This document shows, piece by piece, positions 1-64,000 of a stretch of DNA of 64,000 nucleotides (position 1 is the first letter of the stretch; each line of letters begins with the position of its first letter). The notes beneath the pieces are model-generated. The model was not told the origin of the DNA and ran no database searches. It saw only the letters and a list, made by a program, of their open reading frames with translations. The translations under genes and the position numbers were made by a program. Source of the DNA: Sideroxydans sp. Lineage in GTDB: Bacteria; Pseudomonadota; Gammaproteobacteria; Burkholderiales; Gallionellaceae. Location of the stretch: NCBI GenBank assembly GCA_013140695.1, contig JABFSI010000007.1, forward strand, positions 15,560 through 79,559, given 5' to 3'.

Positions 1-516
1 AGCCATTTCTTCATGTTTCATCTCCGGCATATCATATTTTTTCATAGGCTGCATTGCTGACTTGCTATCAGGCATGGACTTCATGTTGTCATGGTCCATA
101 CCGGCCATTTTTGAATGATCCATTTCAGCCATTGGTGTCATGGCATAGTCGTGTTTCATTTGGCTGTGATCCATGCCTTGCATATTGTCTGGAGCCGCTT
201 TTTTCATGCCTTCCATGCTGCTATGGTCCATACCCTCCATAGTAGGCATTTCTTTGCTGTCGGAAGGCATATTAGCCATCTGTTCCGGAGTCATGCTATG
301 TTGCATGCCTGCCATGGAGTGTCCAGCATGACCACCGCCATTTGAGGGCACGTTAATAGATTTCCAATCTGACAAGTTGTCTTCAGATAGGGGTTTGTAA
401 TCATCAAAGGACGATTGGTAATTATTGGTCTCTTGAGGGGCATCAGCGGCCCAGACTGGCGTAGATATACCTGTAGCAAGAGAAAGAATAAACAACGATA
501 AGTTGAATGGTTTCAT
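1..516 (-). CDS. Secreted Met/His-rich copper-binding protein, N-terminal part only (3' end beyond window); resembles the Met-rich N-terminus of CopB/PcoB-type copper resistance proteins
   Basis: Absent from the ORF track because the stop lies outside the window. Hand translation from ATG at 516..514: MKPFNLSLFILSLATGISTPVWA (signal peptide), then GHSMAGMQHSM, MEGMDHSSMEGM, MQGMDHSQM, MAEMDHSKMAGMDHDNM repeats. Open for all 172 codons to base 1. Confidence 0.5.
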   Translation of the reverse strand, partial: MKPFNLSLFILSLATGISTPVWAADAPQETNNYQSSFDDYKPLSEDNLSDWKSINVPSNGGGHAGHSMAGMQHSMTPEQMANMPSDSKEMPTMEGMDHSSMEGMKKAAPDNMQGMDHSQMKHDYAMTPMAEMDHSKMAGMDHDNMKSMPDSKSAMQPMKKYDMPEMKHEEMA

Positions 517-548
517 CGAAATCTCATTTCAAAAATAAATGTGGCGGA

Positions 549-577
549 TCAGCAACAGGCGAATAGTCTGTTGCTGA
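549..577 (-). terminator. Candidate rho-independent terminator after the czcI-like gene
   Basis: Perfect 10-bp inverted repeat tcagcaacag-N9-ctgttgctga. Read on the minus strand, a tttattttt run follows about 12 nt later. Confidence 0.4.
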
Positions 578-597
578 AATTAATCCATCGATTTTAT

Positions 598-975
598 TTA
601 AGAAATGGGAGGTCTTTGAGGCTGCGCACTGATGTGCGAGTGATAACTTGGTGCAAACAGGCTGATTTCAACTGCTTGAACTTGAGATTGCATATTGGAT
701 AGCTCACTAGGGGGCAATACGGTAAAACAAGCCATGCAGTGACCACATTTTGCGCAGTGGTCATTAGTTGACTGTTTCTGCCCTTCATCGTGTTGACCGT
801 GGTCATGTTGATTCATGTCATGATCATCATGATTATGGGTCACAGTATTTACAGTATGATTGACACACAGTTGGTCAGCCATCATCATGCCGCTAGCGTA
901 AACAGTATCTGTGAAGAATATTGTTAGCAGGAGGTAAATGAACACACACAATGATCGTAGCTGTTTAAATTGCAT
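598..975 (-). CDS. Small secreted His/Cys-rich protein, CzcI-like; paralog of 18038..18409
   Basis: Hydrophobic N-terminus, HNHDDHDMNQHDHGQHDEG run, DHCAKCGHCMACF motif, C-terminal QRPP. Shares the Cys/His core and RPP tail with the ORF directly upstream of the OMF gene at 18038..18409. Confidence 0.45.
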   Translation of the reverse strand: MQFKQLRSLCVFIYLLLTIFFTDTVYASGMMMADQLCVNHTVNTVTHNHDDHDMNQHDHGQHDEGQKQSTNDHCAKCGHCMACFTVLPPSELSNMQSQVQAVEISLFAPSYHSHISAQPQRPPIS

Positions 976-1064
976 AACTCTAGTTTATATCAATCAAAGT
1001 AAATTTCAATCTACATTACTGTTTATCTAACAATGTTTTCATTTGAGCAATTTCCTGCTGTTGA

Positions 1065-1104
1065 CAAACAAGGCTAGGTGTCTACCAAACCGTGGGTAGT
1101 CCAA
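1065..1104 (+). mobile_element. Solo 40-nt IS3-family terminus
   Basis: caaacaaggctaggtgtctaccaaaccgtgggtagtccaa is the exact reverse complement of 7756..7795, the outer tip of the decayed IS3-type transposase gene at 7756..8360. Confidence 0.6.
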
Positions 1105-1143
1105 GGAAGGGCAACAACGTTATCGTTTCTATTGCGATTGGAG

Positions 1144-1860
1144 TTAGTTACGTAAGGTTATCAATCCCCATAATATGATGCTTGGACAAACAAGCATCAG
1201 TGCGGCGACAAATGATGTCCATAAAGTAAAACCCCACATATAAAACACCAACGTTGCTAATATCAACCCTAATGCGGGACAGATCCACACCCATCGGCTG
1301 AGGGCATTATTCGCAAAGATTGGCAGGAAGCCTGGTACTCGAACCATGTAATCGCTATATTTTGGCATCCGCTGCAACAAATCAACTTCTTCCAATTTAG
1401 CCATCACTGTAAAAAATATGATGGAAAGGATAGATGCCAATAACCATGGTGCGGTGAAATGTACTAATGCAAGCCCAATAAAAACAATCAGACCGCCGGC
1501 ATATATAGGATGCCGAACATAGGCGTAAAGTCCTTTATCCATCAGTGAATCATTCATAGAAGGCATATGTGTACGCCATCCAAGCTGCAAATGACCTACA
1601 ATGACTGGCACGGCACCTGCGATTATCAAAAGCCAGCCTAATCCTTGCCCTATAGCACCCAAATTGAATATCAAGGTTGAAGTTTCACACCAAGCAAGCA
1701 CAAGGCCATAACCGTAGAGTGGTATACCTAACATATTACGCAACAGGCTGGTAACCAGCCGACCACCGTTTACACCCCACGAACGAGAAAAGGCAGTTGT
1801 AAATGCGCTAGAACCTGCAAATACAAAGCCTATTAAGAGTGGAATCAAGAAATAGTACAT
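1144..1860 (-). CDS. Isoprenylcysteine carboxyl methyltransferase (ICMT) family membrane methyltransferase, CzcN-like (copy 1 of 3)
   Basis: Multi-TM protein with GLYAYVRHPIYAGGLIVFIGLAL and EEVDLLQRMPKYSDYMVRVPGFLP, the ICMT/PEMT-type SAM-binding C-terminal signature. Confidence 0.75.
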   Translation of the reverse strand: MYYFLIPLLIGFVFAGSSAFTTAFSRSWGVNGGRLVTSLLRNMLGIPLYGYGLVLAWCETSTLIFNLGAIGQGLGWLLIIAGAVPVIVGHLQLGWRTHMPSMNDSLMDKGLYAYVRHPIYAGGLIVFIGLALVHFTAPWLLASILSIIFFTVMAKLEEVDLLQRMPKYSDYMVRVPGFLPIFANNALSRWVWICPALGLILATLVFYMWGFTLWTSFVAALMLVCPSIILWGLITLRN

Positions 1861-1889
1861 TTCAGCCTCCGTTCATGATGTAAGCCGAA

Positions 1890-2207
1890 TCAACAACAGC
1901 CATGCCCAGGTTTGTCTTTTGATTTGACTGCAAATTGCTCTGGAGATGCTTCGAAGCGATCACGGTTTTCGCGCGAGGCAAAGTAGTAGGTTCTGCCTTG
2001 GTACACCGAGGTTAGAGCAATCTGAGGATCCACTGCGTTTCCACTCACAGGATCAATATTCGATTCGGATTGTGGTTGAGCGACACCTCCATTATTATCA
2101 CTATGATGATGCCTGTTAGCACCAGAACCACAACCCATGCGGCGCATCATAAAGATTACGCCGATTACCAGAAGGATACTTATCCAGTTTTGTTCAAGCC
2201 ATGCCAT
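1890..2207 (-). CDS. Membrane-anchored YHS-domain metal-binding protein
   Basis: One N-terminal TM helix (WLEQNWISILLVIGVIFMM, like the DUF2933-type peptides at 46576 and 47197), HHHSDNN linker, YQGRTYYFASRENRDRFEASPEQF (YHS domain), C-terminal GHGCC. Confidence 0.7.
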   Translation of the reverse strand: MAWLEQNWISILLVIGVIFMMRRMGCGSGANRHHHSDNNGGVAQPQSESNIDPVSGNAVDPQIALTSVYQGRTYYFASRENRDRFEASPEQFAVKSKDKPGHGCC

Positions 2208-2224
2208 GATTATCTCCTCGTCAG

Positions 2225-2746
2225 TTACTGTAAACGGTAGTCGAATAATGCTTCGAAGGCTTCAGTTTTTTGCTTGCCTAAACGATGTACTTCTATCGCG
2301 ATGCGATAAAGTCCGCTTCTGCGTAGAAGAAAATAGTTGCCGAAGCTTTTCGTTTCTCCGATCTGCATAGGTTCCAATATCTTGCGTGTGCCGGCCATAC
2401 CAAACTCTCCTACAGTCGCAGAAATTTCCGCGTCGGTGATGCGCTTACCGCTTACATCGTAGAGTGCGACGATCAGATGGTATGCATTCTTTCCGGGCGG
2501 CACACCACCATGCATTATCCGCTCTTCATGTGTGGCAGGATGTTTAGCTGCGATCTGGGCCGGCAACAGACCATAGTAGATACTGATGCCTTTTACCTGC
2601 TGATACTGCCCAGTTTCCACTTTGTGGCTGCTTAAATCTTCCATTGCGACTGCAGCATCTGGAACCACTAAACCAAACACCACAAGAAGCGAGAGAATCT
2701 TCTGTAGGATACTAACGAACATGTCGCTCTCCTTTCTAACCATCAC
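2225..2746 (-). CDS. Secreted protein of unknown function, predicted Ig-like (FixH/YtkA-like) C-terminal half; paralog of 55764..56231
   Basis: Signal peptide. IYYGLLPAQIAAKHPATHEERIMHGG ... HLIVALYDVSGKRITDAEISATV ... KILEPMQIGETKSFGNYF ... GLYRI aligns along its length with the 155-aa ORF at 55764..56231. Confidence 0.6.
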   Translation of the reverse strand: MMVRKESDMFVSILQKILSLLVVFGLVVPDAAVAMEDLSSHKVETGQYQQVKGISIYYGLLPAQIAAKHPATHEERIMHGGVPPGKNAYHLIVALYDVSGKRITDAEISATVGEFGMAGTRKILEPMQIGETKSFGNYFLLRRSGLYRIAIEVHRLGKQKTEAFEALFDYRLQ

Positions 2747-2779
2747 TTACCATGCAATTACCTTTAATTAATCCTAAAT

Positions 2780-5128
2780 TCAAAGCTTGGCTCGTTTAAG
2801 CAACGCCGAATTCACAATCACGGATAATGAACTCAACGCCATTGCCGCTGCCGCGATAATGGGATTAAGTAAGCCGAATGCTGCAATCGGCACGCCTATG
2901 CTGTTATAGATAAAAGCCCAGAACAGGTTCTGCTTGATTTTGCGCATGGTGGCGCGTGACAGACGTATGCTCGCCACCACGTCACGCACATCATTCTTGA
3001 TGAGGACAATGCCGCCGGTTTCCTTGGCCACATCGGAGCCGGAGCCAAGGGCGATGCCGATCTCAGCAACCGCCAGCGCGGGCGCGTCGTTAACGCCGTC
3101 GCCCACCATGGCGACTGATTTACCTTGTTTCTGTAAATCCTGAATGACTTTAGCCTTGTCTGAGGGTAACACTTCGGCAATGACGCGCTGAATACCTAGT
3201 TCTTTGGCAATGGCTTCGGCGGTGCGACGATTGTCGCCGGTAAGCATGATGACTTCCACATTTTCTTTCATGAGCTCAGCGATAGCGTCTTTGGCTTCGG
3301 GCTTGAGCGTGTCGGCCACAGCTACGACACCAGCGAGGCTGCCGTCAAGACCGACCAGCATCGCGGTCTTCCCCTGGGCTTCCAGTTTTGCCATGATTTC
3401 TTCCGCCGTCTTGGTATCAATACCTTCTCGTTCGAACAGCCTACGGTTGCCGAGAAGCGTGACCATGCCATCAACGTTGCCGCGGATGCCATGACCGGGA
3501 ATGGCCTCAAAGTTTTCCACCTTGGATAACACGAGTTCGCGGTGTTGCGCGGCACGCACGATTGCTTCGCCAAGCGGATGCTCCGAGCCGACCTCCACTG
3601 CGGCGGCGGCACGCAGAATGTCTGCCTCCGGCTGACTGCCAATAGCAATGATATCTGTGACATTAGGCTCTCCACGGGTGAGCGTCCCGGTCTTATCGAA
3701 CACCACTGTGGTGAGCTTTTCCGCACGCTCCAGCACTTCGGCACCACGAATCAGTATACCGGCCTCTGCTCCCTTGCCTACGCCCACCATCAGCGCCGCC
3801 GGGGTGGCGATGCCGAGTGCACATGGGCAGGCGATAATCAACACCGCGATAAAGGCGAGCAGCCCCTGCGGAAAGTTGCCGACCGCCCACCAGCCGAAAA
3901 AGGCTAGGAAAGCGACCCCCACCACCGCCGGGACGAAATACCCCGTCACCTTGTCGGCAAGGCGCTGTACGGCAGCAGTGCTGGTCTGGGCGTCCTCCAC
4001 CATCTTGATGATCTGCGCCAGCGCTGTCTCCGCCCCTACACGCGTGGCTTCGAAGCGGAACATGCCGGTGCGGTTGAGTGTGCCGCCGATCACCTGAGCA
4101 CCTACGGTCTTCTCCACCGGCATGGATTCTCCAGTGAGCATCGATTCGTCTACTGAGGAATCCCCTTCCAGTACCATGCCGTCGGTCGGTATTTTTTCGC
4201 CCGGCCTCACCACGATGATTTCCTTCACCATGACGCTTTCAGCCGGCACTTCCATCTCCTGCCCCTCGCGGACGACTCGGGCGGTAGCAGGCTTCAAATC
4301 CAGCAGCTTGCGCACTGCCGCTGAGGAACGTTTCTTAATGATTTCCTCCATGTATTTGCCGAGCAGCACGAAAGCGATGATGACGGCGGACACCTCAAAA
4401 TACACGTCGCGCTCCTCTACCTTCACCGGCAACACCTCGGGAAAGAATAGCACCGCCACGCTGTAGAAATAGGCTACGGACGTACCTAATGCAATGAGGA
4501 AATCCATGTTGATGGAGCGCGTGCGGATGGCGCTCCACGCGCCCTTGTAAAAGCTCCAGCCGCCGATGAACTGCACTGGTGTGACCAGCAGGAACAGCCA
4601 CATGCCCCAGGTAAACCAGGGTAAGGCTGGAATCGGTGCCCAAGTGACGATGGTGGCACCGGTGGCTAACGCAAGGAAAGCTCCTGCGCGCAGGATTGCC
4701 AGCGCCAGCACTCCGGTCATTGCGATCATGACACGGGTGCGCATGGATTTTAGTTCTTGCTCGGGCGACTCGAAAGTGCGCTGACATCCAATGCTGCAAA
4801 AATAGTAGGCGCGCCCGCCACGCTCGGTTTTCAGCGCCGTGGCCTTTTCCACCACCATGCCGCAGATCGGGTCTTTTGCTTTTTCACCGGCCATTGCACC
4901 TGCAGTTTTAGGTGCCTCGGTCATACCATGGTCATGGCTATGATTGTGACCACCGGCTTGGGCTGTTTCCGCAGACGCTTTGCCACCTCCTGTATATTTG
5001 GCAGGATTAGCTTCAAATTCATGCTGGCATTTGGATGAGCAGAAATAATATGTCCTTCCCGAATGAACAGCGTTACCTGCCGCTGATTTCTCGTTCACTG
5101 TCATTCCGCATACCAGATCAATAGCCAT
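2780..5128 (-). CDS. copA: Cu(I)-exporting P1B-1 type ATPase with TRASH/YHS-type N-terminal metal-binding modules
   Basis: TGES, CPC ([13 protein letters not shown]), [22 protein letters not shown] and [12 protein letters not shown] in the last TMs as in Cu(I) pumps. The N-terminus has two CGM...YYFCS..C modules and a [10 protein letters not shown] run instead of a CxxC HMA domain. Confidence 0.9.
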
Positions 5129-5202
5129 GATTGTTCCTTTCGTTATTTGTATAACTTATCGTGAAGGGGTCATAAGAGTAGCTTGTCTTATTGTTGTTAT
5201 TC

Positions 5203-5691
5203 CTAATGTTGATGAAAATTCTTTTCATTATGCACCTCCAGACTTCCGACTTCGAGTTCCTCTGCATAATGCACGAACGCGCGGCACAGTTGTTCCGTCC
5301 ACCCTTCGCCCAACTGTATGCCGATTTCAGCCATCTTCGTCTCGATCTGTTCGGCTGTAGCCTGCAATAAGTCATAAGTGATCTCGATCTTGTCACCATC
5401 GACCGCGACGGACTTGATCCCCATCATCGCCTGCAAGGCTCCAATCAGACTATCGGCCTGGCTTGGGGTCAAGGATCGGGCCACGTGCATGCGCCGTTGT
5501 TTTAGCACCTCCAATCCTTCCTGTTTTGGGGCTTTTTGCCCGGGGAATCCGATGAACAAGTGGGGATTCGCCAGGAAACGGTCCCGGCACTGGGCCGAAC
5601 AAAAGGCGTAGCGCAACTGCTGATATTCGGTGGCATACATCTGAGGTTCTACTTGCATGCCACATACGGGATCTTTCACCAGTTCTTCCAT
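5203..5691 (-). CDS. TRASH/YHS-domain protein fused to an HMA-like ferredoxin-fold domain lacking CxxC
   Basis: DPVCGMQVEPQMYATEYQQLRYAFCSAQCRDRFLANP (TRASH/YHS), then LIGALQAMMGIKSVAVDGDKIEITYD (HMA-like, no Cys pair). First gene of the copA operon. Confidence 0.7.
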   Translation of the reverse strand: MEELVKDPVCGMQVEPQMYATEYQQLRYAFCSAQCRDRFLANPHLFIGFPGQKAPKQEGLEVLKQRRMHVARSLTPSQADSLIGALQAMMGIKSVAVDGDKIEITYDLLQATAEQIETKMAEIGIQLGEGWTEQLCRAFVHYAEELEVGSLEVHNEKNFHQH

Positions 5692-5715
5692 TTTCCTATC
5701 CTTTCTAACAAATGC

Positions 5716-5805
5716 TTTAACTTCAGCCGTTCGATATCAATCTTTTTCATTTTCGCGGTAAGTTTTTACTATATATATAAAGCCTATGTGCAACACATAA
5801 GTCAA
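5716..5805 (-). promoter_or_regulatory. MerR-type promoter plus conserved leader block in front of the YHS/copA operon (twin of 53445..53541)
   Basis: Minus strand: TTGACT (5805..5800), 19-nt spacer tatgtgttgcacataggct containing the dyad TATGTG-ttg-CACATA, then TTATAT/TATATA. A 28-nt block at 5716..5743 matches 53445..53472 at 27 of 28 positions. Confidence 0.5.
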
Positions 5806-5808
5806 GCA

Positions 5809-5890
5809 TTACATTTTTCAACCATCTCAATCAGGATGAATGCTGCATGCACATGGTTAGCGACAGCAAGTGCATTACGATCAGCGTATT
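5809..5890 (-). pseudogene. 3' stub of a merR-family gene
   Basis: Minus-strand reading gives ..HVHAAFILIEMVEK followed by ATG-TAA one base out of frame (A-run one base short). Compare the intact C-termini CNLIEVIEGM* (53545) and CQLIEAIAMED* (48573). It sits in the same position relative to the -35 as the intact gene at 53545. Cut off by the IS3 stub at 5893. Confidence 0.45.
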
Positions 5891-5892
5891 AG

Positions 5893-6235
5893 CGTAAAAA
5901 GCCAGCCTCGGGATTGATGCACCACTCAGATTTAAGTGGCCAGTATTGCTCAAAAGCCCATCGCACTTTACAAACCAGCTACAAAATGCGAACCTCAACA
6001 AGTAATAAAGGCAATTACTGGAATAACGCACCGATAGAAAGTTTCTTCGGCACGCTAAAATCAGGGTGTTTGCACCATCACCGATTTAAAACCAGAACGG
6101 AGACAATGTAAGTGACCTTTGAGTATATTGAGATGTTTTACAATCGAATTCGTAGATATGCGAAAACCAACAATCAAATTCCATGACAATTCGCTCAATC
6201 TTTACTTGAACAGCAAATCAAATATGCAGCATAAT
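5893..6235 (+). mobile_element. IS3-family transposase (OrfB) C-terminal stub, interrupted by stops
   Basis: RKKPASGLMHHSDLSGQYCS ... GNYWNNAPIESFFGTLKSG ... FKTRTE, stop, then FEYIEMFYNRIRR: the rve-domain C-terminus typical of IS3-family elements. Confidence 0.7.
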
Positions 6236-6317
6236 CACCATACTTGCTCTTCTATTAAATCAGGCCTGACTCATAAAGGCTGCATTTAGTTTTAAATATT
6301 ATGGTTCAGATCGGGTT

Positions 6318-6345
6318 TTGAATATCGCCACGTAGAATTTATACT
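6318..6345 (+). promoter_or_regulatory. Sigma70-like promoter of the SAM synthetase gene, placed for a leaderless mRNA
   Basis: TTGAAT (6318..6323), 16-nt spacer, TATACT (6340..6345). Only 7 nt separate the -10 from the ATG at 6353, and no Shine-Dalgarno is present. Confidence 0.4.
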
Positions 6346-6352
6346 ATCTGTC

Positions 6353-7555
6353 ATGCATCTGGAAATCTCACTTCTTGAATTCCCTGCCGTCGACGCACTG
6401 CCGCTGGAGATCGTCGAGCGTAAAGGCATAGGTCACCCGGATACCATCTGCGACGCGCTGGCCGAGGAGTTGAGTCGAACTCTGTCGAGTTATTATCTTG
6501 ACCAATTCGGTCTGATCCTGCACCACAATGTGGACAAAGCGCTACTCTGCGGAGGGCAGGCGCGCACCCATTTCGGTGGCGGCGAAGTGCTGCAACCCAT
6601 AGAGATTTATCTGGCCGGGCGGGCAACGGAGATTGTTGGTGGCATTAGAGTACCGCTTCAGGAACTCGCTATCGAAAGTAGCCGTCGCTGGCTACGCAAA
6701 AATCTGAGCTTTGTTGATGTGGAGCGACATGTGCGCCTGCATTGTCATATTCGCCCCGGTTCGGCCGAGCTTGCCGAACTGTTCCTGCGCCAACAGGATG
6801 CCAAGACAACCCTCGCCAACGACACGTCCTGCGGCGTCGGCTACGCTCCTCTCAATGCATTGGAAAACCTTGTATTACAGGTGGAACGCCATCTCAATTC
6901 CCCTGCGGTCAAGGCGGCGTGCCCAGCCATTGGAGAGGATATCAAGGTGATGGGGGTGCGGCGTGGCAGTGATATCAACCTGACCGTGGCCTGTGCCATG
7001 GTGGGGCAATTCATCACCGACATGCCAGGCTATATTTTCGCCAAGGCGCAGGTGGCAGAGTTAACGCGCGCGGCGGCAAGGATGGCGGGGGTAGAATCAA
7101 TCGAAGTAGCAGTCAACGCTGCCGATGGCGTGACGGCGGAAAGTATCTATCTAACTGTCACTGGCACTTCAGCTGAAAGCGGTGATGATGGCGAAGTTGG
7201 CCGCGGCAACCGGGTTAACGGCCTGATAACATTTTACCGCCCGATGAGCATAGAAGCCGCTGCGGGCAAGAACCCAGTGAGTCATGTCGGCAAACTATAC
7301 AATCTGCTAGCCCACCGCATCGCACAGGATATAGTCAGTAACGTGGCGGGGATTGACGAAGTATATTGCTATTTACTGGGACAAATTGGTCGACCGATTG
7401 ATGAACCTGCGGTCGCTGACCTGAAGCTGCGCCTGGCGTCAGGGGTCGGTCTGGAGGAGGTACAGATGCGCGTTAACGAAATCGTCCGCCACCACCTGAC
7501 GACTTTGGGGAACCTCTGGCGTGAACTGATTACGGGATCCATTCAGCTGTTCTAA
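6353..7555 (+). CDS. Archaeal-type S-adenosylmethionine synthetase (methionine adenosyltransferase)
   Basis: ERKGIGHPDTICD, ANDTSCGVGYAP, LTVTGTSAESGDDGEVGRGNRVNGLIT, RPMSIEAAAGKNPVSHVGKLYN: signature blocks of the archaeal MAT family rather than bacterial MetK. Only plus-strand gene in the window. Confidence 0.8.
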   Translation: MHLEISLLEFPAVDALPLEIVERKGIGHPDTICDALAEELSRTLSSYYLDQFGLILHHNVDKALLCGGQARTHFGGGEVLQPIEIYLAGRATEIVGGIRVPLQELAIESSRRWLRKNLSFVDVERHVRLHCHIRPGSAELAELFLRQQDAKTTLANDTSCGVGYAPLNALENLVLQVERHLNSPAVKAACPAIGEDIKVMGVRRGSDINLTVACAMVGQFITDMPGYIFAKAQVAELTRAAARMAGVESIEVAVNAADGVTAESIYLTVTGTSAESGDDGEVGRGNRVNGLITFYRPMSIEAAAGKNPVSHVGKLYNLLAHRIAQDIVSNVAGIDEVYCYLLGQIGRPIDEPAVADLKLRLASGVGLEEVQMRVNEIVRHHLTTLGNLWRELITGSIQLF

Positions 7556-7755
7556 ACCACAAACACACGCAGAACGCCAGCGTTCTTATGGGCAGCTTGT
7601 CTTGTCGTCCTGCTCTGGTTATTAAATCATTTGTGAATTAGGGGTCGCCTCAGGAAACGGATTCTATAGCACGTTAAGAGTTTATGTGTACAATTACCCC
7701 AAGTTGAAATTAACCGGTGGACTTCACCCGCTTTGATAGACATATCATAATTGAA

Positions 7756-8360
7756 TTGGACTACCCACGGTTTGGTAGACACCTAGCCTTGTTTGCGCCA
7801 GACCTCTTCAAACACTTCAGGGATCATCCCATTTAGGTGTGAGTGACGTCTGGCCCTGTTATAAAACACCTCGATATAATCAAAAATATCAGCACGTGCT
7901 TTATCTCTCGTATGATACACATGGTTGCGTATTTTTTCCTTCTTTAAGCTACTAAAAAAGATTCAGCCACTGCGTTATCATAACAATTGCCTCGACGACT
8001 CATGCTAGCCTGTAACTGATGTTGCTCACAGAACCGCTTCCATTCATCACTGCTATATTGCGAACCCTGATCAGAGTGAATAATGACGGACTTCGTTGGT
8101 TTACGTCGCCAGACCGCCATGAGGATCGCATCCAGTACAATTTCCTTACCCAGCGTCGACTTCATCGACCAGCCAATCACTTTACGAGAGAATAGGTCTA
8201 GTATCACCGCTAAATAAAGCCATCCCTGAAAGGTTCGAATATAAATAATATCGGTTACCCAAGCTTCATCAGGAATCTGCTAGAAAATTGTTGAGACAAA
8301 CGATTAGGGGCCGCTTTAGTGGGCTTGTGATAATGAAATCTGTGGGACTTATAGCCACGT
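7756..8360 (-). mobile_element. IS3-family element stub: last ~190 codons of the transposase (frameshifted) plus terminal repeat
   Basis: IPDEAWVTDIIYIRTFQGWLYLAVILDLFSRKVIGWSM ... HSDQGSQYSS ... GNCYDNAVAESF. After a frame change, typical DIFDYIEVFYNR-like residues. The tip 7756..7795 is repeated inverted at 1065..1104. Confidence 0.8.
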
Positions 8361-8550
8361 AACGCAGCAATCGGAGAAAGTGCTAATGCCAAGGCATCTG
8401 CAAAGTTATGCCCCGCATCTACCACTAGTGCCAAACTATTAGATTTGTAGCCTACTTAAAGCTTCGCCTAAACAAAAAGCGAAAGTAATTGCTGTGCTAA
8501 CCACATTTTATTACTGGATATTCCTTCACCGTGTGAATGTAATCCTGCAT
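8361..8550 (-). pseudogene. 5' stub of a cation diffusion facilitator (CzcD-like) gene with frameshifts
   Basis: Hand translation in shifting frames: ..IHTHGEGISSNKMW.., TAITFAFCLGEAL, VGYKSNSLALVVDAGHNFADALALALS (CDF TM1-TM2 signature S-LAL..DA.H...D). Joins the IS3 stub without an IS end. Confidence 0.45.
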
Positions 8551-8562
8551 TAGGTAATTAAC

Positions 8563-8715
8563 TTAGTATCCAGTAAGCCCAATACCAGAACCGAGATTAA
8601 ATAGTCCCGCTAGCAGCCATGGGCTAATATGGGGGGGGTAATATATTGCGAGTGACGTTCCTGCCCCGAATAGCAAAGCAGATCCCAATGCAGCAAGAAG
8701 TCCTTTTGTAACATT
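8563..8715 (-). pseudogene. Possible truncated EamA/DMT-family transporter N-terminus
   Basis: KGLLAALGSALLFGAGTSLAIYYPPHISPWLLAGLFNLGSGIGL resembles the first two TMs of DMT transporters. Stops after about 50 codons. Contains a C7 homopolymer. Confidence 0.3.
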
Positions 8716-8728
8716 TTTAAATTCTCTA

Positions 8729-11152
8729 TTAAACAGCCTGACTATGACGTAGCAGACGCAAACCATTAAATACTACAATCAAACTCGCCCCCATATCAGC
8801 AAATACCGCCATCCATAGTGTCGCTAATCCCATTAAAGCGAGCACTAAAAACACAGCTTTGATACTTAAGGAAATGATAATATTTTGTTTCAAAATACCA
8901 GCGGCTTTAATACTTAATCGAATGAAATGTGGAATTTTTCGTAAATCATCATCCATTAAAGCGACATCTGCTGTTTCTAACGCAGTATCAGTACCAGCAG
9001 CTCCCATTGCAAAACCAATACTGGATTTAGCTAGCGCAGGCGCATCGTTGATACCGTCACCTACCATTCCTACCGTGCCATATTTGCTTAACTCTTCATT
9101 AATGACAGATAGCTTATCTTCAGGCAATAAATTACCTCTGGCATCATCTATGCCAACGCTTTTAGCAATTGCTTTTGCTGTGAGGTCATTATCTCCGGTA
9201 AGCATTAAGGTGCGAATTCCCAAGGCATGTAATTCAACTATCGCTTGACGACTAGACTCTCGAACAGTGTCAGCTACAGCGATCACAGCGAGTGGTGTTG
9301 TTTCATTACTTATAATGACAGCTGTTTTACCTTCGGCCTCCAGCTTATTCAACGCAGTTTCTGTAGCCCCATTGCATATGCCCAATTCTTCAACCAAACG
9401 ATGATTACCTAAGTAATACCACTGATTGCCTATGCGTCCTTTGACACCACGCCCAGTGATAGCTTCAAAGTCTGCAACATTATCTAAAACTACTACTTCA
9501 GATTGCGATTTAACGTGCGCACTCAGTGCTGCTGAAACAGGGTGGTCGGAGCGACCAGCTAACGTTACGGCCAATGTGATTGCCTGCTTCTGTTCACCAC
9601 TTAAAGCTACTATATCGGTCACAACTGGTTTACCTTGTGTGATCGTACCCGTTTTATCCATTGCCAATGACTTCAGCTTTCGTCCTTCCTCAAGGTAGAC
9701 GCCACCCTTGATCAGGATTCCAGCTTTAGCGGCTGCTGCCAGACCGCTCACTACCGTTACCGGCGTTGAAACCACCAGTGCGCATGGACAAGCAATGACT
9801 AACAATACTAGCGCTTTGTAAATCCATGGCAACCATGGCAACCCAAATACAAGTGACGGCACAACGGCAATACTTAATGCGAGAATGAATACGATAGGCG
9901 TGTATATCTTAGCAAAGCTATCCACGAAGCGTTGCGTTGGTGCACGGCTACCTTGCGCCTCTTCGACCGCTCGGATGATGCGCGACAACGTTGAATCAGT
10001 TTGTACTGCTGTAATGCGATATTCGAAGGAGCCAGTTTCATTGAGGGTACCAGCAAAGACTTTATCACCAATGGATTTTGAGACAGGCATACTTTCGCCC
10101 GTGATCGGTGCCTGATTGACTGCGGACTGTCCTTTAGTCAATTCCCCATCTAATGGAATACGTTCTCCTGGACCTACGCGGGCGGTCATGCCAATGGTGA
10201 TCATTGCAGCGTCAGTTGATTTCCAGGTACCATCATCTTGTAAAATGTTTGCCTTATCAGGTGTCATTTCCATCAAACTGCGAATAGCGTTGCGAGCACG
10301 GTCGAGCGACAACGCTTCAATCATCTCAGCAAGGGTAAACAGCACCATGACCACCGCAGCCTCTGGCCATTGCCCGATCATGATCGCCCCAGTCACTGCA
10401 ATCGACATCAATGCATTGATGTTTAGATTGAAGTTCTTTAAAGCAATCCAGCCTTTTTTGTAAGTACCTGTACCGCTCACTGCAATTGCAAAAAGCGCTA
10501 ATGCTACTACAGGCCAAGACTTCTCCGATCCGCCAGTCCATACAATTACTTCGGCTAAAATGGCTGAGATGCCACCAAGGCCTAATAACCACCATTTTTT
10601 CTGGGGATTTGGAGGAGGCGCGTTATCTGATTGCGCTCGTACTGCTGTTGCTACTAATGGTACTGCATGCATGTCTATCGCGATTAATGCTTGCTTGATG
10701 GCATCAGACTTTCCTAAAGTATGCGTGACCGTCAGCTTGCGTTGCATTAGATTGAACTCTAATTCAGTAATACCCTTCATCGTGGATAACTTATTGCGAA
10801 TTAATGCTTCTTCAGTCGGGCAGTCCATGTTGTCAATGATAAAAATGGCTTGAGAATTACCTGATGATAGCCTAGGAGCGTTTTCTATGACAGGCTCCAT
10901 ATCAAGAGCCATGACTGCGGCAATAATGGCTTCAGGATATTGCAAATGATGTCTTACAGTCAGCTTGCGTTGGATTAGATTGAAATCAAGACTTTCAACA
11001 CCTTTCATACCTTCAAGCTTTTTGCGTATTAAGGACTCCTCAGTCGGACAATCCATTTTTTCAATGTGGAGTATTAGTGTCTCAGACAGTATTTTTGTAG
11101 CTGTCTCAGCTTTTAAAGGCAAGCCGGAATTATGGTTATGATTATCTCTCAT
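8729..11152 (-). CDS. zntA: Zn(II)/Cd(II)/Pb(II)-type P1B-2 ATPase
   Basis: CPC (VIACPCALVVSTP), DKTGTIT, GDGINDAP, last-TM ADMGASLIVVFNGLRLL (Asp as in divalent pumps). Two N-terminal HMA-like domains with MDCPTEE. Confidence 0.85.
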   Translation of the reverse strand: MRDNHNHNSGLPLKAETATKILSETLILHIEKMDCPTEESLIRKKLEGMKGVESLDFNLIQRKLTVRHHLQYPEAIIAAVMALDMEPVIENAPRLSSGNSQAIFIIDNMDCPTEEALIRNKLSTMKGITELEFNLMQRKLTVTHTLGKSDAIKQALIAIDMHAVPLVATAVRAQSDNAPPPNPQKKWWLLGLGGISAILAEVIVWTGGSEKSWPVVALALFAIAVSGTGTYKKGWIALKNFNLNINALMSIAVTGAIMIGQWPEAAVVMVLFTLAEMIEALSLDRARNAIRSLMEMTPDKANILQDDGTWKSTDAAMITIGMTARVGPGERIPLDGELTKGQSAVNQAPITGESMPVSKSIGDKVFAGTLNETGSFEYRITAVQTDSTLSRIIRAVEEAQGSRAPTQRFVDSFAKIYTPIVFILALSIAVVPSLVFGLPWLPWIYKALVLLVIACPCALVVSTPVTVVSGLAAAAKAGILIKGGVYLEEGRKLKSLAMDKTGTITQGKPVVTDIVALSGEQKQAITLAVTLAGRSDHPVSAALSAHVKSQSEVVVLDNVADFEAITGRGVKGRIGNQWYYLGNHRLVEELGICNGATETALNKLEAEGKTAVIISNETTPLAVIAVADTVRESSRQAIVELHALGIRTLMLTGDNDLTAKAIAKSVGIDDARGNLLPEDKLSVINEELSKYGTVGMVGDGINDAPALAKSSIGFAMGAAGTDTALETADVALMDDDLRKIPHFIRLSIKAAGILKQNIIISLSIKAVFLVLALMGLATLWMAVFADMGASLIVVFNGLRLLRHSQAV

Positions 11153-11179
11153 GATGTTGCAACCTTATTCTTGGTAACA

Positions 11180-11911
11180 TTAAATAAACATTTCAATCGT
11201 TAATAGCAAAATGAATCCTACAAAAAACATGGCTGTCTGCGCACTTGTTTCAGGCACTTCATGCGCTTCTACCAACAGCTCTTCAGTCACTAGATAGAGC
11301 AGCGCCGCTAAACCAAAGGCGAGAACTGCATCAAGCAGCATATCTGAGGCTCCCACAAGTAATGTTTCACCTGCCCAAGCACCGACGATTAATGTCAGGG
11401 CAAACCCTAGCGTAATCAAAAACACACGCTTCCGACTGGCACCGGAACTTTGGAGTGCAGCACCACCAGACAAACCTAAAAATAACACCTCTAACGTTAA
11501 TGCAATGGTTAGTAATAACCCTTGTTTTTGTCCGGCGGCAAACCCAAGCCCAATAAGCAAGCCGTCCAATGCGATATCTAAACCTAATATCACAATAAGA
11601 CTGGTTGGCTGCTGTTGAGAAGGAATAATTCCCTTTTGCCCAAACTTTTCTGCGAAGTGTTTAACCATTAGCATCACGATGACACCTAGAGTAAAACCCA
11701 ACAAAGTGACCCACGGCATCTTGCGATGCACTAGGTCAGGCAATAACTCAGTAGAAAGCGCGCAGAACAGCACACCAGCTGCAAAATGCTGCACTGCGCT
11801 GATAAGTCTGGGCTGCATGTTGCGCCAAAGTGCAATGGCTCCACCTGCCATGACAGCCACAGCAGGATAGAGTGCAAAAACTATTACACTTTGAGCAGTT
11901 TGCATAACCAT
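11180..11911 (-). CDS. ZIP-family divalent metal transporter (ZupT-like importer)
   Basis: 243-aa, about 8-TM protein with HFAAGVLF, GLDIALDGLLIGLGF and LVTEELLVEAHE motifs typical of ZIP/ZupT. Confidence 0.75.
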   Translation of the reverse strand: MVMQTAQSVIVFALYPAVAVMAGGAIALWRNMQPRLISAVQHFAAGVLFCALSTELLPDLVHRKMPWVTLLGFTLGVIVMLMVKHFAEKFGQKGIIPSQQQPTSLIVILGLDIALDGLLIGLGFAAGQKQGLLLTIALTLEVLFLGLSGGAALQSSGASRKRVFLITLGFALTLIVGAWAGETLLVGASDMLLDAVLAFGLAALLYLVTEELLVEAHEVPETSAQTAMFFVGFILLLTIEMFI

Positions 11912-11914
11912 CCT

Positions 11915-12253
11915 TTAGTTATGAACCTTGCTAACAGGTACAGCAGACAAAACGTCGGTAACGATAATCCAGCCTTCCTCGTGATCACCAGTATGTCCGA
12001 CCCGCTGTATGACTTCTACAAGGTTTGCAACTGCCTCTTCATGACACAATATTTCGACTTTAAATTCATTAATCACTGTTTCTCCGAAATTTACTGAGTA
12101 TCTGGCTTCTTTCAATTCTGTGTCATGAAGTAGCGCTTGAACGGGGAAAACAGCAAAATTGCTGATTTGTGAGCCTTGCACCTCTACTTCCTTAAGAGCT
12201 TGCAACACATCGGAAACACGGTGAGCATGGATAAACGCTTTAATTTCTCTCAT
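11915..12253 (-). CDS. PII (GlnB)-like signal-transduction fold protein with a divergent T-loop
   Basis: MREIKAFIHAHRVSDVLQALKE ... FKVEILCHEEAVANLVEVIQRVGHTGDHEEGWIIVTDV parallels the GlnB beta-alpha-beta layout. The T-loop region lacks the GlnB Tyr51 context. 7 nt downstream of the RND gene. Confidence 0.55.
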   Translation of the reverse strand: MREIKAFIHAHRVSDVLQALKEVEVQGSQISNFAVFPVQALLHDTELKEARYSVNFGETVINEFKVEILCHEEAVANLVEVIQRVGHTGDHEEGWIIVTDVLSAVPVSKVHN

Positions 12254-12263
12254 GATTTTGTCC

Positions 12264-15200
12264 TTAATTAGATTCTATAGTGGATGAGGCTGTGTTGGTT
12301 TTGCGAGCAGCCCTTGTTTCGACCCACTCATACACAACCGGCAGCAACAGCAAAGTAAGCAAGGTTGAGGTGATTAAACCACCTACCACCACTGTCGCAA
12401 GTGGCCGTTGTGTTTCAGCACCGACTCCGCTTGATAGCAACATCGGCACTAAACCTAATATCGCTACGCTGGCAGTCATGAGCACTGGTCTTAGCCGCAA
12501 CATCGCACCTTGTTTAACTGCTTCTGCAACCGATAAGCCTTTATCCTGCAATTCATTAAAGAAGCTGACTAGAACAATACCATTCAACATCGCCACACCG
12601 AACACGGCAATAAAACCAATAGCGGATGGTACGGATAGATATTGCCCTGTGATGAATAGTGCCAAAATTCCACCCACTGCGGCAAAAGGTACATTGGCTA
12701 GAATCATCGCCGCATACTTGAACGAATTGAACGCGGTATAAAGCAGTATGAATATGAAGAAAATCGTCAGAGGTACGATGATGGACAGCCTTGTGAGTGC
12801 CCGTTGTTGGTTCTCAAAAGCGCCGCCCCATTCGATCCAGTAGCCGGTCGGCAATTTAACTTTTTGACTGATATTAGCTTCTGCTTCTTTGACAAAGCCA
12901 TCTACATCTCGTCCTTTTACATCCAATTGAATCACGGCATAACGCTGCAACTGTTCACGACGAATGAATGAATAGCCCTCAGCCACATCCACTTTGGCGA
13001 CTTCAGTAAGCGGAATCATGCCTCCTGTAGGTGTGCGTAGCGGAATGGCACCAATAGCTGCTGGACTAGCCTTTGCACTATCTTCTAGTTTGAAAGCAAT
13101 ATCGTAACGACGTACGCCATCAATCAATGTAGAGATGGGTTCTTGGCCGATACCAGAACGCACGACTTGTAAAACGTCATCTGCATTCATGCCGTAGCGA
13201 GCGAGCTTCTCTCTATCCACCGTGATACGGATTTGCGGTTTACCGATATTGGCTTCTAATGACACATCGGTAGCACCTGGCACTTTATCGACCACTTCTT
13301 TTAATTGCCCTGACAGCCTATCTAAAGTAGCTAAGTCGCCACCATAGACTTTCAAGGCCAGCGTTGCTCGAACACCAGAAATCAACTCTTCTACGCGCAT
13401 CTGAATCGGTTGGGTAAAGGCGATGACTGAGTTGGGTGCTACTTTCTCTAACTTTTCGCGCATTCCGTCTGCTAATTGTTCAATCGACCTACCATTCGTC
13501 CATGCCTCTTTGGGCTTGAGTTCTGTGTAGATTTCCATATAGTTCACATCCGCGGTTTCGCCTTTTTCAGCGCGACCGATCATGGCAATGGCTGTATTGA
13601 CTTCAGGAAACTCTTTGAGTGACTTTTCGATGCGTTTTGAAATGGCGATTGATTCATCTAATGAGGTAGATGGAATAGAAGTCACGCGCCACATGATTGA
13701 GCCTTCTTGCAGTTGTGGCATAAATTCTTTACCAAGAAACGGAAACAAAGCCAGACTTGCAACCAGCGACACTCCTGAAATAATACCGACCATTTTTTTA
13801 TGTGAGAGTACCCAATCCAAAAGTGGCAAGTACCGACGTTTGATGACGCGCATTAACAGCGTATCCCGTTCTGCTTTAGGCTTGAGGAATAATGCTGCAA
13901 GTACAGGAATCAGGGTTAAGGCAAGTATTAACGAACCAGCCATTGCAAAGCTAATGCTAAACGCCATAGGCTTGAACATCTTACCTTCCAGACCTTGTAA
14001 GCTGAAGAGTGGTAAGAACACAACGATAATAATGAGAATAGCGAACGCCATTGGGTTGGCGACTTCTTTTGCTGCTGTTAAGACAGCTTCAGTCCGATTC
14101 ACTTTGCCACCATGCTCAAGCCGCTCTGCCATAATACGAAACGAGTTTTCCACCATGACCACAGCACCATCCACCATCATGCCAATACCAATTGCTAAAC
14201 CCGCCAGTGACATCAAGTTAGCCGATAACCCTGCCTGATCCATACATATGAAAGCAGCAAGCATTGCTAACGGCAGTGCAGCTACCACTACTAATGCAGA
14301 TCGAACCTCCCCTAAAAAGAGGAACAAGATAATCGCTACCAGTATTGAGCCTTCAATTAGTGCACGGATAGCGGTATCAATGGCTTTATTTACCAAATCA
14401 GTACGCTCATACACTGTTCTGATGGTTGCGCCTTCTGGTAACGCTTGTTTAGCGGTAGTGAGTTTTGCTTTAACCGCATCCACTACACTTTTTGCATTTT
14501 CACCAACACGTGATAGCGCCATGCCCAGTACGACTTCCTTACCATCTCGGGTGACAGCACCAGTACGCAATGCACCCCCTTGTTGAATCTTGGCAATATC
14601 ACGTAAATAAACGGGTGTGCCATTGACAGTTTTAACGACGATTTGACCAAGTTCTGTTTCGTTTTTGACTAAGCCTAAACCACGGACTAAAAATTGCTCT
14701 TGCCCAATATCAACATATTGCCCCCCGACTTGACGGTTATTTACGCCCACTGTTTCAAGCACCTCTTTGAAAGTGAGGCCGTATTTTGCAAAAGCTTGTG
14801 GGTTGAGCACAATTTGATATTGACGTTCTTGACCACCCCACGACATCACATCGTCCACACCTGGCGCTGTGCGTAAAATCAAGCGGATTGACCAGTCCTG
14901 TAATGTACGTAATTCCATGTCTGACGGTGCAGATTTGGTTGGTTCTGCCTTCACTTTTACGGCTTCTAGCTTCTCTTCAGCGCGTTCCACCGTGTACCAG
15001 AACACTTGACCTAAACCAGAAGTATTGGGTCCCATTTCAGGAACACCATAGCCGGCAGGCAGGCGACCTGCGACTTCCTGCAAACGCTCTGCAACTAACC
15101 GTCGTGCAAAGTAAATGTCCATGTCATCTTCAAAATAGACAGCGACATAGGACAGCCCAAATAAGCTGACTGAACGGATTTCCTGTACTTTAGGCAAGCC

Positions 15201-15422
15201 AGCAAGTGCTGACTCAATAGGAAATGAAAGTAACTGCTCTACGTCCTCAGAAGCCAAGCCAGGCGATTCTGTATAGATATTGACTTGTACTGGGGTGACA
15301 TCCGGGAAGGCGTCTACTGGTACTTTATGCCAAGCACGGATGCCTAAGCCAGCGACGACGACAAATAAAATAATGACGAGTAGTTTGTAACGCAATGAAG
15401 CGTCAATGATTGAGTTTAGCAT
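12264..15422 (-). CDS. Heavy-metal efflux (HME) RND inner-membrane pump, CzcA/CusA family
   Basis: 1052 aa, RND topology, TM4 SANLMSLAGLAIGIGMMVDGAVVMVEN. Preceded by the MFP and OMF genes. Confidence 0.9.
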   Translation of the reverse strand: MLNSIIDASLRYKLLVIILFVVVAGLGIRAWHKVPVDAFPDVTPVQVNIYTESPGLASEDVEQLLSFPIESALAGLPKVQEIRSVSLFGLSYVAVYFEDDMDIYFARRLVAERLQEVAGRLPAGYGVPEMGPNTSGLGQVFWYTVERAEEKLEAVKVKAEPTKSAPSDMELRTLQDWSIRLILRTAPGVDDVMSWGGQERQYQIVLNPQAFAKYGLTFKEVLETVGVNNRQVGGQYVDIGQEQFLVRGLGLVKNETELGQIVVKTVNGTPVYLRDIAKIQQGGALRTGAVTRDGKEVVLGMALSRVGENAKSVVDAVKAKLTTAKQALPEGATIRTVYERTDLVNKAIDTAIRALIEGSILVAIILFLFLGEVRSALVVVAALPLAMLAAFICMDQAGLSANLMSLAGLAIGIGMMVDGAVVMVENSFRIMAERLEHGGKVNRTEAVLTAAKEVANPMAFAILIIIVVFLPLFSLQGLEGKMFKPMAFSISFAMAGSLILALTLIPVLAALFLKPKAERDTLLMRVIKRRYLPLLDWVLSHKKMVGIISGVSLVASLALFPFLGKEFMPQLQEGSIMWRVTSIPSTSLDESIAISKRIEKSLKEFPEVNTAIAMIGRAEKGETADVNYMEIYTELKPKEAWTNGRSIEQLADGMREKLEKVAPNSVIAFTQPIQMRVEELISGVRATLALKVYGGDLATLDRLSGQLKEVVDKVPGATDVSLEANIGKPQIRITVDREKLARYGMNADDVLQVVRSGIGQEPISTLIDGVRRYDIAFKLEDSAKASPAAIGAIPLRTPTGGMIPLTEVAKVDVAEGYSFIRREQLQRYAVIQLDVKGRDVDGFVKEAEANISQKVKLPTGYWIEWGGAFENQQRALTRLSIIVPLTIFFIFILLYTAFNSFKYAAMILANVPFAAVGGILALFITGQYLSVPSAIGFIAVFGVAMLNGIVLVSFFNELQDKGLSVAEAVKQGAMLRLRPVLMTASVAILGLVPMLLSSGVGAETQRPLATVVVGGLITSTLLTLLLLPVVYEWVETRAARKTNTASSTIESN

Positions 15423-15434
15423 GATCTTATCCCC

Positions 15435-16649
15435 TTAGTCTGCATCGCCAATTTGCGATTTTAATTGACGTGACTTAAGCGCATACGCACCACCTGTGAC
15501 TACTTGTTCACCTGCTTTCAATCCAGAAGTGATGACAACACCTTTGTTAAGTTGCTCTCCCACTTCAACAGCACGCGCCTCAAAGCCGCCTTCAGTTTGC
15601 ACATACACAGTGGATTGACCCTGCACCAGTAATACCGCCTCTTGCGGCAATATCAGTGCTTCACGTGAGCTGGTCAAATCAATCACAGCACGCGCAAACA
15701 TGTCAATGCGGAGTTTTCTGGCGGGATTGGGTAATTCGATACGTGCTTTAACAGTGCGCGTTTCTTTATCAAAGATGCTGGAAACATAGCTTACCTTGCC
15801 TTTGAACGATTCATCAGGAAACGAAGAGACAGTAACAGTTGCAGGCGAACCAATCGTTAGCTTGCCTAAGTCTTTCTCTGACACATCAGCTTCAATCCAT
15901 ACTGTGCTTAAATCAGCAATGGTAAAAAGCTTGCCTTCAGGTTTGGCTAACTCTCCCATCACAGCATCCTTTTCAATGACTACACCTGAGAATGGTGCAG
16001 TGATGACGAAAGTAGATATGCCTGTATCAGATGAGCCAACTAATATATGTAGATGATCAGCACTCTCGCGAGCGGTGGTTTGTGCACGCTCATAAGCGTT
16101 TTTAACTTCTAGCCACTGACGTTGCGGCACGACTTCATCTTTGTATAACTTATCCGTACGTTGGAAATTAGCCTCAGCCAATTTCAATTCACTTTGGGCA
16201 TGACGATATTCAGCACGCGCCTCACCCATCTGGATACTGTCGATTACTGCAAGCGATTGGCCGGTTTTGACTTGATCGCCCAAGTTAGCTGTTACTTTAA
16301 TTAATTTACCCTCCACACGCGGTGCAACAAAGGCAATACGGTCTTGATTAGCAGTAATATTGGCACTGAGTATCAATTGATCAGCCACCTGCTCTAACTG
16401 AATTTTAGTCACAGTGATATTAGATTGCTGTAACTCTTCTGCAGATAAATTAATTTTCCCATCACTCTTAGGTTCAGCTGTTTTTTTTGCAGAAGTCGCT
16501 TTAGCAGGCTGCTCCTTGCTGTCTGTGCTTTCCTTAGCTGCCTCAGGTGTCTTGGATGCGCCGCAACTGCTAAGCAAAAGACTTAATGTCACGGCAACTG
16601 CTATTTTCTTGATGGGTATTGCTTTCATACTTATTGATGATATTGGCAT
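15435..16649 (-). CDS. RND periplasmic adaptor (CzcB/CusB family MFP), lipoprotein
   Basis: Start moved to the Met giving MPISSISMKAIPIKKIAVAVTLSLLLSSCG (lipobox), which removes the overlap with the OMF gene. Barrel-sandwich hybrid and beta-barrel motifs. Confidence 0.85.
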   Translation of the reverse strand: MPISSISMKAIPIKKIAVAVTLSLLLSSCGASKTPEAAKESTDSKEQPAKATSAKKTAEPKSDGKINLSAEELQQSNITVTKIQLEQVADQLILSANITANQDRIAFVAPRVEGKLIKVTANLGDQVKTGQSLAVIDSIQMGEARAEYRHAQSELKLAEANFQRTDKLYKDEVVPQRQWLEVKNAYERAQTTARESADHLHILVGSSDTGISTFVITAPFSGVVIEKDAVMGELAKPEGKLFTIADLSTVWIEADVSEKDLGKLTIGSPATVTVSSFPDESFKGKVSYVSSIFDKETRTVKARIELPNPARKLRIDMFARAVIDLTSSREALILPQEAVLLVQGQSTVYVQTEGGFEARAVEVGEQLNKGVVITSGLKAGEQVVTGGAYALKSRQLKSQIGDAD

Positions 16650-16659
16650 GATGTTATCC

Positions 16660-17967
16660 TTATTGTTGACTGGCTGACTCATTGGCGAGCGGCCAACCTG
16701 CTGCATATTCGAGTTCTATTTGTGTGAGCCGTAAATCAAGCTGCGCTTCTATTAAATCGCGCTGTGCATCGACGACCTGTCTCTGAACGAGGAGCAATTG
16801 CGACAAAGCAATCTCGCCGTTTTTAAAAGCAATTTGTGAGAGTTTTAGATTTTCTTCTAACTTGGGATAAACAGTTGTCGTTAGTCTTTGCACCCGATCT
16901 TGCAAACTTAGGCGACGTTGCCAGGATGCAATCACGGATGCTCTCGCATCTCGAGTAAGCGTATTCTTCTCGATTTCAACTTGATTTAATTCAGTCGTTG
17001 CCCGGCCAATACCAGCTGCATTCCTACGAAATAGCGGTATCGGTAAAGAAAAACCCAAAGTGGTCACTGTATCTTGGCCACCAACAACCGCATCGCGGCC
17101 GTAGTTTAAGCTGACTGTCAGGTCAGGTGTTCGCACTGCACGTTCTAAATCCAGATTACTACGTGCCGATTGTTCACGCCAAGATAGTGCTTTGAGTGCT
17201 GGCCGATTTGCAACTGATGCCAGTAGATTATCCAAAGTGTATGTGGTGGTGGGAGGTTGTAGTTCCCCTACGACTGTTGGTAACTGTTGCTCTGGTAATT
17301 GCAACGTTGCTGAGAGCGCAGTAAGCGCACGTGTCAGTTGCTCTTGCAGTAAATTGATTTGATTACGTGCTCGCTCAGTTTCAACGACAGCAAGATTACC
17401 ATCAAGCTTGCTATCTTCCCCTGCCTCGACGCGTTTACCAATCAAGCCAGTATTGCGCTCAGTCAATTCCAGCGTGTGCTGTTCAGTTTCAATACGTTTT
17501 TGTAGTGCGAGCACCTGCACAAAACGCTCCTCGACCTCAGCATTGACGCGATGCCGCACTTCATCAATTTCTTGTTGCAGTGCTGTTAATTTTGAATTGG
17601 CAGTTTGGCGTCTATATCCTTGCTGACCGGCTAGCTCAAAAGTCTGGGCCACGCCTGTGTTCCACTCACTGCGTCTTGAATCTGAATTACTCGGATCGTA
17701 AAGTTTGCGTGAGCCACCTTCTAAATTGACGGTTGGATTATTAAATAATGGTGAATTAGCATCTGTAATCTCGCCCTTTGCCGCTTCTAGGCTAACTATA
17801 GCTTTGCGCAACTCAGGACTGTTACGTTGCGCCAATGCCAACGCTGACTCAATGGTCAGTGATTCAGCATAGCTATAAGTTGATGTTGTGATGAATCCAA
17901 AAAATACAAAGCTAAGAAATAGCCACGAACTACGACTATGCTTAACCAAAAATGATGTGTTTGACAC
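16660..17967 (-). CDS. Outer-membrane efflux factor (CzcC/TolC family)
   Basis: 435 aa, signal peptide, two OEP-type repeats. GTG start per ORF track. Confidence 0.85.
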   Translation of the reverse strand: MSNTSFLVKHSRSSWLFLSFVFFGFITTSTYSYAESLTIESALALAQRNSPELRKAIVSLEAAKGEITDANSPLFNNPTVNLEGGSRKLYDPSNSDSRRSEWNTGVAQTFELAGQQGYRRQTANSKLTALQQEIDEVRHRVNAEVEERFVQVLALQKRIETEQHTLELTERNTGLIGKRVEAGEDSKLDGNLAVVETERARNQINLLQEQLTRALTALSATLQLPEQQLPTVVGELQPPTTTYTLDNLLASVANRPALKALSWREQSARSNLDLERAVRTPDLTVSLNYGRDAVVGGQDTVTTLGFSLPIPLFRRNAAGIGRATTELNQVEIEKNTLTRDARASVIASWQRRLSLQDRVQRLTTTVYPKLEENLKLSQIAFKNGEIALSQLLLVQRQVVDAQRDLIEAQLDLRLTQIELEYAAGWPLANESASQQ

Positions 17968-17995
17968 GGTAAACCCTCTCTCATTTGTTAGTAAA

Positions 17996-18028
17996 TTTTC
18001 CTATCCAAAGATCATTTAGATAGGAAAA
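17996..18028 (-). promoter_or_regulatory. Intercistronic stem-loop between the czcI-like and OMF genes
   Basis: Perfect 10-bp inverted repeat ttttcctatc-N13-gataggaaaa. Possible attenuator or processing site. Confidence 0.4.
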
Positions 18029-18037
18029 CCCTGAAAA

Positions 18038-18409
18038 CTAAACTAGAGAGAGTGTGAGAGGGGGACGATATAGCCCTTGTAAGAGTGGGCTTTCGAAAAG
18101 ATGCTTAGCGTACGGAATATCAATATTCGGTTCGTTAAATGCAAAAACATTGGTTGAGGTATTTTCCGCAAAACCAAGCAAATGAAATGCCATATGACAG
18201 CCATGGTTACACTGCTGACTCTGAGCGACATGCTCATGCTTGTTCTGGTTTTGATGGGTACTTTGCACTTCTTGGTGTAAATAAGCCGTAGTATCTTCTT
18301 TGATCGCATCGGCGATCGCATCTGGACTCATCGCCCATAGCGAAGCAAACGCCACAGAAAAGGCGACTAAAAGCGTTATCAATCTGTTGTTAATCAGATG
18401 CATTGACAA
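18038..18409 (-). CDS. CzcI-like small secreted His-rich protein
   Basis: Signal peptide, HQNQNKHEHVAQSQQCNHGCHMAFH, C-terminal YRPP. Occupies the czcI position upstream of the OMF-MFP-RND genes. Confidence 0.5.
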   Translation of the reverse strand: MSMHLINNRLITLLVAFSVAFASLWAMSPDAIADAIKEDTTAYLHQEVQSTHQNQNKHEHVAQSQQCNHGCHMAFHLLGFAENTSTNVFAFNEPNIDIPYAKHLFESPLLQGLYRPPLTLSLV

Positions 18410-18463
18410 ATGTTATATCATTTTGATCAATAATAATAATTTAAGGTATTAAATCACCAAAAA

Positions 18464-19255
18464 TTAATTATTTAAAGTCCGCATTTTTACAGACTGGGGA
18501 CTCTTAATAAAGCTGTATACAAGAAAAGCGACAGGCACTAATACAAGACTATAGGAAATCCATGCGCCTATTCGGCCTTGTGGTCCATAAGCTTCAGTGG
18601 CAGCGTGCCAATAAGCATTATTAAAGATTCCTAGATTCGCAATTTCAATCGACTCGGTATATTCATGAAACGCATAGATGACTAGTTGAATAGAAAATAT
18701 CACCATGAATGCGGCAGTGACTTTAAAAAACAGTCCCAAATTGATGCGATGCCCATACTTACTCCATGCGACAGCCACTAAACCAGCGATACTTATACCC
18801 ATCACGCCACCTAATGCGAGGTGTATACTATTGTTGCTTTGCGCCAAAGAAGCAATCATCGTGGCCGCTTCCAATCCTTCGCGACCTATCATCAGCAATA
18901 CAAACATGAAAACAGCGAGCTTAGCGCCACCGCTTGGATTCTGTACTGCACGGTCAATAGCCCCAGTAATCTCACTTTTCATATGCTTCCCCATCTTTAG
19001 CATATGTACTGTACAGCTAATGACAAGAATTGCTGCAGTTAAAGCTAACGTGCCTTCCCAAAACGGCGTTAAAGCACCTATTGTTGTAAAGACAAATCCC
19101 AAGCCTGCACACCCTATGATAGCTACAATACATGCACGATGGACAGAAGGAATCAGCTCTTCACCACCAGTTTTAGCTAGATAGGCGAGTATAATCGCGA
19201 CTATCAGAAAGGCCTCAAGCCCTTCTCTAAAAGAAATCATCAGAGTTTCAAACAT
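18464..19255 (-). CDS. FTR1/EfeU-family high-affinity iron permease
   Basis: Two REGLE motifs (FREGLEA, GREGLEA) in a 7-TM protein. Confidence 0.85.
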   Translation of the reverse strand: MFETLMISFREGLEAFLIVAIILAYLAKTGGEELIPSVHRACIVAIIGCAGLGFVFTTIGALTPFWEGTLALTAAILVISCTVHMLKMGKHMKSEITGAIDRAVQNPSGGAKLAVFMFVLLMIGREGLEAATMIASLAQSNNSIHLALGGVMGISIAGLVAVAWSKYGHRINLGLFFKVTAAFMVIFSIQLVIYAFHEYTESIEIANLGIFNNAYWHAATEAYGPQGRIGAWISYSLVLVPVAFLVYSFIKSPQSVKMRTLNN

Positions 19256-19307
19256 AGTTAAACCTTTAAGTTGTATTTAATACTTATGAATATTAAAGTA
19301 AATTTTT

Positions 19308-19326
19308 ATAAATGATATTCATTCTC
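19308..19326. promoter_or_regulatory. Fur-box-like sequence upstream of the FTR1 gene
   Basis: ataaatgatattcattctc; the core AATGATATTCATT matches 12 of 13 positions of the Fur consensus core AATGATAATCATT. Confidence 0.35.
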
Positions 19327-19536
19327 ATTGTTACACAAATTTATAATGTTTACTACATCACTAAGTTCAATAATTAAGGAAAAAATAGGCGACCCCAATT
19401 AGCCGTTGTCCTTGCGACAATAGCAATAGACAAACTTCTGCACCGTACCGAACGGTGTGTGGTGCACTTCCTTTTGCGCTTAAAATGAAAAACCTCTCCA
19501 AATTCGGTATGCAGTGTTTCTGATAGAAGGAAACGC

Positions 19537-20784
19537 CTAGAACTCAAACCGTGCAATTTTTTTCAAAACCTCATGGCTTTCTGCTAACTTGCAGATTCCA
19601 TCGCAATGATGCTTAAGCGCATTAAAGGACAGATAACCAATAGAAAAATCGAGATCTCCTTTGAAAGCTGGTCGATTGATTTGTGCAATAACTTCCTGTT
19701 CTCTCTTATCGGGTGCTACAAGATAGAAATGGCAATCCTGATCTGATAAAGAACGTGCCAGATCTTTCATACGCAACATACCGGAATAAATAGACGTGCT
19801 TTTTTCGACTTCAAAGGCACATATGATTTTATTTGTGCTGGCATCAAGCCAAATGACATCAATCAGGCTAACGGTGTCCATCACCTCACCACTAGCGCCG
19901 ATGTCAGGCAAAGCTGGCGTTGTCATTAATGCGAAGGACTCCCCATGACATGAACGGTTACGGTCATTGCGAGCGACAAAAACTTTGTAATTTAATGTGC
20001 GACCAATTCGAATCAACATATGCTGAACCTGCGTATGTTCGGACTCTTCGCGTTGCTCCTCTACAATCTCTTTATGTCGGCGTTCAGCGAGTTTCACTGC
20101 TTTTTCTTGCAACGCCTTAAGCATTGCGTCGGCATTGCCAGTGATTGTTAATCTACCGCTACCCAGTTCAAAAAGTAGTCCTACAAAAGCACCCAAATCG
20201 TTCGACAACAATAATTGATGCAACTTATTAGTCTCAACAATCGTTTCGCGCATGGAAAGATAGCTCTGCCAGCAGCCAAGCTTAAGTTTTGTATTGAACA
20301 GTGCATTGAACCCATTGAGTATGGCTGTGTTGAATGGTGGTACAAAGGTTGGGTGAAGGAAATAGACAATGTTCGCAACTGAGGGGCCTAAGCCTTTGAT
20401 ATTGGCCTCTGCTAACCGACTCATCTCATCGAGAACTTGCGTTTCGCGCGTAGCATTCAAACACGCATGCAGAAAGGCACCAAATATTTTCTTGTTAGTT
20501 TCATTTTCATAAATATCAGGGATGCGAAGCTTTGGCTTCCAATAGAAAGGATGTGCTGCTCCCTCAAATATCTGTTTTTGTTCCGTAATGGCTGCAAGGA
20601 CGACTTCTAATGGTGACCCACGAAAGTCATTACCAAATGTATCGCTTGCGATGGCATCAACAGTATCTTTGACACCTCTGCGGATTGAGCGAAAAGCTTT
20701 TAACCTGCTTTCATTGCCAATGAACCATGTGTTATAAACAGACTCTGGGTCGGCTTTATAGTGTGTAATTAAGTTTGCTGTCAC
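19537..20784 (-). CDS. Stand-alone protein with a C-terminal PD-(D/E)xK-like nuclease pattern and a central HhH-like segment; possible restriction/defence nuclease
   Basis: HTQVQHMLIRIGRTLNYKVFVARNDRN ... SLIDVIWLDASTNKIICAFEVEKSTSIYSGMLRMKDL resembles restriction-type nuclease cores. GLGPSVANIVYFLHPTFVPPFN recalls HhH DNA binders. No methyltransferase gene nearby. Flanked by 281 and 359 nt of AT-rich non-coding DNA. Confidence 0.4.
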   Translation of the reverse strand: MTANLITHYKADPESVYNTWFIGNESRLKAFRSIRRGVKDTVDAIASDTFGNDFRGSPLEVVLAAITEQKQIFEGAAHPFYWKPKLRIPDIYENETNKKIFGAFLHACLNATRETQVLDEMSRLAEANIKGLGPSVANIVYFLHPTFVPPFNTAILNGFNALFNTKLKLGCWQSYLSMRETIVETNKLHQLLLSNDLGAFVGLLFELGSGRLTITGNADAMLKALQEKAVKLAERRHKEIVEEQREESEHTQVQHMLIRIGRTLNYKVFVARNDRNRSCHGESFALMTTPALPDIGASGEVMDTVSLIDVIWLDASTNKIICAFEVEKSTSIYSGMLRMKDLARSLSDQDCHFYLVAPDKREQEVIAQINRPAFKGDLDFSIGYLSFNALKHHCDGICKLAESHEVLKKIARFEF

Positions 20785-21143
20785 GACTATGTATCCGTTA
20801 TGTATTGTTATTTATTAACAAAAAGTCCGAAGCACTCAATAATTCCAGTTCTACAAAGTGCAGCATGAAACCTCCTTAAAGGGAAACTTATTCTTTTTTG
20901 CGTGGATTTTTCTGGTACGCCCATTTCAATAATACTTTAACTCAACCAATCTGCACTAGTTGATGGTTCTATTTTAATGGAAAGCAACTAGCCATGGGGC
21001 CAAATAGTACGGCGCATGTATTTCCTCGTTGTAAATCTACAAGTATGGCATCACGGTAAAACGTACAAGAATCGCAATTCGCATGTTATCCAATAACTTC
21101 TCCAAAAAGGCCTCATTATTGTGGACTTTCATTTATTAGCGTG

Positions 21144-21608
21144 TTATTGATTTAGTTTTTCCTGGCTCGCCTGGTATTCCGGCGACCAATGGCTTTTGAT
21201 GAAGGATAGTACTGCAATAGTCTCTTCATCTGTCAGGATATTCTTAAATGCCGGCATATCACTCTGGTATCCTGGGATATAGCTAAAGCTGTTTTTGACC
21301 GTATCAATCAGCTTAGTATCAGAGTGATGCCAAGTGTGCCCGCTATTGTCGTGCGGCGGTGCCAGAAAGCGCCCTTCTGGTTTCTTGCTCCGCCAGTTGG
21401 GCTGACCCTCTAGTCTGGCCCCGTGACAACTTGCACAATGTATGGCATAGATCTTTTTACCTTGGGCTACGAGTTTGGTATCCTTGGCATCAAGGCGGGT
21501 ACCTGTAATATCCGACTTGATGGGCCAGAATATCGCCAGGCCAATGAGCAAGATGAAAATGCTAAAATACGGCCAGAAAATCTTGCGACGTTTGTACATA
21601 TTCATCAC
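21144..21608 (-). CDS. Membrane-anchored mono-haem c-type cytochrome
   Basis: N-terminal TM helix, CASCHG haem motif, distal Met context DMPAF. Confidence 0.8.
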   Translation of the reverse strand: MMNMYKRRKIFWPYFSIFILLIGLAIFWPIKSDITGTRLDAKDTKLVAQGKKIYAIHCASCHGARLEGQPNWRSKKPEGRFLAPPHDNSGHTWHHSDTKLIDTVKNSFSYIPGYQSDMPAFKNILTDEETIAVLSFIKSHWSPEYQASQEKLNQ

Positions 21609-21617
21609 CTCTCTCGG

Positions 21618-21791
21618 TTAGTAGACTTCACAGCAGATGTTTTCGCCGATTTGCGCAAGCTGCGGGGTGGAAATCGGGCTCCCGCATACCCGGCAAACCT
21701 TGCCGGCTGATTTTTCATGGAGACTAGCGCGCATTCCTAAATTCCCCTTCTCTGGTTGACGTTCTCTGCCGCTGCGTTTCGCCTTACCCAT
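21618..21791 (-). CDS. Hypothetical small Cys-containing (zinc-ribbon-like) protein
   Basis: From the internal Met: MGKAKRSGRERQPEKG...KVCRVCGSPISTPQLAQIGENICCEVY. The longer track ORF overlaps the permease gene. Confidence 0.3.
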   Translation of the reverse strand: MGKAKRSGRERQPEKGNLGMRASLHEKSAGKVCRVCGSPISTPQLAQIGENICCEVY

Positions 21792-22908
21792 ACATTCTCC
21801 GCCGCAACCTGACCAAGCTCCAGAAGAACAATATCGTGCCGAACAGGAACAGCATTGCGAACTTGGGCCACAGGATGTCCCACCCGACACCTTTCAGGAA
21901 AATGCCGAGAGAAATTTCCATATAGTAGCGCACCGGGCTGAGCAGAGAAAGGTATTGCAGGAACTGTGGCATGCTTTCCACAGGGACAATGGTGCCCGAC
22001 AGAAACATGACCGGAAACAGCACGAAGAACGAGACGAGCAGGGCCTGCTGCAAATTACGGGCAAAAGTGGAGACAAATATGCCGATACCCATGCTGGCAA
22101 TCAATGTGACGGCAGAGGCGAGAAAAAACAATGTAATACTGCCTTCCATCGGCACGCCGAACCAGCGGGCAATTAACAAGCTGGGAAACAGCAATACTAA
22201 GCCGATTGACAGCGTAGGCATTAACTTGGCCAGAACAATCTCATGCCTGCGCAGAGGTGTAACCATGAGTTGCTCGATGGTGCCAGTCTCCTTTTCCCGC
22301 ACTAGGCTTGCGGCTGTGTTGATGACGCCCACCATGAACCCCGCTAGCACGATCATCGAAATCACCATGAAATAGCGGAACTTGAGTTCCGGGTTGTACC
22401 AGATCAGCATGCGCGGCTCCACTTCTGGCAGCTTGGCCCGAATGCCACGCTGCTGCAGGGATTGCACCATTAGTTCGTGGGAAAATCCGGCAAAAATGGC
22501 GCCAGCATAGCCCCGTGCGGCGTTTGCCGTATTGGAGTTAACGCCCGACAGAATCAGTTGCACCTCAGCCGCCCGACCTTTGCCCACTTGGTCCGAAAAG
22601 TTCGGTGGGATAACGAGCCCTAGATCCGCGCGCCCTGCGTCCAGCAGGGCGTCAATTTCCCTTGGACCATCCACCAGAAACACCTTGCCGAAATACTCTG
22701 TGGCAGTAAAACGCTCAACCAGTTTCTGGCTCAACTGGGTGCGTTCCTGATCGTAGACGGCCAGATGCAGGTTTCTCACCTCAAAAGAAAGGGCGTAGGT
22801 GCACATGATGATTTCGGCTGTGTACAGAAAGAAAATAAGCAGTAGGAGCATCCAGTCGCGCGAGAACTGGAGGTACTCTTTTCTGATGCATGCCAGCATT
22901 CGGGTCAT
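21784..22908 (-). CDS. ABC-2 type exporter permease (YbhS/YbhR-like)
   Basis: 374 aa, one N-terminal TM, a large periplasmic loop and 5 C-terminal TMs. Paralog of the adjacent gene. Confidence 0.85.
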   Translation of the reverse strand: MTRMLACIRKEYLQFSRDWMLLLLIFFLYTAEIIMCTYALSFEVRNLHLAVYDQERTQLSQKLVERFTATEYFGKVFLVDGPREIDALLDAGRADLGLVIPPNFSDQVGKGRAAEVQLILSGVNSNTANAARGYAGAIFAGFSHELMVQSLQQRGIRAKLPEVEPRMLIWYNPELKFRYFMVISMIVLAGFMVGVINTAASLVREKETGTIEQLMVTPLRRHEIVLAKLMPTLSIGLVLLFPSLLIARWFGVPMEGSITLFFLASAVTLIASMGIGIFVSTFARNLQQALLVSFFVLFPVMFLSGTIVPVESMPQFLQYLSLLSPVRYYMEISLGIFLKGVGWDILWPKFAMLFLFGTILFFWSLVRLRRRMYG

Positions 22909-24029
22909 CAGGCCACCTTTTTCTTGAAACGCAGGCTCGCCAATGCGAACAAAATAAGGGTGTAGACGAGCAGGAGCGCCACGTTACCCCACAGGTACTC
23001 CAGTCCCAATCCCTTGAGAAAGATGTCGCGGCTAATGTCGTTGAAATAACGGGCTGGAAAGAAATAAGTGTACAACTGGAACATGTAAGGCATGCTGGCA
23101 ATCGGGAACAGGAAGCCCGAAAACAGAAACGAAGGCATCAGGGTAATTAGCAGCGACAGCAGCATTGCTGCAAGCTGGGTACGGGTGATGGTAGAGACAA
23201 ATACCCCGATGCCTACTGTCACTAGCACGTACAGCAGGGAGGTCGCGAGTAGGAGCAAGAGGCTCCCCTGGAAGGGGATGTGGAACCAGAGGGTACCGAC
23301 GGTGAGAATCAGCAGCATCTCCAGGTACGCGATCGCGCCGTAGGGAATGATCTTGCCGAGGATGAACGTCGGCGAGTTGACGGGAGAAACATAGATCTGC
23401 TCGATGGTGCCGCGCTCCTTTTCGCGCACGATGGAGAGCGCTGTCAGCATGGGTGGAAAAGCCATTAGCAGCACCGCGAACAGGCCCGGTAAGATGTAGT
23501 TAACGCTCTTCATTGGCGCGTTGTACCAGACTCTGGGCACCACCGTCACATGAGGCAGCGGCGGCATGCCCCGTGCGGCGAGTGTTTTCGCCGCAGTTTC
23601 GGTGGAGTAGCGATTTACGATGGCTGTGGCGTAATTGGAAGCGATGAGCGCGGTAGCGGAAAAGGTACCGTCGATGATGATCTGCACCTTTGCTTTATTC
23701 CCCGCGGCCAGATCTTCCGAAAAATCGTGCGGGATGACGAGCGCCAGCGTGGCCTGTCCCCGATCCATCATGTCGTCCAATTGCCTAACGGACGTCAGAT
23801 CGTGTTTGAGGCTGAAATATCCGCTACGGGTGAAAGCCTCCACAAGCCGTGCGCTTTCCTGGCTTTTATCCTGATCATAGACCGCCATCGGCACGTCCTC
23901 CACGTCCAGCGTTACGCCGTAGCCGAACAGGAACAGCAGGACCAGCGGCAGAAATATCGCCGTACCGAGAGTAATCGGGTCGCGCAGGATTTCCTTGGCC
24001 TCCTTCTTGATCAACGCCGCGAGGATCAT
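22908..24029 (-). CDS. ABC-2 type exporter permease (YbhS/YbhR-like)
   Basis: 373 aa, same architecture. Overlaps both neighbours by 1-4 nt. Confidence 0.85.
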   Translation of the reverse strand: MILAALIKKEAKEILRDPITLGTAIFLPLVLLFLFGYGVTLDVEDVPMAVYDQDKSQESARLVEAFTRSGYFSLKHDLTSVRQLDDMMDRGQATLALVIPHDFSEDLAAGNKAKVQIIIDGTFSATALIASNYATAIVNRYSTETAAKTLAARGMPPLPHVTVVPRVWYNAPMKSVNYILPGLFAVLLMAFPPMLTALSIVREKERGTIEQIYVSPVNSPTFILGKIIPYGAIAYLEMLLILTVGTLWFHIPFQGSLLLLLATSLLYVLVTVGIGVFVSTITRTQLAAMLLSLLITLMPSFLFSGFLFPIASMPYMFQLYTYFFPARYFNDISRDIFLKGLGLEYLWGNVALLLVYTLILFALASLRFKKKVA

Positions 24030-25507
24030 GCCGCATGCTCCATGAACTGGATGAATACGTCCTCAAGAGTGGCGCCGCCGTGAAGTTCGCGCAAGCGCTG
24101 CGGGGTATCGATGCAGAGTATCTTGCCGCGATCGATGAAGGCGACCCGATGGCAGTTTTCAGCCTCCGCAAGATAATGGGTGGTGACGAATACTGCGGTG
24201 CCCGCATCGGCAACGACTTGGATAAGACGCCAGAATGCCTCGCGCGAAGCAGGATCAACCCCTGAGGTTGGCTCATCTAGGAACAGCACCTCCGGCTGGT
24301 GCAGCAGCGCGCAGCCAAGTGCAAGGCGCTGCCTGAGGGCACCGGAGAGATTCCGGGTGAGCGACTTTTCGTGCCCCCCAAGACCAGCCATGCCGACGAC
24401 CCACTGCATGCGGGCAGACAGGATGGCGCTATCCAGCCCGTATACGCTGCCGAAAAATTCAATGTTCTCGGCCACGGTGAGATCGAGATAGAGAGAAAAC
24501 CTTTGCGACATATACCCGATACCGCGCCGCGCATTCTCCGGCCGACTCGCCACGTCCACCCCCGCCACCGTCGCCTGACCCGCACTCGCTGGCAGCAAGC
24601 CGCACAACATCTTGATGGTGGTGCTCTTGCCCGACCCGTTCGGGCCGAGGAAACCGAAAACCTCGCCCCGCTTCACGCTGAAGGAAATGCCGTCCACCGC
24701 AGTAAAGCCGCCGAACCGCCGGGACAGCCCTTGCACTTCGATGGCGTTGCCGTCCGCCGCCCTGGCGGGAAAAGGCAGACCTGCCACGGGCAGGGCTGGT
24801 GGGGTATGGGCCTTGAATACGGCCTCCAAGTCACCCCCGAAAGCCCCCGGCTTGTCACAGGCGAGCAGCTGCCCATCAAGCAGGAAAGCCAACCGGTCGC
24901 ATCGTCCCGCCTCGTCCATGTAGGAAGTGGCAAGCACAATGGTGTTGCCCCGGGCATGATAGTCGCGCAGCATGCGCCATAACTGCCGACGGGAGACGGG
25001 ATCTACGCCTAGGTTGGGTTCGTCGAGCACCAGAATGTCGGGTTCATGGACGAGGTTGCAGCACAGGGCGAGTTTCTTCTGCATGCCTCCGGAAAGGTGC
25101 TTCGTCCTGCGGTCGAGAAAAGGCGCGAGGCCAGAAAATTCTAGCAGATGCTGTTTTCTTTGCGCGAAGAGCGATGTCGAAATGCCCCGAATTTCGGCGA
25201 AGAATTCCAGGTTCTCTTCCACTGTGAGATCTTCGTACAGGGAATAAGCCTGCGACATGTAGCCTAGGCGGGAGGTAATGGCGGCGGCGGCGCGCACGGA
25301 ATCAAGACCATCCACGGTAACGCTGCCCTCGGTAGGGTCGAGGATAGCGCACAGGGACTGGATCAGGGTAGTCTTGCCCGCGCCATCCGGCCCCACGATG
25401 CCGAATAGCTCGCCCCGCCGGATTTCAAGGTTCACTCCCCTGATAGCCCAGTTTTTCCTGAACCGCCTTCCCAGGCCAGCAACCCGGATGCAGGTCTCGC
25501 CGTTCAT
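24026..25507 (-). CDS. Tandem-domain ABC ATPase (YbhF-like)
   Basis: Two Walker A sites (GPDGAGKTT, GPNGSGKST), two LSGG signatures. Start set at the Met whose ATG overlaps the HlyD stop (ATGA at 25504..25507). Confidence 0.9.
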   Translation of the reverse strand: MNGETCIRVAGLGRRFRKNWAIRGVNLEIRRGELFGIVGPDGAGKTTLIQSLCAILDPTEGSVTVDGLDSVRAAAAITSRLGYMSQAYSLYEDLTVEENLEFFAEIRGISTSLFAQRKQHLLEFSGLAPFLDRRTKHLSGGMQKKLALCCNLVHEPDILVLDEPNLGVDPVSRRQLWRMLRDYHARGNTIVLATSYMDEAGRCDRLAFLLDGQLLACDKPGAFGGDLEAVFKAHTPPALPVAGLPFPARAADGNAIEVQGLSRRFGGFTAVDGISFSVKRGEVFGFLGPNGSGKSTTIKMLCGLLPASAGQATVAGVDVASRPENARRGIGYMSQRFSLYLDLTVAENIEFFGSVYGLDSAILSARMQWVVGMAGLGGHEKSLTRNLSGALRQRLALGCALLHQPEVLFLDEPTSGVDPASREAFWRLIQVVADAGTAVFVTTHYLAEAENCHRVAFIDRGKILCIDTPQRLRELHGGATLEDVFIQFMEHAA

Positions 25508-26694
25508 CCTCCGCTCCGCGTACGTTCCGGCCAGACAATGTCCTCCCGCCACTTGATCGTGGCGTCCACCGGCATACCCGGCTTGAGATAGCCCTCGGGG
25601 TTGTCGATCTTTACCTTGACGCCGAACACGAGTTTGGTGCGCTCCTCCTGGGTATGAACCTCCTTGGGCGTGAACTCAGCCTGCTGGGAAACCTCGACCA
25701 CCCGGCCAGGAAAGAACCGCTGCGGGAAAGCATCCGCAAAGATGCGAGCGGGGTTGCCGATTCGAATCTGGCCTATGGCTTTTTCCGGGATGTAGGCCCG
25801 AACGTAGATGTCCGAAAGATCGATCAGAGTGGCAATGGGGGCACCGGCCGCCACCAGTTCTCCCTGTTCCACCAGCTTGTTGATGACGGTGCCGTCCGCG
25901 GGCGCGAAAATCTGGGTGTCGCTGGCGACCGCCTGCATCTCTCTCACCCGAGCCTGAGCCGCTTCAGCTTGGCTTTGCGCCACATCGCGGCTTGCCTGCA
26001 GGCGCGCCTTCTCGTCACCCAGACGCTGCACCTCCTTTTGCCTGACGCTGATGTCCAGTTGCGACACCCCGGCGAGTTCCAGAGCGGCCCTGGCTTCCTC
26101 GCGCGCGCGCTCCGCCGCCTTCAGCTTAGCTTCCGCCGAGATATAGCGGTTTTTGAGCTGATCAAAATAGCTTTCGCTGATGAAGCCTTTCTGTACCAAG
26201 CCGGCATTGCGATCGTAATTATTTTTTTCAAGCTTCCAGTTGGCCTGTGCCACCGCCAACTCAGCCTGTGCCCGTTGCAGGGCTTCGTCCGCCTGATGGA
26301 TGGTGTGCCGGGAAGTGCCTTGCGTTGCGCCCACGCTGAGCTGCGCCTGTCCGACAGAGGTTCCCATCGCCTTCATGGCAGCTTCGATTTCCCTGATCCG
26401 GTTGTCGGCAGCCGATGCCTGCGCCGCTACCTGCTCCAACTGGGCCTCAATTTCTGCAGAAGAAAGCTTTGCGACCAGCGCGCCCTTTTTCAGCAGTTGG
26501 CCTTCCGTGATTGGAACTGCCTCGATCCTGCCGGCCAGCTTGGAACTGACCGTCACCTCTGTACCGCGCACTTGACCGTTGGCATCGAGCACTCCTTCAA
26601 CCGCCCGACTCTGCAAAAAGTAGAACCACACTGCAAACGCCGAGGCCGCAACAAGCGCCACTCCAGCAGCAAAAAAATACCAGCGATGCCGCAT
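25504..26694 (-). CDS. HlyD-family membrane fusion protein (YbhG-like)
   Basis: N-terminal TM, long coiled-coil region, C-terminal beta-barrel motifs. Confidence 0.85.
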   Translation of the reverse strand: MRHRWYFFAAGVALVAASAFAVWFYFLQSRAVEGVLDANGQVRGTEVTVSSKLAGRIEAVPITEGQLLKKGALVAKLSSAEIEAQLEQVAAQASAADNRIREIEAAMKAMGTSVGQAQLSVGATQGTSRHTIHQADEALQRAQAELAVAQANWKLEKNNYDRNAGLVQKGFISESYFDQLKNRYISAEAKLKAAERAREEARAALELAGVSQLDISVRQKEVQRLGDEKARLQASRDVAQSQAEAAQARVREMQAVASDTQIFAPADGTVINKLVEQGELVAAGAPIATLIDLSDIYVRAYIPEKAIGQIRIGNPARIFADAFPQRFFPGRVVEVSQQAEFTPKEVHTQEERTKLVFGVKVKIDNPEGYLKPGMPVDATIKWREDIVWPERTRSGG

Positions 26695-26695
26695 T

Positions 26696-27925
26696 TCATC
26701 CTCCTTGGTTGTTGTTATTCATTGTACGCTTCGGCGTCTGGATTCTGGACATGTATATCGCCATAACCATACCGAGAATGAGCAGCCCGGCAGTCATCCA
26801 AAATGGTGCAAGGGCGAACAGACCGAACAGCCAGCCGGCTGCGGCTGATCCCGTTGCCTGGCCAAGGCTGGCAACGGCAGTCTGCTTGCCGAGAGCTGCG
26901 CCCTGCGCGGTTCCTGCTGCAAGCGACACCAGATAAGCCAACGCCGGGATCAGAAGGCCAGAAGCGGCGGCGATCATGGCCACAGCCAATAGCAGCACGA
27001 AATAATTTGCAGCGTACGGCAGCAATCCTACGCCAACCGCCATCACGAAAAAGGCCAGTGCAAGCAGGCCGCCTCCGCCCAAACGCTGAATCAGCGGCGC
27101 GAGCCCGAAAAACTGTATCAGGATCATAACCAGGCTGCACTCGGCGAACATCCAGCCAATCGTACTCGGCCCAAGGCTCAATACCTGTTGCCCCTGCAGG
27201 GCGAGGCTCACCTCGAAGCTTCCGAGTCCGAACATCACGAGCAGCGACATCACCAGCAGCCAGGCCAAGGACGGCGCACCGGTCTTCGGTACATCACTCA
27301 TGATGTGCTCCAAGGGTACTGTCGTCGGAAACCGGTAGACTGCAAACCAGATCAGACCAATCAGAGCTGCCACCACATAGAACGGCAAACCCATGGCATC
27401 ACCTCCGGTGACGATTCCGGCTGAGACAATCCAACCGCTCAGCGCCGGCCCAAACAGGAATCCAAGTGCATTCGCCGAACTCAACCACGCAAACGCCTGC
27501 GCACGCACCCCCGGCGCACAGGTATCACTTACCTGCGCAAATACCGCTGGCAGCACCATCGCCGCAAACAGCCCGGCGACCACCCGTGCCCCGTAAATCA
27601 AGGGCAAATCGCGTACCAGTGCAAGCAGCAGCATTGCGCCGCTTAAGCCGGCGAGCCCGAGCAGGATCAGCATCCGCCGTCCGGCACGATCCGCGACGTA
27701 TCCCCACAATGGTGCGAACAGGAACAGCGCCAGCATATATACGCCCATGAGTAGTCCCGTATGCAAGGCGATCGCCGCACGTGCAGTTTCACCAAGGGTG
27801 CGTGCCAGCATGAACGGCAGCACCGGCAGCACCACGCCATAACCCATGGCCACGATGAACGCCACCGCGAGCGGCAAGGCCAAGCCCCTCACGTTTGCCC
27901 TGCTAGAGATTGCGTCGGCTTTCAT
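26696..27925 (-). CDS. MFS transporter (DHA1-like); paralog of 32206..33483
   Basis: 12 TM. VLPVLPFMLARTLG and GYVADRAGRR (MFS motif A). Confidence 0.8.
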   Translation of the reverse strand: MKADAISSRANVRGLALPLAVAFIVAMGYGVVLPVLPFMLARTLGETARAAIALHTGLLMGVYMLALFLFAPLWGYVADRAGRRMLILLGLAGLSGAMLLLALVRDLPLIYGARVVAGLFAAMVLPAVFAQVSDTCAPGVRAQAFAWLSSANALGFLFGPALSGWIVSAGIVTGGDAMGLPFYVVAALIGLIWFAVYRFPTTVPLEHIMSDVPKTGAPSLAWLLVMSLLVMFGLGSFEVSLALQGQQVLSLGPSTIGWMFAECSLVMILIQFFGLAPLIQRLGGGGLLALAFFVMAVGVGLLPYAANYFVLLLAVAMIAAASGLLIPALAYLVSLAAGTAQGAALGKQTAVASLGQATGSAAAGWLFGLFALAPFWMTAGLLILGMVMAIYMSRIQTPKRTMNNNNQGG

Positions 27926-28010
27926 GCGGATGCTCCTACCTCCGGGCTGTATGTGCAGACACCGCTTTTCTTGATCCTACCCATCGTTATGTTCATGACC
28001 ATGCTTAGCC

Positions 28011-28724
28011 TTATTCATTCCTTTCGGCGCCCGGTCTGGATCCCGTTTTAGCCGATGTTTGATCACTCTCGGTGGGGGCGCCGTTCCGCATTGCGGTCAG
28101 ATTGCGCCATTGACCCCAGCGCGGAACGAACCCGGGCACGCGAAGCTGGTAGGTGCGGTATTCCTCACCGAATTGATTCAGCATGCTGCGCTCCTCACTG
28201 CGTGCCAGCAAGACATATATGAACATAATAATGGGGAAAAGCGCGATGGAAAAGATGGTCGGCCAGTGGATGATGCCCTCGCCGAAAAGCGCGATAAAAA
28301 GTCCAGTATATTGGGGGTGCCGCACCAGCCCGTAGAGCCGATCCGTGATGAGCCGGTTTTCCTGTCGTGCGCGATGAAGTTCGCGCCATCCTTCCATGAA
28401 TACCCCAAGGCCGGTAAATAGAATCACATACCCGAGAATCATCGAGATCATCATGCCCGTTTCGCCGTAACCCAGCAGCGTGGACCAGAGGTTGGCATTG
28501 AGGTTAGTCTGATCGAGGCCGAAAAACCGGACGAGCAGGTAGATGGTGAGCGGAAATCCGTACATCTCCGCATAAAGGGCAATAATGAAGGCCTGGATAA
28601 CGCCGGCCCCTGCCCACTCCCTCCACGTCTTGGGAGCAAGATAGCGGTAGAGATACCACGAGATAAGTACAATTACGATCAGGGCGATGCCCCAAGCTCC
28701 AGAATGTGCGATGTGTTCTTTCAT
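28011..28724 (-). CDS. ICMT-family membrane methyltransferase (copy 2 of 3)
   Basis: LYGLVRHPQYTGLFIALFGEGIIHWPT and SEERSMLNQFGEEYRTYQLRVPGFVPRW. Confidence 0.75.
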   Translation of the reverse strand: MKEHIAHSGAWGIALIVIVLISWYLYRYLAPKTWREWAGAGVIQAFIIALYAEMYGFPLTIYLLVRFFGLDQTNLNANLWSTLLGYGETGMMISMILGYVILFTGLGVFMEGWRELHRARQENRLITDRLYGLVRHPQYTGLFIALFGEGIIHWPTIFSIALFPIIMFIYVLLARSEERSMLNQFGEEYRTYQLRVPGFVPRWGQWRNLTAMRNGAPTESDQTSAKTGSRPGAERNE

Positions 28725-28726
28725 GG

Positions 28727-28912
28727 TCAGGTTCCTTTCGTGGTGGTGGTGGTTGTCATTGTCTTTTGATTCAGGTTTTCATGTAGTTTCTGGTTCATCA
28801 AAACTTCTTGGTACCGTTCTTCAGTGCTCTGCAATTTCTTCAGTCTCAAAGACCACACGCTATATCGCAAGCCATCATTGATCGTCAGTATGCTTGGGTT
28901 AGTTGGTTTCAT
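28727..28912 (-). CDS. Hypothetical 61-codon ORF translationally coupled to the ICMT gene
   Basis: Start taken at MKPTNPS. Its stop is 2 nt from the ICMT ATG. Ends in a Thr run. No recognisable motif. Confidence 0.3.
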   Translation of the reverse strand: MKPTNPSILTINDGLRYSVWSLRLKKLQSTEERYQEVLMNQKLHENLNQKTMTTTTTTKGT

Positions 28913-29546
28913 GGATGATTCCTTTGTCATTCTGCAATCCAAACGAAGCCAGTTTCACACACGTGGACTGATAATTCGTGTGAAGAATACTTTTAATCCC
29001 CAAGTCTTCGGCGATCTGGGCGAACATCAAGGTATTCTCGATGTAGACGATCTGTTCGGCTGGCACCTGAGCGATGTCTAGCGCAAGTCGAAAGATGTCC
29101 ACGTCTGGCTTGCGAACGTGAACGAAGCAGGAAGAGATGAAAAAGTCCACGAAACCGTCCAGCTTGAACTTGCGTATCCTATATGCATTCAGTTCGCGCG
29201 CTTCATTGCTGACCACTGCAATCTTCAGCCCGTACTTTAGCTTGAACTTAACGACCAGCTCGATCATTTCGGAGTAAGGTTGTGACTGCGCAAACATGAA
29301 TTTCCGGAACTGATCCCGTGTGAATGGTCGCTCCTCGTAGAAAACCGTCCGGCTCAAATACTCCTCCAGCGTGAGCTTACCTTCCTCGCAAGTGGCGAAG
29401 TTCAGCCTATGCCGATCCTCCATCTCGTCCCACTCCAACTTGAATTTCGCCGCCGCCCGCTTTCGGGCATGACGATCCCACCCGTTAGTGAGCAGGACAC
29501 CGCCAATATCCAAAAATAATGTCGTGATCGGGATATTTCTTTTCAT
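28899..29546 (-). CDS. HAD-superfamily hydrolase (subfamily IA-like)
   Basis: LFLDIGGVLLTNGWD (motif I DxG variant), VVSNEARE, C-terminal ENTLMF region. Confidence 0.7.
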   Translation of the reverse strand: MKRNIPITTLFLDIGGVLLTNGWDRHARKRAAAKFKLEWDEMEDRHRLNFATCEEGKLTLEEYLSRTVFYEERPFTRDQFRKFMFAQSQPYSEMIELVVKFKLKYGLKIAVVSNEARELNAYRIRKFKLDGFVDFFISSCFVHVRKPDVDIFRLALDIAQVPAEQIVYIENTLMFAQIAEDLGIKSILHTNYQSTCVKLASFGLQNDKGIIHETN

Positions 29547-31825
29547 TTGGCCTCCCTCAATGTCGTCTGCGAACCTTGACTGATCGTCTCTCGAACCAAA
29601 AGTATGGCACTAGATTTGGAGCCTAGGCGGTAAGCATGTGTATCTTCCCAAAGCGGTTCCTCCCCCGCAACGAACATATCTTGTGGCGCTTCGTGCGAGG
29701 TGTCAGCGGCCAGATGCCACTGAGTATTCGGCAATAAGGATGGCAAACTAAAATCGACTGTATCGGCGCCGGCATTGAACATCAGGTACAAAGCGTTATG
29801 CTCGTCCTCAAGGATCAGGCAGGCAAACTGCTTTTCTTTTGGGTCAGTCCAGTTGGGCAAATCCCCTTGCGGGCTGAACCAAGAGATCTCGGCCTCCGTG
29901 TAGAAGTGCTCCTGACTCAGAATCGGATGCGCTTGACGAAAGGCAATCATGCCACGGGTGAAGCGGTACATCTCCTGATGCTGCTCCAGTTGGCTCCAGT
30001 CATACCAGCTGGTCTCGTTGTCCTGGCAGTAAGCATTATTGTTGCCGCCTTGCGTGCGGCAAAATTCGTCCCCGCCCGATAGCATCGGCACACCGCGCGA
30101 GATCAACAGGGTGAGCAGGAAGTTCTTGATCTGGCGCTTCCTGACGGACTTGATTTGACTATCCTCTGCCTCACCTTCAACGCCGTAATTCTCGCTGAAA
30201 TTCTCATTAGTGCCATCACGGTTGTTTTCTCCATTTGCTTCATTGTGCTTGTTTTGATAACTCACCAGATCATGCAAGGTGAAGCCATCGTGACAGGTGA
30301 CGAAATTGATGCTGCACGCGGGACATTTACCGGTCTTGGCATAAATGTCGGCGCTGCCGCAGATACGACTGGCAAATAAACCGAACATTCCATCATCGCC
30401 GTGCCAGAATCGGCGCACATCGTCACGATAGCGACCGTTCCACTCCGCCCAGCCTTGGGAAAAACTACCCACTTCATAGGCTCCGGCAGCATCCCACGCT
30501 TCGGCGATGAGTTTGGTTCCCCGCAGGATCGGATCCTCAGCGATCCGCTCGAGCAGCGGAGGATTCGACAGCAAGTTGCCAGTGCCATCCCGACCGAGAA
30601 TCGACGCCAGATCAAACCGGAACCCATCCACATGCATCTCCACCACCCAGTAACGCAATGCGCTCAAGATGAGTTCCCGCACCACGGGATGGTTGGCGTT
30701 GATGGTATTGCCAGTACCCGCGTAGTTCTTGTAGTAGCGTTTGTCTGATTCCAGCGTATAGAAAATCGCGTTATCAATCCCGCGGAAACACAACGTTGGG
30801 CCCAGCTCGTTTCCTTCTGCCGTGTGATTGAACACGACATCCAGGATTACTTCTATACCGGCACGATGGAGCGCCCGAATCATTTCCTTAAACTCCAGCT
30901 TCTGCTGACCTAAGCCTCCTGCACTACTGTAGGAGGCTTTCGGCGCAAAGAAGGCCACAGGATCGTAGCCCCAGTAATTTCTGAGTGGCTGGCCTGTTTG
31001 CGGATTGATACCCAGCACCTGCTGTTCATTGAACTCGTGCACGGGCATCAGTTCCACGGCCGTCACTCCCAAGTCTTTGAGGTAGGGGATCTTTTCCATC
31101 AGGCCACGATATGTGCCGGGATGCCCGACACCGGAACTGGGATGGGTGGTGAAGCCACGCACGTGTGTTTCATAAATGACCGTCTTCGCCCAAGGATGTC
31201 TCAGCGGCCGGTCATCATGCCAGTAGAAGTGCTCGTGAGTGAACACGCATTTTGGCATAGCACTGGCATCATCAACATTCGAACAAACCAGGTCTTGCTC
31301 CGGCGCGGACGGGTTATATCCGCGGGCTAGGTCAAAATCCCAATCAGGCAATGGCGAGATCGCCGTGGCAAAAGGGTCCAGGAGAAGCTTGTGGAAATTG
31401 AAACGATGTCCTTCCCTGGGTTGGTATGGGCCATCCACCCGATAGGCATAGAGTTGTCCGGAACGAATTCCTTTAACCCATATATGCCACACATCACCCG
31501 TGCGGTTGTGTGCGGGATCGAAATCAATAGTCTTGGACGGTGTTGCATCTCCCGGAAGATCAAATAACTCCAGACAAACGCGGGTGGCGTAACGGCTGAA
31601 GAAGGCAAAGTTGACTCCTTCGCCATGTGCATAGGTTCCCATAGGCAATGGCATACCAACTCGAACATCAGTCCGCTCCGATACCTCTGCCACATAATCA
31701 TGCAGAGAGCATTCGGACGTAGTCAGATCTGTGATTACGTCCGCCTTTTCTGCGACCTGGACTGACTTGCACAGTATTTGGTCAGTTGGTTTTTGCATTC
31801 TTTTCAGTCTTTTTGACACTTTCAT
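29543..31825 (-). CDS. glgX: Glycogen debranching enzyme (isoamylase type)
   Basis: GVNFAFFSRYATRVCLELF, VIYETHVRGFT, LGVTAVELMPVHEF, DGFRFDLA, EAWD, FVTCHDGFTL. The N-terminal 60-70 residues of the track ORF may be an over-extension. Confidence 0.85.
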   Translation of the reverse strand: MKVSKRLKRMQKPTDQILCKSVQVAEKADVITDLTTSECSLHDYVAEVSERTDVRVGMPLPMGTYAHGEGVNFAFFSRYATRVCLELFDLPGDATPSKTIDFDPAHNRTGDVWHIWVKGIRSGQLYAYRVDGPYQPREGHRFNFHKLLLDPFATAISPLPDWDFDLARGYNPSAPEQDLVCSNVDDASAMPKCVFTHEHFYWHDDRPLRHPWAKTVIYETHVRGFTTHPSSGVGHPGTYRGLMEKIPYLKDLGVTAVELMPVHEFNEQQVLGINPQTGQPLRNYWGYDPVAFFAPKASYSSAGGLGQQKLEFKEMIRALHRAGIEVILDVVFNHTAEGNELGPTLCFRGIDNAIFYTLESDKRYYKNYAGTGNTINANHPVVRELILSALRYWVVEMHVDGFRFDLASILGRDGTGNLLSNPPLLERIAEDPILRGTKLIAEAWDAAGAYEVGSFSQGWAEWNGRYRDDVRRFWHGDDGMFGLFASRICGSADIYAKTGKCPACSINFVTCHDGFTLHDLVSYQNKHNEANGENNRDGTNENFSENYGVEGEAEDSQIKSVRKRQIKNFLLTLLISRGVPMLSGGDEFCRTQGGNNNAYCQDNETSWYDWSQLEQHQEMYRFTRGMIAFRQAHPILSQEHFYTEAEISWFSPQGDLPNWTDPKEKQFACLILEDEHNALYLMFNAGADTVDFSLPSLLPNTQWHLAADTSHEAPQDMFVAGEEPLWEDTHAYRLGSKSSAILLVRETISQGSQTTLREAK

Positions 31826-32205
31826 GGGCTATCTTCCGTCACCCTTCTCTGGTTAGATGTCATCCAAGCGGTCTCGCCATACTGGACTTGATAGACCTTC
31901 GGAAGCGCCTTATTCATTTTTACTCCTCATCAGTTTGCGGTTCGCTGATCACTGCCTGGACAATGTCCAGAAATTGGTCGGCTTCAGGCTGTCGTGGTGA
32001 TGCGCAAACCGATGCGGTCGACTTTGCCATGCGGAGCTGTCGCTTTGGCTAGTCGCCCTTCAGATACAACGTAAACTAGATTCTCGACGAACCGCCTTCC
32101 ATCGCCAGCACATACATTTTTTCTTGCTTCACGAGATGATCGCTCCTTTATTCAAGTGGGTCATTTTCAGTACGCAAACTATTTTTCTCCATGGTGATTA
32201 TGCCG

Positions 32206-33483
32206 TTACGGCGTCTTGCTCGTATATGCCCTGTTCCCAAGATTACCGGGCACAAGCAACTGCGGCAGCCCGAGACTTAGTAGGAAGCCAAGTGCGGCGA
32301 ACGCCGCAGTCAGTATGAAAGGGGCGCCAGGCAAGGCGGCAATACTAAAGAGGAGTCCGCCAGCCGCTGAGCCAACGGTGACGCCGAGGCTGGCGGCTGC
32401 CGTCTGCTTGCCGAGCTCCCAACCCTGCGCGCTCCCGGCCTTGGCCGAGATCCAGTAGGTCAGAATCGGCGAAAGAGTGCCAGCACTGGCCGCAACTGCA
32501 CCGATCACGACCAACATCAGCGTAAAATTAGACGCCCACGGCACAAGGAGCAAGCCGACCGCCAGCACGGACAGCGCGGGCGCGATGAGCCAGCGAGTCA
32601 TGTCTGGCTTGAACCAGGGAGAGAATGTGATTGCCTGCATCACAAACATAACCAGGCTGCACTCGGTGAACATCAGCGCGATCTGGTACGGGGTCAAGCC
32701 AAGCTCTTGCTTGCCGCGCAGTGCGAGTCCAACCTCGAATACCCCGACGCCGGCTGAGGCAATGAAGGTGAGGATGAGCAGCTTCGGCACGAGCCTTGCA
32801 GTCTTATTGACCGAGGTGCCCGTAATCTTCTTTGATCGATCGTAGCCCTCGCCACCCGGCACGGCAAACGCGACAGCGGGAACCACGAGAAAGGCGAGCA
32901 GTGCGGTTGCTGCCAGCGGAATCGCGACCGATCCGGCCGGCATGGCGAGAGTGAAGAAACCTGCTGCCAAGCGCGTGACAAACACTCCTAGCATCGGTCC
33001 GAGCAGGAAGCCGGCAATGCCGGCCATGCTCACGAACGCGAGCCGACGGGCACGTCCCTGCTCGGTCGTAGTGAAGTTGCCGATCACAGCCGCCGCAACT
33101 GGCGTCACCGCCGCAGCGAACATGCCGCTCAAGATGCGCTCAACGTAAACCGCAGTGAGACTCTCAATGAACGAGAAAACCAACATGGTGGCACTAAAGC
33201 CGAGCAGCCCAACAAGCAGCACACCACGCGAACCACGTCGATCGGATAGTCGACCCCACATGGGAGCAAACAGAAAAAGAGAGAGGGTGTAGACAGCGGT
33301 TAGTAGCCCGGTGTGTCGGGAAACTTGCGCAGCCTCTACTCCCGCTCCTAGGAGTCGCTCAATTAGGTAGGGCAGAAGCGGAAGCACAACGCCAAAGCCG
33401 ACCGACACCGTGAAGACGGCAAGCATGAGCACAGCCATAGTGGCTCTTGGCAAATTGGCTGAGCGTTGCGTGGTGATGGTCAT
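32206..33483 (-). CDS. MFS transporter, last gene of the TP/Prs operon
   Basis: Start set at MTITTQRS, whose ATG overlaps the upstream stop (ATGA 33480..33483). VLPLLPYLIERLLG, GRLSDRRGSRG motif A. Confidence 0.8.
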   Translation of the reverse strand: MTITTQRSANLPRATMAVLMLAVFTVSVGFGVVLPLLPYLIERLLGAGVEAAQVSRHTGLLTAVYTLSLFLFAPMWGRLSDRRGSRGVLLVGLLGFSATMLVFSFIESLTAVYVERILSGMFAAAVTPVAAAVIGNFTTTEQGRARRLAFVSMAGIAGFLLGPMLGVFVTRLAAGFFTLAMPAGSVAIPLAATALLAFLVVPAVAFAVPGGEGYDRSKKITGTSVNKTARLVPKLLILTFIASAGVGVFEVGLALRGKQELGLTPYQIALMFTECSLVMFVMQAITFSPWFKPDMTRWLIAPALSVLAVGLLLVPWASNFTLMLVVIGAVAASAGTLSPILTYWISAKAGSAQGWELGKQTAAASLGVTVGSAAGGLLFSIAALPGAPFILTAAFAALGFLLSLGLPQLLVPGNLGNRAYTSKTP

Positions 33484-33785
33484 GCTGACACTTTCGCTGC
33501 TGCCGCTGAGCCGCCCACTAGGATACCCTCGTGGGTATACTTGAGCAGCAATAAGTTTACTGCCGTGCTCTGCAACTCTGGCAACAGGCGCATATCGCTG
33601 TCGATCTGAGCCTTGATGAGCGCCCTGCGTATCTTCACTATCACCAGCCGTTCGTCGCGCTGGCACATCTTGTGCACTTGCGTGATGGTCGCGGCCGCCA
33701 TCAGGTGCGCCTCAAATACAGCAATGGATTTCCCCAGCACCTGCTCCGCCTCGCGCCGTGCGACCTTGTCCAAAAACAGGTTCAT
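33480..33785 (-). CDS. Hypothetical 101-aa protein
   Basis: Start set at MNLFLDKVARREAEQ (ATGA overlap with the Prs-family stop at 33782..33785). No motif recognised. Confidence 0.5.
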   Translation of the reverse strand: MNLFLDKVARREAEQVLGKSIAVFEAHLMAAATITQVHKMCQRDERLVIVKIRRALIKAQIDSDMRLLPELQSTAVNLLLLKYTHEGILVGGSAAAAKVSA

Positions 33786-34696
33786 TGCCCCTCCTCTGCT
33801 GCCGATGCTGGTACAAGCATCGTGCGCACGCCAGTAGCCAGCAGGTCGCCGAGGTCGATGGCATTGCTTACGTGCACGATTGTGTTGCAGGTTACGACAC
33901 GCGTAGCGCCAGCGGAGAGTAGCGATTCGTATGCGTCGCCGGCAAAAATCGCGTGGACGCCGATGCATATCGGCGGCGGAAGCCCTGCGCGCCGCAGGTG
34001 ACCAACAGTTTCGATCATGGTGCGCGCCGTAGAGATAATATCATCCACCAGTACCGGTGTGTGCGCACGCCAGCGCTCAACGTCCGGCACCGAGACCTCG
34101 ACTTCGTGATCGCTGCGGCGAATCTTCCGTAAGACCACGTATGGCGCACCGGACGCGCTCGCCACCGCCGCCACCCATTGTTCGCTTTCGGAATCGGGGC
34201 CAACTATCACGGGCGAGTCCACGTGCTGGCGAATCCAGGTGGAAACGAGCTCCGCCGCATGCACCACGTATGACGGAATCGAATAAATCTCGTCGAGGCT
34301 GTCGCGCCGGTGCAGGTGAGGATCCACTGTCACGAGCCAGTCTACGGAAGCGGACAGTAGCTGCGCGAAATACACTGACGTCACCGCCTCGCCGGATAAA
34401 AAGCGTTGGTCCTGGCGCATGTACGCAAGATATGGGGTCACCAGCCCCACACATGCGGCGCCGAGTTCCTTCGCCGTAGCTGCGGTAAAGAGAAGCGGCA
34501 ACAGCTTATCGTCCGGCCGGTCGAGGGTGGCTACCACAATTACCGTGCGTCCAGCTAGTTCAGTCTCAATGCGCAGATATGTCTCGCCATCCGGAAAGCG
34601 CCGCACCATAAACTGGCCAATCACGGCGTCAAGTCTCTGCGCCAGTGCCTGAGCCTGCGCCTCATTACCAGGAAGAGGAAGGAGTACTGGCTTCAT
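33782..34696 (-). CDS. Ribose-phosphate pyrophosphokinase (PRPP synthetase) family protein
   Basis: RFPDGETYLRIE, YLAYMRQDQRF, VLVDDIISTARTM (PRPP-binding loop). Confidence 0.8.
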   Translation of the reverse strand: MKPVLLPLPGNEAQAQALAQRLDAVIGQFMVRRFPDGETYLRIETELAGRTVIVVATLDRPDDKLLPLLFTAATAKELGAACVGLVTPYLAYMRQDQRFLSGEAVTSVYFAQLLSASVDWLVTVDPHLHRRDSLDEIYSIPSYVVHAAELVSTWIRQHVDSPVIVGPDSESEQWVAAVASASGAPYVVLRKIRRSDHEVEVSVPDVERWRAHTPVLVDDIISTARTMIETVGHLRRAGLPPPICIGVHAIFAGDAYESLLSAGATRVVTCNTIVHVSNAIDLGDLLATGVRTMLVPASAAEEGQ

Positions 34697-36234
34697 GTTT
34701 CGGCCTCCACGTATACGATTCCGGGTTGTAAAGCGACGTAGTTGAGCGCGTAGGCGAGTTCGCCTGGGGTCTCGGCATGCACGGTAAAGAGCGGCTGGCC
34801 TTTCTCTACGGTTAACCCAAGAGGGGTATGCAGTTTCAGCCCAGCGGCCGGGGCACGTGGCGCGCCAGCGAGCTTGGCCACGCGTGCCAGACGGCGATTA
34901 TCTATCTCCGTTACGCGCCCGCTCTGCACAGCCTTTACCACGTGCATGTACGCAGCTACCGGTAGCTCGCGCAGTCCGCCTTGGGCGGCACAGATGGCCT
35001 CGAATTTATTCCACGCGCGGCCATCTTCCAGAATTTCCCGTGCTAGGCGCGCGCCCTCACCGGGCGATATCCCTGGTGCGAATGCGAGCACCGTACCGGC
35101 GAGGCGTAGCGCACGCTCACGCAGATCCGCCGATGCATCAGCTTCTTGGCGCAATACAGCAAGCACATCGCGCGCCTCCAGTGCCGGACCGATGCCTCGT
35201 CCCACCGGCTGAGCGCCGTCGGTGATGACCGTGTGCACAGTAAGGCCAACAGCATGACCGACCTCAACAAGTAGCGCGCTCAGTGTCTGTGCTGCCTGCG
35301 TGCTACGCACTTTGGCGGTTTCACCCACTGGGATATCGATAACCACATGACTCGATCCGGCTGCGACTTTCTTCGACAATATTGATGCGACGAGTTGACC
35401 TTCACTGTCAAGATCAAGCGGGCGTTCAACGCGAATGAGGACATCGTCTGCCGGACTTAGGCGCATCGCACCACCCCAGACGATGCAGCCGCCTTCGCGC
35501 TCCACTACTCGGCGCATGGCTGGGACATCCAGCTTGACCTCCGTCAGCGTCTCCATCACATCCGCGGTACCTGCGGGCGATGTAATGGCACGCGACGAAG
35601 TTTTGGGCATAGTGAGACCAAAAGCCGCAACAATAGGCACCACAATTAATGTCGTGCGGTTGCCCGGCAATCCGCCGACGCAGTGCTTGTCCACCACTGG
35701 GGGATAGTTCCAAGAGAGCCGTTCACCGACCTCAATCATGGCGCGTGTGAGTGCGATGGTCTCACCGAGATCAAGGCGCGCGCCAGCACAGGCCGTGATA
35801 AAAGCCGCGAGTTCGATATCAGAATAGAGGCCGGCAGCTACATCGCTCACAATTGCCTGCACAGCATCGCCTGCGAGCTTATGGCCGTAAACCTTGGCGC
35901 GCACATGGCGTAGCGACTCGAGCGGAGCAAGATGCGCGAGCGCCACGACATCGCCAGGGCGCGCGTTGAGTCGGCGCCACGCCGCTTCAGACAATCCTGC
36001 CTCATCGGGAGCGAGCAACTCGCTATCCACAACGTTGAGGGTTGCAACCAGCATACGGCCGTTGAGGTGAACCTCAACACGTGTCTGCGCCTCGAAACCC
36101 TCGGCACGGCACACATGGCAATCGCGGCGCATATAAATCACCGCTTCCTGGTAAGTATCGATGCCAAGGCGTCGTAGGCGCAGCGTGTGCGGTCTCTGTT
36201 CGTGTTCAGGATAATTCATGGCGACCGGCCTCAT
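34693..36234 (-). CDS. Thymidine phosphorylase family protein of the long type (putative thymidine/AMP phosphorylase branch)
   Basis: About 510 aa with an N-terminal extension. [37 protein letters not shown], glycosyl-transferase family 3 core and a PYNP C-terminal domain. Confidence 0.8.
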
Positions 36235-38614
36235 TAGATGCGTGCACAGCCACTCCGCTTGGCTGACGGATGCCAGCCAGCTTGGTACGCTTCAGCATTA
36301 AAGCATTGATCGCTACCACCGCGGAACTACCAGACATCGAAAGCGCTGCGATCTCTGGACTCAGCACGAACGGGTAGAAAACGCCAGCGGCGAGCGGGAA
36401 TGCGATGACGTTGTAGCCAACCGCCCACCAAAGATTCTGGTGCATTTTACGCAGCGTTGCGCGTGACAGCTCGATGGCGCCGACGATGTCATAGGGGTCG
36501 CTCTTCATCAGCACGACATCGGCACTTTCCATTGCGACATCAGTGCCAGCACCAATGGCAAAACCGACATTTGCTTGGGTCAGCGCTGGCGCATCGTTAA
36601 CACCATCACCCACCATCCCGACCTTTTTGCCCGTTGCCTGCAACTCTTTCACCTTCTCGGCCTTCTGACTGGGCAGCACATCAGCCAGCACGTGGTCAAT
36701 ACCGAGATCCGCAGCGATGCGCCTGGCGGTGCCGGCGTTGTCGCCAGTCAGCATCACCACCTCGATACCGCGCTCGCGTAACTTGGACACGGTTGCCTTG
36801 GCGGTCGGCCTGATCGCATCGGCGATGGCGATGAGGCCAACCACACGGCCATTCTGGGCCACATATACCACAGTGCGACCATCACCCTGCAGGCGAGTAG
36901 CCTCCGCTTCCAATAGGCCCAGTGCAAGCTTTTGTGTATCCATCAGCAAGCGGTTGCCGAGAAATACTGTCCCACCAGCAGTCTCGGCGCGTGCACCCAT
37001 ACCATCGAGGCTTTCGAATCCTGTCGTTGCCGCGACGGTGAGATGCGCAGCCCGGCGCAGGATAGCCTGCGCCAACGGATGGTCGGACCCCTGCTCGACG
37101 GCAGCGGCGGCTGTCAGCATCACATCCTCGGTAACTCCTTCCGCTACCACCATCTCCACGACCTCAGGCTGGCCGATGGTGAGCGTACCGGTCTTATCGA
37201 AGACGATGACGTTGAGCTTGGTGGCGTCTTCTAGCGCCGAGGCGTTCTTGAACAAAATACCGTTCATCGCGCCCAGCCCGGTACCCACCATGACCGCCAT
37301 CGGCGTTGCGAGCCCCAACGCATCAGGGCAGGCGATCACGAAAACCGTGATGGTCAGCGTCACCGCGAACAGCAGCGGCTGTCCGATCCACCAGAACCAC
37401 ACCGCAAAGGTCGCAAGACCGATGACGATTGCAGCAATCACCAGCCATTGCGCTGCCTTATCCGCCAGGAGTTGCGCCGGCGCCTTTGAGTTCTGCGCCT
37501 CCTGCACCAGTTTTACAATCTGCGCCAGCGCCGTATCGGCCCCGACCTTCGTCGCTTTGTAGCGAAAGCTACCGCTCTTGTTGATGGTCGCACCAATCAC
37601 CGTAGCACCAGGTCCCTTCTGCACCGGCATCGACTCACCAGTGAGCATGGACTCGTCAACTAATGACTCACCGGTCTCCACCGTGCCATCGACCGGAATT
37701 TTGTTGCCCGGCCGGATCACGACCATGTCGCCCTCTAACACCTCCGCTGTTGGAACTTCAATCTCGACGCCGTTGCGGATAACAGAGGCCTTCGCCGGGG
37801 CAAGATCCATCAGTGCTGTAATAGCCGCTGAGGCGCCGGCACGAGCACGCATTTCCAGCCAATGACCAAGCAGGATGAAAACCAGCAATACAGCCACAGC
37901 TTCATAGAACTGCTCACCCTTGAAAAAGAATGTGGTACCGACGCTGAAGACATAACCAGTACCGACTGACAGCACCACCAGTAGCGCCATGTTGAGTACG
38001 CCATTCTTGAGCGCGCGCCAGGCAGCGACGAAGAACGGCCAACTGGGATAGATCACGGCGATGGTGGCCAAGACAAACAGCCACAAATTGAGGTTCAAAC
38101 CGAAAGGCGGTGCCGGTGGCGTAAACAACCCACCCATGGGTGAATAGACAAAGATCGGAATGGTGAATAGCAGGCAAATCCAGAAGCGATTGCGCATGTC
38201 GCGCACCATGGCTTGCATATCCATGCCACCGCCATGACCCATCTCGTGAGCCATGGTATCTTTACCGCCATGCACGGCGTGTCCCGCATGGGCGAGAGGT
38301 GCCTCATGCTCAGCATGCGCTTCATGGACATGTGCGGCATGGGGCGCTATCGCAAGCGCGGCAGCTGGGGGATCTTCAGGCACGCAGACATGGCTCGGTA
38401 TCCGCTCCCCGGCACAGTGATAGCCACACGCATGCACCTTGGCCTTAATGGCCTTGAGGTTGGCCACTGTCTCGTCATAGACCACAGTCGCGCTGTTGGC
38501 CACATAGTTGACCTCTACCTTGTGCACACCTGGGAGTTTGGCAAGCTGCTTCTCCACCCCGCGGGCGCTTAATGCCGACAGCATCCCGTCTACTTTAATT
38601 GTGATAGTTTTCAT
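36206..38614 (-). CDS. His-rich CopB-like P1B ATPase with a CPD TM4 motif and a Cys-less HMA domain
   Basis: [21 protein letters not shown]4 reads [12 protein letters not shown] (checked at the nucleotide level: tgc cct gat). N-terminus [17 protein letters not shown] has no CxxC, followed by [26 protein letters not shown] and [20 protein letters not shown]. Last TMs: [24 protein letters not shown]. Confidence 0.85.
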
Positions 38615-38649
38615 AACCTAACTCCTTTTTGTTTTTTATTTACCTGCTC

Positions 38650-39399
38650 TTACCAATAACTTTCCAAGGTAATATGGCCGGGGTCATGCCGCCGGTTTTT
38701 CTTTAATCCCCGCACAAGCAACGCCTCAGTGGTATCGCGCAGCATATTCGGGTTGCCGCACAGCATCACTTGTGAATTCTCCGGGATAAGTGTCACCCCG
38801 GCCTTAGCTTCAAGCCGTCCATCGGTTAGTGCTTCCGGAATGCGTGCTTGCAACGCAAAATCCGTTTCTGCGCGGCTGACGAAAGGCACGAAACGAAATT
38901 GTTCGCCATGCTGTTGCGTGAATTCTCGGATGTTATCAGCATACGCAAGTTCGTCGGCATGGCTCACCCCATGGGCAAGTATCACACGGTCAAAGCGCTG
39001 CCACGGCTCATCGGTTTTGAGGATAGAGAGAAACGGTCCAATACCGGTACCCGTCGAGAGCAGCCACAAGTGTCTTGCCTCGGGCACTTCGGAGAGTGTC
39101 AAAAATCCAAAACCATTCGGTAAAACCAGAACCGCATCACCCACTGCGAGCATAGCCAGGCGTTGCGTAAGCAACCCGCCAGGCACCTGTATAAAATAAA
39201 ATTCCAAGGGATTTTGCCCTGGTGCATTAACGAATGAATAAGGACGCCCAACTACTTCGTTATTAATATTGAGCGCGAGCTTGGTGAACTGCCCGGCCTG
39301 GAACGGCGCCACTTCGGCATCCACCTGTAGCGAGTACAGTCGCTCGGTCCAACGTCGCCTGCCCACCACTCGGCCTTCTACAAATTTGCTCATATTCAC
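38650..39399 (-). CDS. fpr: Ferredoxin/flavodoxin-NADP+ reductase
   Basis: RPYSFVNAP (FAD site), LLSTGTGIGPF (NADP site), C-terminal ITLESYW as in Fpr. Confidence 0.8.
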   Translation of the reverse strand: MNMSKFVEGRVVGRRRWTERLYSLQVDAEVAPFQAGQFTKLALNINNEVVGRPYSFVNAPGQNPLEFYFIQVPGGLLTQRLAMLAVGDAVLVLPNGFGFLTLSEVPEARHLWLLSTGTGIGPFLSILKTDEPWQRFDRVILAHGVSHADELAYADNIREFTQQHGEQFRFVPFVSRAETDFALQARIPEALTDGRLEAKAGVTLIPENSQVMLCGNPNMLRDTTEALLVRGLKKNRRHDPGHITLESYW

Positions 39400-39401
39400 A
39401 G

Positions 39402-40211
39402 TTACCTTGCAAGCTGACCGTTTTCGAGACTTGAAATATCGTATGCAAATACGACCTTCGGGTCAGGTAAAATCAGCCGCTCGTCTTTGTCTGCGTAGTG
39501 AAGATGACTAAGAATATCCTTCATAATATTAATCCGTGCCAAATATTTATCATCAGCGCGCACTATGTTCCATGGCGCTATGGGGTTGTGGGTATGTGTC
39601 AGCATTTCGTCTCGAGCCAAACTATATTGATCCCACTTCTTAAGTGCATGTTTATCAAGCGTGCTGACTTTCCATTGTGTGAGTGGATCACTTTTTCGCT
39701 CATTCAAGCGTCGTCTCTGCTCTGGTTTACTGATGTCAAGATAGTACTTGAGGAACTTGATTCCGGAGCGCACCAACATATGCTCGAAATCGGACACCGA
39801 GCCCATAAATTCTTGGTACTCAGCATTGGTACAAAAGCCCATCACCCGCTCCACTCCTGCTCGGTTGTACCAACTACGGTTAAATAGAACGAGTTCCTGG
39901 GCTGCAGGTAAATGAGGAACATAACGCTGGAAGTACCACGATGTGCGGTCTTGGTCCGAAGGCTTACCAAGCGCCACGATACGTGTTTCGCGTGGACTCA
40001 AATGCTCAACGATGCGCTTGATCGTACCGTCTTTCCCTGCGGCATCCCGACCTTCAAGGATAATCAGAATTTTGTCATTACAATGAATAAAATGCCGTTG
40101 CAGTTTAACCAGTTCTACCTGGAGTTTGCGTAGACTATCCTTGTAGTCCTTTTTTGAGATCGAGTAAGTGAGATCACTCGAATCTTGTTCTTTGTTTTTC
40201 TTGCTCATCAT
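39402..40211 (-). CDS. ppk2: Polyphosphate kinase 2
   Basis: ILIILEGRDAAGKDGTIKRI (Walker A of PPK2), FNRSWYNRAGVERV, lid motifs. Confidence 0.85.
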   Translation of the reverse strand: MMSKKNKEQDSSDLTYSISKKDYKDSLRKLQVELVKLQRHFIHCNDKILIILEGRDAAGKDGTIKRIVEHLSPRETRIVALGKPSDQDRTSWYFQRYVPHLPAAQELVLFNRSWYNRAGVERVMGFCTNAEYQEFMGSVSDFEHMLVRSGIKFLKYYLDISKPEQRRRLNERKSDPLTQWKVSTLDKHALKKWDQYSLARDEMLTHTHNPIAPWNIVRADDKYLARINIMKDILSHLHYADKDERLILPDPKVVFAYDISSLENGQLAR

Positions 40212-40399
40212 TATTGCCTCACTAATCTAATAAATGTGAAAAATAGTAAATAAGTATTTAGGATAGACCTACTCGCCCCCTTAAAAAAACACTCTAAATT
40301 TCCCAATTAAAACAATAATTGCCAGATACATAATCAGGAAATGACTGAGTAAAACTGTTGTTGTTTTTTTATATCCTCTCCATTTCATCTTCACTCGAG

Positions 40400-41557
40400 T
40401 CAGCTATCGCATGTTTTCTCTGCACCGACAAGTCGATGGTCACCATGACGGCACCACACGCAGGTGCAATTGATGTGATCGCAGCTCTCGTCCCGACGCT
40501 GGGAACGATAGCGATGACGCGCCCAAGGTAGAAGCAAGCGCTTGATGGAACCATGCTGATATATCCAGTGCAGGACGCGATGTGCATCCCAGTGTTGTTT
40601 CTGATTTCTCCGCAATACCCAGCGGTAACCACGGTTACCCAGCATGCCGAAAATCGCCCGATTGACCATGGAACTCTCCATCGGCGGTTCTATCTCCTGC
40701 CGCCAGAGCAGGTCGTAGTTATTGCCTTCCAGTTGGCTACGTGCCGCCAACACCCCAGAAAGGATAGCGTAGCGCATGCCGAAGCCCCACAGAAAATCCT
40801 GGAAACCGGCTTCCTCTCCCACAACCGGATGTATGCCCATGAGAGCACGCGCCGGGATATGGAAATTGCCCGCGCCACCGTGAGGACGTGGATTCACCAT
40901 TTCCAGCCCCACTAGCCGTTGAAAAGCGTCCACGGTGCGCTGGACATACAGGTGTTCCTGCTTGAAGCCGGAGAACATGCAACTTTTGACGGTGCCGCGC
41001 CCGTTCATGACCAACATGTAGGCGTAGCCCTGCGGTGCAAGTTCATCGTCGAGAATCACCCAGAAACCGTTCTCCATGGCGGTCTCAAAGTGGTAGCCAA
41101 CCGCGATAGCATCCGCTGCTTTGGGTCCGGCGGCAAGAATCCCAGTGCCTTGCAGGTTGTCGAGACGGCTGTTGAAGCGCACTTCAACCCCCAATCCACG
41201 CGCATGCTCCAGCAAGGCAGTGTCGAACGTGCCTGGCCCTGGTCCGCGTTCCACCATGTAAAACAGCGTCTTGCTGCCTACCAAATCGTAACGCTCGCCC
41301 CAAGCATCGAAAGCATAACTACGACTGCATGGCAACGTGGCAAACTCGGTGGTAATGCCTATTTCCCGCAGCAGATCGAGTACATCTTGCTGCGTGCTCC
41401 AATTCTCCAGCCCCTGAAAATCGCCGTCGAAACGATGCCCGACTTCGCTCTGCGCCTCGTGAACCAGCACACGGCGACCGGCTTTGGCCAAGGTGATGGC
41501 GGCAGCGAGACCCGCAGGTCCCGCGCCACCGATCTGGATGAGTTCAGTCTGCACCAT
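40400..41557 (-). CDS. FAD-dependent oxidoreductase (geranylgeranyl-reductase-like) with a Cys/His-rich tail
   Basis: IQIGGAGPAGLAAAITLAKAGRRVLVHE (dinucleotide fold). C-terminal ESCDHINCTCVWCRHGDH. Confidence 0.7.
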   Translation of the reverse strand: MVQTELIQIGGAGPAGLAAAITLAKAGRRVLVHEAQSEVGHRFDGDFQGLENWSTQQDVLDLLREIGITTEFATLPCSRSYAFDAWGERYDLVGSKTLFYMVERGPGPGTFDTALLEHARGLGVEVRFNSRLDNLQGTGILAAGPKAADAIAVGYHFETAMENGFWVILDDELAPQGYAYMLVMNGRGTVKSCMFSGFKQEHLYVQRTVDAFQRLVGLEMVNPRPHGGAGNFHIPARALMGIHPVVGEEAGFQDFLWGFGMRYAILSGVLAARSQLEGNNYDLLWRQEIEPPMESSMVNRAIFGMLGNRGYRWVLRRNQKQHWDAHRVLHWIYQHGSIKRLLLPWARHRYRSQRRDESCDHINCTCVWCRHGDHRLVGAEKTCDS

Positions 41558-41566
41558 TATTAACCA

Positions 41567-41749
41567 CTAGTGCCCACCGCAGCACGAGTGGTTGGCTGGA
41601 GCCGCACCGCTTGCGTACTTCTCCGGTTCAGCAACAAACACCTTATGACAGGTATCAGAGCAAAAGTAGTACTCTTTCCCCGCATGTTCCGCTTTAGCTG
41701 CAGCCTTCTCCGGTTCCACGTTCATCTTGCATACTGGATCGATCGTCAT
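41567..41749 (-). CDS. Small YHS/TRASH-domain metal-binding protein
   Basis: DPVCKMNVEPEKAAAKAEHAGKEYYFCSDTCHKVF, C-terminal HSCCGGH. Confidence 0.75.
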   Translation of the reverse strand: MTIDPVCKMNVEPEKAAAKAEHAGKEYYFCSDTCHKVFVAEPEKYASGAAPANHSCCGGH

Positions 41750-41897
41750 TTTCTATCTCCATATCATCACATTAATGGCTGCCACCCTCTTTGGTTACTA
41801 CTGGCTCCGAGGGCAACCTATCCGGAGCCAATATAAACTCTGCTGCAAACCTGCCTTGCGTTACAGGCCTCAAGGTTTTCATCGAAACCTCCTGCGG

Positions 41898-41948
41898 TTA
41901 CTGCTGGCTTTTATCCCAGCGCCGCTTGAGAACGTTGTAAATTCCTTG
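41898..41948 (-). pseudogene. 3' stub (16 codons plus stop) of a DUF5676-like small membrane protein gene
   Basis: QGIYNVLKRRWDKSQQ* matches the C-terminus IYNFLKRRWGNGQP* of 46918..47184. Nucleotide similarity continues downstream (about 41845..41948 versus 46870..46975). Abuts the Rieske stop codon. Confidence 0.45.
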
Positions 41949-42641
41949 CTATGCGACATCTATACCGATGAGGAGTTTAAAATCGCTCAAATAGTTATGA
42001 CGCGGAATTACTAAATTGGTCGGCGCTGGAACGCCCTTGTAAACTCTCCCCGCGAGATCGAACTTAGAGCCATGACACGGGCAATAAAAGCCGCCCAGCC
42101 ATCCTGAACCAAGGTCGGCAGGCGCGACTTCTGGACGAAAGGTCGGCACGCAGCCTAGGTGCGTGCATATCCCAACCGTGACGAGATATTCTGGCTTGAT
42201 TGAGCGCGTGGAATTTTTGCAGTATGCGGGTTGTTGAAGTACCTCCGATTCGGGATCACTCAACCGCTGGTGATCCTTTTCCAATAGCTGCAGCATCTCG
42301 TCGGTGCGATGCAGTATCCAGACAGGTTTGCCCCGCCACTCCACCGTCAGTAGCGCGCCAGGTTCAAGCTTACTGATGTCCGCTTCAACTGGAGCACCTG
42401 CCACCTTGGCTCTTTCGCTGGGCAGCATGCTCGCGACAAATGGCACTGTTGCCACAGCAATGCCGATTGTGCCTAAGGCTGTCGTCGCCCCAACCAGAAC
42501 ACGGCGTCGAGCTAGATCGGGCGGTTCATGCGTAACGTCGAACACGTTCGCCTGCTCCACTGCTGGCAAGCTTTCAGATCCCTCAGGATTGGTTAAATTT
42601 ACGTTCATGCTAATTCCTTCATTGCTCATACTGCTAGGCAA
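41949..42641 (-). CDS. bc1-type Rieske iron-sulfur protein, orphan paralog
   Basis: Tat motif RRRVLVG, CTHLGCVP and CPCHGSKFD cluster boxes, GVPAPTNLVIP. No cytochrome b/c1 genes adjacent. Confidence 0.85.
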   Translation of the reverse strand: MPSSMSNEGISMNVNLTNPEGSESLPAVEQANVFDVTHEPPDLARRRVLVGATTALGTIGIAVATVPFVASMLPSERAKVAGAPVEADISKLEPGALLTVEWRGKPVWILHRTDEMLQLLEKDHQRLSDPESEVLQQPAYCKNSTRSIKPEYLVTVGICTHLGCVPTFRPEVAPADLGSGWLGGFYCPCHGSKFDLAGRVYKGVPAPTNLVIPRHNYLSDFKLLIGIDVA

Positions 42642-42644
42642 AAG

Positions 42645-42821
42645 TCCTGCGCCTCATGAACCAGCACACGACAACCGGCCTTGGCCAGGATAATGGCGGC
42701 CGCGAGGCCTGCTGGTATCGCGCCACCGATCTGGATGAACTCCGTCCGATCCATCAACTACTTACTTATGCCCACCGCAGCACGAGTGATTGGCTGGTGC
42801 TGTACCCTGTTTTATAGGCAT
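42645..42821 (-). pseudogene. Decayed second copy of the YHS / FAD-oxidoreductase pair
   Basis: 42762..42821 encodes MPIKQGTAPANHSCCGGHK* (the tail of a YHS protein). 42645..42754 encodes MDRTEFIQIGGAIPAGLAAAIILAKAGCRVLVHEA (the N-terminus of the flavoprotein). Nucleotide-level similarity to 41440..41600. Confidence 0.55.
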
Positions 42822-42938
42822 CTATGAATTCTCCCTTTTGATGATTGGCATTTCACACCACGGACGATTCCGTGGCGCATTTTTCCAAAGTCACGCCACG
42901 GCCAAGCCACGCGCCAATAACAAGGAAGTCCATGGACG

Positions 42939-43889
42939 TTACCGGCCTTTTGGTTCAGGTTTATGAGCAGGTTCGGTAGCGGAGTGGGCAAACCATTTTT
43001 TCACCTTCGCGGCCCAACCCTTGACTGTATCTCTGGACTTTTGCAGTGTGGTGGGATCTTCCTTGCGTAGTTGCTCGGAGAGTGCGTCAATATCCTTCTG
43101 CATTCGTTCCGCATGCTGTTTCTGTGCCGGGTCATGCACCTGCGAACCATAATCATCGAAACCCTTTCTGGCGTATTTGAGGGCAAAACGTGCGGCGGCG
43201 TAACGCTTCTCGCGTAGCAGATTCTCGGCTAGGATTAGGTTGTCATGCGCCACGTGTAGTGGATCGCTCACAATCACTTCATTGACCAAAGCAGCGCTCA
43301 GGATGCCATTCAGCGCCTCTTCCACTACTTTGGTATCTTTCTTTTCTAGCGCAACCTTGGCGTCCGTCAGGCCGCTTACCGCCTTGCGAACGTCAAGCGA
43401 TACATGGGTATGCACCATTTTGGCATCCGTTTCGCGGATTTTCTCGCGTTTCCCTCCACGCGTATCTAAGCCGTGCACCATAAAGCTCTCGTCCACGATC
43501 GGGATATAGAATACCCTGGTGGTGCTTTCTACTTTATGGGTCAGCTTGCCAAAGCGCATGGTGTCTTTGGATTCGAACTCGGGTGCACTCTTTTCCAACG
43601 TTCGAGCAAGCTCCAGAGCTGCATCCACGTCCTTACCCACAACATCGAGGATCCCATGCTCCAGCGCCATCAGCGCGAGGCTCACATGTCCGATCATCAG
43701 GCTACCGTTTCTCAGTTGCTCGCGGTACACCTTGTCCATTTCCTGTGCATGGGTGGCATCTGCAGCAGGCGGCCGGACTGTTTCCGCCGGTGTTTTCTGC
43801 ACCTGCGCGGGAGCCGCCGCGAACGCACCTGCCAGTGGCATGAGCATTAAAACATGTCCAAATATAAGGCGTATCAGTTGACGTTTCAT
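42939..43889 (-). CDS. Secreted all-helical protein of unknown function (possibly YfdX-like)
   Basis: Start set at MKRQLIRLIF, preceded by GGAGAG. Signal peptide, Ala/Lys/Glu-rich helical repeats. Confidence 0.45.
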   Translation of the reverse strand: MKRQLIRLIFGHVLMLMPLAGAFAAAPAQVQKTPAETVRPPAADATHAQEMDKVYREQLRNGSLMIGHVSLALMALEHGILDVVGKDVDAALELARTLEKSAPEFESKDTMRFGKLTHKVESTTRVFYIPIVDESFMVHGLDTRGGKREKIRETDAKMVHTHVSLDVRKAVSGLTDAKVALEKKDTKVVEEALNGILSAALVNEVIVSDPLHVAHDNLILAENLLREKRYAAARFALKYARKGFDDYGSQVHDPAQKQHAERMQKDIDALSEQLRKEDPTTLQKSRDTVKGWAAKVKKWFAHSATEPAHKPEPKGR

Positions 43890-44117
43890 TTCTATCTCTC
43901 CTAGGTTATCCAACGTGATTAGGGAGCTTCTGAGAAATGTCCATCCACGGACTTTTTCAGAAACGCCCGTCCAGAAAATCAGACCTTGCTCATTCCCGTT
44001 ACTTTCAAAATTTCAGCTTGCATGATAATGTTCCTTTCTATAGGGTTGAAAAAAACTGCACGTTAAACGCCTTCAAGTTGTTACATCCAGTGCGATAGCA
44101 TGACAAGGTTGGTTGAG

Positions 44118-44615
44118 CTACAGCACCACCGGCTTGTCTGGCAATTCATTCTGACCAGCACCGGAAGCGGGGAAATGTTCTACCAGATGCTGGGTCACCG
44201 CCTGAATGCCGCCGACCACTCCGCCTTTGTAGTTCTGTTGTTTAAAGGCGGTTTCCATTTTGCGGCATATCTTCTCCCATTCCTGCGAGCCCACCTTCGC
44301 GTGAATCCCGCGATCGGCAACAATCTCAACGTCCCGATCGGCGAGCAACAGATAAATCAGCACGCCGTTGTTGTGTTCGGTATCCCACACCCGTAGTTGC
44401 GAAAACATGTCAATCGCACGCTCTCTCGCAGATTGCCCCTTAAAGAGCAGTGTGCCGTCCAGTGCGCCTTCCACCGCGAATTGAATTTCTCCGATATGTT
44501 CAGCCTCGCTCGCCTTGATCGCTTGCTCAATCGCGATCATGGCTTGGCGGGGGAAAATCCGATTGACTTGCCAGTGGGTCATCATCAGATGCTTCGCTAT
44601 GCGTTTGATGTTCAT
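44118..44615 (-). CDS. TPM-domain protein (third gene of the LemA-TPM-TPM cluster)
   Basis: Start set at MNIKRIAKH. GEIQFAVEGALD, WDTEHNNGVLIYLLLADRDVEIVADRGI. Confidence 0.7.
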   Translation of the reverse strand: MNIKRIAKHLMMTHWQVNRIFPRQAMIAIEQAIKASEAEHIGEIQFAVEGALDGTLLFKGQSARERAIDMFSQLRVWDTEHNNGVLIYLLLADRDVEIVADRGIHAKVGSQEWEKICRKMETAFKQQNYKGGVVGGIQAVTQHLVEHFPASGAGQNELPDKPVVL

Positions 44616-44617
44616 CG

Positions 44618-45469
44618 TTACCACCTCCCCGACGCGCCGCCGCCGCCAAAGCCGCCTCCGCCTCCGCTGAATCCCCCGCCGCCAAAACCCCCTCGACCGA
44701 ACCCTCCATGGCGACCGCCGAAGCCGTGCCCGCTCATACCGCCCCCCAGCAACGTGAAAAACAACGCAATCACGCCCGCGACCAACGCAATAGATACCGC
44801 GCCGACAAACAACCAAGCCACAACGGCCACGACTCCGCCAGTGACGAGCGCGCCGGGAAATCTGCCTAACACGGCGCGTAGCACTCCGCCTATCACGAGC
44901 GCAAGAATAAAAATGATGGGGATAAACTGTTGAATATCTGCGGTGTCCCCGGAGGAGTTTCCTTTGGGATTCGGCAACGGCTCGCCGTCTATTACACGGA
45001 TGATCTGGTCGACCCCGGCAGTAATGCCGCCATAGAAATCTCCTTGCTTGAAACGTGGTGTAATAATCTCGCTGATGATGCGCTTGCTGGTGGCATCATT
45101 GAGCGCTCCTTCCAGACCATACCCCACCTCGATGCGTAGTGCACGGTCATTCTTGGCGATGACGAGGATTGCGCCGTCATCCACTTTCTTGCGGCCTAAC
45201 TTCCATTGATCCCCAACGCGCAAGGCATATTGCTCGATCATTTCCGGGGCGGTGGTAGAAATAATGAGGACTGCGAGCTGGCTGCCTTTCCTGACTTCAA
45301 AGGCTTGTAAGGTCTGCTCCAAGGCGGCCTTCTGCTCTGCGGTGAGCGTGGAGGTCTGGTCGGTGACGCGCCCGGCAGGGGCGGGAACCATAACCTGTGC
45401 TCCGGCTATGAGAGACCCGCAAAGTGTGAACGCAAGCAATAATGTTCTTGCTGTGCGCGTCACCATCAT
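44618..45469 (-). CDS. TPM-domain (YgcG-like) membrane protein with a Gly-rich tail
   Basis: VTDQTSTLTAEQKAALE, QLAVLIISTT, DDGAILVIAKNDRALRIEVGYGLEGALND. C-terminal GGFGGGGFSGGGGGFGGGG. Confidence 0.8.
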   Translation of the reverse strand: MMVTRTARTLLLAFTLCGSLIAGAQVMVPAPAGRVTDQTSTLTAEQKAALEQTLQAFEVRKGSQLAVLIISTTAPEMIEQYALRVGDQWKLGRKKVDDGAILVIAKNDRALRIEVGYGLEGALNDATSKRIISEIITPRFKQGDFYGGITAGVDQIIRVIDGEPLPNPKGNSSGDTADIQQFIPIIFILALVIGGVLRAVLGRFPGALVTGGVVAVVAWLFVGAVSIALVAGVIALFFTLLGGGMSGHGFGGRHGGFGRGGFGGGGFSGGGGGFGGGGASGRW

Positions 45470-46098
45470 TTAACGACCCCCTGAGCCTCGCCTTGGGGTT
45501 TGGCCGGGGCTGAACCGAAGTCTACTTTAGGCGGCTTAGAGATTTCCTTTTCGTTTTCTACCGCGAAGTTAGGCTTCTCTTTGTATCCGAACGCCATCGC
45601 CGTCAGATTGGAGGGGAAAGAACGCACCGTTACGTTGTATGCCTGCACTGACTGAATGTAGCGGTTACGTGCCACCGTAATGCGATTTTCGGTACCTTCC
45701 AGTTGCGCCTGCAGGTCACGGAAGTTGGCATCGGCCTTCAACTGCGGATAGTTCTCCGACACCACCAGCAACCTGGAGAGCGCGCCTGACAACTCGCCTT
45801 GAGCAGACTGGAACTTGGCAAACGTCTCAGGATTGTTGATGAGTTCCGGGGTCGCCTGGATGCTACCAACTTTGGCGCGGGCGTTGGTAACACTCAGCAA
45901 CACATCCTTTTCATGGGTGGCGTAGCCCTTTACTGTATTCACCAGATTGGGAACCAGGTCCGCACGGCGTTGGTATTGGTTCAAGACCTCGGACCAGCTC
46001 GCCTTAATTTGTTCGTCATTACTCTGAAACGTGTTGTAGCCGCAGCCGGTAAGGCTTAACGCAACTAACGCTGCTAGAATTGCCCATAATTTACGCAT
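45466..46098 (-). CDS. LemA-family lipoprotein
   Basis: LSLTGCGYNTF lipobox, VLNQYQRRADLVPNLVNTVKGYA, NRITVARNRY. Confidence 0.85.
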   Translation of the reverse strand: MRKLWAILAALVALSLTGCGYNTFQSNDEQIKASWSEVLNQYQRRADLVPNLVNTVKGYATHEKDVLLSVTNARAKVGSIQATPELINNPETFAKFQSAQGELSGALSRLLVVSENYPQLKADANFRDLQAQLEGTENRITVARNRYIQSVQAYNVTVRSFPSNLTAMAFGYKEKPNFAVENEKEISKPPKVDFGSAPAKPQGEAQGVVK

Positions 46099-46312
46099 TT
46101 CATTTCTCCAAAGTTAGCTGTACTGCATCAATAAACCGAGCATATTCGGTTTTTGTAGCCACCTTCTCCGACCCCACGTTCATCATGCTAAAGGTTGCCA
46201 GACTCTTGGGTGCCGCTGGCTTCAGGGACCCCCAATCCGAAACTGGCACAATCTCTGCTGTGGTATGGCCTTGGCCTACCGGCCAGATTCCCGGAGTTTT
46301 GACGCTACCTCA

Positions 46313-46564
46313 TCACAGTCTTTTGCTCCAGAATCCCCACGCAACTCCGTAGAGCGCGCCTAACACAAAACCGGCGGCGGTGAACATTAAGAATCCTGTC
46401 AGGAAGCCGACGGGACTACCATAGATTGGCCATGGACTGGCCGACGCAAGTTTGGCGAGAAACCCATAAGGTGGAAACAGCGTATCAAAAATGGCGCATA
46501 GGATATACACCACACCCAAAGTCGTAGCCAGCGAAAATGCATGCAATTTCCAGAAGTTAATCAT
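46313..46564 (-). CDS. Small 2-3 TM membrane protein (DUF5676-like, from memory)
   Basis: 83 aa. Same position and architecture as 46918..47184. Confidence 0.55.
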   Translation of the reverse strand: MINFWKLHAFSLATTLGVVYILCAIFDTLFPPYGFLAKLASASPWPIYGSPVGFLTGFLMFTAAGFVLGALYGVAWGFWSKRL

Positions 46565-46575
46565 GACAAATCTCC

Positions 46576-46770
46576 TTAATGTTGATGACCTTGCGGTCGA
46601 TTTTTGCTAGGTTCTTCTCCGTCTGTTGGGCGTTGATCTCTCTCGTCATGGTGACTACCGTGTCCGCCATGACATCCATGCCCGGACATATGCATCCAGA
46701 TAAACACAGCAAACACCAGCACCCACACCCAGTTCTGCACTAACCAGTTCATATCTATCTCCTCACTCAC
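46576..46770 (-). CDS. Tiny His-rich single-TM protein (DUF2933-like)
   Basis: NWLVQNWVWVLVFAVFIWMHMSGHGCHGGHGSHH...GHQH. Close paralog of 47197..47379. Confidence 0.6.
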   Translation of the reverse strand: MSEEIDMNWLVQNWVWVLVFAVFIWMHMSGHGCHGGHGSHHDERDQRPTDGEEPSKNRPQGHQH

Positions 46771-46794
46771 GTTTACTTCGATACATGCGTTCCA

Positions 46795-46860
46795 CTACTT
46801 GGTCAGATTGGCCTGCGCTCTTCATACTCTGCCGTCGAGACCTCGCCCGCGGCATAGCGT
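46795..46860 (-). pseudogene. SHOCT-domain gene 3' stub
   Basis: Reads RYAAGEVSTAEYEERR, matching RRYAAGEIATAEYEERK of 47416..47643, with an internal deletion. Confidence 0.4.
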
Positions 46861-46917
46861 CACAGCAATACTGCCTCGGGTTACAGGCCTCATGGCCTTC
46901 ATCGGGGTTTCATGCAG

Positions 46918-47184
46918 CTACGGCTGGCCGTTACCCCAGCGCCGCTTGAGAAAGTTGTAAATCGGTACGTACACCAACCCAGCATATACCCCATACAGAA
47001 AGCTCTCGACCAGCCCCAGCAGAAAACCCCACCAGGTAAGCCATTTGAATGCCGGCAGCAGCTGCTCGAGGAGCGCGTGCATGTGCAATGTCTCCGGCGT
47101 GACCAGACCGTAGACAACGCATATGACAAACGTGACCGCGCTCCACAACCCTAATGCCCAAGAAATGAGTTTGATATTCAGCAT
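46918..47184 (-). CDS. Small membrane protein (DUF5676-like, from memory)
   Basis: 88 aa, LLPAFKWLTWWGFLLGLVESFLYGVYAG. Confidence 0.55.
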   Translation of the reverse strand: MLNIKLISWALGLWSAVTFVICVVYGLVTPETLHMHALLEQLLPAFKWLTWWGFLLGLVESFLYGVYAGLVYVPIYNFLKRRWGNGQP

Positions 47185-47196
47185 AATTGTCCCTCC

Positions 47197-47379
47197 TTAG
47201 TGATGATGGCCTTGCAGCCGATTTTTGCTTTGCTCTTTCACGTCTGTTGGCCGTTTATTTTCCTCACCACTGTGACCGCTATGGCCTCCATGACCTCCGT
47301 GTCCGAACATATGCATCCCAATAAACGCCGCGAACACCAGCACCCACACCCAGTTTTGCACTAACCAGTCCATATCCAT
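47197..47379 (-). CDS. Tiny His-rich single-TM protein (DUF2933-like)
   Basis: DWLVQNWVWVLVFAAFIGMHMFGHGGHGGHSGHSG...GHHH. Confidence 0.6.
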   Translation of the reverse strand: MDMDWLVQNWVWVLVFAAFIGMHMFGHGGHGGHSGHSGEENKRPTDVKEQSKNRLQGHHH

Positions 47380-47415
47380 CTCCTCATTTACGTTTGCTTC
47401 AATACCTGAGAACCA

Positions 47416-47643
47416 CTACTTGGTCAGTTTGGCATCGCACTCAAGCTTGGCCTTGCGCTCTTCATACTCTGCCGTCGCGATCTCTCCCGCAGCATAGCGG
47501 CGCTGCAATATCTCAAGCGACGTCTCACGCCGTCGGCCACGCGATACTGGCGTAATCGGAGAAAACAGCACCACGATCGCCACGATCCAGAATAGCCACC
47601 AAAAAACGTGCATCCCCCATAAACTTTGTCCAACGTAATGCAT
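47416..47643 (-). CDS. SHOCT-domain small membrane protein
   Basis: N-terminal TM, then LEILQRRYAAGEIATAEYEERKAKL (SHOCT motif). Confidence 0.7.
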   Translation of the reverse strand: MHYVGQSLWGMHVFWWLFWIVAIVVLFSPITPVSRGRRRETSLEILQRRYAAGEIATAEYEERKAKLECDAKLTK

Positions 47644-47703
47644 GATTTATCTCCTTGTTGAAATATAAAATATTCTTAACGAATTGCGTCTCTCATTATT
47701 TTC

Positions 47704-47880
47704 TCAATTACGGCTAGAGCTTACCTTCAGCCAGCAACGATCAATTTCCGCTTCTGCGGCTAACCAATCCGCCAAATCACAACCTGAAATAAAACCCTTA
47801 CTATCGGAAATGTTATAGGCAGCAACCTCAATGCAGCGATGCCACAGGCACCTGAACGAATTGCCGGCGTGGTGAATCAT
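47704..47880 (-). CDS. DUF2934-like protein, third and altered copy (58 aa, below the track cut-off)
   Basis: Hand translation: MIHHAGNSFRCLWHRCIEVAAYNISDSKGFISGCDLADWLAAEAEIDRCWLKVSSSRN. The core matches the two copies below. The C-terminus is frameshifted by a 1-nt deletion and the N-terminus is replaced. Confidence 0.45.
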   Translation of the reverse strand: MIHHAGNSFRCLWHRCIEVAAYNISDSKGFISGCDLADWLAAEAEIDRCWLKVSSSRN

Positions 47881-47983
47881 GAATGGCTAAAGAACGCGAA
47901 GAATAGTGTTTCATACAATAATATCCTCTAATTAAGAAATTAATTTGGCCACTGGTAAGTAGATTACTTCACTCTACTCGCAT

Positions 47984-48177
47984 CTATATTCGATCCTGTA
48001 TCAACATAATTCTACAGACCCACTTCTGTCTCACACATGACATCTTCATTACAATCTTGTAATCTAGAAAAGTTTCTAACCTTTCCCAATAATCCTTCAC
48101 CGAACTAGCGACCAATTGTTGGCGCAGACGGTCGAAGGATGTTCGATAATTTTGTCCATTAGTGGCTAGAGTTTGCC
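47984..48177 (-). mobile_element. Possible IS5-family transposase C-terminal stub
   Basis: YRTSFDRLRQQLVASSVKDYWERLETF loosely resembles the YR.RN.IER.F..LK..R.IATRYDK tail of IS5-group transposases. AT-rich patch. Weak call. Confidence 0.25.
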
Positions 48178-48363
48178 CTAAGCCAGCAAACAATCAACTT
48201 CTGCTTCTGCGGCCAGCCAGCTCTCCAAATCACAACCTGAAATAAACCCCTTACTTTCGGCGATGTTATAGGCAGCAACCTCAATATAGTGCTGACGTTG
48301 CTCTTCTGTCAGCGTGGCATCGCCATTAGTTTTGGTATTAGTACTTATTCTTTTCTCCTTCAT
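48178..48363 (-). CDS. DUF2934-like small protein
   Basis: EEQRQHYIEVAAYNIAESKGFISGCDLESWLAAEAEVD. The ancestral ATG appears changed to ATA; the track start overlaps the old Shine-Dalgarno. Confidence 0.65.
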   Translation of the reverse strand: MKEKRISTNTKTNGDATLTEEQRQHYIEVAAYNIAESKGFISGCDLESWLAAEAEVDCLLA

Positions 48364-48440
48364 ATAAAAAATTACAGTTCGTCGTAGCCCTTGTTTTTCA
48401 CCTATATTAAGTTTCAGCCATAGTCTTGTCCCCTACATGA
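48364..48440 (-). repeat. Promoter/leader cassette shared by two DUF2934-like genes (copy A)
   Basis: Minus strand: GGGACA-17 nt-TAATAT, then a leader ending in AAGGAG. Aligns with 49231..49320. Confidence 0.4.
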
Positions 48441-48572
48441 GATGCACTCATGGTGCTGAGTGTGCTTGTATCGCACAACCGCTATTTCAAGCGGCCTACT
48501 AGCGCTTCACGATCATCATCCTTCGTATTGCCATTACAGTACCCATGGTAAAAGCTGTGTGCTGCACACAAA

Positions 48573-48983
48573 TCAATCTTCCATTGCTATCGCTTCGATA
48601 AGTTGGCACACAGCTTCTCCATCCGGCATGCCATCGGGCATATTCACCCATAGTGCTACCGCATGCTCCATGCGTACCTGTAATTTCTCCAAATCCTGCA
48701 GCTTGCAGCGTGTCTCTTGAAGATGCTGATCCATGAGTTTTCGCACCTGCGGACAAGGAGAGTGTCCATGGCTGCTTTCATTCAAAATATCGCTGACATT
48801 TCCCACGCTGAACCCCAGCAGACGCGCCTTGCGGATAAACAATAGACGTACAAGATCACCGCTGCTATAGCAGTTATAGCCGTTACTTTCATCGCGCATT
48901 GGGACAAGCAAGCCACAGCGTGTATAGTGACGCACGGTGTCCGCAGTTACCCCTGCACGTCTGGCGAGTTCTGAAACTGTCAT
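48573..48983 (-). CDS. MerR-family metal-responsive regulator (copy 1)
   Basis: N-terminal HTH VSELARRAGVTADTVRHYTRCGLL, coiled-coil, conserved Cys77 (SPCPQVR) and Cys126 (CQLIEAI). Confidence 0.85.
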   Translation of the reverse strand: MTVSELARRAGVTADTVRHYTRCGLLVPMRDESNGYNCYSSGDLVRLLFIRKARLLGFSVGNVSDILNESSHGHSPCPQVRKLMDQHLQETRCKLQDLEKLQVRMEHAVALWVNMPDGMPDGEAVCQLIEAIAMED

Positions 48984-49026
48984 AGATTCTCCTTGTTCAA
49001 GTAGAAGTATTCTTAACGAATTGCTG

Positions 49027-49230
49027 CTAGAGCTTACCTTCAGCCATCAATCGATCTATTTCTGCTTCTGCGGCTAACCAGTTCTCCAAATCACAACCGC
49101 CGGTGAATCCTTTACTTTCAGCGATGTTATAGGCAGCAATCTCAATATAATGCTGACGTTGCTCGTCAGTCACCTTAATATCACTATTAGCTTTGATGTC
49201 CTTGGCATTTGTGTCGATATTGTTACTCAT
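49027..49230 (-). CDS. DUF2934-like small protein
   Basis: DEQRQHYIEIAAYNIAESKGFTGGCDLENWLAAEAEIDRL. AAGGAGA lies 6 nt before the ATG. Confidence 0.7.
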   Translation of the reverse strand: MSNNIDTNAKDIKANSDIKVTDEQRQHYIEIAAYNIAESKGFTGGCDLENWLAAEAEIDRLMAEGKL

Positions 49231-49320
49231 GATCTGTCTCCTTCGTATAAAAAATTACTGCTCGTCTATTCATTGTTTTCACTTCTATTAAATTTCAGCC
49301 ATAGTCTTGTCCCTTTCATG
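49231..49320 (-). repeat. Promoter/leader cassette shared by two DUF2934-like genes (copy B)
   Basis: gggacaagactatggctgaaatttaatagaagtgaaaaca.. aligns with 48364..48440. Confidence 0.4.
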
Positions 49321-49425
49321 TAGGGTAATTGTTCAGCCTTGCGCGCCCTTACCAAGGCATATTCAAAGCGCTGTCTTTCATCCATACATCGATTGAAACC
49401 GACCTTATGTCCAAAAATAGGATTC

Positions 49426-51120
49426 TCATCGGATGTACGCCTCTGTCGCGTAGCGGTGCATCATGCGATGACTGTTGAAGTAGGAAGAATTCTTACTAAT
49501 AGCGCCTTTCATCACTTTGATCCAGCTGCTACGGTCATTGCTGTAATAGAGAGGGAACACTACCTGCTCAAGCTTGTCGTATAATTCGTGTCCGTCGTTT
49601 TCGGCTCTTCCTGCTGCATCACTAATCGCCCAGCCAGTCACGCCCTCAATACAGCCTTCGATCCACCAGCCATCAAGAACCGAGAGGCTGGGTACGCCAT
49701 TGAGCGCGGCTTTCATGCCGCTGGTGCCAGAAGCTTCGAGCGGCGGCAATGGTGTATTGAGCCACACATCTACTCCCGCAGTCAGTAGCTGAGCCAGTTC
49801 AATATTGTAGTCAGGCAGATAGGCCACCCGAATTGCACCAGCCAAGTCGTGGGCATGCGCATACAATTGCTCAATCAGGTGTTTGCCATTTTCGTCGTGC
49901 GCATGCGCCTTGCCAGCAAGTACGATCTGGAACGGGTGTTGGCGGGCGATTGTTTTCAGTCTCTCAATATCAGAGAACAGCAAATCCGGACGTTTATAGG
50001 CGGTCATACGCCGCGCGAAACCAATAATTGGCAGTTTCGGATCCAGCAAGACTCCAGTGAGAGTTTGTACTTTCTCGATGAGATGCTGCTTTGCCTGAAC
50101 ATGCGATTCCCAGATCGCCGCATCGGGAATGCAACAATCGGCACGCATCAGCAACTGGGGTTCATGGCACCAGCCGGGAATATAATGATTATATAACTGG
50201 CGAAAACTTTCTGCCGTCCAAGTGAATGGATGTACGCCGTTGGTAATGGCATGTACTCGATAACCGGGAAACATCGCATTCGACACCTCAGCATGTTTTT
50301 TGGCAACACCGTTGACATATTCACTCAAATTCAAGGCCAGCCGCGTCATATTCAGGCTATCTTCACCGGCCAGATGCTTGATACTTTCGATATCGAAGTC
50401 ATTGTCAAGCACCCTCTGCACCGTATCGTAGGCAAAGCGATCATGACCGGCTTCGATCGGGGTGTGTGTAGTGAAGCTGCATAGGTCACGTACTCTGGGG
50501 AGGTCGTAAAGTGACTCACCCGGCCTGACATCCTCGGTTGGGTAGGTGTACCGGCGTAGCAACTCCAGCCCAAGCAGTGCGGAGTGTCCCTCATTCATGT
50601 GGTAGTGACGGACGTTAAAGCCGAGTGCTTGCAGCAATCGAACGCCACCGATCCCGAGCACAATCTCCTGCTTGAGCCGGTAGACTGTATCTCCACCGTA
50701 TAAATAATGCGTAATTTCACGGTCCTCAGGGTGATTCTCATTCAGATCGGTATCGAGCAACAGCACCGGCTGGCGCCCACCCATGTGACCCTCTACCACG
50801 TATAACCAGGCGCCGACCCATACAGTGCGCCCCTCGATTGGCACTGCAATCTTGGCGTCAAGCGCACGCGTCCAGCGCTCCGGCTCCCAGAAGACCGCCT
50901 GCTCAATCTGCCGGCCTTGGGCATCAATCTGTTGATGAAAATAACCGGCACGGCTTACCAGGCTCACCGCCACTATGGGTATCATGAGGTCAACCGCAGA
51001 CCGTACTGTATCACCAGCAAGCACGCCAAGGCCACCGGCATAAGTCGGAATTTCATTGCGTAGCGCAATCTCCATGGAGAAATATGCAACGCGAGGTTCG
51101 TGGATGAATTCGTCTAGCAT
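49426..51120 (-). CDS. glgP: Alpha-glucan (glycogen/maltodextrin) phosphorylase, short GT35 type
   Basis: Start set at MLDEFIHEP, preceded by GAGAGG. YFSMEIAL..IPTYAGGLGVLAGD, TTHTP, EASGTSGMKAALNG (PLP Lys). Confidence 0.85.
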   Translation of the reverse strand: MLDEFIHEPRVAYFSMEIALRNEIPTYAGGLGVLAGDTVRSAVDLMIPIVAVSLVSRAGYFHQQIDAQGRQIEQAVFWEPERWTRALDAKIAVPIEGRTVWVGAWLYVVEGHMGGRQPVLLLDTDLNENHPEDREITHYLYGGDTVYRLKQEIVLGIGGVRLLQALGFNVRHYHMNEGHSALLGLELLRRYTYPTEDVRPGESLYDLPRVRDLCSFTTHTPIEAGHDRFAYDTVQRVLDNDFDIESIKHLAGEDSLNMTRLALNLSEYVNGVAKKHAEVSNAMFPGYRVHAITNGVHPFTWTAESFRQLYNHYIPGWCHEPQLLMRADCCIPDAAIWESHVQAKQHLIEKVQTLTGVLLDPKLPIIGFARRMTAYKRPDLLFSDIERLKTIARQHPFQIVLAGKAHAHDENGKHLIEQLYAHAHDLAGAIRVAYLPDYNIELAQLLTAGVDVWLNTPLPPLEASGTSGMKAALNGVPSLSVLDGWWIEGCIEGVTGWAISDAAGRAENDGHELYDKLEQVVFPLYYSNDRSSWIKVMKGAISKNSSYFNSHRMMHRYATEAYIR

Positions 51121-51322
51121 AATTGCCCTCTCATTTTGTGGATTCGGTCGCTTGATAGGATGCGAGACAAGCCGCCGTGCACTCATTCACTGTCACCCTG
51201 CATATCGGTCGTGCCATGATCTTTCTTAGCTTAATCCTTTGTGTTACACCTAAGTCAATCCAGAATCTGTCATTACATTTCCCTTCGGATCAACAGCATC
51301 GTCTTATGCACAAAATAGCCCA

Positions 51323-51985
51323 TTAAGCGTTTCCCTCTATCGGTTTACCACTTCCAGCGCGAGAATTTCCGAACAGGAAGTGCAGATAAATGACTGCGCT
51401 TAAAATTGCGGCAAAAAAGCACCATACGGAAAAAAAGGCTACGGTATAGAACCAGTAGGCCACCATAGAAAGCAGCAATGCCAGAGCACCAAAAACCTTG
51501 ATCAACTTGTGGCTCGAAAAAAAAGAACCGACACATGTGGCCGCAAGATAGAGCGCCATCACCGGAACCTGATAAAAATGCGGTGAAACATACACCATGT
51601 TTTCATTAACTTCAGAAGTGACGGGGAATCTGACAATCCAGTAAAGCAGGTACAAGCCGACCGCGATCCCGATGAACTGGAATACTGATATCACCTTTCT
51701 GCGCCAGGCCACGGTTTCCACCAATCCAATGGAAAATGGCACAAATATTGGCCACAGCACATGCGAAAACAGCGTAAACGCATAGGTCATAGTCACGTTG
51801 AGCAACGAAGCATCAAAGCGGAATGACAGCCATAGCATGCCCTCAATGATTTGCTGAACCCCGAACAAAAGCGGGATCATCGCAAAAGGAATCTCTGCCT
51901 TACGTTCCGCTTTTTTCAGAGTTGCCACACCGAGTGTGGACAATGAAACTCCGGCTATAAAACTTGCTGTTGCTGAAAAACACAT
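51323..51985 (-). CDS. Multi-pass membrane protein of unknown function (recalls DUF6629, from memory)
   Basis: 220 aa, about 7 TM, starts MCFSATASFIAGVSL. Confidence 0.55.
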   Translation of the reverse strand: MCFSATASFIAGVSLSTLGVATLKKAERKAEIPFAMIPLLFGVQQIIEGMLWLSFRFDASLLNVTMTYAFTLFSHVLWPIFVPFSIGLVETVAWRRKVISVFQFIGIAVGLYLLYWIVRFPVTSEVNENMVYVSPHFYQVPVMALYLAATCVGSFFSSHKLIKVFGALALLLSMVAYWFYTVAFFSVWCFFAAILSAVIYLHFLFGNSRAGSGKPIEGNA

Positions 51986-52083
51986 AGAACTTAGCTCCTT
52001 TTATCCTAAACCGGATCGGCCCTACGCACTTGGCCGTGATACTTCCCGACATCTGGTGAGTCTTTGCGCATTGATCAACATGG

Positions 52084-53406
52084 CTAACAATAAATATCGC
52101 GCCGCGTGAACGGGACCGGGCTGGAAAATGGTTTACGCTTGGAAACCAAAATTTGATATATCCCGGTATTCCCTTCTTCAAATTGCATGGCGCAAGCTGC
52201 CATATACAGCCGCCAGACACGATAGACGGGTTCGGTCACATAGTTCAGCGCTTCTTCGTGCCCCACTTCGAGTCGTTTTACCCACTCGCGTAGCGTCAGT
52301 GCGTAGTGCTGCCTTAGGTCTTCAACATCGTGAATCTCAAAACCGCCATCTTCCATGAGAGCTTGAACCGTGCTGACAGTCTCAAGCTGACCATCAGGGA
52401 ACACATAGCGATTGATGAATTCGGTCGAAACAGTCTTCTTCCAACCGCCTTCATCACTGGTGATGCCGTGGTTGAGGAACAGTCCGCCGGGCTTCAACAT
52501 GCGATTGGCAATGGCAAAATAGGTTGGCAAATTCTTCAAGCCTACGTGCTCGAACATCCCCACACTCACCAGCTTGTCATACTTGGCCTCGCCCTGGAGA
52601 TCGCGGTAATCCAGAAGTTCGACGGAAACCTGCTCTTCGAGCCCGCGGGACTTAATCGTTCGTTGCGCATGCTCGTACTGATTCTGACTTAACGTAATGC
52701 CATGCGCAATGACGCCGTAATGTTCCGCAGCCCAGCAGACCAGCGCACCCCAGCCGCAACCGATGTCGAGCAGTCGCTCGCCGGGTTTTAGCCGCAGTTT
52801 GCGGCAAATATGATCAAGTTTGTTACGTTGCGCTCGTTCTAGGCTTTGGCTGGCATCCTCGTAATAGGCGCAGGAGTAGACCATCTGTTCATCCAGCCAC
52901 AGCGCATAGAAATCGTTGGAAACGTCATAATGAAAGGAAATGGAATGGCGGTTGAGTTTCTTGCTGGATTTGATCCCGAGCTTTTGTCCTAGGGTTTTTC
53001 TCCATTGCGGCGTGGTGTCGACGATTGATAAGGTTTTGTCTGGCTTAACCCTGAGTGCCTTGGCCACCAGAGCAGCCTTGTCCAGCAGGGATAGTTGCAA
53101 CGAAGTCAGGTAGTGACGCAATTTGATGGCACTATAAAAGTCGCCATCCACATCGACAAGCCCTTGAAAATAAAACTCCGCGAAATGTAGCGGATCGCGC
53201 GACAGGATTAGAGCCTGGAAAGCCTTTGAACAGCGGAAGGTCAGCGAAAACTCTGGGTGACCATGACCAAGATGGATTTTGGAACCGTCCCAAAGGCATA
53301 TGTGAATATTGCCATCATAATCCCGAAAAAGGCGATACAGGATATGTTTGGCCAGGTCAGCGCCAAACATTGCCGACTGCACAATCATTTCTGAAGAATT
53401 TTTCAT
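52084..53406 (-). CDS. cfa: Cyclopropane-fatty-acyl-phospholipid synthase family SAM-dependent methyltransferase
   Basis: HYDVSNDFYALWLD, LLDIGCGWGAL (SAM motif I), VSVGMFEHVG, YMAACAMQFE. Confidence 0.85.
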   Translation of the reverse strand: MKNSSEMIVQSAMFGADLAKHILYRLFRDYDGNIHICLWDGSKIHLGHGHPEFSLTFRCSKAFQALILSRDPLHFAEFYFQGLVDVDGDFYSAIKLRHYLTSLQLSLLDKAALVAKALRVKPDKTLSIVDTTPQWRKTLGQKLGIKSSKKLNRHSISFHYDVSNDFYALWLDEQMVYSCAYYEDASQSLERAQRNKLDHICRKLRLKPGERLLDIGCGWGALVCWAAEHYGVIAHGITLSQNQYEHAQRTIKSRGLEEQVSVELLDYRDLQGEAKYDKLVSVGMFEHVGLKNLPTYFAIANRMLKPGGLFLNHGITSDEGGWKKTVSTEFINRYVFPDGQLETVSTVQALMEDGGFEIHDVEDLRQHYALTLREWVKRLEVGHEEALNYVTEPVYRVWRLYMAACAMQFEEGNTGIYQILVSKRKPFSSPVPFTRRDIYC

Positions 53407-53444
53407 TTACCAACACCCTTCTCAATTACCTACCCGCTCAATTG

Positions 53445-53541
53445 TTTAACTTCAGCCGTTCGATATCGATCTATTTCAATTTCACAGCCAGTCATTAACA
53501 TACATTTTTATCTTAAAGCCCATGTGCAACACATAAGTCAA
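53445..53541 (-). promoter_or_regulatory. MerR-type promoter plus conserved leader block in front of the cfa-like gene (twin of 5716..5805)
   Basis: Minus strand: TTGACT (53541..53536), 19-nt spacer tatgtgttgcacatgggct with the dyad ATGTG-ttg-CACAT, then TTAAGA/TAAGAT. 28-nt block at 53445..53472. The -35 begins 4 nt after the merR stop. Confidence 0.5.
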
Positions 53542-53544
53542 GCA

Positions 53545-53952
53545 TTACATGCCTTCTATCACTTCAATAAGATTGCATAACGTACTATCATCAGTCGCCT
53601 CATCTGGCATTCTCTGCCACAGCGCAAATGCACTTTCCATCCTGCGCTGTAAAACAGTCAGATTTTCCAAAGCGCGGCTGTTTTCTTCGATACGTCTTTT
53701 GATAATTTCCCTTACCTTGGGACAAGGCGATTTACCCTGACGGCGGGTTTCAAAAATTTCGCCAATTTCTGCCAGGGTAAATCCCAGTCCTCGGGCATGA
53801 CGGATAAACCGCACGCACTTCACATCGGCCGGACTGTACTGCTTATAATTGTTGATTGGATTACGAAGCGGCTTTAGTAAACCAATCCGAGTGTAGTAAC
53901 GGATAACTTCTGAAGCGAGTCCCGTCTGCCTAGCCAGTTCAACAACAATCAT
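53545..53952 (-). CDS. MerR-family metal-responsive regulator (copy 2)
   Basis: VVELARQTGLASEVIRYYTRIGLL HTH, Cys77 (SPCPKVR), Cys126 (CNLIEVI). Confidence 0.85.
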   Translation of the reverse strand: MIVVELARQTGLASEVIRYYTRIGLLKPLRNPINNYKQYSPADVKCVRFIRHARGLGFTLAEIGEIFETRRQGKSPCPKVREIIKRRIEENSRALENLTVLQRRMESAFALWQRMPDEATDDSTLCNLIEVIEGM

Positions 53953-54003
53953 TTCTTCTCCTAAGTAATTTCATCGCAACCTCTACCAAGCGCATAAGTC
54001 TCG

Positions 54004-54708
54004 TTAATGTTGCGTCGGGGTGAGTCGCCGCCACATGAGATGCTCATATACGCCGGACCAATAAAGGCCAAAGGTAAAGGCGAACAGCAACTCTTCCAGC
54101 GGGATGCCGAGCAACAGAATTCCGGTGAGCGTCGGCAGGTTCCACACACGCTCGACATAACCGGGGGCGCTCGCTATCAGCGCGATGAAGAAGACGAAGT
54201 AGTAAGCGAGAAACAGCAGGCCGCCAATCCAGGTCTTGGTTTTCAGGTCGGGCCGGCAGGCCATGGTGGCAATTGCTCCCGCCGCCATCGCGGCAATGGA
54301 AGGATAGATCGGATTCCACGGCAGGAAATAAAGCGCCAGAAAAACGATGACTGGCGAGATGAGAGCTTTGTAATGATGGCGGTGCAAGGGTGCGCGTTTT
54401 TCCGGTTCCGGTACGGCTATATCGTTGCGGTGAGCGAGGATAGAATAGAGCACAGAACCTACGCCGCTTATGCCGAAGACGAAGATCAGGCTTTCCAGGT
54501 CGAAGCCGGTTCTCTGCGCCAGGTCAAAAAGCGTAGGAGGATTCCAGTACTCGGGAACGAACAGCGGTTCGGTCAGACCGAAAGGAGTGGTTACCAGGCT
54601 GACGTGCCACATAGTCTTGCGATGGGCTGGAAAAACAATAAACAGCGCAACCCAGGGAATCAAGAATAACGATGCCCATACAAGCCAGACATATTGAAAT
54701 GGAATCAT
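54004..54708 (-). CDS. Lycopene-cyclase-domain membrane protein
   Basis: Start set at MIPFQYVW, preceded by GGAGAG. 7 TM with TEPLFVPEYW and GIPLEELLFAFTFG (PxEE-type motifs of CrtYc/d-like domains). Confidence 0.55.
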   Translation of the reverse strand: MIPFQYVWLVWASLFLIPWVALFIVFPAHRKTMWHVSLVTTPFGLTEPLFVPEYWNPPTLFDLAQRTGFDLESLIFVFGISGVGSVLYSILAHRNDIAVPEPEKRAPLHRHHYKALISPVIVFLALYFLPWNPIYPSIAAMAAGAIATMACRPDLKTKTWIGGLLFLAYYFVFFIALIASAPGYVERVWNLPTLTGILLLGIPLEELLFAFTFGLYWSGVYEHLMWRRLTPTQH

Positions 54709-54820
54709 GCAGGCTCTCCGACGTGAGAACAAAAAAAAGTGGCGGCAACCTGCCGGATTGATCTTCCCTCGGGGCGTGAACAAAGTGTCAAAAAGTGCAT
54801 CCCGAATATCCTTTCTGACA

Positions 54821-55474
54821 TTACGTCGGCAGATCTGTTTGCTTGTTGAATTTCGGCCAGAATGCCGGTGTTTTGGCGGCATAGTGCCGGTATTCCTCGC
54901 CAAATTCGGCTATTGCATCCTGCTCCTCGCGTCTCGCAAGCCGCAGATACATGAACACCAAGACAGGAAACATCACTAATGTAATAAGTGTGGGCCACTG
55001 CAACAGGAAGCCGGTCATGATCAGGACAAAGCCGACATACTGCGGATGCCGCATACTCGCATAGAGCTCGGTAGTTGCAAGCCTATGCTGGCTTTGAGCC
55101 TGGTACAGCACGCGCCACGCCGATGACACCATGATGAACCCGCCAAATATCAGAATATTGCTCAGCATATGAAACGGACCGAAGTGCGGATTGGAGCGCC
55201 AACCGAAAATAATTTCAAGCAGATGTCCCGCATCGTGTGACAGAAAATTGATATCCGGGAACTGCTTTGATAGCCACGGAAACAACAGATAAATCGTCAG
55301 TGGGAAGCCGTACATTTCGGTGAACAACGCTATAAGGAAGGCAGAGAAGGCGCCGAACGAGCGCCAGTCGCGCGGGGTTTTAGGCTTGGTGAAGCTGAAT
55401 GCAAAAATGATGAAAACCAGCGAATTGATGATCACAAGGGACCAAAGGCCATAGGCCGGGGTTGCGTCGGTCAT
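54821..55474 (-). CDS. ICMT-family membrane methyltransferase (copy 3 of 3)
   Basis: LYASMRHPQYVGFVLIMTGFLLQWPT and REEQDAIAEFGEEYRHYAAKTPAFWPKF. Confidence 0.75.
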   Translation of the reverse strand: MTDATPAYGLWSLVIINSLVFIIFAFSFTKPKTPRDWRSFGAFSAFLIALFTEMYGFPLTIYLLFPWLSKQFPDINFLSHDAGHLLEIIFGWRSNPHFGPFHMLSNILIFGGFIMVSSAWRVLYQAQSQHRLATTELYASMRHPQYVGFVLIMTGFLLQWPTLITLVMFPVLVFMYLRLARREEQDAIAEFGEEYRHYAAKTPAFWPKFNKQTDLPT

Positions 55475-55476
55475 GA

Positions 55477-55740
55477 TTACTCCTTTTTATCTTGTTCGTT
55501 GTTGTTAGGATCTGCCTTGTGATCGCCATGCCCACCATGGAACGAATGCAACAGCGGGCAAGCCAGCAGCAATAGAAAAGGCAAAAAACCAAACAGATGA
55601 GCACGGTGCTCGGTAAACAGGAAAAAACCTGCCACGATCAGAAAACCAATCAAGGCCAGCTTTTGCTTCGAGACACCAGATACTTTTTGATGATGTTCGT
55701 GTTCATGCGTCGTCATATCATTTCTCCTATCGGCCAGCAC
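55477..55740 (-). CDS. DUF2933-type His-rich small membrane protein
   Basis: HEHEHHQK N-terminus, two TMs, LLLACPLLHSFHGGHGDH. Confidence 0.7.
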   Translation of the reverse strand: MLADRRNDMTTHEHEHHQKVSGVSKQKLALIGFLIVAGFFLFTEHRAHLFGFLPFLLLLACPLLHSFHGGHGDHKADPNNNEQDKKE

Positions 55741-55763
55741 ACTGCGCCAGCCAGTTATTGTTA

Positions 55764-56231
55764 TCAGTTTGCTGGCAAACGGTATTCAAATTCGGTTTTC
55801 GTTGTACCTCCCTTTCCAGGGCGTGTAATGCGAAGCTCAATGCGGAAAGGGCCACTACCTATCATGTTAAAGTAATTCCCATAGCTCATCGTGCCATTGA
55901 TTTGCATCGGTTCGAGCAGCTTCTGCTGATGCGCCAAACCGAGCGGTATCACCACGGCCTCGACCTTCGCGTCATTGATCCGCTGCGTAATTTTGTTGTC
56001 GTACAACGTCACAACAAGATGATGCGTTCCACTAGGCAAAACGCTCTTGCCGTGCATATCGCTTTCAACATGTTTCTGCGGATGGCTCTTCACAACATTG
56101 GCCGGTACTACCCCGTAGTAAATATCCATACCGTTCACTAGGTGGTGCTGATCGATGCCGTTGGCCAATGATGCAGCTACAGTGAGCACCAAAGCTATCC
56201 CCAAAGAATATCTGTAAATTTTACTGATCAT
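55764..56231 (-). CDS. Secreted protein of unknown function, paralog of 2225..2746
   Basis: Signal peptide. IYYGVVPANVVKSHPQKHVESDMHG ... HHLVVTLYDNKITQRINDAKVEAVV ... KLLEPMQINGTMSYGNYF. Confidence 0.6.
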   Translation of the reverse strand: MISKIYRYSLGIALVLTVAASLANGIDQHHLVNGMDIYYGVVPANVVKSHPQKHVESDMHGKSVLPSGTHHLVVTLYDNKITQRINDAKVEAVVIPLGLAHQQKLLEPMQINGTMSYGNYFNMIGSGPFRIELRITRPGKGGTTKTEFEYRLPAN

Positions 56232-56245
56232 GATGACTGACTCCT

Positions 56246-56677
56246 TTATTCCACCGAAAACACCGTAAGGGTTTCTCCATCTTTAGGTATGTTGTAAACC
56301 GCCAAGGTGCCCTTCTTCACCTCACCCATCCCCGGTGAATTCATCGGCATGCCTGGTACGCTAATACCAGTGATGGCGGGCTTCTCCTTGAGCAGTTTGT
56401 TAATAGCACTCACCGGAACGTGCCCCTCGACCACATAGCCATTGATTAGTGCTGTATGGCAACTGGCAACACGCGCCACGCCGTAACGTTTTTTGACGTT
56501 ATCCATATCGTTTTGATCGATGGCCTTGACCACAAAGCCATTCTCTCTCAAATAATCAACGTACTTCTTGCAACAACCGCAAGTCGGGCTTTTATAAACA
56601 GTAACGGCCTGTCCGGCGAGTGCAACAGCCGAGTTCAATGTCAGCGCAACCGCACAAATACGTATCCATAACTTCAT
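56246..56677 (-). CDS. DUF411 (CopG-like) periplasmic metal-binding protein
   Basis: Start set at MKLWIRIC, preceded by AAGGAGA. CGCCKKY, ASCHTALINGYVVEGHVP, GMPMNSPGMG. Confidence 0.8.
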   Translation of the reverse strand: MKLWIRICAVALTLNSAVALAGQAVTVYKSPTCGCCKKYVDYLRENGFVVKAIDQNDMDNVKKRYGVARVASCHTALINGYVVEGHVPVSAINKLLKEKPAITGISVPGMPMNSPGMGEVKKGTLAVYNIPKDGETLTVFSVE

Positions 56678-56735
56678 GGTTTTTCTCCTTGTCAAAATAT
56701 CAGTGGGCATGCCTATCATGGGAATATTTAGAGGC

Positions 56736-58094
56736 TTAATTTAAAGATACTGTTTCAAGATAATCTGGCACCACTACCTGCCAATGCAGTTTCTCTTCGA
56801 TATGAATCCGCATTGCATCTGCTGCAACTGGTTCACCGTGGGTGATGAACGTCTTCTTTGGTGGAGTTTCGAAGCCGTGTAGCCAGTCCAGAATTTCCGA
56901 ATAATCAGCATGTGCAGAAAGGTTGGAAACATATTCAACATCAGCGCGTACTGGCACATATTCGCCATGGATCTTGATGCTTTCCACCCCATCTAGCATT
57001 GCCGCCCCGCGTGTACCCGCCGCCTGGAAGCCGACAAACAGGATGGTATTGTTGGGATTAGGTGCAAAAGCCTTCAAATGATGTACAACACGTCCACCAG
57101 TAGCCATACCGCTTGCTGAAAGGATAATCATCGGACCTTTGGTTTCATTCAGTCGTTTAGATTCTTCGACACTATTCACCATATGCGCCGTCCGGCATAG
57201 CGCACTACATTGTTCTGGCGTCAGGCGGTGCTCGCCACGATGATTATGAAATATCTCGGTGGCATCTACCGCCATTGGACTATTTAAATATACCGGGATG
57301 TCAGGTATAGCACCTGATGATTTGAGTAGATGAATGTAATAAAGCAGCTCTTGCGCTCTGCCCACTGCAAATACCGGTATAAGTACAACGCCTTTGCGTT
57401 TTACTGTTTGGTTGATAATTGCGGCTAGCTTAATTTGCGGATCACTGGGATCGTGCAATCGATTGCCATAAGTAGATTCAAGCACTAGGTAATCAGCTTG
57501 CTTTATGCGCACAGGAGCTTTCATCAAAATGTCATGGGGCCTACCAATGTCCCCTGAAAATAGAACAGACGTTTTCTGGTCATGAATGCGCACAAAAGCT
57601 GACCCCAGAATATGTCCGTTGGGCGAAAATCTTACGGTCAGACCATCCCCCAAATCGACGTCCTGTTCGAAATCAACGGGGGTAAGTAGTTCAAGTGCGG
57701 CCTGGGCATCTTCTTTCGTATAGAGCGGCAACGCTGGATGATGCTTGGAAAATCCGCGCTTATTAGCATATGCAGCTTCTTCTTCTTGCAGATGTGCGGA
57801 ATCAGGTAACAATATTTGGCATAAATCACGCGTTGCCTCGCTACAATAAACCTTGCCAGAAAATCCGTTTTTAACAAATAATGGCAGATACCCTGTGTGA
57901 TCAATATGGGCATGCGTTAACACCACCGCATCCACATCTCTTGGGTTGATTGGTAACTTGGCCCAATTTTTAAGGCGTAGCTGCTTAAGCCCCTGAAACA
58001 ACCCGCAATCAATCAAAATACGTTTTGAACCGCTGTTAAGCAAATATTTAGAGCCCGTCACAGTTCCCGTTGCACCTAGAAATGTTAATTCCAT
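56736..58094 (-). CDS. MBL-fold beta-CASP family hydrolase (RNA-metabolising type)
   Basis: LTFLGATGTVTGSKYLL, HAHIDHTGYLP, beta-CASP motifs, C-terminal THGEP. Confidence 0.8.
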   Translation of the reverse strand: MELTFLGATGTVTGSKYLLNSGSKRILIDCGLFQGLKQLRLKNWAKLPINPRDVDAVVLTHAHIDHTGYLPLFVKNGFSGKVYCSEATRDLCQILLPDSAHLQEEEAAYANKRGFSKHHPALPLYTKEDAQAALELLTPVDFEQDVDLGDGLTVRFSPNGHILGSAFVRIHDQKTSVLFSGDIGRPHDILMKAPVRIKQADYLVLESTYGNRLHDPSDPQIKLAAIINQTVKRKGVVLIPVFAVGRAQELLYYIHLLKSSGAIPDIPVYLNSPMAVDATEIFHNHRGEHRLTPEQCSALCRTAHMVNSVEESKRLNETKGPMIILSASGMATGGRVVHHLKAFAPNPNNTILFVGFQAAGTRGAAMLDGVESIKIHGEYVPVRADVEYVSNLSAHADYSEILDWLHGFETPPKKTFITHGEPVAADAMRIHIEEKLHWQVVVPDYLETVSLN

Positions 58095-58125
58095 TTTAGA
58101 TTCTCCTTAATTTGTGGTTTCGTCA

Positions 58126-58200
58126 CTATTCCAATTGGGTTGTAGTGGCGGCAGAATTGGATAACATCGTCGCAGTGCAAATTCGTACCAATAGCTTCAT
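58126..58200 (-). pseudogene. 24-codon stub of a second DUF411 gene (signal peptide only)
   Basis: MKLLVRICTATMLSNSAATTTQLE* versus MKLWIRICAVALTLNSAVALAG of the intact copy. Confidence 0.4.
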
Positions 58201-58219
58201 AGTTTTATCCGGTTCAAAT

Positions 58220-58798
58220 TTAGTGCATATGCTCATGCTGGGAATGCTCTTGAGCCTTGCCTTCGGGCATTGCGTTCGTATACGTATTTTCCTCGCCGGG
58301 CGACATAGAGCCATGTTCTTGGCCTTGTGCATGCCCAGTTTCCGCGACAGGCAACGACATCACTCCCAGCCCATGCCGGTAAACCAGCTCCCCGCCATGC
58401 CAGGCGGTAACGGCGATTAAGCCCCACGCGCCTATCACCGCACCTGCAAACCACCACGCAGGAATCGCATCCACCTTGCTACGCCAGACATCCCAGCCTG
58501 CCAAAACTGCCAGTACAGCCAGCGTGCCCAACGCCCAAGCACGATGTGCCAACATGGCAACATGGCCAGCTTCGTCGTGGTTAACACTGTTGAACGCCTG
58601 CCAGCCGAAAAAGGCGGTAGGCAGCGCCGCAAGCGCGCCCAGCCACAGCGTGGTATGGGCGAGGACGGCGCAGTGCCGGGCGCAGGCGGGGTTGCCCCGT
58701 GTCGCCAGCGCCGCTACGTGGAAGAACGCAGACACGCTGACCAGCGCGATAGGGAAATGCACCAGCAAGGGGTGTAAGTTAGGAATAATTTCAGGCAT
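58220..58798 (-). CDS. DUF2231-type membrane protein with a His-rich tail
   Basis: NLHPLLVHFPIALVSVSAFFH. 4 TM. Tail GHAQGQEHG...EHSQHEHMH. Confidence 0.7.
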   Translation of the reverse strand: MPEIIPNLHPLLVHFPIALVSVSAFFHVAALATRGNPACARHCAVLAHTTLWLGALAALPTAFFGWQAFNSVNHDEAGHVAMLAHRAWALGTLAVLAVLAGWDVWRSKVDAIPAWWFAGAVIGAWGLIAVTAWHGGELVYRHGLGVMSLPVAETGHAQGQEHGSMSPGEENTYTNAMPEGKAQEHSQHEHMH

Positions 58799-58875
58799 TG
58801 GTTATCTCCGTTTTCTCAAAAAAATTTTAAAAAAAATATCTATCTATGCATGTCATCTTGCGCTTTGCACACCAA

Positions 58876-59361
58876 TTACTTTTTACCGCCCTTTGGTTGA
58901 CGCATGAAGGGATCGTCGAACATGCGCGCATGCTTACCAAACAGTTCCATAACCCGATAGTGAAACTCTCTAATCGCTACCGCCGTATGGCCTCGATCAC
59001 TTTCAGTGGACAACTTATGCATCAAGCCCTGCATCTCTCGCAATAATTTGTCATGCTCTTGCTGATGAAAACGAAAACACTCATTGGTATCTTGGTTGCT
59101 AAAAATTTTGGACATAATTTTTTCTTCGTTTTTAAAGTGCTCAATGACTAAATCGATAAAAACATATTCAAATGAGATCAGTCGTCCTTGGCACGAAGCT
59201 ATTTTCTCTCTGCCACACCCCAAGCATCCTTTCAGGCTATCAAACTCGCAACAAGTCTCACACAACTCCCGCAAAAACTGATCCAGACGAGCATGCTCAT
59301 CCTCAATCTGTTGACGCTCAACTGCTGTAAGCTCCCTAACATCATTATCCAAATGTTGCAC
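58876..59361 (-). CDS. Hemerythrin-like metal-binding protein with a Cys-rich insertion
   Basis: IEDEHARLDQFL, IEHFKNEEKIM, FHQQEHDKL (hemerythrin His/Glu ligand pattern). Insert CETCCEFDSLKGCLGCGREKIASC. Confidence 0.55.
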   Translation of the reverse strand: MQHLDNDVRELTAVERQQIEDEHARLDQFLRELCETCCEFDSLKGCLGCGREKIASCQGRLISFEYVFIDLVIEHFKNEEKIMSKIFSNQDTNECFRFHQQEHDKLLREMQGLMHKLSTESDRGHTAVAIREFHYRVMELFGKHARMFDDPFMRQPKGGKK

Positions 59362-59456
59362 AGCTATCCCACTTTCTTAAATATTCCACCATCAGAAGCG
59401 GTTTCTAACCCTACTGCGCTTGACACATCTTTTAATTAACATCCCAAGCATTCATA

Positions 59457-59579
59457 TCAATGGGAGTGACCGGAGCTACTACCACCGGATGAACGCCCAG
59501 AATAAGAATCATCAGTCGAGGCACAACCCGCTAATGCAGAAACAACCAGCAATACAGCCACAAGAATTTTCACGTACAT
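59457..59579 (-). CDS. 40-aa lipoprotein (below the track cut-off)
   Basis: Hand translation: MYVKILVAVLLVVSALAGCASTDDSYSGRSSGGSSSGHSH. Lipobox LAGC. AAGGAGA upstream. Confidence 0.5.
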   Translation of the reverse strand: MYVKILVAVLLVVSALAGCASTDDSYSGRSSGGSSSGHSH

Positions 59580-59637
59580 TTTTCATCTCCTTAAGTAAAG
59601 TGAAGCAACTACTAATAAAATTTATTTCAATTCAGAA

Positions 59638-60189
59638 TCAATCTTTTAAACTGTTATACAACTCATTCATCATCTTGTAGTGGCCTCCGACTCGATCAAG
59701 AGAGAATTGATACATCAGCGTATTTTCCGAAAACTTTGCCCGTTCTACGTCCATATCTACAGTATTACCGTCAATGCTGGCCTGTTGTGGTACTACATAT
59801 TTCAGAGGAGCTACTGGAACAAGGGTTGATGCACGGCCTTGAAGATGATTTGAATTGGTGCTGGACATATTGAGTGCGGAACCTACGGAAGGTGCTTGCC
59901 GTAATTCTTTCTGGATATCAATGTCAACCGCTTTGTAATTGGGTGTATCGGCATTAGCGATATTAGCAGCGATGAGCTCTTGGCGACGCGCACGCAAAGC
60001 CAGAGCTCGCTCCTGAAAACCGTGTTCGATCATGCCGCGTTGACCAGACAGAGGAATATGTTTCGGATGTCCAGGACCAGTCCCGCCTCCCGCTCCGGCG
60101 GCGCTCATAGGCGGTTGTTCGGCCCGCGCATTACCTGCCACTAACCCTGCAACAACCAGCAGCACAGTTAACAGAATTTTCACGTGCAT
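59638..60189 (-). CDS. flgB: Flagellar proximal rod protein FlgB fused to a signal-peptide-like leader; orphan
   Basis: Residues 53-183: LALRARRQELIAANIANADTPNYKAVDIDI ... SIDGNTVDMDVERAKFSENTLMYQFSL. Residues 1-23 (MHVKILLTVLLVVAGLVAGNARA) duplicate the neighbouring lipoprotein leader. Confidence 0.75.
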   Translation of the reverse strand: MHVKILLTVLLVVAGLVAGNARAEQPPMSAAGAGGGTGPGHPKHIPLSGQRGMIEHGFQERALALRARRQELIAANIANADTPNYKAVDIDIQKELRQAPSVGSALNMSSTNSNHLQGRASTLVPVAPLKYVVPQQASIDGNTVDMDVERAKFSENTLMYQFSLDRVGGHYKMMNELYNSLKD

Positions 60190-60241
60190 TTTTTATCTCC
60201 AAATAAATACAAACTAATGAACTCACAGCAGGATACCGTGG

Positions 60242-63088
60242 CTAAACGATATATCGATCCCATCCCGCATAAGAATCCTTGATCCGCCCGCGCGGGATCG
60301 CCAAGGCAATCAGCAGCACGCCGCAGATCACGCCGTTCCAGGCCGCCAACGGCGAGGCGATACCGTCGAGCAGCCACGGCGCCGCGATCAACCATACGCC
60401 GAACGGGATGTTGATGAAGCGAATGGCGCGCCCGACCTCGGCCCAGGCCATGATCGAAAACGTCACCACCAGCGCGCCGATCAGGTGATCGCTGTCGGCC
60501 ATGGCGCCCGAGGTGTCGAAGCTGAGCCGCGTGAACGTGAGCCAGACGCCGATCGCGATACTGAGCAACAGCGTCCAGGGATAGGTCACGCCGCGCGTGG
60601 CCTGGGCCCACTGCTCGCCAGGGCCGGCAGCCAGCCCCTTGGCGGTGTCGTCACTGCCGCCGTCCATCGCATCGCCGGTCCAGAAGGTGCGCCAGAATGG
60701 CTTGCCTTGCTTGCGTGACCAAATCAGGAACTGGCCCATGGCGACGAACTCGTTGAGCGAATACGGGATCATCAGCGCCATCGCCAGCGCGGCGACCAGA
60801 CACAACGTGCACCAGGTGCCAATCACGATCGGCTGGATGACGATGAAATAGATGCTGACGACACCCAGCGGCACGATCAAGATGCCCAGCCCCAGCACCA
60901 TCCACGGCATGGTGCGCCAGCGGTTCTTGCCGGCCATCCAGGTCATCGCCAGTTCAAGCGTGTAGACGATTGCGCCCAGTGCGCCATCGGCAATCGGCCA
61001 GGCCTTGGACACATCCGAAGTAATGATCGTCTCCGTGCCGTTCATCGCGCCCTTCATGTCGCCCCTGCCGGCGAAGAACGGTTCCCAAACCGTATCGATA
61101 TGGCCGAGCTGATAGGCCCCGAGAATGCGTGCGATGAAAAATCCGATCAGCGCGAGCACCCCGATCGGCATCCGCTGCAGCCAGCTCGACGGCGTGTAGG
61201 CCCAGCCCGGCGGCACGTCCGGCTTGCCCATCATGCCGGCCATGCTCATGCCGGGCATCATGGGAATCAGCACCGACAGCGCGATCACCAGCGCGCCGAC
61301 CAGGGTGCCGTTGGCATAGGCCTCCGGCAGCGGCGTCCAGAACACCAGCGGCGCGAACAGCAACCACAGGCCGACGAAGGCGTTGGCCCACTGCGCCCAG
61401 GGATTGCGGCGCCACGCGTCCGCGGACAGCATACTGAAGACGATCACCAGGATGCCGCTGATGACATCGCTCCAGGTCATCAGCAGGTTGCGCAGTTCGA
61501 ACGACGGCAGCCCGCGCTCGGTCATGACGCGCAACTGGTTGGCGTCGGGAACGAAGTCGCTCAGGTAGCCGAGCGTGAACGGGCTAGTCAGCAGCCAGAG
61601 CCCGAGCATCAGGTTGAGATAATGCGGCCAGAGCATATTGCGATGGCTTTCGACCATCATGTCGCCGCCGTGCCCGGCAAGCTCATCAACCTTGGTGCCA
61701 CGCGGCATCAGCACCATGCCGCATTTGGGGCAACTGCCCGGTTCACTGCGCACGATTTCAGGGTGCATTGGGCAGGTGTATTCGACTGGCTGCGGCGACG
61801 GCGGTGCGACGGGTTCCAGGGTCGTGTCGCACCTCGGACAGTTCCCCGGCAAAGACTGGCAGACTTCCGTGTGCATTGGGCATGCATGCATCAGGCAGCC
61901 ATGCGCGGGGGTCGGTTCGATGTCCATCGTGATAAAAATATCGGTATCTTCGCCGTGCGCATGCTCGGACGCCTCTGACAAAGTATGCTCTGCCTCCTTC
62001 ATCAGGGACAAGGGCAGCTCCAGGCCGTGCTGGCGGTACCAGCCGAGCGGGTCGGCCTTCAATGCCGCCACCATCTTGGGCAGGGTCTGGCGCAGCGTGC
62101 GACTTGGTGCCCAGTCGAGCAGGGTACGGGCGCGCTTGATGTCCAGGGCATAATGGTCGTTGGCCCGGGCAATCATCCACGGCTTGATGAATGGGTCCTG
62201 ACCGGGCATGTGATCCTGAACCCACGCACCCACCTTGGCAATGAGCCCGGGAACATTGTGCGTCTCCCCTGACTTGCCGTGGATTAACCGCATGAATGTA
62301 TGCTGCAGCTCATCGTAGCTCAACGTCTCCGGTTCACCTACAAGTATCACGGACTCAGTCGGCAGTTGGGCACGGCACTCGATAGTACGCTCGATGACGT
62401 CGACTACGTCGTTCAGGTGGATGAAACTCTGGCCGTGCGAGGTCTCGCCGGAATACAGGTGGCCGGCGAGTTGCCCCTCATAGATGCGTTGGATCTGGTG
62501 CGCCAGCGGCGGTGAGTGACAAACATCGTCGTAGACACCGGCAAGGCGCAGGATCACGGCAGGAATCGCGCCGCGCTCCGCCTTGATGAGCGCCTCGGTG
62601 CGGACCTTCGACTCAGGGTAGGCCCAGGTTGGCTCGATCGGCGAGTCTTCGGTGATGAACACGCCCGGCTCGCCGGGCGCATGCACGAGCATTGTGCTGG
62701 AGAAGATGAATTGCTCGACCTCGAAACCCTTGCGCAGCCCGTGTCCCGTACCCTCGCGCAGCCCACGCAGCAGATTTGCCGTGCCCTCGATCGTGATCTC
62801 GTCGTATTTCTGGCTCGGTTTGCCGAGGAAATCGTAATAGGCAGCCAAATGGATCACTGCGGCGATGTGGGTCCCGTGGTGTTCACGCAGGACGCGCAGT
62901 CCTTCACGCACGCTGTCATAGGAAGCGATATCGACCGATATACGCACGCAATCAGGCGGCGCAGGGGTGGGCGAGTTGCGGTCGAAGCCCACGACATCGC
63001 TAAAGCGTCCAGTCAGCCGCTGCATCACCGCGTTGCCGATTCGTCCGTTGCAACCGGTAATCAGAATTATATTTCTTTTTGGTTTCAT
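60242..63088 (-). CDS. 948-aa fusion: SDR/epimerase domain, two heavy-metal-binding (HMBD) motifs, SPW-type membrane repeats and a VKOR-like core
   Basis: ILITGCNGRIGNAV Rossmann fold. ACPMHTEV..CPRC and YTCPMHPEIVRSEPGSCPKCGM. GLWLLTSPFTLGY, GLWLLFAPLVFW, GVWLIAAPWLLDG repeats. WCTLC in a TM helix. Confidence 0.75.
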   Translation of the reverse strand: MKPKRNIILITGCNGRIGNAVMQRLTGRFSDVVGFDRNSPTPAPPDCVRISVDIASYDSVREGLRVLREHHGTHIAAVIHLAAYYDFLGKPSQKYDEITIEGTANLLRGLREGTGHGLRKGFEVEQFIFSSTMLVHAPGEPGVFITEDSPIEPTWAYPESKVRTEALIKAERGAIPAVILRLAGVYDDVCHSPPLAHQIQRIYEGQLAGHLYSGETSHGQSFIHLNDVVDVIERTIECRAQLPTESVILVGEPETLSYDELQHTFMRLIHGKSGETHNVPGLIAKVGAWVQDHMPGQDPFIKPWMIARANDHYALDIKRARTLLDWAPSRTLRQTLPKMVAALKADPLGWYRQHGLELPLSLMKEAEHTLSEASEHAHGEDTDIFITMDIEPTPAHGCLMHACPMHTEVCQSLPGNCPRCDTTLEPVAPPSPQPVEYTCPMHPEIVRSEPGSCPKCGMVLMPRGTKVDELAGHGGDMMVESHRNMLWPHYLNLMLGLWLLTSPFTLGYLSDFVPDANQLRVMTERGLPSFELRNLLMTWSDVISGILVIVFSMLSADAWRRNPWAQWANAFVGLWLLFAPLVFWTPLPEAYANGTLVGALVIALSVLIPMMPGMSMAGMMGKPDVPPGWAYTPSSWLQRMPIGVLALIGFFIARILGAYQLGHIDTVWEPFFAGRGDMKGAMNGTETIITSDVSKAWPIADGALGAIVYTLELAMTWMAGKNRWRTMPWMVLGLGILIVPLGVVSIYFIVIQPIVIGTWCTLCLVAALAMALMIPYSLNEFVAMGQFLIWSRKQGKPFWRTFWTGDAMDGGSDDTAKGLAAGPGEQWAQATRGVTYPWTLLLSIAIGVWLTFTRLSFDTSGAMADSDHLIGALVVTFSIMAWAEVGRAIRFINIPFGVWLIAAPWLLDGIASPLAAWNGVICGVLLIALAIPRGRIKDSYAGWDRYIV

Positions 63089-63143
63089 GGATGTACTCCT
63101 CTAATCAGTAAGTGGCATGGCACGCCTCATTACACCCGACCTG

Positions 63144-63440
63144 TCACTTAAGCTGAGCCAGCATATATTCCACCGCAGCCTTGATGTCGGCCTCTGACAA
63201 TGTTGTATTACCCCCCTTTGCCGGCATCACACCCTGCCCCTTTAACACTGAGGCCACCAATCCATCAGCACCTTGTTTGAGGCGAGGTTCCCACGCGTCC
63301 TTGTCGCCGAGTTTCGGTGACAAGGACGCGTGGCAGACAGCGCACGACTTGTTGTAGACCGCCTTACCGTCAGCAGCCAAGGTTTGACTTGTCATCAAAA
63401 GTGCCATCGAAGCGGCAATTCCCAGTAGTGCAAGTTTCAT
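63144..63440 (-). CDS. Small soluble c-type cytochrome (c5/c555-like)
   Basis: Signal peptide, CAVCHA, GVMPAKGG distal Met, 98 aa. Confidence 0.85.
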   Translation of the reverse strand: MKLALLGIAASMALLMTSQTLAADGKAVYNKSCAVCHASLSPKLGDKDAWEPRLKQGADGLVASVLKGQGVMPAKGGNTTLSEADIKAAVEYMLAQLK

Positions 63441-63540
63441 AGCATTCCCTTTCTCATTAAACGATTACAACGCGATTCTCACTTACGACTGACTTATCCC
63501 GTACCCAGCGCAATCCAGCTTTATTAGATTGTGCTATTCC

Positions 63541-64000
63541 TTACGTTTCCCGCTGGACATCTGCGGGAATCAACTTCACGTTTTTAAACCACATCTCCCA
63601 GAGCGATATCAGTATCTGCAAGGCTAATGCCAAGCCCATGAAACCGCCACCTATCAACACCACATAGGCAAATACAGGCTGGTACTTGGTTATCCACCAT
63701 GCTCCGATATCCGCCCAGATCGTGACATACGGCAGAATGATGATCACAAGCCGCAACTTTTCAGAAACTCCGCTCAGGGCAAAGATCGCCCCGGTCAACA
63801 AAAAGATGATACCGATGCCGAAGAGATGCACGTGAGACACACGCGCCAACTGACTTAAACTAGCCCCCGTATCGATTTGTGTCACTTTTCGCACTTCTTC
63901 GAAGCTGGTGAGTGGCGGCACCGGCAGCCCTGACTTTGCGCTATGACAGGCCATGCAATTTTTCTCGAAATTCGGCTTCACCTTCTCATAGCCATTGGCA
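63541..64000 (-). CDS. Membrane protein with an N-terminal CxxCH motif, 5' end probably beyond the window
   Basis: The reading frame stays open upstream of the track start to base 64000 (..ANGYEKVKPNFEKNCMACHS). Then 3-4 TM helices. Confidence 0.55.
   Translation of the reverse strand, partial: ANGYEKVKPNFEKNCMACHSAKSGLPVPPLTSFEEVRKVTQIDTGASLSQLARVSHVHLFGIGIIFLLTGAIFALSGVSEKLRLVIIILPYVTIWADIGAWWITKYQPVFAYVVLIGGGFMGLALALQILISLWEMWFKNVKLIPADVQRET

What the first reader, a model, noticed from the sequence alone, without database searches (positions are those of the whole stretch)
1144..2746. Twice-repeated three-gene module: secreted Ig-like protein, tiny His-rich membrane protein, ICMT-type methyltransferase
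- Minus-strand order 2746->1144 is: a 173-aa secreted protein; a 105-aa protein with one TM helix, a His-rich linker and a YHS domain; and a 238-aa ICMT/CzcN-like methyltransferase.
- Order 56231->54821 is: a 155-aa secreted paralog; an 87-aa DUF2933-type His-rich TM protein; and a 217-aa ICMT-type methyltransferase.
- The two secreted proteins align over their whole length: IYYG..PA....HP..H.E..MHG..P.G..HL.V.LYD.....I.DA.V.A.V..G.....K.LEPM.I.G..S.GNYF....G.YRI. The synteny therefore looks ancestral.
- A third ICMT paralog (28011..28724) follows a tightly coupled 61-codon ORF.
- To my knowledge none of the partners has a defined role. CzcN of Cupriavidus is the nearest named relative and is uncharacterised.
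- The methyl acceptor during metal stress is unknown. This is my best candidate for an undescribed system.
Basis: partly seen in the sequence, partly recalled or inferred. Interest (0 to 1): 0.7.

Follow-up and report, generated by a model that had tools for sequence, protein, structure and literature searches.

The report
Copper-pump accessory genes with membrane methyltransferases
Two gene trios in a metal-resistance island are real and recur in many bacteria, but they are loosely combined add-ons to copper-export pumps: a periplasmic copper-binding protein, plus a small metal-binding membrane protein paired with a membrane methyltransferase whose target is still unknown.

Summary
All ORFs and domain calls are confirmed. 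The two secreted proteins are true paralogs (44% identity, E 1e-33). The two small membrane proteins are not homologous (YHS versus DUF2933), and the two methyltransferases share only 24% identity.

The secreted protein belongs to an unnamed family of about 900 representative clusters. Its predicted fold matches the copper-binding P19/FetP/FtrA proteins, and it has near-invariant His/Met/Glu residues.

In 59 species-level loci holding this family:
- 32 carry a P1B ATPase within 6 kb.
- 28 carry an ICMT/PEMT-type or Cys-Pro-hairpin-linked methyltransferase.
- 26 carry DUF2933, always on the same strand.

DUF2933-ICMT is a far larger, translationally coupled pair. It also sits next to P1B ATPases without the secreted protein. 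A merR-copA-cupredoxin-DUF2933-ICMT core cluster is already published, with no function assigned. The trios are therefore modular accessories of copper pumps, not an ancestral triplet.

New here: C1 carries a two-helix Cys-Pro hairpin. The same hairpin is fused to an unrelated class I methyltransferase elsewhere, and it occurs free just after YHS-type ATPase genes.

The methyl acceptor is unresolved; I favour a membrane lipid or other lipophilic substrate. Verdict: new variant of a known, uncharacterised kind.

The parts
5203..5691 (-). 162-aa cytoplasmic YHS-domain protein; first gene of the module-1 operon
   Evidence: PF04945, E 3e-11. The same gene precedes the ATPase in L062, L063, L065 and L002.
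2780..5128 (-). P1B-1 type copper-exporting ATPase with two N-terminal YHS/TRASH domains and a CPC motif
   Evidence: TIGR01511 copper ATPase subfamily, 599.7 bits against a cut-off of 397. Pfam E1-E2_ATPase, Hydrolase and YHS x2. 'IIACPCALG' can be read in the translation.
2225..2746 (-). A1: secreted His/Met-rich beta-sandwich protein of an unnamed P19/FetP-like family (likely true start 2722)
1890..2207 (-). B1: single-TM protein with a GCG motif, a His run, a YHS domain lacking its cysteines, and an invariant C-terminal HGCC
   Evidence: PF04945, 42.5 bits. Family alignment. Hydropathy.
1144..1860 (-). C1: PEMT/ICMT-superfamily membrane methyltransferase with a C-terminal Cys-Pro hairpin
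   Evidence: Pfam PEMT, DUF1295 and ICMT. RHPxY and EE motifs are invariant.
1147..1311 (-). C-terminal two-helix hairpin of C1 (residues 184-238) with two intramembrane Cys-Pro motifs. The module is shared with class I methyltransferase fusions and with free 55-96 aa proteins.
   Evidence: BLASTP E 1e-11 and 8e-12. 90 clusters of free proteins. Contexts.
6353..7555 (+). Archaeal-type S-adenosylmethionine synthetase, divergent from the module-1 operon
   Evidence: PF01941, E 8e-160. NF003366, 528 bits. Recurs in L062, L063, L092, L024, L030, L044 and L053.
56246..56719 (-). DUF411 (CopG-type) periplasmic protein directly upstream of A2
   Evidence: PF04214, E 2e-26. Same order in L028, L067 and L068.
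55764..56231 (-). A2: secreted paralog of A1
   Evidence: 44% identity, E 1e-33. The identical protein occurs on 19 public contigs.
55477..55740 (-). B2: DUF2933 two-TM protein with EHRAH loop, ACPLLH motif and His-rich tails (likely start 55716)
   Evidence: PF11666, 72.5 bits. Family sequences. Hydropathy.
54821..55474 (-). C2: ICMT-type membrane methyltransferase; its start lies 2 nt after the B2 stop
   Evidence: PF04140, 33.9 bits. Matches PDB 4A2N at E 6e-9. At least 8000 homolog clusters.
54743..54755 (-). Terminator-like hairpin plus T-run 66 nt after the C2 stop
   Evidence: This is a consensus match only; the number of such sites in the region is not above the shuffles.
54004..54708 (-). 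Lycopene-cyclase-domain membrane protein (234 aa as called elsewhere)
   Evidence: PF18916. Recurs in L002, L031, L055, L065 and L093-96.
53545..53952 (-). MerR-family regulator
52084..53406 (-). Cyclopropane-fatty-acid-synthase-family methyltransferase
   Evidence: PF02353, E 1e-100. CfaB model 392 bits, below its cut-off of 650. Recurs near the cassettes.
28011..28724 (-). C3: third ICMT-type paralog, followed by MFS, HlyD, ABC and ABC-2 genes
   Evidence: Closest relative is in L013 (67% identity), where a small YHS protein precedes it.
28727..28909 (-). 61-codon ORF upstream of C3; not supported as a gene
   Evidence: No Pfam or NCBIfam hit. No tblastn hit in the fetched loci.

Best explanation
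The two trios are not one three-protein machine. They are combinations of separate accessory units that gather around copper(I)-exporting P1B ATPases in mobile metal-resistance islands.

Unit 1 (A1, A2) is a periplasmic beta-sandwich protein of the P19/FetP fold. Its conserved Glu, Met-His, His and Met residues most likely bind copper on the exit side of the pump. There it would buffer copper or hand it on. It occupies the operon slot that a cupredoxin holds in the published merR-copA-cupredoxin-DUF2933-ICMT cluster.

Unit 2 is a pair: a very small inner-membrane protein with Cys/His metal-binding motifs, plus an integral-membrane SAM-dependent methyltransferase. The small partner comes in three forms:
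- DUF2933, with ACPLMH in its second helix.
- A membrane-tethered YHS protein ending in HGCC.
- The two-helix Cys-Pro hairpin fused to C1.

I infer that the small partner senses or carries Cu(I) at the cytoplasmic face of the membrane, next to the pump. I also infer that it localises or gates the methyltransferase. The methyltransferase would then methylate a lipophilic membrane substrate, most likely a lipid head group or another inner-leaflet lipid, so that the membrane binds copper less or is damaged less by it.

The island-encoded SAM synthetase and the cyclopropane-fatty-acid-synthase-like enzyme would belong to the same SAM-driven membrane response.

Shown: the domain identities, the fold match, the conserved residues, the gene linkage, the translational coupling and the domain fusions.

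Inferred: copper binding by A, the topology, the partner-enzyme interaction, and above all the methyl acceptor.
For: Pump context:
- Module 1 lies in a compact same-strand run: YHS protein, copper ATPase, A1, B1, C1, with gaps of 17-74 nt. The ATPase passes the TIGR01511 cut-off.
- The same run is conserved in Methylotenera contigs and in L065/L066.

Protein A:
- Model pLDDT 79.
- The top 27 Foldseek hits are all P19/FtrA/FetP/HftA, DUF4426 or CrdA, best E 6.5e-6, TM 0.55-0.61.
- 17 of 46 family members give weak PF10634 hits.
- Profile-profile E 6e-5 against P19. The FetP ligands His44, Glu46 and Met90 align to H73, E75 and M127.
- Over 176 sequences: H90 in 175, H79 in 169, M127 in 163, M78 in 162, E75 in 152.
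- No Cys, 6-8 His and 5-6 Met.
- One family member is fused to cytochrome c.
- A2 follows a DUF411/CopG-type gene.

Linkage over the 59 loci:
- P1B ATPase in 32; ICMT/PEMT-type or hairpin-linked methyltransferase in 28; DUF2933 in 26, all on the same strand.

B-C coupling:
- Stop and start overlap, or are 1-2 nt apart, in L065, L067, L070, L075, L083, L085 and L086.
- The pair is adjacent to P1B ATPases in Nostoc, Acinetobacter and Alteromonas plasmids.

Fusions and SAM theme:
- The Cys-Pro hairpin of C1 is also fused to class I methyltransferases lying between the ATPase and A.
- The hairpin occurs free 12-17 nt after YHS-type ATPase genes.
- SAM-binding motifs are intact in C1-C3.
- SAM synthetase and CMAS genes recur nearby.

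Literature: the published core cluster is PMC8478169.
Against: - No experiment or direct computation here shows copper binding by A, contact between B and C, or any substrate for C.
- A1 and A2 do not reach any Pfam threshold. The P19 ligands His97 and His127 are not conserved in A, and the profile alignment has only 65% probability.
- An alternative register would pair H90, rather than H73, with FetP His44.
- In this window module 2 has no ATPase directly beside it.
- About half of the A loci lack B and C, and most DUF2933-ICMT pairs lack A. Any functional tie between A and B-C may therefore be indirect, through the pump.
- The lipid target rests only on family resemblance. The PEMT hit is 39 bits, and LmtA (24-38 bits) is far below its cut-off.
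- The class I methyltransferases fused to the hairpin look more like ArsM, UbiE or CpaM than like any lipid methyltransferase.
- Promoter and terminator scans are not above shuffled controls.
Confidence: 0.5

Rival explanations
1. The methyltransferases methylate a small thiol, sulfide, or a soft metal(loid) held on cysteine thiolates. This would resemble MddA (methanethiol S-methyltransferase) or ArsM. The Cys-Pro hairpin or DUF2933 would present the substrate, and the product would leave the cell.
For: - MddA is the best or second-best NCBIfam hit for C1-C3.
- Some sources name close C2 homologs 'methanethiol S-methyltransferase'.
- The class I enzymes fused to the Cys-Pro hairpin score best against the ArsM and CpaM models, at 90-101 bits.
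- Two unrelated methyltransferase folds share one Cys-bearing membrane module. That fits a simple acceptor defined by the module.
Against: - All scores are far below the family cut-offs: MddA 30-37 against 270, ArsM subfamily 91-94 against 263.
- The adjacent pump is a copper-type ATPase, and no SAM-dependent copper methylation is known.
- C2 and C3 have no cysteine.
Confidence: 0.15
2. The small partner is itself the substrate. The ICMT-type enzyme methyl-esterifies the C-terminal cysteine of the HGCC-tailed protein B1, a bacterial counterpart of eukaryotic prenyl-cysteine methylation. This would change B1's membrane association or its metal affinity.
For: - The C-terminal HGCC is invariant in all four B1-family sequences seen.
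- B1 is followed by a C1-type enzyme wherever the contig continues: the window and L062-L066.
- C1-C3 keep the SAM-binding motifs of the solved ICMT structure 4A2N.
Against: - DUF2933 partners have variable C-termini without cysteine, so the idea cannot hold for the far commoner DUF2933-ICMT pair.
- No prenyltransferase or CaaX protease lies nearby.
- C1-C3 reach 27-48 bits against a cut-off of 160 for the ICMT equivalog model.
- A vicinal C-terminal Cys-Cys is also a plain soft-metal ligand, as in MerA (from my own knowledge).
Confidence: 0.08
3. The co-location is hitch-hiking. A, B and C are independent cargo of a mosaic island, and the methyltransferases do housekeeping membrane work unrelated to metals.
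For: - GC content ranges from 0.40 to 0.62 across the window.
- Module 2 is identical on 19 contigs, which suggests recent transfer.
- A occurs without B and C, and B-C occurs without A.
Against: - The genes lie on the same strand with short gaps.
- The B-C junctions overlap.
- The order A, DUF2933, ICMT repeats in about 13 species of several proteobacterial classes.
- B-C lies beside P1B ATPases in Cyanobacteria and Gammaproteobacteria.
- The membrane module is fused to methyltransferases inside ATPase operons.
Confidence: 0.12
4. A is an iron-uptake P19/FetP-type protein rather than a copper-resistance protein.
For: - Fold and weak profile similarity to P19/FetP.
- An FTR1-family permease is present in the window at 18464-19255.
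Against: - A1 and A2 are not adjacent to the FTR1 gene, and no FTR1 homolog was found in any of the 59 loci.
- The constant neighbours are P1B ATPases, DUF411, MerR and DUF2933-ICMT.
- FetP ligands His97 and His127 are missing.
Confidence: 0.05

Closest known systems
merR-copA-cupredoxin-DUF2933-ICMT 'core gene cluster' of Alteromonas and other marine Gammaproteobacteria (Cusick et al. 2021, PMC8478169)
   Same: - A P1B copper ATPase is followed by a small secreted beta-sandwich protein, then DUF2933, then an ICMT-family methyltransferase.
- The cluster sits on genomic islands and plasmids.
- The accessory genes have no assigned function.
   Different: - The secreted protein here is not a cupredoxin. 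hhalign of the Alteromonas PF13473 protein against the A family gives 1% probability.
- Module 1 replaces DUF2933-ICMT with a YHS-HGCC protein and a PEMT-type enzyme carrying a Cys-Pro hairpin.
- Module 2 has no adjacent ATPase in this window.
P19 / FetP / FtrA / HftA periplasmic copper-binding proteins of Ftr-type iron uptake (Pfam PF10634; PDB 3NRQ, 7R5E, 8VV5, 8T7L)
   Same: - Predicted Ig-like beta-sandwich fold.
- Weak profile similarity.
- Equivalents of the His, Glu and Met copper ligands are conserved.
   Different: - A1 and A2 are below the Pfam threshold.
- His97 and His127 equivalents are absent.
- A extra conserved HPxxHxExxMHGG loop is present.
- The genes are linked to P1B ATPases rather than to FTR1 permeases.
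CzcN / NccN of Cupriavidus metallidurans
   Same: A membrane-bound ICMT-family protein of about 216 aa encoded inside a metal-efflux determinant, with unknown biochemistry (PMC7563307).
   Different: - CzcN accompanies an RND system (czcNICBA), not a P1B ATPase.
- I did not compare the CzcN sequence directly with C1-C3.
Methanosarcina ICMT (PDB 4A2N), MddA, and Leptospira LmtA
   Same: The C-terminal SAM-binding module, with its RHPxY and EE...Y motifs, is shared.
   Different: Scores are 24-48 bits against equivalog cut-offs of 160-325. C1-C3 are therefore superfamily members, not orthologs of any characterised enzyme.
Helicobacter pylori CrdA and Pseudomonas PA0388 (DUF4426)
   Same: Small secreted beta-sandwich proteins that appear among the best fold matches. 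CrdA is a copper-resistance determinant.
   Different: Sequence identity is only 10-14%. Three of 46 family members give weak DUF4426 hits.

Membership tests
ICMT/PEMT superfamily (Pfam PF04140, PF04191) | Score above the Pfam gathering threshold | tested here: met
   C1: PEMT 39.2 against 25, ICMT 27.1 against 24. C2: ICMT 33.9 against 24. C3: PEMT 27.4 against 25, ICMT 25.3 against 24.
ICMT/PEMT superfamily (Pfam PF04140, PF04191) | C-terminal SAM-binding motifs (RHPxY...EE...Y..Y...P) | tested here: met
   Invariant in C1, C2, C3 and six homologs. They align to 4A2N residues 100-192.
Protein-S-isoprenylcysteine O-methyltransferase proper (NF040696) | Equivalog score of at least 160 bits | tested here: not met
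   27.0, 47.7 and 46.6 bits.
Protein-S-isoprenylcysteine O-methyltransferase proper (NF040696) | Prenylated C-terminal cysteine as substrate | not testable with these tools
   Needs biochemistry. No prenyltransferase or CaaX protease was seen near the genes.
MddA methanethiol S-methyltransferase (NF045656) | Equivalog score of at least 270 bits | tested here: not met
   34.6, 29.7 and 37.1 bits.
LmtA lipid A 1-phosphate methyltransferase (TIGR04571) | Score of at least 325 bits | tested here: not met
   24.2, 38.5 and 31.9 bits.
DUF2933 (PF11666) | Pfam score above 21 bits, plus two TM helices with the ACPLMH motif | tested here: met
   B2 scores 72.5 bits. B1 does not match: E >= 0.1 against a DUF2933 HMM.
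YHS/TRASH domain (PF04945) | Pfam score above 30.3 bits | tested here: met
   B1 scores 42.5 bits.
YHS/TRASH domain (PF04945) | Cysteine ligands of the metal site (the C..C...C pattern seen in the ATPase N-terminus) | tested here: not met
   B1 reads DPVSG...YYFASRENRDRF where the ATPase reads DLVCG...[12 protein letters not shown]. The cysteines are replaced throughout the B1 family.
P19/FetP 'Iron_transport' family (PF10634) | Pfam score above the gathering threshold | tested here: not met
   A1 and A2 have no hit even at E <= 1. 17 of 46 relatives give weak hits, best E 1.8e-4. One relative, P0105, just reaches the threshold.
P19/FetP 'Iron_transport' family (PF10634) | Ig-like beta-sandwich fold | tested here: met
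   Foldseek E 6.5e-6 to 5e-4, TM 0.5-0.64, against 7R5E, 3NRQ, 8VV5 and 8T7L. The model has pLDDT 79.
P19/FetP 'Iron_transport' family (PF10634) | Copper ligands His44, Glu46, Met90, His97 and His127 (FetP numbering) | tested here: inconclusive
   hhalign pairs H73, E75 and M127 with His44, Glu46 and Met90. The His97 position is Ser or Thr, and His127 lies outside the alignment. The alignment probability is 65%.
P19/FetP 'Iron_transport' family (PF10634) | Adjacent FTR1-type permease | tested here: not met
   No FTR1 homolog in the 59 loci. The window's FTR1 gene is 16 kb away from module 1.
Published copA core cluster (PMC8478169) | P1B ATPase, secreted beta-sandwich protein, DUF2933 and ICMT in one same-strand run | tested here: met
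   Seen in L003, L007, L009, L010, L017 and L036 among others. In the window the elements are split between module 1 (ATPase present) and module 2 (DUF2933-ICMT present).
Published copA core cluster (PMC8478169) | The secreted protein is a cupredoxin (PF13473) | tested here: not met
   The Alteromonas protein matches PF13473 at E 8e-26 but has 1% hhalign probability against the A family.
CzcN/NccN | Sequence orthology to Cupriavidus CzcN, and location in a czcNICBA operon | not tested
   The CzcN sequence was not retrieved. The window's RND genes (12264-17967) are not adjacent to C1-C3.

The most novel reading that the evidence does not exclude
Cys/His-bearing mini-membrane proteins (DUF2933, the YHS-HGCC protein, the Cys-Pro hairpin) are Cu(I)-sensing subunits. 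They dock onto P1B ATPases and switch on a dedicated methyltransferase. This would be a previously unrecognised, SAM-consuming branch of bacterial copper defence.

Its product could be a methylated membrane lipid or quinone. For the HGCC protein it could be a methyl-esterified C-terminal cysteine, which would be the first bacterial analogue of eukaryotic ICMT chemistry.

The same hairpin is fused to two unrelated methyltransferase folds, and a private SAM synthetase recurs nearby. Both observations argue that methylation itself is the selected function.
Probability: 0.12. Interest if true: 0.85.

Novelty: new variant of a known kind. Interest (0 to 1): 0.5.

Why it matters
ICMT-family genes such as czcN have sat inside metal-resistance determinants since the 1990s with no known function. 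The DUF2933-ICMT pair is very common: at least 8000 protein clusters, and 273 plasmids including Acinetobacter plasmids from human clinical isolates.

This locus adds three usable handles:
- An unnamed P19-like periplasmic family, about 900 representative clusters, tied to copper pumps.
- Evidence that the methyltransferase always comes with a tiny Cys/His membrane partner, which can be one of three unrelated kinds.
- A Cys-Pro hairpin that is fused to two different methyltransferase folds and otherwise sits directly after the pump gene.

Together these turn 'unknown methyl acceptor' into a short list of experiments. If the methylation step protects membranes or tunes the pump, it would be a new layer of copper and silver resistance on mobile elements.

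Tried and rejected
- Sequence search of A against PDB chains: no hits with the 10-sequence profile. With the 46-sequence profile, only a marginal HftA hit (E 0.02) over the C-terminal half.
- The search for related loci with the 46-sequence alignment failed because no stretch was conserved enough. The 10-sequence alignment worked.
- B1 as a divergent DUF2933: rejected, E >= 0.1. One small protein in L028 does mix features of both.
- C1's Cys-Pro hairpin as a DUF2933 relative: rejected, E about 0.08 in a two-sequence search.
- Proteins next to DUF2933-ICMT in L075 (169 aa) and L085 (143 aa) as hidden A-family members: rejected, hhalign probability 0.1-1.5%.
- The 123-aa ORF beside the window's FTR1 gene as a P19 relative: rejected.
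- The 61-codon ORF before C3 as a conserved partner: no homolog found.
- A PmtA-like identity for the class I methyltransferase fusions, which would have paralleled PEMT: not supported. Their best models are CpaM, ArsM and UbiE, all below cut-off.
- Promoter and terminator scans gave nothing above shuffled expectation.
- A1's exact sequence is not in the contig index.
- Literature searches found no functional study of DUF2933 or of bacterial metal-linked ICMT genes.


Full report
**1. Observation**

Module 1:
- A1 (2225-2746) has no Pfam or NCBIfam match.
- B1 (1890-2207) has one hydrophobic helix, a His run and a YHS domain (PF04945, E 6e-11).
- C1 (1144-1860) passes the PEMT and ICMT thresholds.

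Module 2:
- A2 (55764-56231) has no family match.
- B2 (55477-55740) is DUF2933 at 72.5 bits.
- C2 (54821-55474) is ICMT-type.

A third ICMT-type gene, C3, lies at 28011-28724.

Pairwise comparisons:
- A1 and A2 share 44% identity over the whole mature domain, E 1e-33.
- B1 and B2 show no similarity. A DUF2933 HMM built from 24 sequences does not detect the B1 family.
- C1 and C2 share 24% identity, E 3e-8.
- C2 and C3 share 33% identity.

The repeat is therefore one of gene order and protein class. Homology is clear only for the secreted protein.

Homologs and an invariant Met9 suggest that A1 starts at 2722, giving 165 aa. Gene callers on identical contigs start B2 at 55716, giving 79 aa. 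The 61-codon ORF before C3 has no family hit and no homolog in any fetched locus.

**2. Surroundings**

The window is a mosaic metal-resistance island, with GC content from 0.40 to 0.62. It holds:
- three P1B ATPases;
- a CzcCBA-like RND system;
- ZIP and FTR1 transporters;
- two MerR regulators;
- a DUF411/CopG-type protein.

Module 1 is the tail of a compact run. A 162-aa YHS protein (5203-5691) comes first. Next is a copper-type P1B ATPase (2780-5128) with two YHS domains and a CPC motif, scoring 600 bits on TIGR01511 against a cut-off of 397. A1, B1 and C1 follow, with gaps of 17-74 nt. An archaeal-type SAM synthetase (6353-7555) is transcribed divergently from this run.

Module 2 runs in this order:
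- beta-CASP hydrolase;
- DUF411;
- A2;
- B2;
- C2, whose start lies 2 nt after the B2 stop;
- a terminator-like hairpin at 54755-54743;
- a lycopene-cyclase-domain protein;
- MerR;
- a cyclopropane-fatty-acid-synthase-family enzyme.

**3. The secreted protein**

A word-seeded search found only 31 close relatives, all named 'hypothetical'. An exhaustive profile search found 918 representative clusters at E <= 1e-3 and 633 at E <= 1e-10. RefSeq plasmid records also call these proteins hypothetical.

An AlphaFold model (pLDDT 79) is an eight- to nine-strand beta sandwich. Its best 27 Foldseek matches in the PDB are all one of the following: P19/FtrA/FetP/HftA copper-binding proteins of Ftr-type iron uptake, the DUF4426 protein PA0388, or the H. 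pylori copper-resistance protein CrdA. The best E-value is 6.5e-6, with TM scores of 0.55-0.61.

Weaker sequence evidence agrees. Seventeen of 46 family members give sub-threshold PF10634 hits. A profile-profile comparison with three P19 sequences gives E 6e-5 at 65% probability. In that alignment:
- FetP ligands His44 and Glu46 pair with A1 H73 and E75.
- Met90 pairs with M127.
- His97 is replaced by Ser or Thr.
- His127 lies outside the aligned region.

An alternative register pairs strand residue H90 with His44.

Over 176 family sequences, H90 is present in 175, H79 in 169, M127 in 163, M78 in 162 and E75 in 152. A1 and A2 contain no cysteine. One family member is fused to a cytochrome c domain.

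I conclude that A is a divergent, unnamed branch of the P19-like fold with a His/Met/Glu site that most likely binds copper in the periplasm. Copper binding is inferred, not shown.

**4. Linkage**

A scan of one genome per GTDB species returned 59 loci with an A homolog, spread across Beta-, Gamma- and Alphaproteobacteria. I called ORFs in these loci and searched them with profiles seeded from the window proteins. Within 6 kb of A:

| Neighbour | Loci (of 59) |
|---|---|
| P1B ATPase | 32 (31 on the same strand) |
| ICMT/PEMT-type or hairpin-linked methyltransferase | 28 |
| DUF2933 | 26 (all on the same strand) |
| DUF2933 plus a C2/C3-type enzyme | 22 |
| A followed directly by DUF2933 then ICMT, as in module 2 | about 13 |

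The weakest A relatives (below 35% identity, in Paraburkholderia and Bradyrhizobium) lack these neighbours.

Module 1's exact order is conserved in Methylotenera MAG contigs at 79% A identity: divergent SAM synthetase, YHS protein, YHS-ATPase, A, YHS-107 and PEMT-238. It is also conserved in L065/L066 at 63% identity. There the C1-type gene is followed by a further DUF2933-ICMT pair and by HlyD, ABC and ABC-2 genes, matching what follows C3 in the window.

The A2 protein sequence occurs unchanged on 19 public contigs, and the three contexts shown carry the same gene order as module 2. One of them belongs to the same Methylotenera MAG that holds the module-1 homolog.

A1-like genes at 58-67% identity also occur beside ATPases without B or C.

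**5. The DUF2933-ICMT pair is the larger entity**

C2 has at least 8000 homolog clusters, many at 75-80% identity. It matches 273 plasmids, including Nostoc (67% identity), Streptomyces, Acinetobacter plasmids from human clinical isolates, and an archaeal plasmid.

Sampled contexts:
- DUF2933, ICMT, P1B ATPase, with overlapping stop and start codons and no A gene (L070-L079, Acinetobacter L085).
- YHS, ATPase, DUF2933, ICMT (Nostoc L084).
- MerR, ATPase, cupredoxin, DUF2933, ICMT (Alteromonas L083).

The last of these is the 'core gene cluster' already reported on genomic islands of many marine bacteria, with no function proposed for DUF2933 or the methyltransferase (PMC8478169). The Alteromonas cupredoxin (PF13473) is not detectably related to A. 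A and the cupredoxin are therefore alternative occupants of the same slot.

CzcN is described only as a membrane-bound ICMT-like protein (PMC7563307).

**6. The small partners and a domain fusion**

DUF2933 proteins share two helices, an EHRAH loop, an ACPLMHxFMHGGHG motif and variable His-rich tails.

In every B1-family sequence seen, the protein has:
- an N-terminal helix;
- a GCG motif and a His run;
- a YHS domain whose cysteines are replaced;
- a C-terminal HGCC.

C1 has two extra C-terminal helices (residues 184-238), each containing a Cys-Pro motif. This hairpin is 51% and 38% identical (E 1e-11 and 8e-12) to the N-terminus of proteins in Sulfuricella (L043, L010) and Aromatoleum (L003). 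In those proteins, and in a similar one in L016, the hairpin is fused to a class I Rossmann-fold SAM methyltransferase. In L043, L010 and L003 that gene lies between the P1B ATPase and the A gene. Only L043 and L003 were compared pairwise with C1.

A profile of the hairpin finds 90 clusters of free 55-96 aa proteins with no Pfam family. In all three sampled contexts the free protein starts 12-17 nt after a YHS-type P1B ATPase gene. One of these contexts continues with two A-family genes, DUF2933, ICMT and a YHS protein.

So one membrane module accompanies the pump either alone or fused to methyltransferases of two unrelated folds.

Other recurrent neighbours:
- SAM synthetase of the archaeal type recurs in L062, L063, L092, L024, L030, L044 and L053.
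- CMAS-family genes recur in several loci.
- FtsH recurs in several loci.

**7. Mechanism**

Shown:
- domain identities;
- intact SAM-binding motifs in C1-C3;
- the fold and conserved residues of A;
- same-strand linkage, translational coupling and the fusions.

Inferred: A binds copper on the periplasmic side of the pump. The Cys/His mini-proteins bind Cu(I) at the cytoplasmic face next to the pump, and they localise or gate a methyltransferase acting on a lipophilic membrane substrate.

I favour a lipid or other inner-leaflet molecule as the acceptor, for four reasons:
- C1-C3 are integral-membrane enzymes of the PEMT/ICMT/LmtA superfamily.
- A fatty-acid-modifying methyltransferase recurs nearby.
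- A lycopene-cyclase-domain protein recurs nearby.
- A dedicated SAM synthetase is often present.

This is the weakest link. All matches to characterised enzymes are far below equivalog cut-offs, and the class I fusion partners look most like ArsM, UbiE or CpaM.

Three rival readings remain open: S-methylation of a thiol or of a cysteine-bound metal(loid), methyl-esterification of the HGCC tail of B1, and mere hitch-hiking. The report sections give the test that would refute each.

**8. Comparison and verdict**

The locus is a new variant of a known but uncharacterised kind, namely the copper-ATPase accessory cluster with DUF2933 and an ICMT-family enzyme, related in theme to czcN.

New here:
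- the P19-like family in the cupredoxin slot;
- a second, non-homologous partner-enzyme pair (YHS-HGCC plus PEMT-hairpin);
- the shuffling of the Cys-Pro hairpin between methyltransferase folds.

Interest is moderate. Nothing here breaks a rule, but the locus gives concrete handles on a long-standing unknown that is common on resistance plasmids.

Noticed in passing
window 1147-1311 (-); L043:5066-5920, L010:5096-5920, L003:5093-5932, L016:3-1130; L086-L092: A two-helix hairpin with two intramembrane Cys-Pro motifs has no Pfam family. It appears at the C-terminus of C1 and at the N-terminus of class I SAM methyltransferases. Mostly it is a free 55-96 aa protein placed 12-17 nt after YHS-type P1B ATPase genes.
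   Followed up: yes
window 6353-7555 (+): An archaeal-type SAM synthetase (PF01941) lies in a bacterial metal island, divergent from the copper-ATPase operon. The same pairing recurs in L062, L063 and L092, and within 6 kb of A genes in L024, L030, L044 and L053. It could be a metal-tolerant or dedicated SAM supply.
   Followed up: partly
window 1890-2207 (-): The B1 family's YHS domain has lost all its cysteines, yet every member ends in HGCC. The vicinal C-terminal cysteines, not the YHS fold, look like the metal site.
   Followed up: partly
window 60242-63088 (-): A 948-aa fusion combines an NAD-dependent epimerase/dehydratase domain, two HMBD heavy-metal-binding domains, a VKOR domain and SPW repeats. 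This is an unusual architecture and I did not examine it further.
   Followed up: no
window 18038-20784 (-): An FTR1-family permease (18464-19255) is flanked by two ORFs with no Pfam family (123 aa and 415 aa). The 123-aa ORF is not P19-like by hhalign, so the usual P19 partner seems absent.
   Followed up: partly
window 52084-53406 (-) and 54004-54708 (-): A CFA-synthase-family methyltransferase and a lycopene-cyclase-domain membrane protein recur next to DUF2933-ICMT cassettes in many loci (L010, L028, L061, L065, L089-L096). This hints at a wider membrane-lipid theme.
   Followed up: partly
L089-L092; L060:5032-6933: An FtsH protease gene directly follows the free Cys-Pro hairpin gene in several contigs. 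In Burkholderia vietnamiensis plasmid pBVIE02 it sits between ICMT and the A gene.
   Followed up: no
window 56736-58094 (-): A beta-CASP metallo-beta-lactamase-fold protein lies upstream of DUF411 and A2. Homologs occur within 6 kb of A in 7 of the 59 loci.
   Followed up: no
L028:10115-10342: A 75-aa protein has a B1-like N-terminus (DWLVQNW plus a helix) and a DUF2933-like MHLFGHGGHG motif. It may be an evolutionary bridge between the two small-protein types.
   Followed up: partly
L086:4183-4674: A divergent A-family paralog (hhalign E 6.5e-27) lacks the HPxxHxExxMHGG loop. It is encoded just before a canonical A gene, immediately after the free hairpin gene.
   Followed up: partly
window 21784-28724 (-): C3 is followed by MFS, HlyD, ABC ATPase and two ABC-2 permease genes. 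The same HlyD, ABC, ABC-2 set follows DUF2933-ICMT in L065 and follows A in L096.
   Followed up: partly
window 33782-38614 (-): An HMA-type P1B ATPase is followed by a thymidine/pyrimidine-phosphorylase-like gene and a ribose-phosphate-pyrophosphokinase-like gene. The same three-gene run follows an A1-like gene in L093-L095.
   Followed up: no

Follow-up and report, generated by a model that had tools for sequence, protein, structure and literature searches.

Does a metal signal switch on a lipid-modifying enzyme on this metal-resistance island, and if so, does the resulting membrane remodelling take the place of metal efflux, as the original prediction held? The question arises from the 64,000-nucleotide stretch of Sideroxydans sp. 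DNA analysed here (the window), in which a MerR-family gene, merR1, precedes a gene of the CFA-synthase family (cfa-like gene). Both belong to a co-directional string with the following features:

56246-56719, minus strand: DUF411/CopG-like periplasmic protein with a CxCC motif (Pfam PF04214, 92 bits)
55764-56231, minus strand: secreted beta-sandwich ("Ig-like") protein (AlphaFold2 and Foldseek fold match)
55477-55740, minus strand: DUF2933 small His-rich membrane peptide (Pfam PF11666, 72.5 bits)
54821-55474, minus strand: ICMT/PEMT-family membrane methyltransferase (Pfam PF04140 and PF04191)
54743-54755, minus strand: terminator-like hairpin 3' of the ICMT gene (pattern match in a consensus scan)
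54004-54708, minus strand: lycopene-cyclase-domain membrane protein (Pfam PF18916, 60 bits)
53545-53952, minus strand: merR1, MerR-family regulator of the two-cysteine SPCP...C-x-LIE subfamily (Pfam)
53510-53541, minus strand: P1, MerR-type promoter/operator (-35 TTGACT at 53541-53536, -10 TAAGAT at 53515-53510)
53407-53509, minus strand: leader of the cfa transcript, with a shared counterpart behind promoter P3; contains GATATCGAACGGCTGAAGTTAAA
52084-53406, minus strand: CFA-synthase-family (CMAS) SAM-dependent methyltransferase of 440 aa (Pfam PF02353, 337 bits)
51323-51985, minus strand: DUF6629 7-TM protein (Pfam PF20334)

All eight genes are intact, and Pfam searches and fold models bore out the families to which they had been assigned. 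The DUF411 gene runs to 56719, the end given earlier (56677) being an internal MKLW start, and the lycopene-cyclase-domain gene probably starts at the Met at 54708 and not at the TTG at 54903. The ICMT/PEMT protein scores under the NCBIfam cut-offs. The secreted protein has no Pfam match; in Foldseek searches its AlphaFold2 model (pLDDT 70.8) matched P19/FetP/FtrA, which are periplasmic copper-binding beta-sandwich proteins, as well as DUF4426 and H. pylori CrdA (E ~1e-6, TM ~0.6), and hence "Ig-like" appears a fair label for the modelled fold. The DUF6629 protein is modelled as a 7-TM bundle (pLDDT 80.7) for which the fold search gave no match; its gene follows cfa-like genes in five related loci, making it a recurrent partner. 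The description of the string as a run of membrane-lipid-type enzymes holds only in part, as the DUF411, Ig-like, DUF2933 and ICMT genes are better read as a known copper-island module (PMC8478169). Nor is the string one operon, because the terminator-like hairpin follows the ICMT gene and P1 starts a separate unit comprising the cfa-like and DUF6629 genes. The lycopene-cyclase-domain gene, with a gap of 51 nt, is probably co-transcribed with merR1.

The predicted MerR-type promoter between merR1 and the cfa-like gene has textbook elements that are conserved in relatives. The TTGACT and TAAGAT boxes of P1 flank a 20-nt spacer, TATGTGTTGCACATGGGCTT, with a dyad (ATGTG-TTG-CACAT) centred at about spacer position 8, and Pmer and PcopA share this geometry of -35 element, spacer length and dyad centre. 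P1 begins 4 nt past the merR1 stop codon and lies ~100 nt upstream of the cfa ATG (53406). It is very probably a MerR1-dependent promoter of the cfa-DUF6629 unit. No terminator was found between merR1 and P1, so that read-through from merR1 could give metal-independent cfa expression. The pattern TTGAYYTRTGN7CAYR, which was derived post hoc from the sites, matches 3 times in the 64-kb window against 0.02 expected, and the following features surround the second and third MerR-type sites:

48573-48983, minus strand: merR2, of the same subfamily and 44% identical to merR1
48545-48576, minus strand: P2, MerR-type promoter (TTGATT, TGTGTGCAGCACACAGCTTT, TACCAT)
5774-5805, minus strand: P3, near-identical copy of P1 (TTGACT, TATGTGTTGCACATAGGCTT, TATATA)
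5203-5691, minus strand: YHS-domain protein, first gene behind P3 (Pfam PF04945)
2780-5128, minus strand: P1B-1 (Cu+/Ag+-type) ATPase with two N-terminal YHS domains (Pfam)
2225-2746, minus strand: Ig-like secreted protein downstream of the ATPase, a paralog of the 55764-56231 protein (tblastn, 44% identity)
1144-1860, minus strand: PEMT/ICMT-family membrane methyltransferase that closes the P3 array (Pfam)

P2 and the merR2 stop codon overlap, and DUF2934b (48178-48363) is the gene that P2 faces. Upstream of P3 a merR gene persists only as its final ~25 nt, IS3 remnants having replaced the remainder. The leader behind P3 shows 81% column identity to the cfa leader in a pairwise alignment, and the ATPase that follows displays motifs including x6-YN-x4-P and MALSS. 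A Cu(I)-type P1B ATPase operon in the same window is thus under the control of a near-identical operator and leader, and remodelling "rather than efflux" is wrong. As an ATPase is also the usual target of the regulator subfamily, the cfa unit is to be seen as an extra arm of an efflux regulon, in which lipid remodelling is added to efflux and does not replace it.

What signal, then, does MerR1 sense? Its nearest solved relatives in profile searches are MerR, CadR, CueR and PbrR, in line with the metal-type regulator originally predicted. Assignment as CueR, ZntR, CadR or MerR proper was rejected, as its scores reach about half of every NCBIfam equivalog cut-off, the best being spread over MerR, CueR, CadR and ZntR. 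MerR1 belongs to a distinct, little-studied and copper-linked subfamily with two cysteines, in which C77, W112 and C126 are invariant and the operator consensus is ACCTGTG-N7-CACAGGT. We observed that: 1) a position weight matrix from 12 sites places the same element directly beside merR in ~63 of 83 independent loci, just after the gene in 46 and just before it in ~17; 2) in a matrix scan of 2.2 Mb of related loci all matches of at least 18 bits adjoin merR or precede a YHS-ATPase, cfa or DUF2934-cfa; 3) in 37 of ~69 informative metagenome loci a Cu-type P1B ATPase gene comes next; and 4) all six MerR-linked ATPases checked carry the CPC, YN and MxxSS motifs of Cu+/Ag+ (P1B-1) pumps. In Alteromonas, a merR with the same APCP/ICHLIE motifs and its copA are both copper-induced by RT-qPCR (PMC8478169), and the 100 nt read upstream of that merR include what appears to be the 3' part of the same operator. 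The target genes, and not the binding site, therefore point to Cu/Ag as the rather probable signal, since MerR1 lacks the C112/C120 pair of CueR and has Cys where CueR has Ser77.

These same residues are the starting point of the first alternative, namely that the wiring is real but MerR1 responds to another soft or divalent metal (Zn, Cd, Pb, Hg or Au) or, through its two conserved cysteines, to thiol/redox stress. Cys77 aligns with the ligand cysteine of Hg, Cd, Pb and Zn sensors, and Cys at this position favours divalent ions in known sensors. In place of a CueR-type loop pair many subfamily members show a DGH-x-x-C loop as a potential tetrahedral site, although MerR1 itself lacks the His. 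The spread of its NCBIfam scores, the Zn/Cd-type determinants that the island also carries (RND, ZIP and a second ATPase) and nearby genes for metal-unspecific stress (beta-CASP, DUF2231 and glucan phosphorylase) fit this view as well. It nonetheless appears unlikely in light of the P1B-1 motifs in all subfamily-linked ATPases that were checked, the copper induction in Alteromonas, and the CopG, P19/CrdA-like and YHS-domain proteins around the loci, the first two of which also neighbour merR1.

The cfa-like enzyme retains the SAM motif (LDIGCGWG) and the equivalents of all five bicarbonate-site residues of the E. coli enzyme (C139, E239, H266, I268 and Y317). Structurally, bacterial phospholipid CFA synthases come closest to it (E 8e-75). 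It is very strongly conserved and has spread by horizontal transfer on stress and metal islands. Elsewhere its gene adjoins those of lipid enzymes, namely oleate hydratase and members of the cardiolipin synthase and sterol-desaturase families. An unsaturated membrane lipid is hence the favoured candidate for its substrate. If regulation is as proposed but the substrate differs, the enzyme might instead belong to a battery of island methyltransferases and act on an isoprenoid/quinone-type lipid, along with the lycopene-cyclase-domain protein, or on a small molecule. In NCBIfam the protein reaches none of the Cfa, CfaB and Brucella-type cut-offs (CfaB 392 bits versus 650; another score 285 versus 400), and over its first ~147 residues the similarity to the N-terminal domains of solved CFA synthases is weak. 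Further, the islands are rich in ICMT/PEMT and UbiE-like methyltransferases, the window carries an extra archaeal-type SAM synthetase, and a lycopene-cyclase-domain gene is often adjacent (four related loci). Against this, the conserved bicarbonate/catalytic residues are specific to olefin-methylating CMAS enzymes, the closest structures are phospholipid enzymes, and even where the N-terminal region matches weakly, it does so to DUF7884, the lipid-binding N-domain of CFA synthases, all of which make another substrate improbable.

A survey of cfa homologues behind merR, as had been suggested, revealed that the arrangement recurs: merR leads to cfa in seven related loci and on plasmid p1-T1 of a cultured organism, Acidovorax sp. 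T1, and via DUF2934 in two more loci. On the MerR tree these cases occupy at least four or five separate places, interleaved with copA-linked members. MerR control of cfa-like genes is optional, with ~70 of 80 species-representative loci of the family having no nearby merR and showing different upstream neighbourhoods, universal stress proteins among them; cfa followed merR in none of 80 more distant metagenome MerR loci. A literature search found no paper describing a MerR-controlled cfa, in agreement with the original prediction. That island mosaicism merely recombined a merR-promoter cassette to a position before cfa, with no adaptive role or with P1 unused, is very unlikely, for although P1 and its leader duplicate the P3 cassette, IS3 remnants and strong GC mosaicism betray frequent rearrangement and the majority of cfa homologues lack merR, the merR-(DUF2934-)cfa order recurs at those separate tree positions with the operator retained in each, between MerRs mutually 41-50% identical and cfa proteins 52-80% identical to that of the window, and for a regulator present about once per genome to be adjacent by chance in more than 6 of 80 loci would be very unlikely.

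Hence, we favour, with a probability of about 0.5, the reading that MerR1 is a Cu-type activator driving both efflux and lipid modification by the cfa-like enzyme. Normally it would activate a P1B ATPase that exports Cu(I)/Ag(I). In its promoters, whose 20-nt spacer is over-long, a MerR1 dimer would occupy the dyad within the spacer, and on binding metal, most likely Cu(I), it would untwist this spacer and make the -35 and -10 boxes usable by sigma-70 RNA polymerase. From P3 this would yield the YHS protein, CopA, the Ig-like protein and the PEMT/ICMT enzyme, for efflux and periplasmic handling, and from P1 the cfa-like methyltransferase along with DUF6629, its 7-TM partner. The methyltransferase most likely would place a SAM-derived methylene or methyl group on double bonds of phospholipid acyl chains, and the membrane might thereby become less permeable and better protected from copper-driven peroxidation, at the same time as the pump reduces copper in the cytoplasm. 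On this metal-resistance island, the position of a copper-linked MerR ahead of a gene for a lipid-modifying enzyme suggests that copper stress triggers lipid modification together with export.

In fold and two-domain layout the enzyme resembles known CFA synthases (E. coli Cfa, P. putida CfaB and the L. acidophilus and Aquifex structures), from which it differs in its divergent N-terminal region and its pairing with DUF6629. E. coli cfa is controlled by RpoS and small RNAs, whereas the cfa-like gene lies behind a MerR-type promoter. A precedent for stress-specific lipid methylation is offered by Rhodobacter sphaeroides, in which Sigma-E/ChrR controls CFA-family enzymes (UfaM and relatives) under singlet-oxygen stress, a dedicated stress sensor thus directly activating a CMAS-family enzyme on unsaturated acyl chains; that system, however, uses an ECF sigma/anti-sigma pair in a chromosomal regulon for another stress, in place of a MerR on a mobile island. 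The CzcN/NccN proteins of Cupriavidus czc/ncc determinants likewise are ICMT-family membrane methyltransferases in metal-resistance determinants, in their case of a Co/Zn/Cd/Ni RND system that is not known to be MerR-controlled. With CueR-PcopA of E. coli, MerR, ZntR and CadR/PbrR, MerR1 shares the winged-helix N-domain, the long dimerisation helix, the C-terminal Cys, the operator dyad in an over-long spacer and the P1B ATPase target. Unlike them, its subfamily has only two conserved cysteines (C77 and C126) and no C112 equivalent, the regulator gene stands in tandem immediately before or within the unit that it regulates, and not divergent or unlinked, and the 20-nt spacer with the above consensus serves cargo that includes a cfa-like gene. 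Another close system is the merR-copA-cupredoxin-DUF2933-ICMT island cluster of Cusick et al. 2021 (PMC8478169), which has the same MerR subfamily (APCP...ICHLIE), apparently the same operator, a Cu-ATPase ahead of a secreted beta-sandwich protein, DUF2933 and ICMT, and a likewise island- and plasmid-borne distribution. In the window, by contrast, the secreted protein has a P19/CrdA-like fold without detectable sequence similarity to the cupredoxin, the ATPase has YHS and not HMA N-domains, the module lies in two separate parts (P3-copA...PEMT and DUF411-Ig-DUF2933-ICMT), and a cfa-like gene, absent from both that cluster and the paper describing it, is present.

The string at positions 51323-56719 of the Sideroxydans window consists of eight genes, all intact and co-directional on the minus strand:

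56246-56719 (-), DUF411/CopG protein (Pfam)
55764-56231 (-), 'Ig-like' secreted protein (no Pfam match; fold search)
55477-55740 (-), DUF2933 protein (Pfam)
54821-55474 (-), ICMT/PEMT methyltransferase (Pfam)
54004-54708 (-), lycopene-cyclase-domain protein (Pfam), start probably Met at 54708
53545-53952 (-), MerR regulator, here MerR1 (PF13411, PF00376, PF09278)
52084-53406 (-), CMAS/CFA-synthase-family methyltransferase, here the cfa-like gene (PF02353, 337 bits)
51323-51985 (-), DUF6629 protein (Pfam)

Pfam verified seven of the family assignments made in the original prediction, and its 'Ig-like' call is borne out by Foldseek matches to beta-sandwich folds. An AF2 model of the latter protein (pLDDT 70.8, with two paralogs from the window as input) resembles FtrA, FetP and P19, beta-sandwich proteins that bind copper in the periplasm (Foldseek E ~1e-6, TM ~0.6), and also DUF4426 and the Helicobacter pylori copper-resistance protein CrdA; no sequence similarity was detected to the Alteromonas cupredoxin by BLASTP, or to PDB sequences. 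The presence of a terminator-like hairpin 3' of the ICMT gene and of a promoter between merR1 and the cfa-like gene rules out the eight genes forming a single operon. A megablast search of the region against plasmids recovered just one short match, to the ICMT gene, in Variovorax. The boldest reading of the locus, to which we give roughly three chances in ten, is that MerR1 typifies a clade of copper sensors with a non-CueR, inter-subunit C77' + C126 site, which mobile islands have repeatedly wired to a dedicated CFA-family methyltransferase and its 7-TM partner DUF6629; copper stress would directly trigger covalent removal of membrane-lipid double bonds, a 'membrane-proofing' arm of copper resistance parallel to efflux, against copper-driven peroxidation.

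The closest solved relatives of the cfa-like protein are the bacterial phospholipid CFA synthases (5z9o, E 8e-75; 7qos; Escherichia coli 6bqc), with which its SAM motif LDIGCGWG is aligned, and in the alignment to 6bqc it is identical at all five equivalents of E. coli C139, E239, H266, I268 and Y317, which we take to be the bicarbonate site of CFA synthase. Its scores fall below the curated cut-offs for CfaB (392 vs 650), PRK11705 (285 vs 400) and the Brucella type (281 vs 600), and its first ~147 residues align weakly to the N-terminal domains of the solved enzymes; hence, we name it only as a CFA-synthase-family enzyme and leave its product unassigned. Identification as Cfa or CfaB is ruled out by the same NCBIfam cut-offs. 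The sub-threshold scores and the weakly aligned N-terminus give room to the rival explanation that the substrate is a non-phospholipid, while the affinity to phospholipid enzymes and the fully retained putative bicarbonate site favor membrane-lipid double bonds as the substrate. The protein is 70-91% identical across Nitrosomonadales, Gallionellaceae, Methylotenera and others, and DUF6629 is 74-94% identical over many orders, with an invariant N-terminal MCFS, E48, H75, C151 and C189; such conservation is unusually strong for a protein of its kind, with no assigned function. DUF6629, often found alongside the cfa-like gene, yields an AF2 model of a 7-TM bundle (pLDDT 80.7), for which Foldseek against the PDB retrieved generic 7-TM bundles alone (best E 0.06, TM ~0.5) and no functional lead, and the searchable literature held nothing relevant on this family.

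MerR1 possesses the N-terminal winged-helix DNA-binding domain and the coiled-coil dimerisation helix of MerR proteins, and its residues 1-105 match the structures of MerR, CadR, CueR and PbrR in profile comparisons. Both MerR1 and its paralog MerR2 (48573-48983, minus strand; 44% identical to MerR1) score about half of each NCBIfam equivalog cut-off for MerR, CueR, CadR/PbrR, ZntR and SoxR; against the CueR models TIGR02044 and PRK10227 MerR1 attains 71 bits vs a cut-off of 147 and 51 vs 244. CueR structures show a C112/C120 loop pair and a serine at position 77. MerR1 lacks this pattern, having a single loop cysteine, C126, and a cysteine at position 77 that aligns with the ligand cysteine with which the dimerisation helix of solved MerR and CadR begins. 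An alignment of 22 homologues showed that: 1) the SPCP motif (C77), W112 and the lone C-terminal cysteine C126, in an x-C-x-LIE context, are invariant; and 2) the first loop cysteine of CueR, MerR and CadR (the C112/C114 equivalent) has no counterpart. MerR1 as a CueR, ZntR, CadR or MerR was rejected on the NCBIfam cut-offs together with the cysteine pattern. Among 80 metagenome loci of this subfamily the next co-directional gene encodes a YHS/HMBD P1B ATPase in 37 of ~69 informative cases, an ATPase of this type lies immediately 3' of merR even in distant members, including those of Acidobacteria, and Cu(I)-type motifs occur in all 6 of the MerR-linked ATPases checked. A signal other than copper would suit the distance of MerR1 from the CueR models, but the consistently Cu(I)-type partners point the other way, and we regard copper as the probable signal. 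A 948-aa fusion protein (60242-63088, minus strand), which combines an NAD-dependent epimerase/dehydratase with two heavy-metal-binding HMBD motifs, VKOR and SPW repeats, is also found downstream of a MerR1 homologue in another locus (L173).

The MerR-type promoter that had been predicted between merR1 and the cfa-like gene is present. This element, P1 (53541-53510, minus strand), reads TTGACT + TATGTGTTGCACATGGGCTT + TAAGAT and begins 4 nt past the merR1 stop; its -35 is good and its -10 resembles that of Pmer. Within the 20-nt spacer between them is the dyad ATGTG-TTG-CACAT, centered at about spacer position 8, which by our own reading of the published sequences is also where the Pmer and PcopA dyads lie. 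P2 (TTGATT + TGTGTGCAGCACACAGCTTT + TACCAT; 48576-48545, minus strand) lies 3' of merR2 in the same arrangement and points at a DUF2934 gene. P3 (TTGACT + TATGTGTTGCACATAGGCTT + TATATA; 5805-5774, minus strand) is a near-exact copy of P1, the copy extending over the last ~25 nt of merR and a ~110-nt leader (81% column identity to the P1 region), with IS3 transposase remnants in place of the rest of merR. In all three the operator dyad sits inside a 19-20-nt spacer between -35 and -10, as is typical of MerR-type promoters. The pattern TTGAYYTRTGN7CAYR, defined post hoc after the sites had been seen, has 3 matches across the window, where shuffled sequence would give 0.02. The leader of P1 and P3 corresponds to no known RNA family, as the entire window, scanned against Rfam with gathering thresholds, returned no matches. 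Leaders of DUF2934 genes contain a conserved 4-codon uORF-like motif, ATG GCT GAA A(T/C)T TAA (M-A-E-I/T-stop), at window positions 49300 and 48419 (minus strand) and in two homologous loci (L001 5654; L081 8502); the related GGCTGAAGTTAAA, likewise without an Rfam match, is present in the P1 and P3 leaders. A series of small genes lies behind P2 (46313-48363, minus strand): one for a DUF2934 protein and a pseudogene of the same family, one for a SHOCT-like peptide, and two each for His-rich membrane peptides (GHGGHGGHSGH) and DUF5676-like membrane proteins. These small genes recur in related islands.

Behind P3 lie four genes:

5203-5691 (-), YHS-domain protein, first gene
2780-5128 (-), P1B ATPase with two YHS domains, second gene
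2225-2746 (-), paralog of the Ig-like protein, third gene
1144-1860 (-), PEMT/ICMT methyltransferase, fourth gene

The ATPase displays an 11-residue stretch (letters not shown) followed by x6-YN-x4-P, together with MALSS; these supply the CPC, YN and MxxSS motifs that we take to be signatures of Cu(I)/Ag(I) pumps (P1B-1). As P1 and P3 are of one operator type, both the cfa-DUF6629 unit and the copper-efflux operon are served by it. At P3 itself, IS remnants have cut merR short, and the intact merR1 lies 48 kb away; MerR1, the sole intact cognate regulator, presumably serves both. The original interpretation of metal-triggered membrane remodelling is thus supported in part, with its 'rather than efflux' to be corrected: lipid modification would be an addition to efflux, given that the P1-like operator P3 drives a Cu-type ATPase operon.

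The IS3-family fragments (5830-6350 and 7600-8250) account for the loss of most of the merR once ahead of P3 and flank a gene for an archaeal-type S-adenosylmethionine synthetase (6353-7555, plus strand; PF01941, 532 bits), which may be an island-borne SAM supply. The island encodes at least four SAM-dependent methyltransferases (the ICMTs at 54821-55474 and 28011-28724, the PEMT/ICMT at 1144-1860 and the cfa-like enzyme). Its three P1B ATPases (2780-5128, 8729-11152 and 36206-38614, minus strand) comprise one of the YHS/Cu-type, one HMA protein with CPC and without YN/MxxSS, and another HMA protein. Other transport genes, 12264-17967 (minus strand) among them, include CzcCBA-like RND, ZIP, FTR1, ABC-2 and MFS systems, and glycogen metabolism is represented by an isoamylase (29543-31825) and a glucan phosphorylase (49426-51186). 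Blocks of ~45% and ~60% GC alternate along the window, which suggests a mosaic origin of the island.

The coupling of merR to cfa recurs in other genomes, as a survey of cfa homologs showed, though merR is absent nearby in most of 80 species-representative cfa loci. A MerR-type promoter precedes cfa or DUF2934-cfa in L001, L008, L009, L038, L061, L081, L083-85 and L175 (homologous loci), and in plasmid p1-T1 of Acidovorax sp. T1 (merR CCX87_RS19115, cfa CCX87_RS19110), and in Ralstonia pickettii plasmids cfa-DUF6629 lies immediately 5' of a P1B ATPase within a copper island. A position weight matrix derived from 12 sites and applied to 83 loci outside this input set placed the element directly 3' of merR in 46 of the 83 and directly 5' in ~17, with the consensus TTGACC + TGTG-N-CACAGGTTG + TAnnnT and an ACCTGTG-N7-CACAGGT dyad. 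Over 2.2 Mb of cfa-centered loci all matches of at least 18 bits adjoin merR or precede a YHS-ATPase, cfa or DUF2934-cfa. The MerRs of the merR-to-cfa loci share just 41-50% identity between groups and occupy 4-5 places, mixed among copA-linked members, in a low-resolution neighbour-joining tree of this 135-aa protein. Their divergence and scatter suggest that the coupling was recruited repeatedly or has long been retained, and a single origin is disfavored by the same low-resolution tree. The notion of a cassette duplication without adaptive role fits the near-identity of P3 and P1 but sits poorly with this recurrence. In some cfa loci, such as that of Polaromonas, a universal-stress-protein gene precedes cfa instead. 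A separate conserved motif, GGGTAATTACCCGCATTGAGCGCAAA, found ahead of merR-less cfa in L010, L011, L014, L016 and L017, may be bound by a different regulator.

The merR1-P1-cfa wiring is well supported; the inducing metal, the enzyme's substrate and the advantage gained from the cfa arm are inferences. In the proposed mechanism MerR1 that has bound metal, probably Cu(I), would reshape the 20-nt spacer in both P1 and P3. From P3 this would yield more efflux and periplasmic copper handling, and from P1 more of the lipid methyltransferase, converting acyl double bonds to cyclopropane or methyl-branched groups, with a tighter membrane and fewer peroxidation sites as the predicted outcome. To our knowledge, MerR/CueR-type metal regulons consist almost solely of pumps, chaperones and oxidases; in line with the original prediction, no described MerR-controlled cfa was found in the searchable literature, nor anything relevant for YHS with MerR or TLPQC with cyclopropane. 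If true, such a direct and recurrent link from copper sensor to lipid enzyme would bring membrane chemistry under regulation as a component of metal resistance and offer a genetic handle on copper damage to unsaturated lipids. The analysis also delimits a MerR subfamily that is large and biochemically uncharacterised, with a site of two cysteines, an operator of its own (the ACCTGTG-N7-CACAGGT dyad) and YHS/HMBD Cu-ATPases as its default target, and cultured, tractable hosts are available in Acidovorax sp. T1 (p1-T1) and in strains with Ralstonia pickettii or Alteromonas plasmids.

In Alteromonas and further marine bacteria, a merR-copA-cupredoxin-DUF2933-ICMT cluster carried on genomic islands has been described by Cusick et al. 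2021 (PMC8478169), who placed its MerR in cd04787, found both merR and copA to be copper-induced by RT-qPCR and made no mention of a cfa gene. By comparison with this cluster the DUF411/Ig-like/DUF2933/ICMT part of the window's string probably belongs to a recognised copper-island module; of the supposed run of membrane-lipid-type enzymes that part is accordingly better read as a known copper module, and the CFA-synthase-family call on the cfa-like gene is upheld. The copper induction of the Alteromonas merR and copA is the best available, if indirect, support for the MerR1 subfamily probably responding to copper. The MerR of the Alteromonas plasmid has the APCP...ICHLIE motifs as in this subfamily, and the stretch read ahead of its gene (100 nt) opens with an apparent 3' part of a MerR1-type operator. 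A promoter of the subfamily type ahead of a Cu-type P1B ATPase is likewise seen in our window, at P3, and DUF2933 and ICMT genes are present in it; the secreted protein of the window is P19/CrdA-like, without sequence homology to the cupredoxin.
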